Below, in pieces: positions 1 through 64,000 of a stretch of DNA of 64,000 bases. Origin of the DNA: Macrostomum lignano (taxonomy: Eukaryota). The notes under the pieces were generated by a model. It was not told the origin of the DNA. It saw nothing but the letters and a program-made list of their open reading frames with translations, and did no database searches. Every line of letters starts with the position of its first letter. Position 1 is the stretch's first letter. The stretch lies in assembly GCA_002269645.1 (NCBI GenBank), contig NIVC01000575.1, positions 62,001 through 126,000 on the forward strand, written 5' to 3'. A program made the translations under genes and the position numbers.

Positions 1-680
1 GTCTATGGTGCCAATTTTAAATCTATGATCTCTATTGTAAGTCTATGGTGTCTATTGTAAGTCTATGGTGTCTATTGTAAGTCTATGGTGCCAATTGTAA
101 GTCTATGGTGTCTATTGTAAGTCTATGGCCCCAATAGTAAGTCTATGGCCCCAATAGTAAGTCTATGGTGTCTATTGTAAGTCTATGGTGTCTATTGTAA
201 GTCTATGGTGTCTATTGTAAGTCTATGGTGTCTATTGTAAGTCTATGGTGTCTATTGTAAGTCTATGGTGTCTATTGTAAGTCTATGGCCCCAATAGTAA
301 GTCTATGGCCCCAATAGTAAGTCTATGGCCCCAATAGTAAGTCTATGGCCCCAATAGTAAGTCTATGGCCCCAATAGTAAGTCTATGGCCCCAATAGTAA
401 GTCTATGGCCCCAATAGTAAGTCTATGGTGTCTATTGTAAGTCTATGGTGTCTATTGTAAGTCTATGGTGTCTATTGTAAGTCTATGGTGTCTATTGTAA
501 GTCTATGGTGTCTATTGTAAGTCTATGGTGTCTATTGTAAGTCCATGGTGTCTATTGTAAGTCTATGGTGTCTATTGTAAGTCTATGGTGTCTATTGTAA
601 GTCTATGGTGCCAATTGTAAGTCTATGGTGTCTATTGTAAGTCTATGGTCCCAATTGTAAGTCTATGGTCCCAATTACGG
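1..680. repeat. 20-bp tandem minisatellite with two interspersed variants (GTCTATGGTGTCTATTGTAA / GTCTATGGCCCCAATAGTAA)
   Basis: Directly visible head-to-tail units; runs off the left edge of the window. Confidence 0.95.
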
Positions 681-1835
681 TCCCAATATGTTCCAAATTA
701 TGTATTAAGCGAGCAACCTTTCTTGATTACCGTGAATTAACTATCTAATACACGCTTTAATGCAAAATCAAGATAGCATTACTAACTGCAGGTTGGCAGT
801 GCCCCTTGACGAAATATAAGTTCGACAGTTTGAATTAGAAGTTTGAAAACCAATAGTCACTCGGGATGGTTTCCCAGCAGTTTTCCTCAGTTGTTGCTCC
901 CGGCGGCCGGTCTCAACGGGCTGCTTGCCCCGATGCTGCCGGCCGTATCAGGCCGGCGCCCCACCTCCCTCCAGAGCGCGCCTTGTCAACTCCCCCCAGC
1001 CAGCCATCGCAGTGTAGCAAGCACAATTTGAAGATTTATAGCGCAGTTCACAGCGGCCTGCCAGCGCGCTCCTCCTGCAGCCTCCCAGATGCTGATAAAT
1101 CAATGCGCAATGCTGCTGGTCCCTGAGAACCGACTCTCCGGGGCTCCGCTCTCAAACATAAATTTGAGCAGCCAAAAGCCAACGCACACAGCTGGCGGCC
1201 TCTTTGGCCTTCCAGGCCGCTCCAGTATTCCAGGAAACTGTCGGAAAGGCCCGCAGGCTCTCGCGGGGTGGGGGCGATAATTTATCAGATGGATTTTCAA
1301 ACCGAATAATTGTCCCATAAATCTCTCCTCTCCCCCCGCCCCGCCACCCTGCCCAGCATCTCCCAGGCGCTCCATCAGGGGGGCTCAGTGAAATCCCCAG
1401 CAATAATTGATCCTTAGGTGGTCTCCGGCGCACGCCGAAGCCATTACGCAGCCATCCATCAGAGCCGCAAGTGCGCCTGGCTGGAGACTGAAGGGAGCTT
1501 TCTGTGAAATAACTCAAGACAAAGTCTCGGCGTGCAGCTGGTTGGAGTCATGGCAGCAGCTGATTAATCAAGCAAACAGCTCCAAGCATTCGGCATTAGC
1601 AAAACATTTGCTTGTTTCAAGTGGGTTCGACTCTGAGTATCTCACGGCTAGAGTTGTCTGTGCGAGTCTGAGCAAACCAGGCTGACAGGTCTCAAGCTTT
1701 GGACTCTAATTACCTGCTATCAAAGTTTATAGTCTTGATTGATTTGTAGCTAATGCCTGTGTTAGGTGTCAGAGAGGGTACCAATAGTACAGCTGACATG
1801 TAAATGTAGGTGTCAGATGCTCGCCAATAACAGGA

Positions 1836-2462
1836 TCATGTGTTGTGTCAGATGCTCACCAATAGCAGGATCATGTGTTGTGTCAGATGCTCACCAATAG
1901 CAGGATCATGTGTTGTATCAGATGCTCACCAATAGCAGGATCATGTGTTATGTCAGGTGCTCACCAATAACAGGATCATGTGTTGTGTCAGATGCTCACC
2001 AATAGCAGGATCATGTGTTGTGTCAGATGCTCACCAATAGCAGGATCATGTGTTGTGTCAGGTGCTCACCAATAGCAGGATCATGTGTTATGTCAGGTGC
2101 TTACCAATAGCAGGATCATGTGTTGTGTCAGATGCTCACCAATAACAGGATCATGTGTTGTGTCAGGTGCTTACCAATAGCAGGATCATGTGTTATGTCA
2201 GGTGCTTACCAATAGCAGGATCATGTGTTGTGTCAGATGCTCACCAATAGCAGGATCATGTGTTGTGTGCAGATGCTCACCAATAACAGGATCATGTGTT
2301 GTGTCAGATGCTCACCAATAACAGGATCATGTGTTGTGTCAGGTGCTCACCAATAGCAGGATCATGTGTTGTGTCAGATGCTCACCAATAGCAGGATCAT
2401 GTGTTGTGTCAGGTGCTTACCAATAGCAGGATCATGTGTTGTGTCAGATGCTCACCAATAAC
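1836..2462. repeat. 35-bp tandem minisatellite (GTGTTGTGTCAGATGCTCACCAATAGCAGGATCAT)
   Basis: About 18 near-identical adjacent units with no unique spacers. Confidence 0.95.
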
Positions 2463-3247
2463 AGCATCATATTTTTATCAAAGTCATATCATAATTATTC
2501 GTTTCTATAGTTCCAAAATAAACAAGGACATAATAGAACTTGACATCTTTATTGTATCTTCAAATTTAAATTGAAAACAAATATGATAATTATAAAGCAA
2601 CTGACTGAAATCCGATTAAAAGCTTATTCAATTTATTGTGCATAGTTTAACCATGGTAGATGCTAGAAAAAAACCATGGACAGATTCGCCTAAAACTGAT
2701 TGCCTTGTGCAATCTGGACAATTATGGTGACCAGAACGTTGAAGTTAGTTTACAGTGTTAACAAGGCATTAATACGCTGAGGTTTAGCTAAGTTTGTTAA
2801 CGTTGTACAATAAATAATATTCGAAACTATAATATGCAATATAGTATACCAGAGCAACGATCGGCAATTTGATCTGATTTTTTTAAAATTTGTTAGAACG
2901 CAGCAGACGGGCATGAGTAGTAGCGGTAAGCAGGCGATGCGGTGCACAAAAAGCATTGGCGGTACGGGTTGAGTGAAAATAATTACAAAACAATACTTCT
3001 TAATGTGTAATCTGTTTTCCTACGATAAGAGAGCGCGCTATGCAAAATACTTGAACTGAATCCCATCAGGAGACAAGCTGGGGCGCCATTTTAACTTTTT
3101 TTCAACTGGAATCGCTGCAGTACAAGATCAGCAAGAGCTCTTTTCGAATTGACGTTGCTATGGTATTAAAGCTTTAACTAGGCCGTTCACGCCACCACTA
3201 ACCAATCTAGAAAGTTGACCCGCAGAAAAGTAGTTAACAGTCACGTC

Positions 3248-3362
3248 CACCTGAGCTCAGAGCAGGTGTGTACAGCGGCCCTGACTGCCCACCTGAGCTC
3301 AGAGCAGGTGTGTACAGCGGCCCTGACTGCCCACCTGAGCTCAGAGCAGGTGTGTACAGCGG
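3248..3362. repeat. 42-bp tandem repeat, about 3 copies, each with an internal CACCTG...CAGGTG inverted repeat
   Basis: Units begin at 3248 and 3290; the last unit runs into the SINE-like element. Confidence 0.9.
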
Positions 3363-3530
3363 CCTTGACTTTTCATCACCAGGCATGTACACACACACTC
3401 CGCAGACACCTTCTAAGTCAATTTATGTGCCTCGAAGCCCAAATTAAATTGCCCGCTCACGGACTCGAACCCGGATACTAGGGGGTATGACGCGAGAGTC
3501 GGAGGACGTGATAGCCCCCCCCCCACCCAA
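3345..3530 (-). mobile_element. Putative tRNA-derived SINE fragment (related to 21095-21300)
   Basis: Minus strand has B-box GGTTCGAGTCC, then AATTTAATTTGGGCT and a GTGTACATGCCT...AGGCCGCTGTACAC stem; similar blocks occur at 21.1-21.3 kb. Confidence 0.45.
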
Positions 3531-3678
3531 TGAATCGAAGCACAAAGTTTGAGCAATCCTGATTGTGGTTTGAACGACCCTCTCAGATTTGTTTTGAGTT
3601 GTTCGGAACTGATTAAAATTCAATACAAAAGCCGCACAGTTCTCAACGAGCTCGGTATGCTGAGTGTCCAACCACAGT

Positions 3679-6203
3679 TCAGGCCTGCAACTCCTTGCCT
3701 GCAGCTGTTGAGCCGCCCGAAGGTGCTGTCGCTGATGCCACGGAGGCGGCCGCGGCGGCGGCAGCGGCGGCGGCATGGAAGCGACCTGCCGCTTTGATGT
3801 AGTCCAGCGCCGGGAAGAAGGGGAACGGCGGCAGCGCGGCGGTGGGCAGGCGGGCCAGCAGGCTGGGGCACTTGCCCTTGCTGACGTGCAGGCGCACCTG
3901 ACCTTTGTTGGCGAACGGCTTGCTGCAGTAGTGGCACTTGGCCTTTTTCTGCATCAGCGAGTCCGGCCAAGCGCTCGTCGGCTTGTCGGCAGCCGCCGGC
4001 TCCGCGCCGCTGGTTGCTGGCAGCGACGCGGCCGTTGTCGAACCCGACGATGCGACAGGCGCCAAGGAGACGGCAGCGGCAGCAGTAGATGCCGCGGTAG
4101 ACTTTTTCAGCGGCGAAATTTCATCAGAGCGCTGCTGCAGCTTGGACAGGTCCAGCGCCGACGGGTGGCAAACGGGGAATCCCGATGGGTACAGGCCGCT
4201 CTGGTAGATGTACGTTGGGCTCAGCATGATCACCGTATGCCTGCTGCTGACGGCCGATGCGGCGGCTGAGACTGCCGGACTTTCCGGTCTGGCTGTTGAT
4301 GATGTCATCTCCGAAGCTGGTGGCGTCAACGACGGAGACATCGCAGGAGCAGCGGCGGCGGATGCGACCGATGTGGCAGATGCGGCAGCGGACCCGGCCG
4401 ACGGCTTCTCGGCGGTGTCCACCAGCTTCTGCAGCGAGGACAGCGGGTTCTCCTTCTGCTCGGTCGGCCTGTCCGGGCTCAGATAGCTCACGCTGTCCCT
4501 GCCCGCCGCGCCGAGACCGCCGCTGTCACCTTCCCGGCGCTCGTCGTCGTTATCAGAGTCTCCGCCGCTGGCCCCGGCGCCGGTGCCGCCGCTTCGCTCG
4601 TTGCCGTCGAACACGGAGCTCTGTAGCACCTCTTGAAACATGCCCGGCCGCCGGAGACCCGGCCTAGGCAGACTGGCTTCCACAAAGTGCTGCATCTTCT
4701 GCAGGGTGCTGGTAGCGCCGCCCGCTCGCTGCTGCTGCTGCTGCTGCTGGGGATCGGTGGCGGAGTCTGCCTCCTTCACCTCCGCGCGGCTACCGCGGCT
4801 CTGCTGCTGTCCTGCTCGCTCCTTACCGGCAGCTGCAGCCGCTGCTGCTGGGCGCTCGTCCTTGCCCACCGAAGGAAATCGAGCCGCTGCAGAAGACCCA
4901 GTGCCTGCTTGCTGTTGTTGTTGTTGTTGCTGCTGCTGCTGCTGCTGCTGGGACGGCGCCGAATCCGTGTAGATGATCTCCGTATAGTGCCGAGTCTTCA
5001 TCATGTGCATTGTGAGCTCCGGCAGGGTGCGGAAGCTCTGCTTGCAGCGGATGCAGCGCAGAATCTCTCTGGTCTGCTCCGTCTCGGAGTTGATCCACAT
5101 GTCCTGGCCGCGCACCAGCTTGGGGATGTCGCGGTCGCGGCCGCAGGCGACTCCCGGTCCGTGGCCAGTCTCCTTCAGGTGCAGCGTCAGGCTGATGAGG
5201 CTGGCAAAAGCCCGGCCGCAGGAGCACTGAAAGTCGGTCTCGCCGCTCGACTGCCGCTCAGTAGTTGGGAAAACTGACGACGGCGGCGACGCCTTGGAAC
5301 TGCCCGGCGGGGCAGCGGCGGCAGCGGCGGCGGCTGCTGCGGCAATCACGGGCGCTGGGATGCTCGCGGCAGGTGTTGCTCTGGTCGCCTTTATGCGGCG
5401 CTGCTGCTGCTGCTGTGTCAAGACTGATGACGATGACGGGTTCGGCTGAGGCGTCAGCTGCTGCCGCCAGGACGGACTCGGCGAATCTTCTTGAATTGAG
5501 CGCTGAGACTGCGCCAAAGCCGATGCAGCCAGACTCGAAGCCTGTGGCACCGTCGCTGGAAACGACGTTGGTGGTGGTGGCGGTGGCGGGGAATCTGCAG
5601 CGACGAGAAGAGGCTGCTGAAACCTGGCGACAAGATGCCTGCGGCGTGGTGGAGCTTGGGGCCAGCGGCGGTCGATTGGAGCTGCTGCGGTGCCGGTGGC
5701 GGCGGCGGCGGCAGCGGTGGCACCAGGCCGGAGAGGGCCAGAGACGAATAGTACAGGTACTGAGCCTGCAGAGAGGCCTGCCACTGGTTCATGGCCGTCC
5801 AGCAGTCGGCAGCTGATGTGACTGCGGGCTCCTCAGCCGATGCTGTGGAGTTCATCGTCCGGAATGTCTCAGCGCAGCGGGCCATGTAGGCCGCCGCTGC
5901 AGCTGCGGCAGACGAAGACACGCCGTGACGAACAGCTTCCGGGTCGTCGCTGGTATCGACATCCGGTTCCGCAGCGTTAGCAGCAGCATTCCGGCTTAAA
6001 CTGGCAGGTGTAGACAGGTCCAGAGGAGACGCAGCTCCGGGCTCCGGCTCCCCGTCCTGATGGTTTCTGGCCCGCTTCTTCGGCGGTACAGAGCTGGCGG
6101 CGGCGGTGGCGGAGGCTGTTGGTGGCGGTCTGAAGGCGGAGGGCAGCTCGGCGCTGGCTGAGCGCTTCTGCTGCTGCTGCCCCTGCGGCGTAGGCGACGA
6201 CAT
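3679..6203 (-). CDS. tsh: Teashirt/tiptop (TSHZ family) zinc-finger transcription factor; one large coding exon with a probable 1-bp deletion at the G-run 5588-5591
   Basis: IPKLVRGQDMWINSETEQTREILRCIRCKQSFRTLPELTMHMMKTRHYTEII matches the Teashirt signature finger (recalled Drosophila RKLVRGQNVW...QILKCMRCGESFRSL...HMQETQHY). Also a preceding finger FQCSCGRAF...HLKETGH, NPLSSLQKLV motif, C-terminal CHYC...H...C finger, and CtBP motif PLDLS in ORF 5454-6260. That ORF joins ORF 3679-5784 if one C is restored (ATT CCC CCG CCA). In-frame acceptor TTTCTGCTCTACAG| gives exon start 6227; ATG at 6203; TGA at 3679. Confidence 0.9.
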
Positions 6204-7739
6204 CCTGATGAGTCGGGCGGATGCCTGCTGTAGAGCAGAAATGCAGGTGCGGGCGGGCACAAGTGAATAAAGATGATTCTTTGTTAAGTTTAAGATGCTT
6301 CAAGCATACATAAACTGTCGCGGAACCAATTCTGTCAAATAAAAAAAGTTTAAAACAGTTTCCCTCTCCGGTATTAGCTACAATTTGATTCGAGTAAAAA
6401 CGTATTTGCAATCCTCCAAGCAGCCAGCGCCCGCCCGTGCATGCGGGATTGTCGGCGGTCTTCGCTCCTCTTCAACAAGAAAGCACGAATCTATATATCT
6501 AAATTAATGAACTAAATTTTTAGTCTACGCGGGGAAATAAGATTTAAGAGGCCGAGGAGGGAAGCAGGCAGCAGAGCTGTAATGTATCTGTTTTGCTGGA
6601 GCGGACCGGGGCTAGTCAGTGACTCAGGCGGAGAGACAGAAAAAACTTCCATAATCAAATGCAGGCCTGAATGGCAATAAATTTCAAGAACTACCATAAA
6701 CTGAATAGATGAGGCTCCGAGGCTGCTGGGGGGAGTCATCTTGAACTAGACAAACTCAGCTCCAATATTCTAGCGCGAGGACTCAGTGACAGACTAGCGA
6801 CCTGCATCATATATCATTCACGAACTCGACTATATGCAGCCTCTCTATTCAACTTCATATTAATAATATGCGCCTTAAACACGCCCGGTAGTGCAGCTGG
6901 ACTGCATGCAGTAATGCGATAGATCTGCGAGGAAGTCTGTCTGGCCTCTTTTTTGTCGGCAACTTTTTTGTGTTGTTTATTTTGTTATTTTTTCGATTAA
7001 CCACTTTTTTACCTGCAAAGCGGCAACCGGGAGAGAACCAGGAGTGAAGAATCGGGCCTGACAGGGGCGCTGTAAAACTGTCGGAACTTTTGCGGTGCTG
7101 CTGCTGCTGCGAGCCAGCCTCTCCGCTCTCCTAAACCCATCGAGCATATATCGCATGATTTGAGGTGAGGCAGAGAGAGAGGGGGGGTTAACGGCTGGAA
7201 AACTTCTGAAACATTTCTGAAACATAATTTAGTGCCCCAAACCTGATCCCTCCGCCCTCTTGCCAGCCGGAGAGCAGAAGTGCTACAAAAAGGCAATAAC
7301 GACCACCCACTGCCAAGGCCCAGAAGCCGCTGTATATGCAATAGGTTGAAAACAGAGCAATTTGGTGCCAAAGCTCTGAGCTATTTGAGTTGCATCAAAG
7401 CGCCAAATAGGGGGGGGGGGGGGGAGGACACGACCTCACTTGGAGACAGCCGAAATTCTATACAATTATTGCGCCTTGGGGCTGAAAGCCTTTTTCCCCG
7501 CGGGGTGAATAAATATCTATATTTCACGTATGGGCGGAGGCAGCTTGAACTTCAAAAGGCTCGAATGTAGATTCTAGGAAAGGAGGAGAAATCAGCAAGT
7601 TGGAAACTGCATGGAAGATATGCATGTTGGCAATAAATAAAACTCAGAGAGAGAATTGCGGCAAGCGTTGTGAAAGTGTTAAGGGTTTTATATCTTACCG
7701 CATAAAATTCAACTGCACGCAGGCACTTTTAACTGGCTT

Positions 7740-8200
7740 TATCTGAGGATGCCATTTTTAATCTGAGGATGCCATTCTCAAATCTGATGGTGCCATTTTT
7801 TAAATCTGAGAATGCCATTATTAAGCTGAGAATGCCTTTTTAATCTGGAGATTCTGTTTTTAGTCTGAGGGTGCCATTTTTTATCTGAGGGTGCCATAGC
7901 CATAGATCCAAAGGTGCCATTCTTTAATCTGAGGGTGGCATTTTTTATCTGAGGGTGCCATTTTTTATCTGAGGGTGCCATTTTTTATCTGAATGTGCCA
8001 TTTTTTATCTCAAGTGCCATTTTTCAATCTGAGGGTGCCTTTTTTATCTGAAGTGCCATTTTTTAATTTGAGGGTGTCATTTTTTATCTGAAGTGCCATT
8101 TTTTATCTGAGGGTGCCATTTTTTATCTGAGGGTGCCATTTTTTAATTTGAGGGTGTCATTTTTTATCTGAGGGTGCCATTTTTTATCTGAGGGTGCCAT
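7740..8200. repeat. About 21-22-bp degenerate minisatellite (ATCTGAGGGTGCCATTTTTTT)
   Basis: Visible tandem units. Confidence 0.9.
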
Positions 8201-8720
8201 GGCCATAGAGCTAAAGGTGCCATTTTAATACGAAGATTGCCAGTTTGAAGTTTCGGTCATCCGGTAAATTCCATTTTAAAGTGGAACAGCACGGGCCTCA
8301 CCTCACTACTTGCGTTGCACCTAGAAGAAACCTGGCTGGCTCACCTTTCTTCTTTAAAGCAAATGCGGAAACAAAGATAAAATTATGGCAGTTGCCGACC
8401 CCCACAGTCTGCGTTTGGTTTCCCTAAAGTCAGACTTAGGAGACTGATGGCCCAGACAATACCGGGTCTATCCCTCTATCTCACCTTTAAATTTTCTTTC
8501 AATGTTTTCCTGTTTCTTTCTCTATCTTCCTGCCCTAGCAGCCGCAGCAGCCCCCCGGCCAAAACTCTGGAATTGGATTGGAAGGTTGCGGGGGCCTCAG
8601 CCGTAAATCAAAACCGCTGCGCAGTCGCTGCCACCCCTCCCCCCCCCCTCTCTAGGGCTGGCTCGCGTGCCGGCCTCCTCGAAAGACATCAATCTGTCAG
8701 CGCAGACGAGTCGCATCATT

Positions 8721-8833
8721 GCATCAAAGGCGGCCCGCCACCAAAAGCTATGGGGGAGGAGGGGGGGGGCAAGGGCAGGCCGGTCGTAAAACGCCACTTT
8801 GATGCATGAGCCCCGCGGACGGCGGCGGGCGGC
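8721..8833. promoter_or_regulatory. Candidate Wnt-response element: two inverted GCATCAAAG TCF/LEF sites, each next to GCCGCC-type helper sites
   Basis: GCATCAAAG at 8721-8729 followed by GCGGCCCGCCA; CTTTGATGC at 8797-8805 followed by GGCGGCGGGCGGC at 8821-8833; about 2.5 kb upstream of the tsh coding start. Confidence 0.4.
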
Positions 8834-9289
8834 ATTCTCAGACAATTTTATTGCACCCTCTCTCTGCCCCGCTCATTTCATTCCTGTGTGTAACCCACAA
8901 TAACCGCTATTGGGTGCATGTGACTGGTGTGTCACTTTGCCAGTTGCAGTCGCAGCCACCCGCTCTCGCTCTCTTGACTCCGCCGTCCACTCCACCGCGC
9001 GGTCTGTCTGTCTGTCTGTCTATTACCTAAAGCCTCAGGGCCAGGCCTCCAGTTAAAAAGGTGTCGGTCGGTCTGAGACTGAGACTTGGGAGGAAGGGGG
9101 GGGGCTAAAAACCCACGGAAAGTTGTAAACTTTAAGACACTGGGGGCTTTAAAGGTAGGCTGTACTCAATAGGCTATACAATTTATCATTTACGCGGTGG
9201 CTGCAGCAGCTGCCACCGTCACAACAGTGGTCGGTTGGTGCGTTCTGCTTCTGCTGTCTTTTTCATTTCATATGCCTAGCGCCAACAAC

Positions 9290-10025
9290 TGTCTCTCTGC
9301 CTCTGTCTCTCTGCCTCTGTCTCTCTGCCTCTGTCTCTCTGCTGCTCTGCGATCTCTCTGCCTCTGTCTCTGCTGCTCTGCGATCTCTCTGCCTCTGTCT
9401 CTCTGCCTCTGTCTCTCTGCTGCTCTGCGATCTCTCTGCCTCTGTCTCTCTGCTGCTCTGCGATCTCTCTGCCTCTGTCTCTCTGCCTCTGTCTCTCTGC
9501 TGCTCTGCGATCTCTCTGCCTCTGTCTCTCTGCCTCTGTCTCTCTGCTGCTCTGCGATCTCTCTGCCTCTGTCTCTCTGCCTCTGTCTCTCTGCTGCTCT
9601 GCGATCTCTCTGCCTCTGTCTCTCTGCCTCTGTCTCTCTGCTGCTCTGCGATCTCTCTGCCTCTGTCTCTCTGCTGCTCTGCGATCTCTCTGCCACTGAC
9701 TCTCTGCCTCTGTCTCTCTGCTGCTCTGCGATCTCTCTGCCACTGTCTCTCTGCCTCTGTCTCTCTGCTGCTCTGCGATCTCTCTGCCACTGTCTCTCTG
9801 CTGCTCTGCGATCTCTCTGCCTCTGTCTCTCTGCTGCTCTGCGATCTCTCTGCCTCTGTCTCTCTGCCTCTGTCTCTCTGCTGCTCTGCGATCTCTCTGC
9901 CTCTGACTCTCTGCTGCTCTGCGATCTCTCTGCCACTGTCTCTCTGCCTCTGTCTCTCTGCTGCTCTGCGATCTCTCTGCCACTGTCTCTCTGCTGCTCT
10001 GCGATCTCTCTGCCTCTGTCTCTCT
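9290..10025. repeat. CT-rich composite minisatellite (CTCTCTGCCTCTGT / CTCTCTGCTGCTCTGCGAT)
   Basis: Visible; explains ORFs 9197-10030 and the AERQRQRD ORFs. Confidence 0.95.
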
Positions 10026-10079
10026 TCTAAATGCTCTATTTGATTTCTAATCTACCACTCACTTCATCACTCTAACACT

Positions 10080-10985
10080 ATGATCTATGATCTATCTCTC
10101 TATCTATAATCTATAATCTATCTCTCTATCTATGATCTATAATCTATCTCTCTATGATCTCTCTATCTATGATCTATAATCTATCTCTCTATGATCTATC
10201 TCTCTATGATCTATGATCTATCTCTCTATCTATGATCTATAATCTATCTCTCTATGATCTATCTCTCTATGATCTATAATCTATCTCTCTATCTATGATC
10301 TATAATCTATCTCTCTATGATCTATCTCTCTATGATCTATAATCTATCTCTCTATCTATGATCTATAATCTATCTCTCTATGATCTATCTCTCTATGATC
10401 TATGATCTATAATCTATCTCTCTATGATCTATCTCTCTATGATCTATGATCTATAATCTATCTCTCTATGATCTATGATCTATAATCTATCTCTCTATCT
10501 ATGATCTATAATCTATCTCTCTATGATCTATCTCTCTATGATCTATCTCTCTATCTATGATCTATAATCTATCTCTCTATGATCTATCTCTCTATGATCT
10601 ATAATCTATCTCTCTATGATCTATCTCTCTATGATCTATCTCTCTATGATCTATAATCTATCTCTCTATCTATGATCTATAATCTATCTCTCTATGATCT
10701 ATCTCTCTATGATCTATCTCTCTATCTATGATCTATAATCTATCTCTCTATGATCTACCACTCTATGATCTATGATCTATCTCTCTATGATCTATGATCT
10801 ATCTCTCTATCATCTATGATCTATCTCTCTATGATCTATCTCTCTATCTATGATCTATAATCTATCTCTCTATGATCTACCACTCTATGATCTATGATCT
10901 ACCTCTTTATGATCTATGATCTATCTCTCTATGATCTATGATCTATCTCTCTATGATCTACGAGTATATGATCTACCACTCTATG
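10080..10985. repeat. TCTA/TCTATGA-derived composite AT-rich satellite
   Basis: Mixture of CTATGAT, CTATAAT and CTATCTCT units. Confidence 0.95.
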
Positions 10986-11280
10986 ATTTACGACCCAAAA
11001 CTCTTGGGTCTCAGCCAATTCTGCGCAGAAGGAGCGACCGCCAGATCTCGCAAAGGTCGCTGAGGTTTAAATACGATTGTAAAAATGCAAATTCGACTTA
11101 ATACAACTCAGACACTTGATTAATGCCAAACTGATTCTCTGCAAACCATTATAGTATAGCCGTGACATTTTTGAATTGCCAGACCTACTTGACGCTCCGA
11201 TGTCATTAAAGATTATTTCGGTCGCTAAAAGAATTTTTCACGTGTTCCAATAATTTTAGGGTTGATTTATATTGATTATT

Positions 11281-11558
11281 TGATGTCAGCAATGTCTAAA
11301 TTGATGTCAGAATTGTCTAAATTGATGTCAGCAATGTCTAAATTGATGTCAGCAATGTCTAAATTGATGTCAGCATTGTCTAAATTGATGTCAGCAATGT
11401 CTAAATTGATGTCAGCATTGTCTAAATTGATGTCAGAATTGTCTAAATTGATGTCAGCAATGTCTAAATTGATGTCAGCAATGTCTAAATTGATGTCAGC
11501 ATTGTCTAAATTGATGTCAGCAATGTCTAAATTGATGTCAGCATTGTCTAAATTGATG
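11281..11558. repeat. 21-bp minisatellite (TTGATGTCAGCAATGTCTAAA), about 13 copies
   Basis: Visible; explains the MSAMSKL repeat ORF. Confidence 0.95.
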
Positions 11559-13544
11559 TAAGCAGTCCAAAACCGAGTTTGAGTCCGAAAGGTGCAGTGA
11601 GTATAAGGGATTAAGGGGGACTGGGACAAGAGGTGAAGAGTGAGGCACTGGGGAGTGGAGCCGGAGAGAACCTTCATAATCATATACATATTTATAAATA
11701 GTTGGAACCAGGCAGTCCCTCCCCGGTCTCCCAGCGGTGACATGTAATCAGCGAACTGTCAATCTCGGAGGCTATCAGACAAGAGCAAATACTATATATT
11801 ATATGCTAGTTCTTTGGGGAGAGAGGCACCCCTGATGATGGATAAGTAGGTTTGGGGAGCTGGCAGAAATTGAGGAGAGGAGAGAAAGGGGGAGAAAAGA
11901 GGAGATCGGGGAGAGTGAAAGATGGAGCAGGCTCGCTGCATAGATGGGAAGTGCTGCAAGGAGAAAGTGCGCATTATTATATAGAGGAGAATATCGCCCC
12001 TGAGCACTGCAGCTTGTCTCTTTACTGCACAGCCCCATCCTTGCTTGCAGCAGACACACATTAGCTATGACTTCACTTCACCTGGATTAGGGGGTAGGGG
12101 TTGATGAAGCTGAGGAGAATCTGGGAGGAAGTGATGATCTGGAATCTGAGACCAACTCGATATGGAAATTCCTTCGTTTTTCTTTATTATAAAGGCATCG
12201 CATGCAGTTAAATAATTTGATTGACATGCTTGAGAGCAGATGAAGATCTATAGATAAGGTTCAGCAAGCCAAACAAACTTACTTTTTGGTCAAGTTCGAA
12301 AGCGCTGAACACAATGTAAGGGCATGTAAGGCTTAAGGATCTTTGATCTCGCTTTGCAGCAGGAGCTTTTGGCTTTTTGGAGTTAAAAAATTTAACGACT
12401 GCCCCCTCTGTGTGCTTGTGAGCGCAGTTGCGTGTATTCGCCTGTAACGCATGCGCGCGCTGAGTTTATGGCCACCCGATCTTGGAATGGATGAGGAGGT
12501 AGGGGCCGCTAACCCCCCGCCCACCAACCCTCGTGATCCAATGGGGCGACCGCATCGGCGGCAAGATCACAGAGAAGGGGGGTCGCGCCCTCTCCTCTAC
12601 CCCTCCCCCTCCCTGGTCCGATGCCTGCCTCTCTCTCAGTCCCTGGCGCATACTGACTGTGTCGTTCGTCAGTCTGAAACCTGATTTATGTCTGCGCATG
12701 ATGGGTGTAAAACTGTGGGACTCCTATTTATAACCCCCTCTCTCTCTCTTTCTCTCTTTCCGCCCGCCGGGCCCCCACCCCTGCGCAGCCACTTGATTGA
12801 TGGTCATTATAAAAGTGACAAGAGAGTCTACCCTACCAAACACACCACACACCAGCACTGAGCCGCCTCAACAACAGCCACCAGGCGGGGCCAAGCCTGC
12901 AGCCACAGGCCCCCTTGCGCAGTTTTCTAAGAAAGTAGCGCGCAGCCACCGCTGGGCGGTGCAGTTATTCGCTATTGGGTCGCCTTACCAGCTTCCAGGA
13001 CTGGGGGTAGAGGGTCGCGGAAAGGTTTATGGTGTTATTCGTCCTTAGGGTCCAGAAGAAGGGGAGGAATAGCTGCCTGCAATGGCAGACACCGGGTGCA
13101 TGGCTGCTGTGTAAAATTCTTTAACTGTTTTAGCTTTGGCCGAAAGCTGCTACAATGCACTGCATCTCCATTTGTAAGTGTATACTCTAAGTCTGCGTAG
13201 CCTTCTGGGATTCTGGGACCTATTTTTTTACCGCGTGATGATAGTCTAGCTAAAAAATGGCTGCACAGAACGTATGCGACACTAAAAAATTTCTTCAGTA
13301 TTCGCCGCCGTCAAAAATCTTCATCATTCCAGTGCTGAGGCGGCCCAGCATCCATCTAGCCTACCGCAGACGGGCTGAGGCTTGAAGTGACTTCAGTAAA
13401 TTCATAAATAAGTAATTACTGATTTTGGGATTAAGTTAAGCAATTTAACTGACTTTGTTTTAATGGTATTTTTTATACATTTTGAACGACGTACGAGCGT
13501 GTGATTCTCGATGAATGAACCTTCAGGGTCAAAGCTTTTGTTGG

Positions 13545-13845
13545 TTATGATAAACCAGAGAGAATCAGGAACCCTCCGTGATAAACCAGTGAGAATCAGG
13601 AACCCTGCGTGATACACCAGAGAGAATCAGGAACCCTGCGTGATACACCAGAGAGAATCAGGAACCCTCCATGATAAACCAGAGAGAGAATCAGGAACCC
13701 TCCATGATAAACCAGAGAGAATCAGGAACCCTCCGTGATAAACCAGAGAGAATCAGGAACCCTCCGTGATAAACCAGAGAGAATCAGGAACCCTCCATGA
13801 TAAACCAGAGAGAATCAGGAACCCTCCATGATACACCAGAGAGAG
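13545..13845. repeat. About 30-bp minisatellite (GATAAACCAGAGAGAATCAGGAACCCTCCGT)
   Basis: Visible tandem units. Confidence 0.9.
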
Positions 13846-14397
13846 ACTCAAACAGTGCAATATTTGATCTCGTAAGATTCTTCACAGCTCTCAGTGATTT
13901 GAAAAGGAAGAAGAAACAGTCTATCCAATGGTCCCAGTGACCATCTATCCACGCAGCATCACTTATCCACTGTGCTCAAGAACGTCTTCAATAGCAGACA
14001 CTGTTTGCTCGACTTTGTGGGATTACAACCAGTGTATACTGCAGACAAATATCGCATGAAGTTTCTTTGTCGCTTGTTTTGTTTTCTTCGGCAAAATCTC
14101 ATTGCAGCATGATTTACTAGCAAAGAAAAAGTCAAATAAAGGCAAGGTTTCCGACCAAGCGGCTCCAACACCTCCCTGTCGGCAAGTGTCACGCGCCCTG
14201 GGCATACATTACCCGGGCTGTGCAACAGATTGCCGCCTCTTGTGAGCGAAGAAGTAAATCAAAATGTGTGGCGTGCCGGGCCATTCATTTTATAAAAAAT
14301 AACTCACGAAACAGGCGTGCGCAGACAGGTGCATTTGGAACTGCATGCAGACTAGCCTCACCTATAGGCTCTTAACAGCTGGAGAGCCATTGGGACT

Positions 14398-15100
<703 letters not shown>

Positions 15101-16259
15101 TCTATAAACAAATTTCCAACATAAGCACAGCACTATAAAAGTGCTATATGCTGTTAAATACCAGTGCGGATCACAGAGTGGTAAATATTGTTTTCCGCAC
15201 CAGGCCTGCCGTACAGAAGTTCTGCATTAGCCGCAGCCGCAAAGCATGCAGTGTGCGCGATTCGCCGCGCTCTCAGACCGCCGAGCTATCAATCACCGGA
15301 CTTCATCCGCGAGTTCTCCACTTCCCTCTTGCTCTCCACCACGCGGTGAGCCACTAGCAATGACAGCCGTCAAATTGTCGGCAGTTCAGCCTCCGCAGAA
15401 TGACCGCGGCCAAGTGAGGAGGCCGGCGAAGGCCTGTGAAGGGGGGGGGGGTTGGAAGGTCGTTCAGTCAAAGGAGCCGCGGCCAGGCCCCACCGGCCCA
15501 GCAAATCGGGGAGTGATTGATAGGCCAGGATAATGGGGAGACCGGCCGACTCCGAGGGACAGGGGGACTCGCAGTTCAGCCTTCTCAAATCCTCGACTCA
15601 AAAGCCGCTGGAGGCGGTGGCGGCACTGTGAAAGACACACCGCGCAACCAGAAAGAGAGAGAGAGAAAGGTTTGGCAGCTCACATGAACTACCAGCTGAT
15701 TTCTGGCAGATCGATGAATCAATGGGGCAGCGAGAGAGTGGGAGCGAGGAGGGGAGGGAGGGGAGAGCGAGAGCCCGTAAGCTTGGACAATTTCAAAACA
15801 AAATGGGGCTGCACAGCACAAAAGATTTGCATATTCACATATTTATATTTATTGCATCGCAGACTGGGGGAGGCCCGTTCAGCCCCTGCCCCAAGTGACA
15901 ATAAATTTTCCTGTCATGGCCAACTTTTTCAATGGAGCCGCCGGGTGGTCCCCGCGCTGCTGCCATCAATCACCGTGACAATCTTCTCAAAGACAGAGCG
16001 GGAGAGGAGGGGTGGAGGAAGCCGTAAAGTATGGATTATCGCCATAATTTACTGCTTACAGCAGCAGCCAAGCATAAACTAGTATGCCATTGCCATGGTC
16101 AAACTTATGGAGCTACTGATAGTAGTCTCGTTTGGAACTGCTTCAAATAGAAAGAGAGTTTCTATTTAAATCCGAATCAAAATTTTATAACCTATCAATG
16201 CTTACGCTTTTCCGGAGCCAACAAAATCCATTAATTGTATACCCAATGTAATGCAAATA

Positions 16260-16590
16260 ACCTCACTCCCGGTTCTACACCCACCTCACTCTCAGTTCTA
16301 CACCCACCTCACTCTCAGTTCTACACCCACCTCACTCCCAGTTCTACACCCACCTCACTCCCAGTTCTACACCCACCTCACTCTCAGTTCTACACTCACC
16401 TCACTCCCAGTTCTACACCCACCTCACTCTCAGTTCTGCACCCACCTCACTCCCAGTTCTACACCCACCTCACTCCCAGTTCTGCACCCACCTCACTCCC
16501 AGTTCTACACCCACCTCACTCCCAGTTTTGCACCCACCTCACTCCCAGTTCTGCACCCACCTCACTCCCAGTTCTACACCCACCTCACTC
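16260..16590. repeat. 23-bp minisatellite (CACCCACCTCACTCCCAGTTCTA)
   Basis: Visible tandem units. Confidence 0.95.
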
Positions 16591-17454
16591 ATATACTTGC
16601 ATCAATAGCATCAATAGCAGTTCACGCTGTACTGCGCTCAGACTAAAAAATGAAATGAAAAGTACAAACTTCGTGACTCGCACGACCAACAGATGGGCAA
16701 CTGACAGCAGCACCCCGACTGCCTGAGTTATTATTATTTTACGGGATGCACCTCCGATCGAGTATGCAACCAAGGGGAAAGAAGATGTTATTAACTGTGG
16801 AGGGGGATTTTCTGACCCGTTGCATGAACCCCCTACCATCTATCCAGCAGTTGCAACTACTAATCATAATAATTATCAGTGCTGGCCGCATTGACACGGA
16901 CCAGTTTTTGCCCGGGTAGAGCCTTATTACGAGCCGTATTGCCAACTGGCACGGTAATAAGAGAATAAAGGAGCAGTGTTGAGTGAGAGTGACTAGCCCA
17001 GCTGCATCACCGCCCACATGTGGCCATAATTATTGCCTAGTGGCATTATTGTCAATAGCTTGCGTGCGAACTTCTTCCCCAGCGTCCTTGGTCAATTTGC
17101 CGGACCCGCTGCTGGCAATCAGCCCGGTCCGAGTCCTGCTCCCCAACCTGCACTTGACTGCCGGAATAATCCCCATCAGAGAGCGCCGCCCACTTCTTCT
17201 GGCCATTTTTAGCACCGCCTTGTGAATGAATCAGCCACTTCTTTTGTAGAGGAAGTGCAAGTGCGGGGCACCCGTTGATTAGAGCTTCCGGTTTGAAGGA
17301 GCAGTGAAAAATGTCGTCTTGCTGCTTGTGGAGTTCGGCTTTGCTGACAGGATTCGAGACATTCAATGAGGAAGACGCTTTCTTAATATAGAAGCCGCTG
17401 CTTAAAATTTCATGCTAAGAAAGCTAAGGTTCGGGCTGGGGGAAATTAGGCATA

Positions 17455-19275
17455 GCGAAGATTCGGGTTGGGAAGATTCGGGCGGGTTGGGAAGATTATG
17501 GTTGGGAAGATTCTGGGTAGGGAAGATTCGGGTTGGAAAGATTCAGGTTGGGAAGATTCGAGTTAGGAAGATTCGGGTTGGGAAGATTCGGGTTGGGAAG
17601 ATTCAGGTTGGGAAGATTCGGGTTGGAAAGATTCGGGTTGGGAAGATTCGGTTTGGGAAGATTTAGGAAGATTCGGTTTGAGAAGATTCGGTTTGGGAGG
17701 ATTCTGGTTAGGGAAGATTCGGGTTGGAAAGATTCAGGTTGGGAAGATTCGAGTTAGGAAGATTCGGGTTAGGAAGATTCGTGTTGGGAAGATTCGGGTC
17801 GGGAAGATTCGTGTTGGGAAGATTCGGGTCGGGAAGAATTGGGTTGGGAAGAATATGATTGGGAAGATTCGGGTTGGGAAGATTCGGTTGGGAAGATTCG
17901 GTTGGGAAGATTCGGGTGGGGAAGATTCGGGTTGGGAAGAATTGGGTTGGGAAGATTATGATTGGGAAGATTCGGGTTGGGAAGATTCGGATTGGGATAT
18001 TCAGGTTGGGAAGATTCGGGTTGGGAAGATTCGGGTTGGGAAGATTCGGTTTGGGAAGATTCGGTTTGGGAAGGTTTAGGAAGATTCGGTTTGGGAGGAT
18101 TCTGGTTAGGGAAGATTCGAGTTAGGAAGATTCGGGTTGGGAAGATTCGTGTTGGGAAGATTCGGGTCGGGAAGATTCGGGTTGGGAAGATTCGGGTTGG
18201 GAAGAATTGGGTTGGGAAGAATATGATTGGGAAGATTCGGGTTGGGAAGATTCGGGTGGGGAAGATTCGGGTTGGGAAGAATTGGGTTGGGAAGATTATG
18301 ATTGGGAAGATTCGGGTTGGGAAGATTCGGGTTGGGATATTCAGGTTGGGAAGATTCGGGTTGGGAAGATTCGGGTTGGAAAGATTCGGGTTGGGAAGAT
18401 TCGGTTTGGGAAGATTCGGTTTGGGAAGGTTTAGGAAGATTCGGTTTGAGAAGATTCGGTTTGGGAGGATTCTGGTTAGGGAAGATTCGAGTTAGGAAGA
18501 TTCGGGTTGGGAAGATTCGTGTTGGGAAGATTCGGGTCGGGAAGATTCGTGTTGGGAAGATTCGGGTTGGGAAGAATTGGGTTGGGAAGAATATGATTGG
18601 GAAGATTCGGGTTGGGAAGATTCGGGTGGGGAAGATTCGGGTTGGGAAGAATTGGGTTGGGAAGATTATGATTGGGAAGATTCGGGTTGGGAAGATTCGG
18701 GTTGGGATATTCAGGTTGGGAAGATTCGGGTTGGGAAGATTCGGGTTGGAAAGATTCGGGTTGGGAAGATTCGGTTTAGGAAGATTCGGTTTGGGAAGGT
18801 TTAGGAAGATTCGGTTTGAGAAGATTCGGTTTGGGAGGATTCGGGTTGGAAAGATTCGGGTTGGGAAGATTCGGTTTGGGAAGATTCGGGTTGGGAACAT
18901 TCGAGTTAGGAAGATTCGGGTTGGGAACATTCGGGTTGAGAACATTCGGGTTGGGAACATTCGGGTTGGGAAGATTCGGGTTGGGAAGATTCGGGTTGGA
19001 AAGATTCGGGTTGGGAAGATTCGGGTTGGGAAGATTCGAGTTAGGAAGATTCGGGTTGGGAAGATTCGGGTTGGGAACATTCGGGTTGGGAACATTCGGG
19101 TTGGGAACATTCGGGTTGGGAACATTCGGGTTGGGAACATTCGGGTTGCGAACATTCGGGTTGGGAACATTCGGGTTGGGAACATTCGGGTTGGGAACAT
19201 TCGGGTTGGGAACATTCGGGTTGGGAACATTCGGGTTGGGAACATTCGGGTTGGGAACATTTGGGTTGGGAAGAT
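17455..19275 (+). repeat. 15-bp G-rich satellite (GGGTTGGGAAGATTC) with about 370-bp higher-order repeats and G-quadruplex potential
   Basis: Visible units; identical repeat ORFs are offset by 370 bp (18207 vs 18577). Confidence 0.95.
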
Positions 19276-19724
19276 CCGGTTTTAGAACACATGGGCCCCA
19301 ATCTTCGGGCTGTCACAGCTCACTAGGCCAACATCAGCAACTCCAATTTGCTATGGCATTTCCGCTTGACTTGCCAATTTTTAAAGGAGTTACCGTCTCA
19401 TCAACAACGGATATTTCTTCATCACAAGGCCGCTCCCAGCCTCCCTTCCTATTGGCTGATTAACCATTCCTATAACTACTGCATCTATCTCTGCGTAGGG
19501 AGGGAGAAATATCCTAAACCTGCGATCGAGGCGGCCTGAAGCGCAGAAAAATTTATAAATATTTGACTCAGACCGTTCTAGCTGGTACTAAGCATCAATC
19601 AAAAGCAGCAACCCACGGGCTCTAGGTGAGGAAGTCACTTCTTTTAATAAAGTTCAATTTTTCAATTCCGACCTTTCATTCACCTCACACTAAAACAGAA
19701 TGGACACGCAACCAACAACCATAA

Positions 19725-20110
19725 ACACACTGACATACTGCATTGACATTAAACAACCATAGACACTGACATACTGCATTGACATTAAACAACCATAGAC
19801 ACTGACATACTGCATTGACATTAAACAACCATAGACACACTGACATACTGCATTGACATTAAACAACCATAGACACTGACATACTGCATTGACATTAAAC
19901 AGCCATAGACACTGACATACTGCATTGACATTAAACAGCCATAGACACACTGACATACTGCATTGACATTAAACAGCCATAGACACACTGACATACTGCA
20001 TTGACATTAAACAACCATAGACACACTGACATACTGCATTGACATTAAACAACCATAGACACACTGACATACTGCATTGACATTAAACAACCATAGACAC
20101 ACTGACATAC
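19725..20110. repeat. 34/36-bp minisatellite (ACACTGACATACTGCATTGACATTAAACAACCATAG)
   Basis: Visible tandem units. Confidence 0.95.
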
Positions 20111-21094
20111 TGTTTCTGATAGCATATCTATGCTTTAGAAGTATGACTCGAAAATAGCCATTCAGTTTAATTATCTTACCCAAGTGCTCAATTCGTTGTC
20201 AAGGCACAAATTTTGGTTAGGACTCCGTCTCGTGATACTCGCTATAACGTAGCCATAGACAATATGGATTCGATACGTCTGTAGTCTATATTTAGAGACT
20301 TTTGGCCATAGACAGCAGTGCTGTGTATTGGGGTGTATAGAATCTGGGGCTTAAACTGCTTCTTGAATTAAATTTGTGCCAGCGGTCAGCGAGCAGAGGA
20401 GCTGTCTATGGCCAGGAATTAAATTCCCGAGACATGGACTTCTCAAGCTGGCATCTGGACCGGAAGGCTCTGCCCAGAGTTTTGAAAACATGAGGCCATA
20501 GATTTCCCGCAGTTCGAACTCAAATGAAATCAACTAAACTGGATCAATCGCCTTACTCAATTGGGCTTGAAAACCATGGCCTCATGTTGCTAAAAAAATC
20601 GAGTCATTTTTTGTCTCCAATCCAGGTGCTTAGCTAGAAAAGTCCATGTAACTTTTGCTCGGTATTTTTTGGTGTACAGGCACAAGACTGAAAATATCCA
20701 TAGCATGCGGTGCTTGCTGTTTGATGAGACAGATTGTAAAGTAGGATTCCTTCACTAGGATATTTTTATTTTTAACTTAATCTTACAATCGTCTTCCAGA
20801 CAATGAAGGTCACGGCGCTATTTCTGATTTTACTCGTGCTGGCCCTGAGTCAGCAGCCGGGGACCGCCAGCACCGCTGGGAGAGTTCGGCAGTCCTTCTG
20901 GGTGAGAGAGCGAATTGGACTTTGACTATTTTTGTGCAAGACTCTGTTTTCGATGTCTGCGTTTGCACCCTGGCGCACTCTAAGCGACATTGTCACACAA
21001 CCGGTGAGAGGCATTGCTGCCCATTCCGCCGACTCCCCTGAGCAGGCACACAAGCGCGCGGATACGTACGCAGTCATACGCACAGGCACTCACA

Positions 21095-21300
21095 CAGGAG
21101 TGTACAGCGGCCCTAACTTTATTTATCGTTAGGCATGTACACTTCACTGCGCCTTGGGGGGTTGGCCATCAGGAGCGTTAATTGCACGAGCAGAGCCAAG
21201 CCGACATTCCAATTCAGCCCCAAATTAATGTGACTGCACTTAGAATCGAGCCTGGGCCACTGGCACATCGGAGGGCCGCGCCAGACCACTGGGCTACGGT
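21095..21300 (-). mobile_element. Putative tRNA-derived SINE (related to 3345-3530)
   Basis: Minus strand has A-box TAGCCCAGTGG, B-box-like GGCTCGATTC, then ATTAATTTGGGGCT and the GTGTACATGCCT...AGGGCCGCTGTACAC stem shared with the 3.4-kb copy. Confidence 0.5.
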
Positions 21301-21304
21301 CTCA

Positions 21305-21772
21305 CCATAGATTACCGAACAGTCTCATCAAAGATTACCGAACAGTCATCATAGATTACCGAACAGTCTCATCAAAGATTACCGAACAGTCTCACCAAAG
21401 ATTACCGAACAGTCTCATCAAAGATTACCGAACAGTCATCATAGATTACCGAACAGTCTCATCAAAGATTACCGAACAGTCTCATCAAAGATTACCGAAC
21501 AGTCTCATCAAAGATTACCGAACAGTCATCATAGATTACCGAACAGTCTCATCAAAGATTACCGAACAGTCTCATCATAGATTACCGAACAGTCTCATCA
21601 AAGATTACCGAACAGTCTCATCAAAGATTACCGAACAGTCTCATCAAAGATTACCGAACAGCCTCATCAAAGATTACCGAACAGTCTCATCAAAGATTAC
21701 TGAACAGTCTCATCATAGATTACCGAACAGTCTCATCATAGATTACCGAACAGTCTCATCAAAGATTACCGA
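21305..21772. repeat. 23-bp minisatellite (AGATTACCGAACAGTCTCATCAA); 13 unit junctions form ATCAAAG
   Basis: Units counted by eye. Confidence 0.95.
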
Positions 21773-22309
21773 ATGATCTCTTAGACTTGAACTCCCAAAC
21801 AATAAACTTTGCACCAAATGGGAGAATATCCCCCTATCCACCACTTTTCTAATTTTGGTCTATCTTGACTTTTCCCCATTATTTCCGAACAGTCGAGTCA
21901 GGAAGGGGTGACTGAGTCAGCTCCAGAGCTCATCTCCAAATCTCATCAACTGCGCTTTTCTCATCGAAAGCAGAAATCCGAATGGAAGTATAAAGAAAGT
22001 TATTTATTGGCTGACTGAGGCTGGCTGAGGGGCCGTCTCCAGACTAGCTCTGTCTTCTTGAGCCCGCTGTTTCTTTCTGCAAGTCTAAATTTGGCTGATT
22101 GAAAGCAATGCTGCCAGATAAGTTTCAGACTCTGTCCGGCTGGCTCTCCTGCTTCTAGAAGACTGAGCGACTTGTCTTCACTTTGTTTCCGCTCTCCTCG
22201 CTTCTCTCCTCTCTGTGCTACCTGTTAATTAGTTCTGCCATTCAAGTAAATGAGCTGCGGTGATCAGAATTCAATAGGGTGGATGAAGGCTTATGCTACC
22301 AATGTCTAA

Positions 22310-22682
22310 CCTTACCTACCTGCCTACCTGCCTACCTGCCTACTTACCTGGCTACCTACCTACCTACCTACCTACCTACCTACCTACCTGGCAACCTATC
22401 TACCTACTTACCTACCTGCCTACCTACCTGCCTACCTACCTGGCTACCTATCTACCTACCTACCTACCTGGCTACCTATCTACCTACTTATCTACCTACC
22501 TACCTACCTGGCTACCTATCTACCTGCCTACCTACCTGGCTACCTATCTACCTACTTACCTACCTACTTGCCTACCTACCTACCTACCTATCTACCTACC
22601 TACCTACCTACCTAGCTACCTATCTACCTGCCTACCTACCTGGCTACCTATCTACCTACTTACCTACCTACTTACCTACCTA
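22310..22682. repeat. (CCTA)n-type degenerate microsatellite
   Basis: Visible. Confidence 0.95.
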
Positions 22683-23104
22683 CGTATTTATCCGTCCTAC
22701 TCTACAGCTCTGCATGCACTCACTTACAGTATTTTTAAGCGATATTTGGTGTATATTTTTTGCAAGTATATTAACAATATATCAATAGTTATCAATATTC
22801 AATTACTCCTATTCTAGCTGTAAACTAATTTAAGGACAACGCTTTTATTTTTATAACAGCATAAAATACTTAATCAAATCGAAAAGCTTATGTTGCACTG
22901 TTAAAACACTGTTTAGCTGTAAAAAATGTTTAATTATTGGAGAAGCTACATATAATTCTAGCTAAGATACTTATTCAATATCAATCTAAAAATGGACTAT
23001 AGAGAACTAAGAAAACGTGAAGGCATTCTTGCGGAGTCATAGTTTAGTCGTGTGAAGGAGATGGAGAAAGGGAGAGGGAGAGAGAGTAGAGAGAGGGGAA
23101 ATGG

Positions 23105-24150
23105 GGAGAGAGGGGAGCCAGGGAGAGAGGGGGAGCCAGGGAGAGAGGGGGAGCCAGGGAGAGAGGGGGAGCCAGGGAGAGAGGGGGAGCCAGGGAGAGA
23201 GGGGAGCCAGGGAGAGAGGGGGAGCCAGGGAGAGAGGGGGAGCCAGGGAGAGAGGGGGAGCCAGGGAGAGAGGGGGGCCAGGGAGAGAGGGGGAGCCAGG
23301 GAGAGAGGGGGAGCCAGGGAGAGAGGGGGAGCCAGGGAGAGGGGGGCCAGGGAGAGAGGGGGGGCCAGGGAGAGAGGGGGAGCCAGGGAGAGAGGGGGAG
23401 CCAGGGAGAGAGGGGGAGCCAGGGAGAGAGGGGGAGCCAGGGAGAGAGGGGAGCCAGGGAGAGAGGGGGAGCCAGGGAGAGAGGGGGAGCCAGGGAGAGA
23501 GGGGGAGCCAGGGAGAGAGGGGGAGCCAGGGAGAGAGGGGGAGCCAGGGAGAGAGGGGGAGCCAGGGAGAGAGGGGGAGCCAGGGAGAGAGGGGAGCCAG
23601 GGAGAGAGGGGGAGCCAGGGAGAGAGGGGGAGCCAGGGAGAGAGGGGGAGCCAGGGAGAGAGGGGGAGCCAGGGAGAGAGGGGAGCCAGGGAGAGAGGGG
23701 AGCCAGGGAGAGAGGGGGAGCCAGGGAGAGAGGGGGAGCCAGGGAGAGAGGGGGAGCCAGGGAGAGAGGGGGAGCCAGGGAGAGAGGGGGAGCCAGGGAG
23801 AGAGGGGGAGCCAGGGAGAGAGGGGGAGCCAGGGAGAGAGGGGGAGCCAGGGAGAGAGGGGAGCCAGGGAGAGAGGGGAGCCAGGGAGAGAGGGGGAGCC
23901 AGGGAGAGAGGGGGAGCCAGGGAGAGAGGGGAGCCAGGGAGAGAGGGGGAGCCAGGGAGAGAGGGGAGCCAGGGAGAGAGGGGGAGCCAGGGAGAGAGGG
24001 GGAGCCAGGGAGAGAGGGGGAGCCAGGGAGAGAGGGGGAGCCAGGGAGAGAGGGGGAGCCAGGGAGAGAGGGGAGCCAGAGAGAGAGGGGAGCCAGAGAG
24101 AGAGGGGGAGCCAGGGAGAAAGGGGGAGCCATGGAGAGAGGGGGAGCCAA
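23105..24150 (+). repeat. 17/18-bp purine-rich satellite (AGGGAGAGAGGGGGAGCC)
   Basis: Visible; source of the collagen-mimicking GEP/GER ORFs. Confidence 0.95.
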
Positions 24151-24251
24151 AGCGGGAAACACAGCAAGTTTTAGAGAGACAAAAGAAAAAAAGCGGCGGT
24201 CCCGAAGCAAGCAGTTTTAAAGTTGTTCGAAATTCGCTGTTCAGTCACTGA

Positions 24252-24508
24252 TTATGAAACGATGAACTCCAGCAGGCAGTCTCGGCAGACGCAGCCAAGG
24301 ATGCAGCAGCCGAGTTGGAACAGCGACAGCAGCTGCAGCAGATGCCGTCGCCAGACCGGGATTGGTGGCAGCACCGACTGCAGTCGCAGATGGACCGGCG
24401 GCGGAAACGACGCATGGACTACCGGTGCATCCTGCACCCAATCAGCTGCTACGGGCGATAAGCTGACCGAACAGCTGCCATTTCGGCCGATATCTGGGAC
24501 AATAACAC
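24252..24508 (-). CDS. Candidate terminal exon of the uncharacterised minus-strand gene
   Basis: Acceptor TTTTTCGAATTTCAG|GTG. VLLSQISAEMAAVRSAYRP joins VAADWVQDAP...CRDCLLEFIVS* only if one C is restored in CGCCCGTA. Confidence 0.35.
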
Positions 24509-25369
24509 CTGAAATTCGAAAAACCTAATGCGTTCCGTCAGATTTCTAATCTGACCCCTGACCCTTAAATTAATTCTAATTAAAAGAGCTCGATTTTGGT
24601 CTAATTTAACTAACTTGTTTCAAGCGGTTCGCTAGTTAAAAGTTTTGAAGAGAATTTGACGCACTTTTAATCGCGTTGCAGTGCAGCAGATCGCAGGAAG
24701 CAAGGAGGGATATTTTTAGCTACCGGCTAAAATGGAGAAACCCCGATTCACTCTGATTGGCTGGGACGTGCTATTTTTAAAAATACAAAAGGCAGGGAAT
24801 GCCCTGCTTTACTCTGATTGGCCAGAAGTTTTCTATTTTTAGAATAGAAAATGCGCTTGTAAGTGGGGAAATTCCTCTCATCTAACTACTGTTCCCCTCC
24901 TTGCTTCTCCGTTGCTCCTTAGTTTTTGAAACTGAACGCTTGATGAAAGCGGAACTTCCTGTCCATCTCAATGAAAATAAATCTTTCAAATTGCGTTCGG
25001 CCGCAATTCTGATCAAGTAAACTGAGCTAAATTGTCTTCTAACTGCTTGCCTTACTTGATTGTTGAATATAACTTTCAATCAAACAGTCTTTCTTCTCTG
25101 ACATCTGCAAAGTGTGCAAATTTTCTGATGAGTTAATTAGTAGGGATATTTTATGGCTAGTCAGGATTCCGGCGAGGATCTTCTCAACTCAATTGTATCT
25201 TATTTGACTAACAAGCAACTTCTGTTGCCATTGCCTGAGCTTGCACTGTCTTTGTGCGTGACTCTGCCAATCTATACAGCTCAAGTGAGCTCACAGTGAC
25301 AGACGGACAGCTCTGTCACTATTTCTCGCTGAAATAAAATTAGTGACAAGATCGACGCTGTTATAGTTG

Positions 25370-27500
25370 AGTGACACTGATTTAGGTGAGACAGACACTG
25401 ATTTAGGTGAGAGAGACACTGAGTTAGGTGATAGAGACACTGATTTAGGTGAGAGAGACATTGATTGAGGTGAGAGAGACACTGATTGAGGTGATAGAGA
25501 CACTGATTTAGGTGATAGAGGCACTGATTTAGGTGATAGAGAAACTGATTTAGGTGAGAGAGACACTGATTTAGGTGAGAGAGACACTGATTTAGGAGAG
25601 AGACACTGATTTAGGAGAGAGAAATTGATTGAGGTGAGAGAGACACTGATTTAGGTGAGAGAGAGACACTGATTTAGGTGAGAGAGACACTGATTTACGT
25701 GAGAGAGACACTGATTTAGGTGAGAGAGACACTGATTTTGGTGAGAGAGACACTGATTTAGGTAAGATAAACACTGATTTAGGAGAGAGACACTGATTTA
25801 GGTGAGAGAGACATTGATTGAGGTGACAGAGACACTGATTTAGGTGATAGAGACACTGATTTAGGTGATAGAGACACTGATTTAGGAGAGAGACACTGAT
25901 TTAGGTGAGAGAGACACGGATTTAGGTGAGAGAGACACTGATTGAGGTGATAGAGACATTGATTGAGGTGAGAAAGACACTGATTGAGGTGCGAGAGACA
26001 CTGATTTAGGTGAGAGAGACACTGATTGAGGTGATAGAGACACTGATTTAGGTGAGAGAGACACTCATTTAGGTGATAGAGACACTGATTTAGGTGATAG
26101 AGACACTGATTTAGGTGATAGAGACACTCATTGAGGTGATAGAGACACTGATTTAGGTGAAAGAGACATTGATTTAGGTGATAGAGACACTGATTTAGGT
26201 GATAGAGACACTGATTTAGGTGATAGAGACACTGATTGAGGTGATAGAGACACTGATTTAGGTGATAGAGACACTGATTTAGGTGATAGAGACACTGATT
26301 TAGGTGAGAGAGACACTGATTTAGGCGAGAGAGACACTGATTTAGGTGATAGAGACACTAATTTAGGTGAGAGAGACACTGATTTAGGTGATAGAGGCAC
26401 TGATTTAGGAGAGAGAGAGACACTGATTGAGGTGATAGAGACACTGATTTAGGTGATAGAGACATTGATTTAGGTGATAGAGACACTGATTTAGGAGAGA
26501 GAAATTGATTGAGGTGAGAGAGACACTGATTTAGATGAGAGAGAGACACTGATTTAGGTGAGAGAGACACTGATTTAGGTGATAGAGACACTGATTTAGG
26601 TGAGAGAGACACTGATTTAGGTGAGAGAGACACTGATTTAGGTGAGAGAGACACTGATTTAGGAGAGAGAGACAATGATTGAGGTGATAGAGACACTGAT
26701 TTAGGTGAGAGAGACATTGATTTAGGTGAGAGAGACACTGATTTAGGTGAGAGAGACATTGATTGAGGTGAGAGAGACACTGATTGAGGTGCGAGAGACA
26801 CTGATTTAGGTGAGAGAGACATTGATTGAGGTGATAGAGACACTGATTGAGGTGATAGATATTGATTGAGGTGGGAGAGACACTGATTTAGGTGAGAGAG
26901 ACACTGATTTAGGTGAGAGAGACACTGATTGAGGTGATAGAGACACTGATTTAGGTGAGAGAGACAGTGATTGAGGTGATAGAGACACTGATTGAGGTGA
27001 TAGATATTGATTGAGGTGGGAGAGACACTGATTTAGGTGAGAGAGACACTGATTTAGGTGAGAGAGACACTGATTTAGGTGATAGAGACACTGATTTAGG
27101 TGAGATAGACACTGATTGAGGTGAGAGAGACTGATTTAGGAGAGATAGACATTGATTGAGGTGATAGAGACACTGATTGAGGTGAGAGAGACACTGATTT
27201 AGGTGATAGAGACACTGATTTAGGTGATAGAGACACTGATTTAGGTGAGAGAGACACTGATTTAGGTGAGAGAGACACTGATTTAGGTGAGAGAGACATT
27301 GATTTAGGTGATAGAGACACTGATTTAGGTGATACAGACATTGATTTAGGTGAGAGAGACACTGATTTAGGAGAGAGAGAGACACTGATTGAGGTGAGAG
27401 AGACACTGATTTAGGAGAGAGAGAGACACTGATTGAGGTGAGAGAGACACTGATTGAGGTGAGAGAGACACTGATTTAGGAGAGAGAGAGACACTGATTC
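25370..27500. repeat. 21-bp satellite (GAGAGACACTGATTTAGGTGA), about 2.1 kb
   Basis: Visible; explains the SVSLSPK ORFs. Confidence 0.97.
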
Positions 27501-27954
27501 TCGTAGTTGAGTAACAGTGGTTTAGGGGAGTGACACTGATTTAGAAGATTTAGGTGAGTGACAATGATTTAGGTGAATAACACTGATTTAGTTGAGGGGC
27601 CTGACTCCCTATATTTAACACTTTTTGTTGACCCTCTCGCCTCTGCTTTGCAGAGGTCTACAAATAACAAGCAGTCTCGTAGCAGTCTCTCTCTCTCCTC
27701 CGTAGCTCCAGCATGCAATTACAGGTGCGCAGTAATTAAAATACCATTGCTGCATCAGTTGCTAGAACAGGCGTGCATAAGGGTAACGGCGAGGTCGGAA
27801 ACAGGAGACTGAAATATTGAAGCTATAATCAAGATATAAATAGGAAGCAAATAAATATTAAGGTCAACAGAGCATCTGAAGGTCATTTCTTGCACCTAAA
27901 CATGTTGCTCTGCAATGAAGCCACTGTATAATTTTTAAGACATTTCACTGCAGT

Positions 27955-28285
27955 CCGCCATCTTCACTGCCTCCTCTGCCATCTTCACTGCCTCCTCCGC
28001 CATCTTCACTGCGTGCCTCCTCCGCCATCTTCACTTCCTCCTCTGCCATCTTCACTGCCTCCTCCGCCATCTTCACTGCGTGCATCCTCCGCCATCTTCA
28101 CTGCCTCCTCTGCCATCTTCACTGCCTCCTCCGCCATCTTCACTGCGTGCCTCCTCCGCCATCTTCACTGCGTGCCTCCTCCGCCACCTGAGCCGCCATC
28201 TCCGCCACCTGAGCGGCCATCACCGCCACCTGAGCCGCCATCACCGCCACCTGAGCCGCCATCACCGCCACCTGAGCCGCCATCT
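27955..28285. repeat. GC-rich 21-25-bp repeats (CCTCCGCCATCTTCACTGC; CCGCCACCTGAGCCGCCATCA)
   Basis: Visible; partly in frame with a minus-strand ORF, but unit lengths shift the frame. Confidence 0.85.
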
Positions 28286-28289
28286 CCTC

Positions 28290-28689
28290 AGCTACCACCG
28301 CCCGGCAGTCGCTGACGTGGCCAGCTGCATCTGCAGCCGGCGCAGCAGCTGCTCTCGCGCCAGGTGCGGCACCGGCGACAGGCCGACTGTCCGGTCCAGG
28401 CCTCGCCTGGCCAGCCGCTCCATCGGACAGTGTCCAGGCCAGCCGGCCGATGCGCGGCGCCAATCGTCCCAGACGCCGCAGGCGGGCGCCGCCGTCAGTG
28501 AAGTTCTTGACGTTGCCGCTTCGGCGAATTCCTGAGCAGCAGCCGGCAGGCGTCTTCGGGAGAGTCGAAAGCCGTCATCAAGGCCGACTGACAAGTCCGA
28601 AGCACTCGCCAAGTGCGGCGGCGACGAGCCAGTCTGAGAGGCGCGGCTGCGGAAAGCGGAGGTGATCACAGATCTTCTCAATGCATTGC
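28290..28689 (-). CDS. Probable exon of the uncharacterised minus-strand gene (frame ambiguous after about 110 nt)
   Basis: Acceptor CTTCCTTGTCCCCAAG|; phase-2 reading QCIEKICDHLRFPQPRLSDWLVAAALGECFGLV is compatible with the upstream CAG|GTGACA donor. Downstream GC-rich sequence looks coding but needs frameshifts. Confidence 0.4.
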
Positions 28690-28784
28690 CTTGGGGACAA
28701 GGAAGCTGCCTTTGATCTTTTTGCCGTTGGGGTTTCCACACTGGTTGGATCTCCGAGAGACTTTCGGGTGAGTTTTTTTGTCGG

Positions 28785-29125
28785 GTGAGTGGGGTCACTG
28801 ACCTCCAGGCTCTATAGGTGAGTGGGGTCACTGACCTCCAGGCTCTATAGGTGAGTGGGGTCACTGACCTCCAGGCTCTATAGGTGAGTGGGGTCACTGA
28901 CCTCCAGGCTCTCTAGGTGAGTGGGGTCACTGACCTCCAGGCTCTATAGGTGAGTGGGGTCACTGACCTCCAGGCTCTCTAGGTGAGTGGGGTCACTGAC
29001 CTCCAGGCTCTATAGGTGAGTGGGGTCACTGACCTCCAGGCTCTATAGGTGAGTGGGGTCACTGACCTCCAGGCTCTAAGGTGAGTGGGGTCACTGACCT
29101 CCAGGCTCTCTAGGTGAGTGTGGTC
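28785..29125. repeat. 33-bp minisatellite (GGTGAGTGGGGTCACTGACCTCCAGGCTCTATA)
   Basis: About 10 units, intronic. Confidence 0.95.
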
Positions 29126-29194
29126 ACTGAACTCCAGACTCTCTGCTTGAGTGGTGACTGAGGCTGAGTACCCATTTCCCCCTTCCCGTGTCAC

Positions 29195-29335
29195 CTGATC
29201 CTGCGTCTGTCCCTAACCCTCAGAAGTCGAGCCGCAATCGCCCGCAGGTCCGGCGGTCGGATTTTCGGCAGACTCAGCAGCAGCTTCTTGAGCCGGTGGT
29301 CGCCCATCAGACTGTCGGCAGGGCAGGTGCAAGCA
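29195..29335 (-). CDS. Exon 4 of uncharacterised gene (DACTCPADSLMGDHRLKKLLLSLPKIRPPDLRAIAARLLR...)
   Basis: Follows a canonical 52-nt GTAAGT...TACAG intron (29336-29387) in matching phase; donor at 29195 or 29218. Confidence 0.65.
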
Positions 29336-29387
29336 CTGTACAAGCAGTTGGAGATACTAATTAGGAATAAACTAATTTTAAACTTAC

Positions 29388-29575
29388 TCGTACATGCCGG
29401 CTACTGGGACAGCCGAGCCTCCAGACACTCGAGCGGGTCGCTGGCTTGGGCGCAAAGTCACCCGCTGAGCCGAGCCCCGTTGAGAAGTCGGTGGCGGCGG
29501 GGGTCCCGCTGTTGAGTCCACTGGAGCACAAAATTCGTCTTGTAGGTCGGCCACTGCTGCGGACACTGGCCCTGA
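29388..29575 (-). CDS. Exon 3 of uncharacterised gene (SGPVSAAVADLQDEF...PVAGMY)
   Basis: Acceptor TTTATCCAG|, donor |GTAAGT; 188 nt, phases consistent with both neighbours. Confidence 0.65.
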
Positions 29576-29659
29576 CTGGATAAACATCAAGTTCAAGCAT
29601 TAATTAATGACTTGCTGTTTTTTCAATCGCAACTTTTTTAGCTAGTTAGTTAGTTGGCT

Positions 29660-29945
29660 AGTCAGTCAGTCAGTCAGTCAGTCAGTCAGTCAGTCAGTCA
29701 GCCAGTCAGTCAGTCAGTCAGTCAGTCAGTCAGTCAGTCAGTCAGTCAGTCAGTCAGTCAGTCAGTCAGTCAGTCAGTCAGTCAGTCAGTCAGTCAGTCA
29801 GCCAGTCAGTCAGTCAGTCAGTCAGTCAGCCAGTCAGTCAGTCAGTCAGTCAGTCAGTCAGTCAGTCAGTCAGTCAGTCAGTCAGTCAGTCAGTCAGTCA
29901 GTCAGTCAGTCAGTCAGTCAGTCAGTCAGTCAGTCAGTCAGTCAG
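29660..29945. repeat. (CAGT)n microsatellite
   Basis: Visible; fills most of the intron. Confidence 0.98.
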
Positions 29946-29962
29946 TTTGTTTTCTCACGCAC

Positions 29963-30292
29963 CAGCCCAGCAAAACTCGAGCCGTCTGTCTCGTCACCAG
30001 CTTCATTGAGGCCCGGTTCAGCGGCCTCAGCCACCAGCCGCAGCTCCCAGTCGTCGAGGTTGCCGTCCACCTGGACTCCAGCGCCGCCGCCGTAGCGAAC
30101 TTCGACTCCAACAACGCCGCCGTGCCAGTCGCGGTCGTCGTCTGTGGTTGATGAGGCCGCTTTGACGGTTGCGGAAGCTGTGGCGGAGTCTGACAGAAGG
30201 TCAGCTGACGCGCCGCCATCCTGGACAGTCCTGATGGTGTCGGCGGTCTTCGGTACGGCTCCGTTGTCTTCTACTGCCCGTTTCGAACCCTC
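29963..30292 (-). CDS. Exon 2 of uncharacterised gene (EGSKRAVEDNG...DGSSFAGL)
   Basis: Acceptor CTTCATCACAG|, donor |GTGCGT; 330 nt open, phase 0/0. Confidence 0.7.
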
Positions 30293-30449
30293 CTGTGATG
30301 AAGATTGTGTCATTCGTATGTACTACTAGCCAGGAGTAGTATTGAATATAATGTTACACAGATTAAGCTTTCACGAGAGACCAAATTTGAGAATGGTTTG
30401 ATTGAATCTTCTTTAAGAGTGATTTGTGAAAACAGCATGTGAGAGTGAG

Positions 30450-31345
30450 ATAGGTGAGAGTGAGACAGGCGAGAGTGAGACAGGCGAGAGTGAGACAATT
30501 GAGAGTGATTACGGGTGAGAGTGAGACAGGTGAGAGTGAGACAGGTGAGAGTGAGACAGGCGAGAGTGAGACAAGTGAGAGTGATACGAGTGAGAGTGAG
30601 ACAGGTGAGAATGAGACAGGTGAGAGTGAGACAGGTGAGAATGAGACAGGTGAGAGTGAGACAGGTGAGAGTGAGACAGGCGAGAGTGAGACAGGTGAGA
30701 GTGATACGAGTGAGAGTGAGACAGGTGAGAGTGATTACGGGTGAGAGTGAGACAGGTGAGAGTGAGACAGGCGAGAGTGAGACAGGTGAGAGTGAGACAG
30801 GCGAGAGTGAGACAGGTGAGAGTGATACGAGTGAGAGTGAGACAGGTGAGAGTGATTACGGGTGAGAGTGAGACAGGTGAGAGTGAGACAGGTGAGAGTG
30901 AGATAGATGAGAGTGAGACAGGTGAGAGTGAAACAGGCGAGAGTGAGATAGGTGAGAGTGAGACAAGTGAGAGTGAGATAGGCGAGAGTGAGACAGGTGA
31001 GAATGAGACAGGTGAGAGTGAGACAGGCGAGAGTGAGACAGGCGAGAGTGAGACAGGTGAGAGTGAAACAGGTGAGAGTGGGACAGGTGAGAGTGAGACG
31101 GGTGAGAGTGAGACAGGTGAGAGTGAGACGGGTGAGAGTGAGACAGGTGAGAGTGAGACAGGTGAGAGTGAGACGGGTGAGAGTGAGACAGGTGAGAGTG
31201 AGACAGGTGAGAGTGAGACAGGTGAGAGTGAGACGGGTGAGAGTGAGATAGGTGAGAGTGAGACAGGTGAGAGTGAGACAGGTGAGAGTGAGACAGGTGA
31301 GAGTGAGACAGGTGAGAGTGAGACAGGTGAGAGTGAGACAGTTGA
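30450..31345. repeat. 15-bp satellite (ACAGGTGAGAGTGAG)
   Basis: Visible; fills intron 1 of the minus-strand gene. Confidence 0.97.
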
Positions 31346-31356
31346 GAACAACTCAC

Positions 31357-31791
31357 CACTCGAATGAGCCCCTCTCCGTTCTCAGCCTTGGCCTTAGCCG
31401 CAGGCGCCTCATCAGTGTCAGGCAGCTTGGGCTGTTGCCTAGCAACCGGCTTCTCGAACCAAACTGCGTGGCTGGCGGCGCTTCCGCGATCGCCAGTGGC
31501 GCTTGGCAACGCGCTGATTAAATCGACTCCGAGCGGTCGCAACTCCGCCTTCGCCTCGACTTTCTCTGAGACATCGACTTTCTCCCAGTATTTGCTTCTT
31601 CTGTCTTCGTTGTCCTTGTCGTTGTCCTTGTCGTTGTCCTTGTCTTTGTCTTTATCCTCGTCATCGTCGGCCCAGCTCCATCGGCTGATCAATTCGTCGA
31701 ACGAGTCGTCGTCTTCCTTGGCGGCGGTGGCGGCGGCATCGGCGGCCGCGTCGGCGCGGGCCTGCATCAGGCGTCGGCGCAGGGCCGCCAT
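31357..31791 (-). CDS. Exon 1 of uncharacterised gene (MAALRRRLMQ... acidic DKDKDN tract ...EGLIRV)
   Basis: ATG at 31791, 435 nt open, donor |GTGAGT at 31356; GC-rich and coding-like. Confidence 0.7.
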
Positions 31792-31914
31792 AGTTGGGTC
31801 CTTCGGTTTTCAAATAAATATCGGGTTGCTATTTATAGCCAATGACGTCACTTTTTAGATATTGCGTACATGTATAATGCGCCGATTTGAATTCACCTCA
31901 GTCTTCTCATCGAT

Positions 31915-32200
31915 AGTTGCCGTGGAATCAAACGGTTCGTATACTGCTCTCACGATGGAGTTCGGAATGTGACCTGCGGGAGACAGGTTGGTTGAATGTC
32001 CAAGGAATGGGGGAGGGGTCGCCACACACAGCCTCCATTACCCCAGCTAATGCTGGCACCCATTTTACAGCTGGGTTAACTGAAGCAATTCAGAGTTAAG
32101 TGTCTTGCTCAAGGACACAAATTGTTCCAAGTGGGCCGAGATTCGAACCCACAACCTGTCGGTCACGAGTCCGACACTCTAACCTCTAGGCTACAACCCC
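31915..32200 (-). mobile_element. tRNA-derived SINE with CORE-like domain
   Basis: Minus strand GGGGTTGTAGCCTAGAGGTTAGAGTGTCGG...GGTTCGAATCTC (A and B boxes), then TGTGTCCTTGAGCAAGACACTTAACTCTG...CAGCTGTAAAATGGG, resembling the MIR-type CORE consensus as recalled (TGTGTGACCTTGGGCAAGTTACTTAAC...CATCTGTAAAATGGG). Confidence 0.7.
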
Positions 32201-32454
32201 CCATCAGAATGTACATGTATACAATAAAATACAAACAATCTCGGTAGCTTTTTAAATGTAGAAATGTGCACCTCACTCTAGTTTGTTGAGTGTACATTAA
32301 ATGATGCACATTCCTACATACGAGCGTACAAGTGTACTTTGTTGAATGTAATAAATGTAGCTCGTACACTGCGCGATGTGCTGCACATCCTAGCTGTACT
32401 AGGTAAACGTACATTACGCAATGTACACCCTCTGTTGCATTTTTGAATGTACAC

Positions 32455-32965
32455 TTGACAATGTACACTCTCTGTTGCTTTTTGAATGTACACTTGACAA
32501 TGTACACTCTCTGTTGCTTTTTGAATGTACACTTGACAATGTACACTCTCTGTTGCTTTTTGAATGTAAACTTGACTATGTACACTCTCTGTTGCTTTTT
32601 GAATGTACACTTGACAATGTACACTCTCTGTTGCTTTTTGAATGTACACTTGACAATGTACACTCTCTGTTGCTTTTTGAATGTACACTTGACAATGTAC
32701 ACTCTCTGTTGCTTTTTGAATTCAACTTGACAATGTACACTCTCTGTTGCTTTTTGAATGTACACTTGACAATGTACACTCTCTGTTGCTTTTTGAATTC
32801 AACTTGACAATGTACACTCTCTGTTGCTTTTTTAATTCAACTTGACAATGTACACTCTCTGTTGCTTTTTGAATGTACACTTGACAATGTACACTCTCTG
32901 TTGCTTTTTGAATTCAACTTGACAATGTACACTCTCTGTTGCTTTTTGAATGTACACTTGACAAT
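32455..32965. repeat. 39-bp minisatellite (TGTACACTTGACAATGTACACTCTCTGTTGCTTTTTGAA)
   Basis: About 13 units. Confidence 0.95.
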
Positions 32966-33514
32966 GTACACCCTCCGTAGATTTTAAATGTACACAGCAT
33001 AAACACTTTCCGTAACCTAATGAATGTACACTTTATTGAATGCACAACTTTATATCTCGAATTAGCCACTTATAAGAGTACAAATATTCAAAGGAACTCG
33101 AACCATCCGGCGCCACTGGGAAGCGCCGCTTCGAACTTGGGCCCAGGTGACTCAAGTCGAGAAGGCTGCAAGCAGATGCCGGCCCCGGCCGCGGCCACGG
33201 TTGCCATAGAGACATGCCCTCAGACTTCTCTGTAGTATCTGCGACAACTCGAGAAAAAAGGTGACTGCATGTGCGAGCCTGGCGTTTAACTTCTATGTAT
33301 TTAGACCTGTTTGCCTGAATTCAGGCAACCCGGTTAATTTTATGCGGTTGCCATTGGAAACTGACTGGCTGCCAAAACAGAAACCCCCTGCTATACACAC
33401 CTGCGCAGTGTAGTTGTTTGTGTAGGAAATGCACTGCCAAAATCTGAAGCATCCGGGCTTGCAAATCTTGCCAAGGTCACCCAGCAGATATACTGCAGTC
33501 CACTGACGGTTCTG

Positions 33515-33690
33515 GGGCGATTTTCTGGAGGGCGATTTTCTGGAGGGCGATTTTCTAAGGGAGGGGCGATTTTCAGGAGGGCGATTTTCTGGAGGGCGAT
33601 TTTCTAAGGGAGGGGCGATTTTCTGGAGGGCGATTTTCTAAGGGAGGGGCGATTTTAAGGAGGGCGATTTTTGGTGGGCGATTTTCTGGG
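33515..33690. repeat. GGGCGATTTTCT-based short tandem repeat
   Basis: Visible 16-21-bp units. Confidence 0.85.
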
Positions 33691-34569
33691 AGGGGCGTTT
33701 TTATGGAGGGCGATCGTACATTGGATTTCTTGGAGCGACCTTCTATGGGAGGTCGAATGGCGATCTCTTGGGAGGGCGATACTCTGCCAGCGATTTTTAT
33801 GAATCTTTCTGGAACATCTAACACATGTTCATTCTCCATTACAGCTCCTATCACTGCTAATTATAACCTTGAGACAGACCTAAATTTTAGCATTCCCATT
33901 CGCTGCGCTCTACTGACAGCGGAGTAATGAAATTATTCGCGTATTTTCTAAGCGATCAGAAAGAAACTGAATACGAATTCAAATGGCAGTTTTACAACCA
34001 CAATTTCAGTCAACTCTTTATCTAAGTAGCAAATCGCCTGGCTAAATACTCTCAGCTGATAAATTCTGTGCTGCAATCAGGAAGTTAGAGCCAGAGGTTG
34101 GGGCTGCCCCAGCTGATGAGCTGATTGCTCAACTGTCAGACTCAATCGTGAGCTGGCTTGAGTAGGCTTATTTGTTCAAAGCTTATAAAGACAGTTCCGA
34201 GCTAGAATTTTAGTTACTAAGGCTGCGAACTGTAATTTTGGGTTAGTCGGTTGCTCAATGGCGCACGTCTCTGATTGCGTGTGATTGCAAATATCTGTGG
34301 CTTAATGCTCTTACTCATCTGCCTTAGTTGCGGTTGTGCAATAACTGCCGGCAGATAAGCTGTCTAATAAGTTGCTATTGTTAATCTCCTCTGGGGTTGG
34401 TCCGCTCACGAAGTCAAGCAATCAATATGGCTTGATACCTGCATGCGTTACAATAGTCTTAAGAAACTTGCTTTGTGTCTGCTAGTAAATATTCTTTTCT
34501 GGCTACTGTGAACCGCTTGCTGTGTGTCTGTGACTTATATGCATCTCCATCCACTCTGTCCGATCTCTC

Positions 34570-35615
34570 CTGTGTCCTCTCCCACTCTCTCCTGTGTCCT
34601 CTCCCACTCTCTCCTGTGTCCTCTCCCACTCTCTCCTGTGTCCTCTCCCACTCTCTCCTGTGTCCTCTCCCACTCTCCTGTGTCCTCTCCCACTCTCTCT
34701 TGTGTCCTCTCCCACTCTCTCTTGTGTCCTCTCCCACTCTCTCCAGTGTCCTCTCCCACTCTCTCTTGTGTCCTCTCCCACTCTCTCCAGTGTCCTCTCC
34801 CACTCTCTCCTGTGTCCTCTCCCACTCTCTCCAGTGTCCTCTCCCACTCTCTCCTGTGTCCTCTCCCACTCTCTCCTGTGTCCTCTCCCACTCTCTCCAG
34901 TGTCCTCTCCCACTCTCTCCTGTGTCCTCTCCCACTCTCTCCTGTGTCCTCTCCCACTCTCTCCTGTGTCCTCTCCCACTCTCTCCTGTGTCCTCTCCCA
35001 CTCTCTCCTGTGTCCTCTCCCACTCTCTCCTGTGTCCTCTCCCTCTCTCTCCTGTGTCCTCTCCCACTCTCTCCTGTGTCCTCTCCCACTCTCTCCTGTG
35101 TCCTCTCTCACTCTCTCCTGTGTCCTCTCCCACTCTCTCCTGTGTCCTCTCCCTCTCTCTCCAGTGTCCTCTCCCACTCTCTCCAGTGTCCTCTCCCACT
35201 CTCTCCTGTTTCCTCTCCCACTCTCTCTTGTGCCCTCTCCCACTCTCTCCTGTGTCCTCTCCCACTCCCTCCAGTGTCCTCTCCCACTCTCTCCAGTGTC
35301 CTCTCCCACTCTCTCCTGTGTCCTCTCCCACTCTCTCCTGTGTCCTCTCCCACTCTCTCCTGTGTCCTCTCCCTCTCTCTCCTGTGTCCTCTCCCACTCT
35401 CTCCAGTGTCCTCTCCCTCTCTCTCCTGTGTCCTCTCCCTCTCTCTCCTGTGTCCTCTCCCACTCTCTCCTGTGTCCTCTCCCACTCTCTCCTGTGTCCT
35501 CTCCCACTCTCTCCTGTGTCCTCTCTCACTCTCTCCTGTGTCCTCTCCCACTCTCTCCAGTGTCCTCTCCCACTCTCTCCAGTGTCCTCTCCCTCTCTCT
35601 CCTGTGTCCTCTCCC
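34570..35615. repeat. About 22-bp pyrimidine-rich satellite (TGTGTCCTCTCCCACTCTCTCC)
   Basis: Visible. Confidence 0.97.
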
Positions 35616-36299
35616 ACCTTTTCTCTTTTCCTCTTTCCTCTTGTTATCGGAGCTGTATGATCCCTTCTCATCCATGGTTGTCCCACTGCAGCAATCCGAG
35701 GGGCTCATTGTTCTATTTTAGCTATTCTCATCCCTCTACAACACCTCATTCCCCCAGAGATTGTCATATGAGTGTCAGCGGTTTCTGATTGACTTTAATG
35801 CCACGTGACTCACAGGGTGCATTGAGTTATGTTTTTTCGCTTTACTTGCTTTTTTAAATCCCAGTCTGGATACATGCCATCAATGGGAGATTTCGTGGGC
35901 TTTATGGCAACCACATCGGCTTGAATAAATCTGAGGATTACGTAATAGTGAGATAGTGAGAAGCCACTTTCTCTCTGTCAATTGTGACTTCTTTATGTCC
36001 TCCCCTCCTAACCCCCCACCCCCCAAGTGCTCCCCGAAAACAAAGGAACTCTAATTCTGTCAGTCGAGTGGCTCAGAACAAAGAGAGTCTGGGCTAGATT
36101 TGGCATCAACTCGAGAATGCCACAGATGATTATCCGAAAGCATGCCGAATCGAGTTCATGGAGGTCTTATCTATGCTTTGATGGGCTTTTAACTCGTAGC
36201 ACAAATGGATGAGGTCACAGCGTTGAAGCATTGCATCTGTCATTGCGTATGCGTTGCCAAGCGTGAGGTAAGACATTGATCCGCATCAATGCCAAGTAG

Positions 36300-37073
36300 G
36301 AATGGAATGAGATAGAATGGGACATGCAATGAGATAGAATGGGACATGCAATGAGATAGAATGGGACATGGAATGAGATAGAATGGGACAAGGAATGAGA
36401 TAGAATGGGACATGGAATGAGATAGAATGGGACATGGAGTGAGATATGATGGGACATGGAATGAGATAGAATGGGACATGCAATGAGATAGAATGGGACA
36501 TGGAATGAGATAGAATGGGACATGCAATGAGATAGAATGGGACATGGAATGAGATAGAATGGGACATGGAATGAGATAGAATGGGACATGGAATGAGATA
36601 GAATGGGACATGCAATGAGATAGAATGGGACAAGGAATGAGATAGAATGGGACATGGAATGAGATAGAATGGGACATGGAATGAGATAGAATGGGACATG
36701 GAATGAGATAGAATGGGACATGGAATGAGATAGAATGGGACATGGAATGAGATAGAATGGGACATGGAATGAGATAGAATGGGACATGGAGTGAGATAGA
36801 ATGGGACATGGAATGAGATAGAATGGGACATGGAATGAGATAGAATGGGACAAGGAATGAGATAGAATGGGACATGGAGTGAGATAGAATGGGACATGGA
36901 ATGAGATAGAATGGGACAAGGAATGAGATAGAATGGGACATGGAATGAGATAGAATGGGACATGGAGTGAGATAGAATGGGACATGGAATGAGATAGAAT
37001 GGGACAAGGAATGAGATAGAATGGGACATGGAATGAGATAGAATGGGACATGGAGTGAGATAGAATGGGACAT
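36300..37073. repeat. 22-bp satellite (GAATGAGATAGAATGGGACATG)
   Basis: Visible; ends about 20 bp before the LTR element. Confidence 0.97.
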
Positions 37074-37092
37074 GCTCTAATTAAATGATAAT

Positions 37093-37793
37093 TGTTGTGT
37101 CTCGGCCTAATGGCCGCTGGACGGGTCAAGGTTCGGGCCCTCCCCGCCTGAGACACCCCTGTCCCAGCCCTCACCCCGGCTATTCCTACCCTGTCTCGCT
37201 CGGTTCGGCGAGAGTTCGCCTGACCGAACACCCTGGGATCGGCGAGAGTTCACCGTTCCCAGGTCCCTGCAGATCCCGGCCCCACGCGGCAACCCAGAAG
37301 AACGAAAGCTCGAGCTCACCTCCTCTTGATATATCGAGTTACTAACGAAGCGTTTATTGGCCCGAAGCAGTTATTGGCACGCGAAGGCAGAGGTACGCCG
37401 TTGAACGCAAAAACAGTAAGAACGAAGCGGACACCAATAGAGAGCAAACGTGGAGCGCAGCCCGCTCAGGGCTAGCATTTAAATAATACACAAAAAAGGG
37501 GAGGGGTGGGGCAGAATGGAGACGGCGAGCCAAACCCTGGGGCCCAGCCGGCTTATCAGCCAGCCAGCCAATACGAGCAGCCCCAGGGTGAGGCGGGCAA
37601 CGAGGGAGGGGGGGGGGCACCCAGATTGGACAGAGATTGGGCCGGGGGCTGGGTGCAAAGGGCTAGGCCAGGGTTGAGACTTACGCCTCTCACAAACCCT
37701 GGCCCGGGCGCGAGACGGGGGACGGGGCGGGGTGGCACGAAAACTGAAAACAAAAGTACGAGTACATACACACTGGAAGGGCGCAGCCCAACA
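37093..37793 (-). repeat. 3' LTR (701 bp)
   Basis: Differs from 45032-45731 by about 2 substitutions and 3 single-base indels in by-eye alignment; AATAAA (minus) at 37353-37358. Confidence 0.97.
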
Positions 37794-37805
37794 TCCTCCC
37801 CCTCC
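37794..37805 (-). other. Polypurine tract (GGAGGGGGAGGA) abutting the 3' LTR
   Basis: Immediately precedes TGTTGGG of the 3' LTR on the minus strand. Confidence 0.9.
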
Positions 37806-38033
37806 AAGAAAAAGAAGAGGAGAAAGGGGATGTCAAGCAAAAAGCAACGCATGAACAAGAAAGTCTGAAAAAAAGTTAATTCAAAAAACGACGGCCGAAA
37901 AATAACAGAAAAACTTTGACGCGACGCGTGGATATCGCCGGCATTACAAAAAACAAAAACGAAAAAATGAAAACGGGACACAAACTATTGCGTACGCAAA
38001 AATTGAAAACGGGCTCAAGAACGCAATTCTACT

Positions 38034-38708
38034 CTACAATCGGCCAAAAAATCTACTACAGTTGGTCGCAAACAGTCGAGTCCAATACCTGCGATCACAT
38101 TCACTGTCCGCTAGGGCTTCCGGCACGAACTTGATGGCTGTCGGGTCCTTGGGGTCTCCACCAAACGGTGCGGCCGATGTCACTAGCAGGCGCTGCCGCG
38201 GGAGACGCTTAGCCCGTTGGACCGCTCGCGGGGATCCTCGGCACCGAGCGGACACCTCGAAGAAGACCCCGTGGCACTTGCTCACCAGCGCGGCCTCGAC
38301 GGCCTCCGGCAAGTCCAGGTCCTCGGCCAGCATGACGCTCATCGTTTGAAACTCCGGCTGCCGGAGGAATCCTAGGGCGACCGCCCAGGCAGGTTCGCCG
38401 CCTTCAACTCGGAACAAAACCGGCAGGCCGAACTCCTTGGCAAGCAAGAACTGCTCCATCGCCGCCGTTAACTGGTCCTGGCGCTGCGACCTCTCAGCGT
38501 CCCAATTGAGCTCGACTTCGCCGACCGCCACGACACGCGGCCAGCTACCCGCTAGAAATCGTCGTACATCGTCTCGCAGCGATGGCCACCACGGTGCAGC
38601 ACTGGCCTTCAGGCCCAGGGCGAACACGATCCGTCGGTCTTGCAGCAGTGGTCGGACACGGGACATTCTAGACGCAGGCAGTACGGCGAGTTTACAGCCG
38701 CTAGACAT
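38034..38708 (-). CDS. TatD-family (amidohydrolase TIM-barrel) DNase-like domain, predicted catalytically degenerate; retrotransposon cargo
   Basis: TatD motifs in order: IVFALGLKA (cf. VYAAVGLHP), VVAVGEVELNW (cf. VVAIGEIGLDY), FLLAKEFGLPVLFR (cf. LAKELNLPVIIH), LPRQRLLVTSAAPF (cf. IPLDRLLLETDAPF), NCSRFFG (cf. NARRLFG). Confidence 0.75.
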   Translation of the reverse strand: MSSGCKLAVLPASRMSRVRPLLQDRRIVFALGLKASAAPWWPSLRDDVRRFLAGSWPRVVAVGEVELNWDAERSQRQDQLTAAMEQFLLAKEFGLPVLFRVEGGEPAWAVALGFLRQPEFQTMSVMLAEDLDLPEAVEAALVSKCHGVFFEVSARCRGSPRAVQRAKRLPRQRLLVTSAAPFGGDPKDPTAIKFVPEALADSECDRRYWTRLFATNCSRFFGRL

Positions 38709-39709
38709 CGACGCACGCCACGAAGGTCCTCGGGCTGAATCGACCGGCCCAGCCTCGTTAGGTATGCCTTTGCATCGACGAGACGCTTAGCCGAGCTGAC
38801 CTTGCGCTGATTCGGGTCGTCACGGGGGGAGACCTCCTGGACCGTGTCGGCCGGTCGTACTTGCTCGGGGTCGACACCCGTTAACTCTTCGGTCGCCAAG
38901 TCGCGCTGGGCCGTCAGCGGAGTCTGCGAAAGGTGCGGCCCGTCACTCCCCTCCTCCGGGCGCCGCGCGAGGCCAGGATCCACTAAGAGAGACAGACCCC
39001 GGAGCCTCCCCAACAAGGGACCCCCCAACTCACACAGCTCAAAACCCCGCACAGCCAACAACACGCACTCAAACGCCGCCTGCAGCACCGAAGGCGGGAC
39101 CCTCCGACACCTCCCGGAGCCACCACCAGAACCTCTCTTCCGCCCATACTGATTGCACAGAAACGACACAGACACTGCTAAGAATCTAGACAACTGCTCA
39201 GGCACACTCACACCAGCCCCATCAAGAAACCTCGCCACCTCCTGAACCACCAGGCAAGCTCCTTCACTATCCCCAGCCCTCAACCGCGCCAGCAGCGCAC
39301 CCCTCAGCCGCCTACACTCAGCAAGCGCAGCCGGAGCCAATAACTCGGCTGGGATCTCCGCGTGAACTGGAGCTTCCCCTGCGGCGCTTCCCTTAAGACT
39401 AGCCAAAGCTAACCTGACCTGCTCGGGCAACTCAACGTCAGGGGGAGGATTGAAAAAGTAGGCGTACTTTAACACCCCTTGACACGCTGCCTCCCCAACC
39501 CGATCGTATACTTCCCGAAACACTGGGTCAGATAAAACGCACATCGCCATCACGTCTCGCTGAGACTCCGGAGACTCTACCTCGGCAGGACAGACGCGGG
39601 GCCGCTTTGAGTACAGACGACTACACGCTGCCTCAATCTCCGCAGAGTTAGCAGTCCGACCCACGCCTAACACGCCATACAAATCAGTCGGTGTCGTTGG
39701 CGACGACAT
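38609..39709 (-). CDS. J-domain-like (DNAJB-type, HPD absent) protein whose C-terminus holds the first TatD strand; probably continuous with 38034-38708
   Basis: TDLYGVLGVGRTANSAEIEAACSRLYSKRPR...VLSDPVFREVYDRVGEAACQG parallels DYYKILG(V)SRDAS.DEIKKAYRKLALKYHPD...VLSDPKKREIYDQYGEEGLKG. ATG at 39709 in ACCATG context. C-terminal RLVDAKAYL parallels TatD MLIDSHCHL. Confidence 0.7.
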   Translation of the reverse strand: MSSPTTPTDLYGVLGVGRTANSAEIEAACSRLYSKRPRVCPAEVESPESQRDVMAMCVLSDPVFREVYDRVGEAACQGVLKYAYFFNPPPDVELPEQVRLALASLKGSAAGEAPVHAEIPAELLAPAALAECRRLRGALLARLRAGDSEGACLVVQEVARFLDGAGVSVPEQLSRFLAVSVSFLCNQYGRKRGSGGGSGRCRRVPPSVLQAAFECVLLAVRGFELCELGGPLLGRLRGLSLLVDPGLARRPEEGSDGPHLSQTPLTAQRDLATEELTGVDPEQVRPADTVQEVSPRDDPNQRKVSSAKRLVDAKAYLTRLGRSIQPEDLRGVRRCLAAVNSPYCLRLECPVSDHCCKTDGSCSPWA

Positions 39710-40046
39710 GGTCCTCCTGCAATGATGACATTTAAACCCAATCACTACCTATGCCTTGCGGACTAGCAACTGTGACCCTGACCTGACCCATCCTATGACA
39801 TGTTTATTTTACAATACGATTGAGAACGCTTCTTGCCTAGCATACTTTGTAATTTTAATACATTTAATGTTTTTTACGTGCTTTCCATGCGTTCCATTTT
39901 ATGATTTTTTTGTGCTTTGGGGTTGTATCATTTTTTTCATTTTAGGTTATTTTAGGCTTTCTACCATAGACAACAGCGTGGAGGCATTAATACAAGTGCA
40001 TATTAAAAATCAATTTATGACGACCGCCTTGTGAGCCCACTGCGAA

Positions 40047-43000
40047 TTAACGATACAATACCGGATTCCCGTAATACGCTGGGGGCACACCCCGACGCTC
40101 GCGCAGTCTGCGCGGAGACACGGCTGGCGCCGCTGGAGCCACCGGTGCGCATGGCGCAACTGGCGTTCCCGGCCCTACTATCCCATGCCGAGGCCCAACG
40201 GCAACTGGTGGCACCACATACGAGTAAAACTCCTCCTTTTCCTCGAGTTCCGGCTCTTTAGTCGCCGGCCCCGCGGGCTCCTGTCTGCACCCTGCCGGCT
40301 CAGGCGGATGCGCCGACCGGCGCTGCACTGCCGTATGCCTATTCATCAACCTGAACTGCTCAGGCCGCTCGGGTACTTTTCGCAAATTATTATAATGCAC
40401 TATTTTGCTCTTTCCCCTATTGGCGTGCTTTACCCGGTAATTCAAATCGGATATCTTCTCTAACACCTTCGCCGGCCCCTTCCAATTGCAATGGAACTTG
40501 GCTGCCTCCCCTGCCTGCAGCGCAGGCGAGTATTCTAGGACGGCATCCCCACTTCTATGGCCGGGCCTCGCACCCTTGAGTCGTACAGCACTTTCTGTTT
40601 CCTCTGGTACTGCTGCAGGTTGGTCCGCACCTGCGAATGAGCCTCAGCCAGACTATTACCTAATGACTGAACATACGCCGGAGCACTGGCAGGAATGGAC
40701 TCAGGCAAGGTTCCGATGTCCACTGGAAGCCGCATCTCCCTGGCGTACAGCATGTAGTACGGGGTGTACCCCGTGCCTCTGTGAACGCTGCTACGGTACG
40801 CCATGAGAGACGGGTGGATCAGATCCTCCCAGTCTCCTTCGCCCACCGACTCACTCATCCTGCACTTGATCATTGACTTCAACGTCTTATTGAAACTCTC
40901 AGCCTGACCATCAGCCATCGGGTGATAGGAGGACGTTCTGCATTTCTTAACGGCAAGCAACCGACACAACTGCTTCATCAAAGCCGACTCAAAATTGGTG
41001 CCCTTATCGGTGACTAGAAATTCAGGACAACCAAAGTGCGCAATCCAGTGATCAAAAATCGCTCGCGCCACCGTCGGGCTCGCTGATTGGACAAGGGCAC
41101 CGCCACCGGCCACTTAGTAAAAGAATCCTGGATTGTCAGCACGAATCGATTGCCACCTCTGGACTTGGGCAACGGCCCGACAATGTCACTCATGATCCTC
41201 TGGAAAGCTCCTTCCGAGCAGATTGGCTGCAAAGGCGCCCGGTTGCTGCGCCCAGGCTTCGCCTTCGCACAGTGGACACAGCTCCGGCAATACTCTTCCA
41301 CGGAACGACTCAGCCCCGGCCACCAGTATCTCGCCTTCACTTTCTCTTGTGTCTTCCTAACCCCAAGGTGCCCTCCTGCAACCCCATCATGAAGCTCACT
41401 GAGCACTTTCGGCAGCAAAGCCGGCGGCAGCAAGATCTTTTTCTGGCACCCACTCCCGGGACTCTGAAAATACAACAGATCAGACTCTACTCTTATCAGC
41501 TGCCGTTGTGCCCACAGCACACGCTCCTCCCACGACATCACTCTAGGCGCACTGGGGTTCGAACCCGGGTCCAGGGCATAGGAGCGGACAGCTGCAAGCT
41601 TCTTCTCGGCCACTTGCGCCTGCTGGACTTCCTTCGAAGACAGCCCACTGCCAAACACCGCGTTCACTACTGGCACATTCTCGCTAAACTGGCAGCTAGG
41701 GCAGCTCTCATGGCCAGCGTGTTTTCGGTACTTGCGAGACAGCGAATCAGCGTTGCCGTGCTCCTTGCCTGGCCTGTGAATGATCTCAAAGTCGAAGTTC
41801 TGGAGCGACTCAAGCCACCTTGCGCACTGACCCTCTACGTCCTTCAGACTGGCTAGCCACTGCAAAGCTTTGTGGTCTGAACGAACAGTGAACTTTCTAC
41901 CTAACAAATAGTACCTATACTTTTTGACGAAGTGCACGACGGCAAGCAACTCTAACCTGGTGGTGCAATAATTTTTCTCCGCCGCATGAATCATCCTAGA
42001 CCCGTAAGCGATCACCTTCTCACGGCCATCTGCTTGACGCTGTGACAGGACGGCTCCCAGCCCGACGCGCGAACTGGCGTCCGTGTCGAGGATGAACTCC
42101 CCGGCACCAGGCGAAAAATCCGGGAATGCCATCACATTCGTGAACACAAAGCGTCTTTCAGCCTGCAAAACGAACTCTCCTCTTCACTACCCCACTCAAA
42201 CTTCACTCCGTCTGCGGTTAACCTATACAGCGGCGCTGCAATCTCCGAAAACTGCGGGATAAATGACTGATAGTAGGCGCACGTACCCAGGAATGCCTGC
42301 ACCTTCTTGGCGCTACATGGCCTCGGCCAATTCTGGATCTCCTCGCACTTGCTCGGGTCCGTTGCGATCCCCTCCTGAGAGACGATGTGGCCCAGAAACT
42401 TCACCCGCTCTGCGAGGAACACACACTTGGCGGGCTTCAGCTTGACATTGGCATCCCTCAGGCACTGGAAAACATGCTTCAATCGCTCGAGATGCTGACC
42501 CACCGACTTGGCGAACACGACTATATCGTCAAAGTACACCAGGCACTCCTTCCAGTTAACCTCAGACAGGGCCATAGACATTAGCCTGGCGAACGTAGCG
42601 GGAGCATTGCGCAAGCCAAAACTCATGCACTTCCAGGCGAACTGACCCCTGTTGGGTACCACGAACGCCGTTTTCAACTGGTCCTTCGGCTCAATCGGGC
42701 ACTGATGATAGCCGGAGGCCAGATCCATCGTCGAGAAAACACAGTTCCCTCCTAGCGCATCAAGCGTCTCGTCATCCGCGGCGGTGGGTAAGGATCTGGC
42801 ACTGTGACCTCGTTAAGGCGCCGATAGTCTAGACACAACCTCAAGCTACCGTCGGCCTTTTTAACCGGCACGATCGGGCTCGCCCACGGAGAGTAGCAGG
42901 GATAGATGCGATCCTGCTGCAACAACTCATCAACCTGCTTATCAATTTCCTCCTTCCAGCGCGGTGGAATCCTACGCGCGGGCTGACTTACTGGCTTGGC

Positions 43001-44041
43001 GTTGCCGGTGTCAATCTCATGCGCCATCAAGTGTGACTGTCCCAACTCCGAGCTATCCCTGGCAAAGACATCACGATTCCGAGCCATCAGGCGCTCAAAC
43101 TCGTGCTTCTCATCGCCCGTCAGGCCACATCCTCCCCACTCCTTGACATCGCTGAGGGGGTTCCAGTCGTCTCGGACACTCTCCACCGAGTTCACCTGCC
43201 ACCCAGCTGGCTGCTGGGCCGCCACTGGGGAGAACCAACCAATTCGGCTTCCCTTCCTTAATGACAGACTGCATCCTGACGTGTTCAACACCCTGACAGC
43301 CAAGCGACCGTCCCCGTCAGGCATCTGTACCGATCTGGCCACCATCTGCTCGTTACTCACTCTCCTCTCAGACTCCACAATGCCTAGGAACTGAACCCCA
43401 GAGGGAACCCTTCTCTGCAACCTGACGTGCACCACCTTCTCTTGACCTGCATTGAACTGCTCAGGCTGACTCAGCACCAGACGGCAAAGACGCGGCTTAT
43501 CTGCTGATAAGCGAAACGGATACACACAGGATGCAGTCTGCAAGCAATTCCTAGCAAAGTCAATCGCCATCCCGTGTCTCACGAAAAAGTCAGTGCCCAG
43601 AATACATGCCACAGCCAGTTCCTCGACCACAGCGAACTCGTGCAAAAACTCGGTGTCCCCAACAGAAAACTTCATCGTCACCATTCCATGTACAGCAATC
43701 GGTTCCCCATTGGCAGCGAAAACGGAAAAATTCGGCAAATTCGGCGATAAGTCAATGTCGGCTTTTCTAGACTTCAGGAAACGGTTGCTTAACAACGACA
43801 CGGTGGCCCCGCTGTCCAGCAGACATGCAATCGGGGGCCCAAACCTAAACTGTGCATCCACATAGCCCAGTCCCTGCCGACTCAGCACACTCTGGGACAA
43901 GGCCGCGGCCCCCGATGCACCCGGATTCACTGACGCTGGGGCCCGGACGGGTGCCCCGGCCGAGCCCCCAATCCGTTTCCCGAACCCGACTGGTCCCACC
44001 GACGATAGCAGCGGTTGCGCATGTGCCCTGACTGGCCACAC
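40047..44041 (-). CDS. pol: Gypsy pol polyprotein (protease, RT, RNase H, integrase) split by four single-base deletions
   Basis: PR LLDSGAT; RT SPWASPIVPVKKADGSLRLCLDYRRLN, MDLASGYHQ, YFDD; RH FILDTDAS...ELLAV...RSDH; IN HHCC plus SDIVGP / VTDKG / QAESFN and WKGP motif. Restoring one base near 42775, 42140, 41078 and 40547 yields a continuous frame. Confidence 0.95.
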
Positions 44042-44907
44042 TCCCGGCAGACCACTGCATTACGGCACCGAGCCGTAGTATGCCCTGTCTGCAGGCACCG
44101 ACCACACTGCCTCTGCTGCTGACTCTGCTCAGGGGCTCGATGCTGCAAGCTCACTTTTGGCTGCTCAGACCTTGCTGTCGCCATCGGCGCAGTGGGCGCT
44201 GCAGCACTTGCTTTTAGCTGAGCCACTTCCGCTTTCAGAGCTGCTATCTCGGCGGCTGCCCTGGACTCCTGGCTGTTGCCAGCCGCTGCGGCCTGACCCC
44301 CCACCATGTGCACAGCTCGCTTACCCTCGGGCTCCATCAGAGCCAACGATGCCCTCACTTGACGCACCCGCCTAATAGCGTCCTGGAGCGTCTCTGGCGC
44401 TTGCAGCAGCACGCTCTCCAGCACCCGGGCTGGCACCCGAATCCCCTTCAAAAACCTGTCTTTCACCAACTCTTCTCGCTGGGCCGCTGGCAGCATTGGG
44501 TACGATTTTCTCATAAGCTCCTTGAGCACGTCTGCATATTCTTCAATGGGCTCGCCATCTTTCTGATTCCTACTCTGGAACTCGGTCTTGTAATCTTGAG
44601 CAGTCCTATTCTCATCAAACCTAGCTTCTAGCTGCTCAACAAACTCATCATACGGCAAATCATCGGCCAACTCAAGATTCGCAACAGCCTTAAAAGCAGT
44701 ATTAAAGTCAAGCAGACTGAGCAGCGCCTGCTTGCGCTGATCCCCTAGAATATGAGCCGCCTCACAATACCCTGTGAATTGTTGCATCCAAAGGGCAAAG
44801 TCCTGTGTGGGCACGTACTTATTTGGCCTCGGCACCCGCTGTGCCACATTAAGTTCGTTTTGCAGACGCGCCGTCAGGGCGTCAATCAGATCGTCTAAAT
44901 TGGCCAT
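43927..44907 (-). CDS. gag: Gypsy gag with two CCHC zinc knuckles
   Basis: ATG at 44907 (MANLDDLIDAL...); capsid-like DFALWMQQF...QALLSLL and FQSRNQKDGEPIEEY; knuckles CGRCLQTGHTTARC and CRECGQSGHMRNRC. Confidence 0.93.
   Translation of the reverse strand: MANLDDLIDALTARLQNELNVAQRVPRPNKYVPTQDFALWMQQFTGYCEAAHILGDQRKQALLSLLDFNTAFKAVANLELADDLPYDEFVEQLEARFDENRTAQDYKTEFQSRNQKDGEPIEEYADVLKELMRKSYPMLPAAQREELVKDRFLKGIRVPARVLESVLLQAPETLQDAIRRVRQVRASLALMEPEGKRAVHMVGGQAAAAGNSQESRAAAEIAALKAEVAQLKASAAAPTAPMATARSEQPKVSLQHRAPEQSQQQRQCGRCLQTGHTTARCRNAVVCRECGQSGHMRNRCYRRWDQSGSGNGLGARPGHPSGPQRQ
43975..43981 (-). other. Candidate -1 ribosomal frameshift slippery site G GGA AAC at the gag/pol overlap
   Basis: X XXY YYZ heptamer in the gag frame; pol is in the -1 frame; GGGGC...GCCCC stem starts about 6 nt downstream. 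Confidence 0.65.
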
Positions 44908-45011
44908 GGCTACAAAAACACAGAGACAACCGAAGCAAACAACACACAAATAAACTAGGCAACACACACAACCCTAAACACACGGCAGGACAGCAGGGGA
45001 GAGGACCGCTG

Positions 45012-45029
45012 ATCCTGGTCACGGCACCA
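45012..45029 (-). other. Primer-binding site TGGTGCCGTGACCAGGAT, complementary to the tRNA-His 3' end
   Basis: 2 nt inside the 5' LTR boundary; complement ATCCTGGTCACGGCACCA matches the 3' end of metazoan tRNA-His as recalled. Confidence 0.85.
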
Positions 45030-45031
45030 CT

Positions 45032-45731
45032 TGTTGTGTCTCGGCCTAATGGCCGCTGGACGGGTCAAGGTTCGGGCCCTCCCCGCCTGAGACACCCCGG
45101 TCCCAGCCCTCACCCCGGCTATTCCTACCCTGTCTCGCTCGGTTCGGCGAGAGTTCGCCTGACCGAACACCCTGGGATCGGCGAGAGTTCACCGTTCCCA
45201 GGTCCCTGCAGATCCCGGCCCCACGCGGCAACCCAGAAGAACGAAAGCTCGAGCTCACCTCCTCTTGATATATCGAGTTACTAACGAAGCGTTTATTGGC
45301 CCGAAGCAGTATTGGCACGCGAAGGCAGAGGTACGCCGTTGAACGCAAAAACAGTAAGAACGAAGCGGACACCAATAGAGAGCAAACGTGGAGCGCAGCC
45401 CGCTCAGGGCTAGCATTTAAATAATACACAAAAAAGGGGGAGGGGTGGGGCAGAATGGAGACGGCGAGCCAAACCCTGGGGCCCAGCCGGCTTATCAGCC
45501 AGCCAGCCAATACGAGCAGCCCCAGGGTGAGGCGGGCAACGAGGGAGGGGGGGGGGCACCCAGATTGGACAGAGATTGGGCCGGGGCTGGGTGCAAAGGG
45601 CTAGGCCAGGGTTGAGACTTACGCCTCTCACAAACCCTGGCCCGGGCGCGAGACGGGGGACGGGGCGGGGTGGCATGAAAACTGAAAACAAAAGTACGAG
45701 TACATACACACTGGAAGGGCGCAGCCCAACA
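45032..45731 (-). repeat. 5' LTR (700 bp) with U3 promoter motifs
   Basis: Minus strand: GC box near 45665, two CCAAT near 45563-45580, TATTTAAA at 45416-45423, AATAAA at 45292-45297. Confidence 0.97.
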
Positions 45732-46239
45732 TAATGCACGCGGATCATTCTGGAACAAAGACTCAGAGTTATTATAGGCTTTGCAGGTCTGGTTGGTTGG
45801 TAGGCCAGGGTCACTGCAAGGTCATTGCAGAGTAGAATCGAGCTCTACTCCTTCAAGCCCGCTAGGCTGGGAACAAAGACTAATCCGCGCAGGCTAATAC
45901 GGAGGATAATGTGGAGCTCAATTTGAGTGCAATGTATGACAATTAATTCTGTAAAAAATAATTAATAAGCCAATCAGCTGTCGGCTTCTTTGACTTGAAG
46001 GCAGATCCGCCTGCTTGATGATGCACTAGCAGAGACCAGCAAACCTTGCGGCAGGTGCGTCCCGCTCAACTTTGAGATGGAGAGCTGTAAACTCTTTGTC
46101 CTGCAATTATGGATCAAATTATGCGGGAGGGGCATGCTATAGCATTTGCGTCAGCTCCTTGCCGATTGCAGAATAGTGGCTGGGATCAGGCAGCGGAGGA
46201 GAGGAGTGTGAGCAGGGGGGGAGGGTAGGAGGGAGCGGA

Positions 46240-47010
46240 GGGAAAAGAGAGAAAGGTGGGAGAGGATGAGAGGAGAGAGAGGAGAGGAGAGACAGGAGGA
46301 GAGGAGCGAAGAGAGGAGAGAGACGAGGAGAGGAGAGAGAGAGAGGAGGGAGAGGAGAGGAGGAGAGGAGAGAGAGAAGAGGAGATTAGATTAGAGAGGA
46401 GAGAGAGGAGAGAGAGAAGAGGAGATTAGATTAGAGAGGAGAGAGAGGTGGGAGAGGAGAAAGAGGAGGGAGAGGAGAGGAGGAGAGGAGAGAGAGAGAA
46501 GAGGAGATTAGATTAGAGAGGAGAAAGGAGAAAGAGAAGGGAGAGAGAGGAGGGAGAGGAGAGGAGGAGAGGAGAGAGAGAAGAGAAGATTAGATTAGAG
46601 AGGAGAAAGAGGAGGGAGAGGAGAAAGAGAAGGGAGAGAGAGGAGGGAGAGGAGAGGAGGAGAGGAGAGAGAGAGAAGAGAAGATTAGATTAGAGAGGAG
46701 AAAGAGGAGGGAGAGGAGAAAGAGAAGGGAGAGAGAGGATGGAGAGGAGAGGAGGAGAGGAGAGAGAGAAGAGAAGATTAGATTAGAGAGGAGAAAGAGG
46801 AGGGAGAGGAGAAAGAGAAGGGAGAGAGAGGATGGAGAGGAGAGGAGGAGAGGAGAGAGAGAAGAGAAGATTAGATTAGAGAGGAGAAAGAGGAGGGAGA
46901 GGAGAAAGAGAAGGGAGAGAGAGGATGGAGAGGAGAGGAGGAGAGGAGAGAGAGAAGAGAAGATTAGATTAGAGAGGAGAAAGAGGAGGGAGAGGAGAGG
47001 AGAGGAGAGA
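46240..47010. repeat. GA-rich polypurine composite repeat
   Basis: Visible. Confidence 0.95.
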
Positions 47011-47644
47011 GGAGATGGTATACAGTATAGTGACATACAAACGTTCACAAGAGCATTGTCATGAAGTTAAATTTCGGGGCTCATGCTAATTTAGCCTCCT
47101 CTCATTTCCAGCAGTTGGGCAGGTGCAAGCAGTGCGGCCCATTATGCAATGCAAGCAGGTCAAATACTCGAAGTTAAAAACAGTTTCTATTGAGTCAAAC
47201 TGCGCCACTTCAGGCCAGTTAGCTTGGCGCAGCGGTCTCTGCTTTTTGTTGAGCTCGTGTTGCCAGTTCTCTGGCACAAAAGCTACTAGAAGCAGTCATG
47301 ATCTACTAGAGCTCAAAGTGTTCCATCAAGCCCACCTCACTAAGCCCCCCTAACAGTGAAATCTTGGGTTTGAGAGGAATGAGAGCACCCTGACCCTCAC
47401 TCTGTCTTTCTGACTCCGAGCTGGGCTGACAGTTTTATGTGCAATTAATCAACGCCGACCTCTGCTGCAGTTGCCTGCCATCTTTTCTTTGTGGTCAGGA
47501 ATTTCAGCTTGGAGCTGCTCTCTGCGCTGCCTGTCAGCTCGAGTCCATACTTGCTTTGTTTTCGAGGTAAGTGAATTTGAACTGTAGCTGAACTGCCTGA
47601 CCCTTTCAGCTGAGGTGTCTGTCTCTTGAGTCTTCTCATGACTA

Positions 47645-49180
47645 CTCTCTCTTCGTCACTCCTCACTCCGTGTCACTCCTCTCTTCGTGTCACTCCTCTC
47701 TCTGTGTCACTCCTCACTCCGTGTCACTCCTCACTCCGTGTCACTCCTCTCTCCTTGTCACTCCTCTCTCCTTGTCACTCCTCACTCCGTGTCACTCCTC
47801 ACTCCGTGTCACTCCTCTCTTCGTGTCACTCCTCACTCCGTGTCACTCCTCTCTTCGTGTCACTCCTCTCTTCGTGTCACTCCTCACTCCGTGTCACTCC
47901 TCTCTTCGTGTCACTCCTCACTCCGTGTCACTCCTCTCCGTGTCACTCCTCTCTTCGTGTCACTCCTCTCTTCGTGTCACTCCTCTCTTCGTGTCACTCC
48001 TCTCTTCGTGTCACTCCTCTCTCCGTGTCACTCCTCTCTCCGTGTCACTCCTCTCTTCGTGTCACTCCTCTCTTCGTGTCACTCCTCTCTTCGTGTCACT
48101 CCTCTCTTCGTGTCACTCCTCTCTTCGTGTCACTCCTCTCTTCGTGTCACTCCTCTCTTCGTGTCACTCCTCTCTCCGTGTCACTCCTCTCTTCGTGTCA
48201 CTCCTCTCTTCGTGTCACTCCTCTCTTCGTGCCACTCCTCTCTTCGTGTCACTCCTCTCTTCGTGTCACTCCTCTCTTCGTGTCACTCCTCTCTTCGTGT
48301 CACTCCTCTCTTCGTGTCACTCCTCTCTCCGTGTCACTCCTCTCTTCGTGTCACTCCTCTCTTCGTGTCACTCCTCTCTTCGTGTCACTCCTCTCTTCGT
48401 GTCACTCCTCTCTTCGTGTCACTCCTCTCTTCGTGTCACTCCTCTCTTCGTGTCACTCCTCTCTTCGTGTCACTCCTCTCTTCGTGTCACTCCTCTCTTC
48501 GTGTCACTCCTCTCTTCGTGTCACTCCTCTCTTCGTGTCACTCCTCTCTTCGTGTCACTCCTCTCTTCGTGTCACTCCTCTCTTTGTGTCACTCCTCTCT
48601 CCGTGTCACTCCCCACTCCTTGTCACTCCTCTCTCCGTGTCACTCCTCTCTTCGTGTCACTCCTCTCTTCGTGTCACTCCTCTCTCCGTGTCACTCCTCT
48701 CTTCGTGTCACTCCCCACTCCGTGTCACTCCTCTCTTCGTGTCACTCCTCTCTTCGTGTCACTCCTCTCTCCATGTCACTCCTCTCTTCGTGTCACTCCT
48801 CTCTCCGTGTCACTCCCCACTCCGTGTCACTCCCCACTCCTTGTCACTCCTCTCTCCGTGTCACTCCTCTCTTCGTGTCACTCCTCTCTTCGTGTCACTC
48901 CCCACTCCTCTCCTTGTCACTCCTCTCTTCGTGTCACTCCTCTCTTCGTGTCACTCCCCACTCCGTGTCACTCCTCTCTTCGTGTCACTCCTCTCTTCGT
49001 GTCACTCCTCTCTCCATGTCACTCCTCTCTTCGTGTCACTCCTCTCTCCGTGTCACTCCCCACTCCTTGTCACTCCTCTCTTCGTGTCACTCCTCTCTTC
49101 GTGTCACTCCTCTCTTCGTGTCACTCCTCTCTCCTTGTCACTCCTCTCTTCGTGTCACTCCACTCTCCTTGTCACTCCTC
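47645..49180. repeat. 17-bp satellite (TCACTCCTCTCTTCGTG)
   Basis: Visible; explains three 520-aa repeat ORFs. Confidence 0.97.
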
Positions 49181-49544
49181 TATTCTCTTTCTTATAATCT
49201 CTCATTTAGCATTTTATCGGTATCTCAGCATTCTCCGTTAGAAAGGTACCAACGTTTCTGTAAAGAAACATTGCAGTACTCAAGATTTCTCGAGTGATCA
49301 ATTCATCCTACGCTCGTACATGTACATCGAGTTTTCTACGAAAGCAAGAACGAGCTTGAATAAATAGCTGTATCTAATCCTGACAATGCACCTGCTCCAC
49401 TTAATGAAAGAGCTTCTGCATCTGTTTTTGCATTTTGCAAGCCTTCAAATTATGACATTCCTGACTTTCGCAAAGACCTCAATCAGATCGTATGGAATCA
49501 GCAAGCTAATCACAAGCATGGGCACAAGTTCCTTGCAAGGTCTT

Positions 49545-49752
49545 TCTCCCTCTCCTCTCCTCTTCTCCCTCTCCTCTCCTCTCCTCTTCTCCCTCTCCTC
49601 TCCTCTTCTCCCTCTCCTCTCCTCTTCTCCCTCTCCTCTCCTCTTCTCCCTCTCCTCTCCTCTTCTCCCTCTCCTCTCCTCTTCTCCCTCTCCTCTCCTC
49701 TTCTCCCTCTCCTCTCCTCTTCGCCCTCTCCTCTCCTCTTCTCCCTCTCCTC
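49545..49752. repeat. CT-rich polypyrimidine repeat
   Basis: Visible. Confidence 0.9.
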
Positions 49753-50269
49753 TTCACAAATCCCCTAGTGTGCCCCCGCTGTGTTTGATATCATCAGTAT
49801 TTTTAGTAGTCTTTCTTTTTTCCCCATTCTGTCCCCAGCTTCGAACAGCAACGAGTCTGCTTCATACAATTGATAACCAAAGCAAGTTCGAAATAGCATT
49901 CATTCACCTGTCTGTATCGATGGCCCAACCTGTGCCTGAACCCCAATCCCATTTCCCCCTTATCAAAAATCCCGACGCAGTGGGAATCTACATGAATCCT
50001 CAGACATGAATCCTCAGATAGGGATCGCAGTTGAGGATCAGCTATGAACCCAAGCTCCTCACCTGCTTGTCTACCAGCACTTTGCACTGCACCCACTGGC
50101 CCTATAAAAGTTAGCATTAATCGTAAAATTTGTGTCCCACTTCTGTAAGCCCAACTAAACAAGATCACGAATCAATAGATGACTCATTTACCCCGGACTG
50201 TAAAAAGTTTGCATTTCAAGTTACCCCGATAAGCTCTGCCATGGAGTTCGAGATAAAACATCTGGAGTG

Positions 50270-50905
50270 GATTGTGAATGTGTCTAGATTGTGATTTTTT
50301 ACAGATTGTGAATGTGTCTAGATTGTGAATGTGTCTAGATTGTGAATGTGTCTAGATTGTGAATATGTCTAGATTGTGAATGTGTCTAGATTGTGATTTT
50401 TTACAGATTGTGAATGTGTCTAGATTGTGAATGTGTCTAGATTGTGAATGTGTCTAGATTGGGAATGTGTCTAGATTGTGAATATGTCTAGATTGTGAAT
50501 GTGTCTAGATTGTGAATGTGTCTAGATTGTGAATGTGTCTAGATTGTGAATGTGTCTAGATTGTGAATGTGTCTAGATTTTGAATGTGTCTAGATTGTGA
50601 ATGTGTCTAGATTGTGAATGTGTCTAGATTGTGAATGTGTCTAGATTGTGAATGTGTCTAGATTGTGAATGTGTCTAGATTGTGAATGTGTCTAGATTGT
50701 GAATGTGTCTAGATTGTGAATGTGTCTAGATTGTGAATGTGTCTAGATTGTGAATGTGTCTAGATTGTGAATGTGTCTAGATTGTGAATGTGTCTAGATT
50801 GTGAATGTGTCTAGATTGTGAATGTGTCTAGATTGTGAATGTGTCTAGATTGTGAATGTGTCTAGATTGTGAATGTGTCTAGATTGTGAATGTGTCTAGA
50901 TTGTT
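50270..50905. repeat. 17-bp satellite (GATTGTGAATGTGTCTA)
   Basis: Visible, highly homogeneous. Confidence 0.97.
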
Positions 50906-51222
50906 TAAGATTGTTAGTTCAGTACAATTAATTCTCATTGATTTGGGAGAGATCCCCAGCTCAGACTACTTGGTCTGGTACTCTTTGGCCAGATAAAGCT
51001 GGCTACTATAACAATGCGCATACGGAACAGAAGTAGCTGGGAGCGGGAAATGACGTTGATTCTAAAAATAGAACACAAAAGACAATTCTCGAATTGGCCC
51101 AGAGCACTGGGAGCCAATCGGGCTGTCACAGTAGCGAACTGCGCTTTAAATATAGGGCGGCCAAGACACATGCAGCCAAAATGTATTAACTGCATTCCCA
51201 CGCTATTGACAGACTCTTGCAG

Positions 51223-51463
51223 CCCAAATGCACACGGCAGCAACTCAGAAGCGCGGAGGACTGGGCAAGCTGCTGCGACCGCTGAGCTGCTTCCGGAAGG
51301 AGTCAGACTCCGACTCGAACTCCGACTGCAGCAGCGGCAGCGGCAGCGGCAGGTGCGGCCGTGCGGTTGATCTGGCCTACACCGGCATGCGGGATGAGGA
51401 GCCGCACCTGCGGCAGCGACAGCGGCTGGGCCTGCGGCATGGCGGCGACCTGCCAGCTGATGC
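51223..51463 (+). CDS. RhoGEF gene, N-terminal exon (MHTAATQKRGGLGKLLRPLSCFRKE...)
   Basis: Acceptor CTCTTGCAG|, ATG at 51228, donor GC|GTGAGT in phase 2 matching the 55701 exon. Confidence 0.65.
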
Positions 51464-51579
51464 GTGAGTTTTGCAATATTTTTTAATTTGGGGAGCCCAC
51501 GATGAGATTGGGGAGTACAGGAGTGAGACTGGGCAGAAACGAGAGGAGGAAAGGGGAAGAAAGGAGGAGCGGAGCATTA

Positions 51580-54185
51580 GAGGTTCAGAGGAACAACCTG
51601 AGGAGATTCAGGGGAACAATCTGAGAAGATTCAGGGGAACAACCTGAGGAGATTCAGGGAAACAATCTGAGGAGATTCAGGGGAACAACCTGAGAAGATT
51701 CAGGGGAACAACCTGAGGAGATTCAGGGGAACAATCTGAGAAGATTCAGGGGAACAACCTGAGGAGATTCAGGGGAACAATCTGAGAAGATTCAGGGGAA
51801 CAACATGAGAAGATTCAGGGGAACAATCTGAGAAGATTCAGGGGAACAATCTGAGGAGATTCAGGGGAACAATCTGAGAAGATTCAGGGGAACAACCTGA
51901 GAAGATTCAGGGGAACAACCTGAGGAGATTTAGGGAACAACCTAAGGAGATTCAGGGGAACAATCTGAGGAGATTAAGGGGAACAACCTGAGGAGATTCA
52001 GAGGAACAACCTGAGGAGATTCAGGGAAACAATCTGAGATGAGTCAGGGGAACAACCTGAGGAGATTCAGGGAAACAATCTGAGGAGATTCAGGGGAACA
52101 ACCTGAGAAGATTCAGGGGAACAACCTGAGGAGATTCAGAGGAACAACCTGAGGAGATTCAGGGAAACAATCTGAGAAGAGTCAGGGGAACAACCTGAGA
52201 AGATTCAGGGGAACAACCTGAGGAGATTCAGGGAAACAATCTGAGAAGAGTCAGGGAAACAACCTGAGAAGATTCAGGGGAACAACCTGAGAAGATTCAG
52301 GGGAACAACCTGAGGAGATTCAGGGAAACAATCTGAGAAGAGTCAAGGGAACAACCTGAGAAGATTCAGGGGAACAACCTGAGGAGATTTAGGGAAACAA
52401 CCTGAGGAGATTCAGGGAAACAATCTGAGAAGATTCAGGGGAACAACCTGAGAAGATTCAGGGGAACAACCTGAGGAGATTCAGGGAAACAATCTGAGAA
52501 GAGTCAAGGGAACAACCTGAGAAGATTCAGGGGAACAACCTGAGGAGATTTAGGGAAACAACCTGAGGAGATTCAGGGAAACAATCTGAGAAGATTCAGG
52601 GGAACAACCTGAGAAGATTCAGGGGAACAACCTGAGGAGATTCAGGGGAACAACCTGAGGAGATTCAGGGGAACAACCTGAGAAGATTCAGGGGAACAAC
52701 CTGAGGAGATTTAGGGAAACAACCTGAGGAGATTCAGGGAAACAATCTGAGAAGATTCAGGGGAACAACCTGAGAAGATTCAGGGGAACAACCTGAGGAG
52801 ATTCAGGGAAACAATCTAAGAAGAGTCATAGGAACAACCTGAGAAGATTCAGGGGAACAACCTGAGAAGATTCAGGGGAACAACCTGAGAAGATTCAGGG
52901 GAACAACCTGAGGAGATTCAGGGAAACAATCTGAGAAGAGTCAGGGGAACAACCTGAGAAGATTCAGGGGAACAACCTGAGGAGATTTAGGGAAACAACC
53001 TGAGGAGATTCAGGGAAACAATCTTAGAAGATTCAGGGGAACAACCTGAGAAGATTCAGGGGAACAACCTGAGGAGATTCAGGGAAACAATCTGAGAAGA
53101 GTCATAGGAACAACCTGAGAAGATTCAGGGGAACAACCTGAGAAGAGTCAGGGGAACAACCTGAGAAGATTCAGGGGAACAACCTGAGGAGATTTAGGGA
53201 AACAACCTGAGGAGATTCAGGGAAACAATCTGAGAAGATTCAGGGGAACAACCTGAGAAGATTCAGGGGAACAACCTGAGGAGATTCAGGGAAACAATCT
53301 GAGAAGAGTCAGGGGAACAACCTGAGAAGATTCAGGGGAACAACCTGAGGAGATTTAGGGAAACAACCTGAGGAGATTCAGGGAAACAATCTGAGAAGAT
53401 TCAGGGGAACAACCTGAGAAGATTCAGGGGAACAACCTGAGGAGATTCAGGGGAACAACCTGAGGAGATTCAGGGGAACAACCTGAGAAGATTCAGGGGA
53501 ACAACCTGAGGAGATTTAGGGAAACAACCTGAGGAGATTCAGGGAAACAATCTGAGAAGATTCAGGGGAACAACCTGAGAAGATTCAGGGGAACAACCTG
53601 AGGAGATTCAGGGAAACAATCTGAGAAGAGTCAAGGGAACAACCTGAGAAGATTCAGGGGAACAACCTGAGAAGATTCAGGGGAACAACCTGAGAAGATT
53701 CAGGGGAACAACCTGAGGAGATTCAGGGAAACAATCTGAGAAGAGTCAGGGGAACAACCTGAGAAGATTCAGGGGAACAACCTGAGGAGATTTAGGGAAA
53801 CAACCTGAGGAGATTCAGGGAAACAATCTTAGAAGATTCAGGGGAACAACCTGAGAAGATTCAGGGGAACAACCTGAGGAGATTCAGGGAAACAATCTGA
53901 GAAGAGTCATAGGAACAACCTGAGAAGATTCAGGGGAACAACCTGAGAAGAGTCAGGGGAACAACCTGAGGAGATTCAGGGGAACAATCTGAGAAGATTC
54001 AGGGGAACAACCTGAGGAGATTCAGGGGAACAACCTGAGAAGATTCAGGGGAACAACCTGAGGAGATTCAGGGGAACAATCTGAGAAGATTCAGGGGAAC
54101 AACCTGAGGAGATTCAGGGAAACAATCTGAGAAGATTCAGGGGAACAACCTGAGAAGATTCAGGGGAACAGCCTGAGGAGACTGG
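51580..54185. repeat. 23-bp satellite (GAGGAGATTCAGGGGAACAACCT), 2.6 kb
   Basis: Visible; intronic. Confidence 0.97.
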
Positions 54186-54361
54186 AGAAGTGTACATGAA
54201 AAGATGCATTTAACATCAATGCTAGTATAAATGATAACTAAAAAAGCATGTAAGCCAACAAAAAGTGCTGTGACAAGCCGGTGTGCGTGAGAGTGCCGCA
54301 TGTAGCAAGAGCGTCGAGGTTCAACTTGACTTAGCATTGGACAAAATCTTTTGCGTTTGCT

Positions 54362-54403
<42 letters not shown>

Positions 54404-55344
54404 CGTGTTCCCACACTCCGTTATGCCCCTGTAGCGCTGTCCCGAGTCCGTGTGGGATCCATGCGGGATCCTCGCGGTCGGGCTCGGTGGCAACTGTCTA
54501 GAAATTCGAGACAGAAAGTATAAGAAGCAGATACGAAGAACTTCGCAGTTAAAAGAATCTTAGAACAGAAATGGGACGTTATTTTAGCGGTAGTGAATTT
54601 CGCAGCTTAAGGCGTGTGTGTACCCAAGCAGGCTAATCGCACAATAGTGACCCAGATAGAAACCCTTGCCTAACTGTCTGAACTAGTTCAAGTCGGATTA
54701 GCATATATAGTCAAGTTGGTTAATCAGAGCTAAACTGCGAGATATGTTAGACTGCGTTTATTGTTAGCGAATGGCTGCGCAGAGGCGGACGGGAACGTGG
54801 GAGTAAGAGAAAAGCCGAGAAGAGAGTCAAGGAGTCAAGGAGTTAAGTAAAGTTAAGAATAACTTAATGGAAGGAAATCATTTGGAATTACGTAATAAAC
54901 AAATCGAAAAAAGATAGCGAATAAGGGGGAGATTGAGAACAAGAGAGAGAGAGAGAGAGCGGAACAAAATGGGAGGAAGAGAGCGGAAGAACAGGTGGTG
55001 AAGAGAACGGAAGAACAGGTGGGGAAGAGAGCGGAAGAACAGGTGGGGAAGAGAGCGGAAGAACAGGTGGGGAAGAGAGCGGCAGAGTATTTAAAAACGT
55101 TTAAAGATTTCCAAACTCAGTAAATTTTTACATCCTTGAAACACTTTCACTTCGTCTTTTTGTTCCAAAAAATCATTTTTTATACATTGTCGTTCTCTGA
55201 CTCGGACATCACACTCCGGATATCGCAAAGCAAACCGTAGTTTTTCGGCCGGATTTTTCAACCTGCTTGTGACTTCCTGGGGGGAGACTGGAAGCACCCC
55301 GGAGAATGTAAAGCAGCTTGAGATATCCGGACCGGATACTTTAA

Positions 55345-55630
55345 GATGCTTGGAATATCTGGGGGGATCAGAAAGCACTTGCAATATCCGGGGGAGATCA
55401 GAAAGCACTTGCAATATCCGGGGGAGATCAGAAAGCACTTGCAATATTCGGGGGGAGATCAGAAAGCACTTGCAATATTCGGGGGGGAGATCAGAAAGCA
55501 CTCGCAATATCCGGGGGGAGATCAGAAAGCACTTGCAATATCCGGGGGGAGATCAGAAAGCACTTGCAATATCCGGGGGGAGATCAGAAAGCACTTGCAA
55601 TATCCGGGGGGGATATCAGAAAGCACTCGT
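55345..55630. repeat. About 30-bp minisatellite (ATCAGAAAGCACTTGCAATATCCGGGGGGAG)
   Basis: Visible. Confidence 0.9.
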
Positions 55631-55700
55631 ACTATCTGGGCGGACAACACAAGACACGGATATCCGAAAGTATAACACCGGCACCCGCAATCCCCCGCAG

Positions 55701-55968
55701 CGCGACGAGCGGCTGCCTGCTGCTCCGCCGGCGCCGGCAGCCTCAGCCAGATGAAGACGACAACGGCGAGGACCCCTACGGCCTGGCCGAGGGCTGGCGA
55801 TTCGTTCTGAGCGCGCCAGACTTGGACCGGCAGGCGCCGTTGAACCCTCCGACTCTGGATTCGGCTGAGCCGGCGGCGGCAGCGGCGGCTTTCGCCGTAC
55901 CAGCTTGCAGCGTGACCGTCGGGGACGAGTTTGGTGCCGGGCCAGGCGGCAGGACTGAGCAGCGAACG
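55701..55968 (+). CDS. RhoGEF gene exon (ATSGCLLLRRRRQPQPDEDD...GRTEQRT)
   Basis: Acceptor CCCCCGCAG|, donor |GTGAGC; phase 2/0 matches both neighbours. Confidence 0.7.
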
Positions 55969-56077
55969 GTGAGCCGGAGGGGGCACTGGAGAGGGCAGGG
56001 GGGTTAATGGTAGGCTTCGCTGGTTGTAAGATGACGCAACACTTCAAATATTTGGAAATTTTTACTATGTGGAGAAT

Positions 56078-56224
56078 TCAAATCACGTGACTAGCAAATC
56101 CAAATCACGTGACCAGATAATTCTAATCACGTGACTAGCGAATTCTAATCACGTGACCAGAGAATCCAAATCACATGACTAGCGAATTTTAATCACGTGA
56201 CCAGAAAAGTATAATCACGTGACT
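56078..56224. promoter_or_regulatory. Array of seven ATCAC(G/A)TGAC E-box motifs at exact 22-bp spacing
   Basis: CACGTG at 56084, 56106, 56128, 56150, 56194, 56216; CACATG at 56172. Confidence 0.45.
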
Positions 56225-56308
56225 AAATGAAGTACATATTAGTAGGCTTACCTTATCGGTAAGCAAAGAGAGCCAAATGCAACTTGCAATCCTTCTTCTC
56301 GCGTCCAG

Positions 56309-56499
56309 TTCTCGCTGGCTCGCAGCTGCCAGGGCGGCTTCGGCTTCACCCTGGTCGGGTCGCAGCCCACTCGGGTCGGCAAAGTGGACGCCGGGTCCGC
56401 CGCCGGCCTGGCTGGAATTCGCAGCGGCGACATCGTCGTGTCAATCAATGGCGACTCGGTGCTCAGCTGCTGCTGCGACCGGGTGGTGCGGGCCATCAG
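56309..56499 (+). CDS. RhoGEF gene PDZ-domain exon (absent from the ORF track)
   Basis: FSLARSCQGGFGFTLVGSQPTRVGKVDAGSAAGLAGIRSGDIVVSINGDSVL...VVRAI: GFGF loop and AG...GD.I..ING motifs; acceptor CGTCCAG|, donor AG|GTGAGC. Confidence 0.9.
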
Positions 56500-56524
56500 G
56501 TGAGCGGCTGGCCGACTGACAATG

Positions 56525-56690
56525 GGTTTTGGCTAGATTAGCAATCCATTCTATTCCTTCATCAATGATGTTGGCTAGATTAGCAATCCATTCTATTCCT
56601 TCATCAATGATGTTGGCTAGATTAGCAATCCATTCTATTCCTTCATCAATGATGTTGGCTAGATTAGCAATCCATTCTATTCCTTCATGC
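56525..56690. repeat. 42-bp tandem repeat, about 4 copies (TTGGCTAGATTAGCAATCCATTCTATTCCTTCATCAATGATG)
   Basis: Visible. Confidence 0.92.
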
Positions 56691-57419
56691 ATTCACTATG
56701 TTGGCTAAATTAGCAATTCATTCTTCCCTTAAGCTACACGAGTCAGAGAAAGTGGGTCACTGAGGAGACAAATTACAGCATTTTTTCTGGAGGATTTCTT
56801 TTAGTAGAAGAAGACTAACTTAGAATTTCAGTGCAAAAAGTGTGCGCAGCTGTTCAAACATCCAGGTGGGCTGGAGGGAGAGAAGGAGAAAGACTGCACA
56901 GCCTGTGTTTATGCATTTCTACATATCGTAAATCTTCAATCGGGAATCCGGACCGCTTCATCCTCAGCCTCCTCTCTCGCTCCATCAGAGTGAATAATGT
57001 GCTAAGAAAACTTACAACTGACTTTGCCAGTCAACAAGTGCTAGTTACTCCTCTTGCTGTCAATGCTAGATGTTTTCAAAACTGTTTTTAGCAGAGGCAC
57101 AGCCACCAACTGCTGCGGTGGAAATTGTGGAATTCTCCCCAAGGGTCTTTGTGTTTGGACAAAGACTGCCGGGGAACGCGAAGCTGCATGAATGTAGAGA
57201 ATTGCAGCTTTATTGAAGCCCATTGGGGTCCTCTTTCATCAGTGAGGCCTGCTACTGGCGGGTTAGTGATGCTGTGTGTGTGTGCTGGTTTAAAAAAGTC
57301 CCTTTTTGCATATATTTATTTTAAAGTATCTCGTCCCTAGCATTCCAGTGCTAGTCTTTGTTCTCCAACACTGTGTTTTACATTCTAAATAATGAATTGG
57401 TGGATTTGGGGTATAGGGA

Positions 57420-57650
57420 GATGAGATATTTGGGGAATGGGGAGATGGGAGATTTGGGGATGAGGAGATGGGAGATTTGGGGAATGGGGGAGATGGGAGA
57501 TTTGGGGATGAGGAGATGGGAGATTTGGGTAATGGGGGAGATGGGAGATTTGGGGATGAGGAGATGGGAGATTTGGGGAATGGGGGAGATGGGAGATTTG
57601 GGGATGAGGAGATGGGAGATTTGGGTAATGGGGGAGATGGGAGATTTGGG
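57420..57650. repeat. G-rich composite repeat (GGGAGATTTGGGGATGAGGAGAT)
   Basis: Visible. Confidence 0.9.
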
Positions 57651-58199
57651 GAATGAGCAGACTGGGTGAATGTTTATACGAGCGTATAATGGGGAGATGG
57701 GAGACTTGGTATAAGGGTAGAAGGGAGATGGGAAAGAGCTAGCTGTAGAAGGGGGAACTGGGGATGCTGCATTAGTGTCCCTGTGAATTTACCTGGCCCG
57801 TGAGAGAGCCGACACCTTGCAATTGTTTTCAATGTCTGATTTGCTTTGCCGGCAAGAGCACAAAGCAAGCGCAGTCCCCAGCCTCACTGCCTGAGGGTTG
57901 CAAACGATGGAGAAAAGTGTGACTGACGGAGGCGTGGCGAATTTCTTTTTCCCGGAGGCGAAATTTGGTACTCAAAAATTGCTCTTCGCTTTGACGAGCT
58001 CGGATAGGAGAAACAAAGGGAACACGCAACAAAGACTGAAGCCATCCGTGACCTTGGGAATGAGGGACCGTTTGATCCATGTTTTCTTATCTCTGTAGTT
58101 GTGCGGTTGCGACTGCTAAATCGAGGACAGGCAAACTTTTTTATCCCAAGGGCCGGGTGGAGAATCCATGCTCTTGGCTGCGGGTCAGGCGAGAGAGGA

Positions 58200-59000
58200 A
58201 AGGAGAGGGAATGGAAGAAAGAGGAGATGAGAGAAGAGAAGAGAGGGAAGAATAAAGGAAATAAGAGGGGAGAGGAGAGAGAGAAAAGGGAAGAAAAAAG
58301 AGGGAGAGGAGAGCTAGCAGAGGGGAGTGGAGAGAGAGAATAGAGAAGAAGGGAGAGAGGAGAGGAGAGGGAAGTGGGGAGAGAAGAGAGAAGAGAGAAG
58401 AGGGGAGAGAAGAGAGAAGACAGAAGAGGGGAGTGGAAAGGAGAGAGGAGAGGGGAGAGACTAGAGAAGAGAGAAGAAGGGAGAGAAGAGAGAAGACAAA
58501 AGAGGGGAGAGAAGAGAGAAGAGAGAGGAGAGGAAAGAAGAGAGAAGAGAGAAGAGGGGAGAGAAGAGAGATGAGGGGGAGAGAGGAAAGAAGAGAGAAG
58601 AGGGGAGAGAAGAGAGATGAGGGGAGAGAAGAGAGAAGAGGGGAGAGAGGAGAGATGAGGGGAGAGAAGAGAGAAGAGGGGAGAGAGGAGAGAAGAGGGG
58701 AGAGAAGAGGGGAGAGAGGAGAGATGAGGGGAGAGAAGAGAGAATAGGGGAGAGAGGAGAGAGGGGAGAGAAGAGGGGAGAGAGGAGAGATGAGGGGAGA
58801 GAAGAGAGAAGAGGGGAGAGAGGAGAGAAGAGGGGAGAGAAGAGGGGAGAGAGGAGAGATGAGGGGAGAGAAGAGAGAAGAGGGGAGAGAGGAGAGAAGA
58901 GGGGAGAGAAGAGGGGAGAGAGGAGAGATGAGGGGAGAGAAGAGAGAAGAGGGGAGAGAGGAGAGAAGAGAGAAGAGGGGAGAGAGGAGAGAAGAGAGCT
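58200..59000. repeat. GA-rich polypurine repeat
   Basis: Visible. Confidence 0.95.
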
Positions 59001-60164
59001 GAGGCGAGTCACACCTTGAGTGGGCATGGTTGCCATTGTGAATGTGAAGTTTGCCAACCCCTGGGGCTAAACCGACTCTAAGTTTTCTTCCGTTGTAGCT
59101 GAGGAACGATGATAAAAGTAGAAAGAGCTGAGTAGAAGCAGATCGGTGAGCAGATAGTCTATAAACTGAGAAGCCAATTCGGCAGAATTTCTCTCTCATC
59201 TCATCTGCTCATTTCGACTTGATGCCAGAACGGGCTACCCCAGTCTGATTCCACTGGTGGCCCGATGTGCCCCCTGACTTGAGTCAGTGAGACAGAAGAG
59301 TGCATAGAAAACATTCCACTCGAGCTCTTACAGGGCGGGCTGAGGAGCCGCCTCTTATCTCTCATTCGGAATTAAGTCAGGAAGAGGCAGGCAGGCAGGA
59401 CCGGCCTTCTCTCTTAACTGGCAACGTGGAAGATAAAAAATAGATTCTGTCTTGAGTAAGACTGCTTCCGCTTCTGCCCAACCCCACCCCCTTCTCACTC
59501 TGCTCATGTTCTTTCTTCTTTCGCTTTGGAGGCTCGGCTGCGTTTTTTCATTGCCCAACTACCAACCGCCAGTGCTTTGTCTGCGGGGGGGGCCTGAGCG
59601 CGACCTCGGGGGTTAACCTGCTCAGGTCACAGCGAGGTCTGCTTGAGCAGTCGGCTTTGTATTGAGATTATAAACACGTGCATATTATAAACACCTCAGC
59701 TGCTATTGCTGGCTTCTAGGAGAGAATTGTGTTGCCTCAGCGTTTCCTGCAGCCTTCTTGTCTAGCTGGGTCCCCCTCCATGATAGAAAGTCTCAGTCCA
59801 ACTGTTTCTAGTCTTTCTTCTTTTAAAAGCAGCTGCCCCGGTGCGTTTGTCCTCTGCGGGAGGGACGTGGACTTAGAAAGACAGGGGAGCTGAGGTGACT
59901 CAGACCTGAGCAGACTGTCTGTAGGCACCGCATTAGTCAGTGCATGCAGCATGAGTTATTGGCGCTATACATGTAGCTGAGGCTTAACAATAGATAGCGA
60001 AAGGTATTGTCAGTTGATAGAACAAATACCTGGAGTTAGACAGTGGAGATGCTTTCAAAGTGCTCCAACAGTGTGTTCAGTATGCTTAGCTGCTCTAGTA
60101 TAGCTCATTCATACAGCAGCCTTTTTTCTATTGAATAGTACATAGTATTTTATTAGCATTTAGG

Positions 60165-60415
60165 AGAGTGAGGAGAGGAGAGTGAGGAGAGGAGAGTGAG
60201 GAGAGGAGAGTGAGGAGAGGAGAGTGAGGAGAGGAGAGTGAGGAGAGGAGAGTGAGGAGAGGAGAGTGAGGAGAGGAGAGTGAGGAGAGGACAGTGAGGA
60301 TAGGACAGTGAGGAGAGGACAGTGAGGATAGGACAGTGAGGAGAGGAGAGTGAGGAGAGGACAGTGAGGAGAGGAGAGTGAGGAGAGGAGAGTGAGGAGA
60401 GGACAGTGAGGAGGG
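60165..60415. repeat. 14-bp repeat (GTGAGGAGAGGAGA)
   Basis: Visible. Confidence 0.95.
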
Positions 60416-60496
60416 ATGGTGAGGGTGGATCTCTGATTCAAAGAACCCACAAACCAGCATATTACGAGCTAGTAAATCTGATTTATTATTAAACAG

Positions 60497-61588
60497 ACAG
60501 AGCCCGGGTCGCTTGGAGATTCGAGTTCAACGCTGGCTGGCGGATGTTGACAGAGCTACTGCAGATGCTGCGAATCCACGGCAGCCGCAACCTCAGCAGC
60601 AGCAACAGCAGCCGCAACAGCAGCAGATACTGCAACAGGAACCATTCAGCACGTTCTCCTTGTCTCGGCGTGGATTCAATAATCAAATGCAGCCACTGCC
60701 GCCGCCGATGCCCCAACCGTCTTCGCGCCCAAGCGTCGACGAAGTGGCCAACGAAGCGGCCCGCCAAGCGGCCGTGGCCCGCCTGGCCAGCAGCGAGGAG
60801 GCCTTCGCTTTGGGGCTGGCCGCCTGCCGACAGTTTTACGCTGACAGACTGGCCGAGTTCCTGACACCGGACGAGCACCGGGCGATGTTCTTCAACCTGG
60901 AGGACCTGCTTGAGGCCAGCTGCTCTTCGCTGAGCCTCATCAGGCAGTCGCAGAGTCTGCGCGGCCTGGTGGACAACGCCGGCCAGATCTACCGGGCCCG
61001 GCTGTACCAGCTGTGCGACCAGTATCGGGACTATGCCGACAATTTGAATGCCACGGCGCTGCGCCTCCTGCGCGCCCTGCTGGCCGCCTGTCCTGAGGCG
61101 CGGACGGCGCTGCGCATGGCGCGCCGATCAGCCGCCTCGGCGACGCCGCTGCCGCCGCTGCGCCGCTGCCTGACGGAGCCGGTGCGGCATCTTCGCCGAC
61201 TGGCGGCGATATTTCGCGACCTGCTAGAGGCGACGCCGCCGGCCCACTACGACCACATGTTCGCTGAGGACGTCGCCCAGAGCCTCGAGCACTGCGCCGC
61301 CTCGCTGCCAGCGTCGACCCCCGGACTGCACGGCGCCGAAGAAGACGACGAAGACGACTATGAAAACTTCGAGGACGAAGACGGGCGCTACAAAGACTAC
61401 GTAAACGCTGGCAACAAAGACTATAAAGAGTTCAAGGACTCCGGACTGGAGGAGGCGGACGCAGCGATGTCGCCGACTGCTCGAAGCCTCGTAGCTTCAT
61501 CCTCCGGCGTGTCTTCGGCTGACCCGTCGGCCGCCGAGCTCCAGCAGCAGCGCAGGCGCCACTCCCAGTGGTGCGGCACCAACTCCAG
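60497..61588 (+). CDS. RhoGEF gene exon: last PDZ strand plus Dbl-homology (DH) domain
   Basis: Acceptor TTATTAAACAG| in phase 2 gives RQSPGRLEIRVQR, completing the PDZ. DH motifs RLASSEEAF (cf. ELLETEEAY), LTPDEHRAMFFNLEDLL, LTEPVRHLRRL...DLLEATPPAHYD (cf. LIKPVQR...ELLKHTP.DHPD); donor AG|GTAGGC. Confidence 0.9.
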
Positions 61589-61924
61589 GTAGGCAGCGTC
61601 AGTCTTAATGCCGGTCTGTCCATTCAACTCTCGCGCCACGACCTCCGTGCAACCCCCAAGGCGCAGAGAGTGCACATGCCTGACGATTAGAAAGTCAGGA
61701 CCGCTGTACACTCTGTGTGAGCGAGTGCATGAGTGCGAGCCTGCGTACAGTATTGACGCGCTTGTATCAATATGTGCTCAGGACGCAGCGGAATGGACAT
61801 GTCTGCTTGGCTGTCGGCTTGACTAGCGGCAGCGTCGCTTCCCACTCCAACCAACCGACCACCGACTAACTTTGGCCCAAGCGGACCAGCTCCAGGCCGA
61901 TATTAATTTCATAATCCTAATCAG

Positions 61925-62354
61925 CTTTTCCAACCACTTCAGCCAACAGCAGCCGAGTCAGCAGCTCCGCCAGCAACAGCAGCCGCAGCACCGTCAGCAG
62001 GAGATTCTGTCCGGCCACCTCGTCTGGCACTGTCGCGACAGCCGCCAGCTGCCCGCCGCCATCGGCGCCCACGCCATGCTGCTGCCCGACCTGCTCATCC
62101 TGGCGCCGCACCGACGGGAAGACGCGGCAGCCGCGGGCCCGATTCTCAGTCAGCCTCTCCGGCTGGTGGAGTGCTGCTCCGCCCAGTTCGACTTTGCCCA
62201 GAATCCCCGACTGCTCTGTCTGTCCTTCGCTTGCGGCCGCACGCTCCTGCTGGAGGCGCCAAGCGGCGAAGCTAAACAGCTGTGGCGCAGCTGCATCACT
62301 AGGAGGCTGGGAGAGCTCAGCGGATGGCAGCTGGGACCCACCGACTGCTATTGA
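61925..62354 (+). CDS. RhoGEF gene terminal exon: PH domain
   Basis: Acceptor CCTAATCAG| in phase 2; EILSGHLVW...AMLLPDLLILA...TLLLEAPSGEAKQLWRSCI is a typical PH C-terminal strand and helix; stop at 62354. Confidence 0.85.
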
Positions 62355-62409
62355 GGATGACAGGTTCCGGTGGAAAGACGTTACTGAACTGCTCTCACTG
62401 CTCTACTCA

Positions 62410-62690
62410 TTCATCTCCGCTCTCCACTCTCCGCTCTCTACTCTCCACTCTCTACTCTCCACTCTCTACTCTCTGTTCTCCGCTCTCCGCTCTCCGCTCT
62501 CCACTCTCCACTCTCTACTCTCCACTCTCTACTCTCTGTTCTCCGCTCTCCGCTCTCCACTCTCTACTCTCTGTTCTCCACTCTCCGCTCTCCACTCTCC
62601 GCTCTCCACTCTCCGCTCTCTAATCTCCGCTCTCCACTCTCCGCTCTCCGCTCACCACTCTCCACTCTCCGCTCTCCGCTCTCCGTTCTT
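62410..62690. repeat. CTCTCCG/CTCTCCA heptamer-based repeat
   Basis: Visible. Confidence 0.9.
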
Positions 62691-63578
62691 CACCCTTCTA
62701 TTATTAAGTGCCATCTAAAAACCCAGTCGAAACCCTCAGCCTCAAGGTTCCCGACCTTCGATTCCCCAGCGAGACAGCCCACCCCTCTCCGTCCGCTCCA
62801 GAGTGTCGGATTCCTCTGGCGTCGCCAGTCAGTAATGCATTAGGTTATTTTAAACAGTACGAATTGGTTGGTGCGGTGCTGTAGAAAAATTTGCTTCGAA
62901 GCGAAATGCTCGCGTAACTTTCAGACATTCACAGAGGTCCACCTGCTCTTCTATGCTAACCTGTTTTTTGAGTTTCTTTTTTATAAATTGTGTTTGAAAT
63001 GCAGTCGATAAAAGTTCTGCTGTTTTGCTCCCAGCCTCAAAGTGTAAATAAAGGCCCTTCATACAATAAACCAGTCAGCGTTAAGTCGCTATTCTAAGAA
63101 TTTGCTGTGCTTCGCGTGACATTGATTTTTGGTTTGCATGGAATTCATTTCAAACTCGGCGCTGGCTGAGGACTGCATGGGGGAGCGCCATCGACCTTCG
63201 GCAGTTCGGCGGGAGAGAAGGTCAAATCTGGCAGTCAGAAACAAGTGACCAAAAATTGGCGGAGTTTCCCTTCAAATCCCCTCAGCAAAGGTCAGGCCGG
63301 GTCGCTGCTTGAAGTGTTTGGGCTGCTGCCGGCCTTTTTGCCCCAAAAACCGTCCGGTCATGAATGGCCGGCGAAGGATGCTGCGGCTGCCCCCTAGCCA
63401 GGGGTTACATCATCATCCTCTGCAGGCAGAATTATTTTCCCAGCAAAGTCTTTTACGAGCGGAGAAGAATAAACATGGCCTTGCCGCTCCACTGCTTCAG
63501 GATGCTGAAGAGAGAAGAAAATGAATTGCTTTTCAGCCCTTCTATTATGGGCATCATCAAAGGTAATGTCGGTAAGAC

Positions 63579-64000
<422 letters not shown>

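Follow-up and report, generated by a model that had tools for sequence, protein, structure and literature searches.

LTR retrotransposons are usually portrayed as gag-pol machines in which env is the only notable extra. Among viruses, polyomavirus T antigens, which are DNA-virus replication proteins, recruit Hsc70 through a J domain that keeps the motif HPDKGG, closteroviruses encode an Hsp70 homologue of their own, and the reverse transcriptase of hepadnaviruses requires Hsp70, Hsp40 and Hsp90 for activity. Well-supported non-env accessory genes of LTR retrotransposons are few: the GDSL and DEDDy ORF3s of rotifers, the additional ORFs (aORFs) of plants and a demethylase domain in orchids. In bdelloid rotifers, non-env ORF3s encode a GDSL esterase/lipase or a DEDDy exonuclease and are expressed via spliced transcripts, and the report on them warns against assuming that an ORF3 is env (PMC5408684). 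Two plant reports describe aORFs in LTR retrotransposons (PMC7264820) and an ALKBH m6A-demethylase domain in orchid Ty3/Gypsy elements (PMC9289625). Precedent for the class therefore exists, host-type non-env ORF3s being already known in LTR retrotransposons. LTR elements of the flatworm Macrostomum lignano exploit the heat-shock response through heat-shock elements in the LTR, a transcriptional mechanism; the terms DnaJ, TatD, J domain and ORF are absent from the main text of that report (PMC12801592).

Here we describe a complete 8.6-kb Ty3/Gypsy LTR retrotransposon of M. lignano, located at positions 37093-45731 on the minus strand of the window (a 64,000-nucleotide stretch of contig NIVC01000575.1), with a third gene, ORF3, encoding a protein with a J-like N-terminus and a TatD-like C-terminus. 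Like the rotifer ORF3s, this gene brings a host-type domain in a third, family-specific sense ORF after pol; unlike them, it comes from another phylum and has lost both of its motifs, whereas the rotifer catalytic residues are intact, and neither J domain nor TatD occurs in that report (0 occurrences; PMC5408684). With the plant aORFs and the ALKBH domain it shares an extra host-derived module fixed in an LTR element that may tune the element's own life cycle, and it differs from them in module, kingdom and often position or orientation (PMC7264820, PMC9289625). The initial annotation of this locus knew of no description of the combination, and no published description was found in the literature searched; against that literature, ORF3 looks like a hitherto undescribed kind of inherited accessory gene. 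We know of no cellular protein with a J-like plus TatD-like architecture.

Anatomy of the element

All parts of the element lie on the minus strand. The 5' LTR (45032-45731, 700 nt, in which LTR position 309 has a TATTTAAA box and LTR position 435 AATAAA) and the 3' LTR (37093-37793, 701 nt) have TG..CA termini and are 99.3% identical, 2 substitutions and 3 one-base gaps apart; the element is very young. A 4-bp target site duplication (TSD), reading ATTA on the minus strand, adjoins the 3' LTR at 37089-37092 and, as read from the sequence, the 5' LTR at 45732-45735. The primer binding site (PBS) TGGTGCCGTGACCAGGAT (45012-45029) begins with TGG 2 nt downstream of the 5' LTR, and the polypurine tract (PPT) GGAGGGGGAGGA (37794-37805) abuts the 3' LTR. 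A tRNA gene search of the window, aimed at identifying the primer, found none. The gag gene (43927-44907) is intact and its translation contains two CCHC zinc knuckles (CX2CX4HX4C). It is followed, through a −1 frame change, by pol (40047-44059, with its stop at 40047), which encodes a protease with DSG, a reverse transcriptase (RT) with YFDD, RNase H and an integrase (IN) with HHCC and core, in that order; four further −1 frame changes and no in-frame stop are found in this copy of pol. Relatives of the RNase H-integrase part contain the Pfam domains RT_RNaseH, Integrase_H2C2 and rve. Paired LTRs with a 4-bp TSD, PBS and PPT, a CCHC gag and the order protease-RT-RNase H-IN place the element in Ty3/Gypsy, where the CCHC knuckles presumably argue against the clade CsRN1 and the domain order against Gmr1.

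ORF3 (38034-39709, about 560 codons) is a sense-strand gene between pol and the PPT, inside the matched LTRs. An AT-rich spacer (39710-40046), the 3' end of which is a putative splice acceptor, separates it from pol; both spacers flanking ORF3 have 38% GC, and ORF3 itself shows the codon-position pattern GC1>GC2<GC3 also seen in gag and pol. The chance of the larger ORF3 segment being stop-free is about 8e-6. In the window copy ORF3 is not a single open frame, as it is interrupted by one −1 frameshift. We suspect an assembly error, because UniProt gene models from other copies have ORF3 in a single frame, all frame changes in this element and in a related family described below are of the −1 type, and gaps (3) outnumber substitutions (2) between the LTRs. 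As an extra sense ORF that lies between pol and the PPT and recurs across copies and families, ORF3 fits the additional-ORF (ORF3/aORF) class of LTR retrotransposons.

No membrane segment or signal peptide was found in the ORF3 product (maximum Kyte-Doolittle mean over 19 residues 1.49, N-terminus not hydrophobic), and profile searches against PDB and NCBIfam returned no env-like match. An identity as retroviral or errantiviral env was rejected because both the signal peptide and the membrane segment are missing; the protein is predicted to be soluble.

Domains of the ORF3 protein

In the product of about 560 residues, an N-terminal J-like domain is followed by a helical middle and a linker, and the C-terminus is TatD-like. 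The J-like domain (39464-39688, minus strand; residues 8-82) matched only J domains in PDB (36 of 36 matches), most closely that of DNAJB13 (E 3.7e-5), and only DnaJ models in NCBIfam (8 of 8, best E 7e-6). In a low-confidence single-sequence AlphaFold2 model the stretch forms four helices. To stimulate the Hsp70 ATPase, J domains need an HPD tripeptide, which lies between their helices II and III. Window ORF3 lacks this hallmark of J-domain proteins: RPR aligns to the HPD of four J proteins, and does so in the alignment to 9dyv as well, with the charge reversed at the Asp. As HPD is replaced by RPR, we file the domain, on its sequence, as J-like and not as a canonical J protein. Its best solved-structure match, DNAJB13 (radial spoke protein 16), likewise has another tripeptide in place of HPD in that alignment, namely HPL, and is a structural component, which provides a precedent for J-like domains as scaffolds. 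DNAJB13, however, is a ciliary protein of the host whose DNAJB C-terminal domains are missing from ORF3, and the match extends only over the J domain.

The helical middle (38981-39424, minus strand) owes its secondary structure to a low-confidence model; when it was searched against PDB together with the J-like domain, up to E 10, all matches of the segment were confined to the J domain. The linker that follows is probably disordered.

The TatD-like region (38049-38639, minus strand) matched four NCBIfam models, all of the TatD family, with TIGR00010 as the best (E 3.2e-5, in a colinear match to profile positions 52-250 of 253), and 7 of its 8 PDB matches were TatD proteins (E 0.06-0.15). Given this E value and the fact that every NCBIfam match is a TatD model, homology to TatD is likely, with a TIGR00010 score (23.5 bits against a curated cut-off of 206 bits) that does not establish family membership. 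That the homology rests on about 23 bits counts against the explanation that we favour below. ORF3 is colinear with TatD/YcfH/YjjV (TIGR00010, PF01026) over about 200 residues, VGEVELNW corresponding to the GE.GLD-like strand and VTSAAP to the ..ETDAP-like strand; it differs from these proteins in its sub-cut-off score, in its fusion to a J-like domain, in a first beta-alpha unit of the barrel that was not detectable in its C-terminus, and in its ligands. Two independent alignments, with E. coli TatD and with S. aureus YcfH, agree in placing Arg, Leu, Thr and Ala opposite E. coli TatD His127, His152, Glu201 and Asp203, so that of the five catalytic or metal ligands only the equivalent of Glu91 is retained. 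ORF3 thus lacks the set of conserved metal-binding and catalytic residues of a TatD nuclease.

Single-sequence AlphaFold2 models of both ORF3 segments had a pLDDT of about 42-44. That of the TatD-like region (41.6, low confidence) shows alternating beta and alpha elements, and Foldseek on this low-confidence model gave no match at E≤0.001, ranking the TatD homologue YjjV second (E 7.5e-3) and other TIM barrels after it. A PHROGs search with the ORF3 protein returned nothing, and PADLOC returned only a marginal match to QatD, a TatD-family protein.

Overall, the LTRs, TSD, PBS and PPT, together with the PDB and NCBIfam matches, agree with the initial annotation of a Gypsy element whose env position is occupied by a gene with J-like and TatD-like parts. 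The enzymatic roles that it had implied fared less well: as HPD is RPR and four of the five TatD ligands have become Arg, Leu, Thr and Ala, proteins of this family are unlikely to act as classical co-chaperones or nucleases. Decay, too, would be expected to remove both catalytic motifs.

ORF3 in other copies and in a related family

At least three further copies of the cargo, all linked to an LTR, were found. Three UniProt gene models of M. lignano from other loci and from an assembly other than that of the window (P0121, P0122 and P0123) are 97-100% identical to it and join it, by predicted splicing, to peptides encoded by the LTR of the window element. An exhaustive HMMER search with the J-plus-middle segment gave three strong matches, all LTR-linked, and no separate host gene. 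A word-indexed protein search with both ORF3 segments found no match in a collection that contains P0121 and P0122, which were recovered only by HMMER; an exact-product look-up with the downstream ORF3 segment and with gag (two start choices) returned no contig, and scans of metagenome and viral contigs revealed no relatives. All accessible copies are 97-100% identical, too alike to reveal selection, which counts against the explanation that we favour below. P0121 and P0122 remove a 96-codon 'intron' from ORF3 that has the consensus GTGAGT...CAG, yet is in frame, stop-free and of coding-like composition; we treat it as coding sequence.

A second Gypsy family of M. lignano in assembly GCA_002269645.1, L003, is distantly related to the window family and has the same PBS and LTR termini; the PBS sequence follows the 5' LTR in the elements of both families and translates as WCRDQD in both. 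L003 also carries an ORF3 (15450-16301 of its own sequence, 283 residues) between pol and the PPT/3' LTR (17016-17809). This ORF3 has a canonical J domain with an intact HPD (E 2e-12 versus human HSP40) and ends in an acidic tail without a TatD part. Together with the LTR linkage of P0121-P0123, this J-domain ORF3 at the same place bears out the earlier suggestion that the cargo is retained and not private to the window copy. Between the two families, identity is 36% in gag, 33% in the protease region, 54% in RT and 50% in RNase H-IN. As the J domains are 28-33% identical, they are about as diverged as gag. The regions after the J domain align weakly and colinearly (z = 3.9, a score reached in 1 of 300 shuffles). 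With unrelated metagenomic J proteins, the J domain of the window family shares 37-41% identity. L003 ORF3 resembles polyomavirus T antigen in that the J domain, with HPD intact, is supplied by the mobile or viral genome itself, and it may likewise engage the Hsp70 of the host; window ORF3 has RPR where T antigen has HPDKGG, and there is no sequence relationship to T antigen beyond the J fold.

In four relatives of pol from outside Macrostomum with flanking sequence (L002, L004, L005 from Dicrocoelium, and L006), neither a J-domain ORF3 nor any J or TatD domain was seen after pol. The sequence of another pol relative (L001) stops about 200 nt beyond pol and is uninformative on ORF3.

Both families have a putative GTRAG splice donor 40-70 nt downstream of the AATAAA of the LTR and a putative pyrimidine-rich acceptor ending in AG 1-7 nt upstream of the ORF3 ATG, but motifs this short would turn up by chance about once in each LTR. 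In the window element the putative donor lies in U5 (45253-45266, minus strand), where AAGAGGAG, with 45259 as the final exon base, is followed by GTGAGC; it derives from gene model P0123, which is predicted to join exactly this LTR sequence to codons just 5' of the ORF3 ATG. The putative acceptor TCATCATTGCAG (39717-39728, minus strand) ends 7 nt upstream of the ATG, and the ORF3 exon in models P0121 and P0123 begins there.

No canonical heat-shock element was found in the LTRs of either family. The window element shares host and superfamily with the heat-induced LTR elements of M. lignano, but as the LTRs of the window and L003 families are without such an element, a direct tie to those heat-induced families was dropped (PMC12801592).

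Origin and possible role of ORF3

We favour, with a probability of roughly one half, the explanation that window ORF3 is a lineage-inherited accessory J-protein gene, expressed through a spliced subgenomic RNA, whose product in this family is a non-catalytic adaptor. A J-protein ORF3 would already have been present in the common ancestor of the window and L003 families and would have been maintained as an accessory gene. Ancestrally, it may have served to bring host Hsp70 to proteins of the element itself, either the Gag particle or the RT/IN complex. In the window family the protein would have lost canonical Hsp70 activation and nucleic acid cutting, and its J-like and TatD-like folds would offer binding surfaces to a chaperone or another host partner and to nucleic acid ends or hybrids. 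The subgenomic RNA from which ORF3 would be translated could arise, in the way that retroviral env mRNA does, by cis-splicing from the donor in LTR U5 to the acceptor that lies a few bases ahead of the ORF3 ATG. Alternatively, a spliced leader could be trans-spliced at the ORF3 acceptor, a process that the worm uses to resolve polycistronic transcripts: trans-splicing of polycistronic precursors is described in M. lignano (PMC5730564).

The gene might instead be a passenger: a fragment of host mRNA with J and TatD parts, copied in by template switching, of no use to the element and decaying, with the loss of HPD and of the metal ligands as the first signs and with copies that seem intact because they are recent offspring of one master. 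Both catalytic signatures are gone from window ORF3, the copy has a frameshift, and the known copies are near-identical and hence no independent evidence of constraint. However, neutral drift sufficient to bring the TatD-like part down to about 23 bits should have put stops throughout some 560 codons, whereas the frame is open in other copies and has kept a coding-type codon-position composition, and the frameshift is probably an assembly error. Moreover, the exhaustive J-plus-middle search disclosed LTR-linked matches and no separate host gene, and L003 retains a J-domain ORF3 with intact HPD, so that we regard a decaying passenger as unlikely. The J-domain ORF3 of L003 could itself stem from an independent capture, the interval between pol and the PPT being the only permissive insertion site. 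The J domains of the two families are only 28-33% identical, that of the window family is nominally closer to unrelated J proteins (37-41%), and the C-terminal parts are unlike, TatD-like in one and an acidic tail in the other. Yet the J domains have diverged as much as gag and the protease region, the regions that follow them are weakly colinear (z = 3.9), the donor and acceptor layout is common to both families, and it is less parsimonious to assume that sister lineages each acquired this rare domain, and did so at one and the same site; we hold two captures to be distinctly unlikely.

It is very improbable that ORF3 encodes an active enzyme with two working parts, an Hsp70 co-chaperone and, fused to it, a TatD nuclease for the processing of cDNA or RNA:DNA hybrids. 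Both folds are recognisable, and the absence of an N-terminal HxH motif is not in itself disqualifying, as E. coli TatD also lacks it; but the change from HPD to RPR reverses the charge at the Asp, and both alignments put Arg, Leu, Thr and Ala in place of His127, His152, Glu201 and Asp203. We see hardly any chance of an artefact, be it a chimeric assembly or a host gene trapped between elements that do not belong together. Assemblies of M. lignano are repeat-rich and PacBio-based, and the UniProt models that contain the cargo are plainly chimeric, mixing several repeats. Against this stand a single LTR pair with 99.3% identity, a matching 4-bp TSD, a correctly placed PBS and PPT, the recurrence of the linkage between LTR and cargo in gene models of another assembly, and an L003 element with the same layout.

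Beyond the inherited adaptor gene that we favour, the sequences allow a broader and more tentative proposal, which we consider possible without expecting it to hold. A flatworm Ty3/Gypsy lineage may encode its own J-protein, the first Hsp70 co-chaperone of a retroelement, which would tie the assembly of particles, or reverse transcription, to the chaperone network of the host; in one family this protein, without HPD and with a dead TatD, may have become a pseudo-enzyme acting as adaptor or decoy. If so, it would match, at the level of protein, what other LTR elements of M. lignano have done at the level of the promoter in capturing the heat-shock response. If a gene for a chaperone partner is indeed carried, retroelements would, like polyomaviruses and closteroviruses, bring their own link to host protein folding, and the host is suggestive in that other LTR families of M. 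lignano are switched on by heat shock.

The UniProt models that contain the cargo range from 173 to 3511 residues. P0122 and P0123 are named 'J domain-containing protein', and labels of this kind or 'ribonuclease H', which present the cargo models as host proteins, lead to misleading counts of DNAJ genes in M. lignano.

A complete Gypsy element with a third reading frame

A single LTR retrotransposon, complete and 8,639 bp long, occupies 37093-45731 on the minus strand of the window. Its 5' LTR (45032-45731) and 3' LTR (37093-37793), both on the minus strand and with TG...CA termini, align over their full length with 99.3% identity, differing by two substitutions and three one-base gaps. Together with the target-site duplication ATTA (element strand) at both ends (45735-45732 and 37092-37089), this bears out the matched LTRs and target-site duplication of the initial annotation. 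An 18-nt primer-binding site (PBS) starting with TGG follows the 5' LTR (45029-45012, minus strand), and the polypurine tract (PPT) GGAGGGGGAGGA adjoins the 3' LTR at 37805-37794 (minus strand), exactly where it had been placed. An intact gag with two CCHC knuckles (44907-43927, minus strand) precedes pol (44059-40047, minus strand), which encodes a protease (DSG), reverse transcriptase (RT; YFDD), RNase H and an integrase (HHCC and core) in the Gypsy order; in relatives of the RNase H-integrase part, the Pfam domains RT_RNaseH, Integrase_H2C2 and rve were found. In every feature tested, this is a Ty3/Gypsy element. No second copy was found inside the 64-kb window.

A 22-bp tandem array directly adjoins the 3' LTR, indicating insertion into or beside tandem-repeat DNA. 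Minisatellite arrays fill the window (66 rows in TRF, mostly with periods of 14-47 nt and with up to 113 copies; for example, 36302-37074, 25369-27499, 51584-54181 and 47647-49185), a density consistent with the 15% tandem-repeat content of M. lignano (PMC5730564). Within a block of 65% GC, ∼31 kb away from the element, an ORF of 701 residues (3679-5784, minus strand) matches a teashirt-type zinc finger (PDB 2dmi, E 1e-11) and is probably, by this similarity, a host transcription-factor gene.

ORF3, located after the pol stop and before the PPT, runs from an ATG at 39709 to a stop at 38034 on the minus strand, the sense strand of the element, with spacers of 337 nt to pol and 228 nt to the PPT (38% GC each). 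ORF3 itself has 61-62% GC, which is high at codon positions 1 and 3 and low at position 2, as in gag and pol. The probability of its larger segment staying stop-free by chance is ∼8e-6, and the opposite strand has only short ORFs (95-117 residues). The sense-strand coding sequence reported at this position was thereby confirmed. As neither a signal peptide nor a membrane segment was found in the ORF3 product, we rejected its assignment as env.

J-like and TatD-like parts of ORF3

Comparison of ORF3 residues 8-82 with solved structures returned J domains in 36/36 matches (best DNAJB13, E 3.7e-5), and all eight NCBIfam matches were DnaJ models (best E 7e-6), in agreement with the J-domain-like N-terminus first proposed. 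UniProt independently names two gene models with this N-terminus 'J domain-containing protein'. Alignment with four J proteins showed conservation of the fold-defining Y11, L14-G15 and LSDP..R..YD block, and replacement of the Hsp70-activating HPD tripeptide by RPR. At the sequence level, the N-terminus is thus J-like with its HPD lost. The middle region (∼residues 96-243) is predicted to be helical, had no database matches and is followed by a linker and the TatD-like part.

The TatD barrel of the initial annotation stood in part. Profile matches of the C-terminal part were confined to the TatD family (TIGR00010, PRK10425, PRK11449, QatD), with TIGR00010 colinear across profile positions 52-250 of 253 (E 3.2e-5); this score falls far short of the curated cut-off, however, and no first beta-alpha unit of the barrel was detected in the ORF3 C-terminus. 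TatD structures matched at E 0.05-0.2. Two alignments made independently, with E. coli TatD and with S. aureus YcfH, agreed that the residue aligned with Glu91 (E. coli numbering) is conserved and that His127, His152, Glu201 and Asp203 are replaced by Arg, Leu, Thr and Ala. The C-terminus is probably TatD-derived, below the family threshold and with four of five catalytic residues lost. Single-sequence AlphaFold2 models of the ORF3 segments were poor (pLDDT 41.6 and 43.5), with secondary structure alone usable; at this low confidence, the J part forms four helices and the TatD-like part alternates strands and helices. A Foldseek search with the low-confidence TatD-like model gave no match at E<=0.001, with YjjV, a TatD homologue, at rank two and other TIM barrels after it.

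Further copies and a second family

Word-indexed protein searches with each ORF3 segment found no match, although the near-identical A0A1I8I0H8 and A0A1I8I457 lie in the same collection, and such negatives therefore do not indicate absence. Exhaustive searching by HMMER, with the upstream segment spanning J domain, middle and linker as query, gave three strong matches, all M. lignano proteins in UniProt: A0A1I8I0H8, A0A1I8I457 and A0A1I8HEH7, which are chimeric gene models 3511, 1229 and 173 residues long. They join ORF3 and LTR sequence of the element to low-complexity stretches and to RT/RNase H of the non-LTR type; in all three, the cargo is 97-100% identical and fused to peptides encoded by the window-element LTR. 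The search for other copies suggested by the initial annotation thus yielded several LTR-linked cargo copies in M. lignano, to which these matches almost certainly assign the window as well, and with the J-plus-middle query no LTR-free host gene was found. Such chimeric models, two of them named 'J domain-containing protein', would inflate host DNAJ gene counts.

The closest pol relative, a short Logan contig, is 67% identical, and the next, the annotated M. lignano protein P0002, 50%. The P0002 locus (L003, assembly GCA_002269645.1; element span ∼5064-17809 in that locus) is a different Gypsy family, in which gag is 36% identical to that of the window element, the protease region 33%, RT 54% and RNase H-integrase 50%; the PBS and TGTTG...ACACAACA LTR termini are common to both. 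Its 283-residue ORF3 (15450-16301) lies between pol and the PPT/3' LTR (17016-17809). Residues 1-70 form a canonical J domain with HPD intact (E 2e-12 to human HSP40; 54/54 PDB matches were J-domain-containing proteins), and no TatD-like part was found in this ORF3. The J domains of the two families are 28-33% identical, a divergence about that of gag, and the post-J regions align colinearly at 3.9 SD over shuffles, a score reached by 1/300 shuffles. Four further pol relatives have flanking DNA (ENA contigs L002 and L004, Dicrocoelium L005 and TARA scaffold L006), and in none was J or TatD coding found after pol. The second family with its canonical J domain strengthens the J-ORF3 finding; that ORF3 is an artefact is extremely improbable. 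Judged from shared position, shared signals and gag-like J-domain divergence, one ancestral acquisition of a J-protein ORF3 would be the most economical explanation; independent captures of a J gene by the two families, compatible with either function, appear quite unlikely.

The L003 copy is damaged: pol has three frame changes of the -1 type, ∼3.3 kb are duplicated in tandem inside the element and a foreign transposon sits in the 5' LTR. The insertion encodes an unrelated Tc1-like transposase, and the apparent duplication copies the ORF3 start together with part of pol, giving a second, truncated J-domain ORF.

In the window element, pol is reached from gag via a frame change of -1, an arrangement that many Gypsy elements share. 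There are four further frame changes in pol, which has no in-frame stops, and one in ORF3; within pol and ORF3 of the window and L003 elements, 8/8 are of the -1 type. Short-read polishing is unreliable for multi-copy repeats. As M. lignano assemblies are PacBio-based with such polishing (PMC5730564), the -1 direction is uniform in both elements, one-base gaps outnumber substitutions between the window LTRs and ORF3 is a single continuous frame in gene models from another assembly, we suspect that most of the window frame changes are assembly errors, not mutations. The -1 bias and gap excess would be typical of deletion-biased errors in the long-read assembly of repeats.

Possible role, relatives and expression of ORF3

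An HPD-bearing J domain has one known activity, handing a client to Hsp70. Considering the HPD of the L003 family, ancestral ORF3 may have recruited host Hsp70 to the Gag particle or RT/integrase complex of the element; as parallels, polyomaviruses have T antigens, hepadnavirus RT depends on chaperones and closteroviruses have an Hsp70 homologue. In the window family, where HPD loss includes a charge reversal, ORF3 could be a pseudo-enzyme serving as a binding module, with an appended TatD-like fold lacking its ligands. An active chaperone-nuclease is very unlikely there, given RPR in place of HPD and the lost TatD ligands. The same losses would suit a decaying passenger, but ∼560 codons have stayed open and compositionally coding despite them, which a pseudo-enzyme binding module fits better than neutral decay; we consider decay unlikely. 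Overall, these data are compatible with ORF3 as a maintained accessory adaptor (probability about 0.5). The initial annotation had proposed a possibly functional accessory module: its observation is confirmed and its interpretation supported in part, as the loss of both catalytic motifs weakens the functional side.

Non-env third ORFs are known from bdelloid rotifer LTR elements, where they encode a GDSL esterase or DEDDy exonuclease that keeps its catalytic residues (PMC5408684), whereas the window ORF3 has lost both motifs. Various aORFs are described among plant LTR elements (PMC7264820), and a demethylase domain in an orchid lineage (PMC9289625). The initial annotation knew of no description of this combination, and full-text literature searches for J-domain or TatD cargo in LTR retrotransposons returned none; DnaJ, TatD, J domain and ORF are absent from the main text of a 137-family M. 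lignano LTR survey (PMC12801592). On this literature, we rate the window ORF3 as an LTR-retrotransposon ORF3 with a new type of cargo.

Rotifer-type ORF3s are typically expressed via spliced messages (PMC5408684). In two gene models, the ORF3 exon starts after the same putative acceptor, TCATCATTGCAG, 7 nt 5' of the ATG, and A0A1I8HEH7 joins this acceptor to AAGAGGAG/GTGAGC in the LTR U5, 39 nt past the AATAAA start. L003 has GTAAGT 68 nt past the AATAAA start and a pyrimidine-rich ...TTTTAAG/ 1 nt before the ORF3 ATG. Although these motifs are short and gene models are predictions, the predicted layout in both elements is that of retroviral env mRNA, and ORF3 may be expressed from a subgenomic RNA in which the U5 donor is spliced to the acceptor just before the ATG. 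An SL leader trans-spliced at this acceptor would be an equally good route, as trans-splicing affects 39% of M. lignano genes, and polycistronic precursors with several trans-splicing sites make up ∼7% of the assembled transcripts (PMC5730564). ORF3 is thus probably expressed by one of these two putative routes. Inside ORF3, both long gene models drop an in-frame 96-codon stretch (38925-39212) with a consensus GTGAGT donor and CAG acceptor; it is stop-free and compositionally coding, and could reflect either alternative splicing or an artefact of gene prediction.
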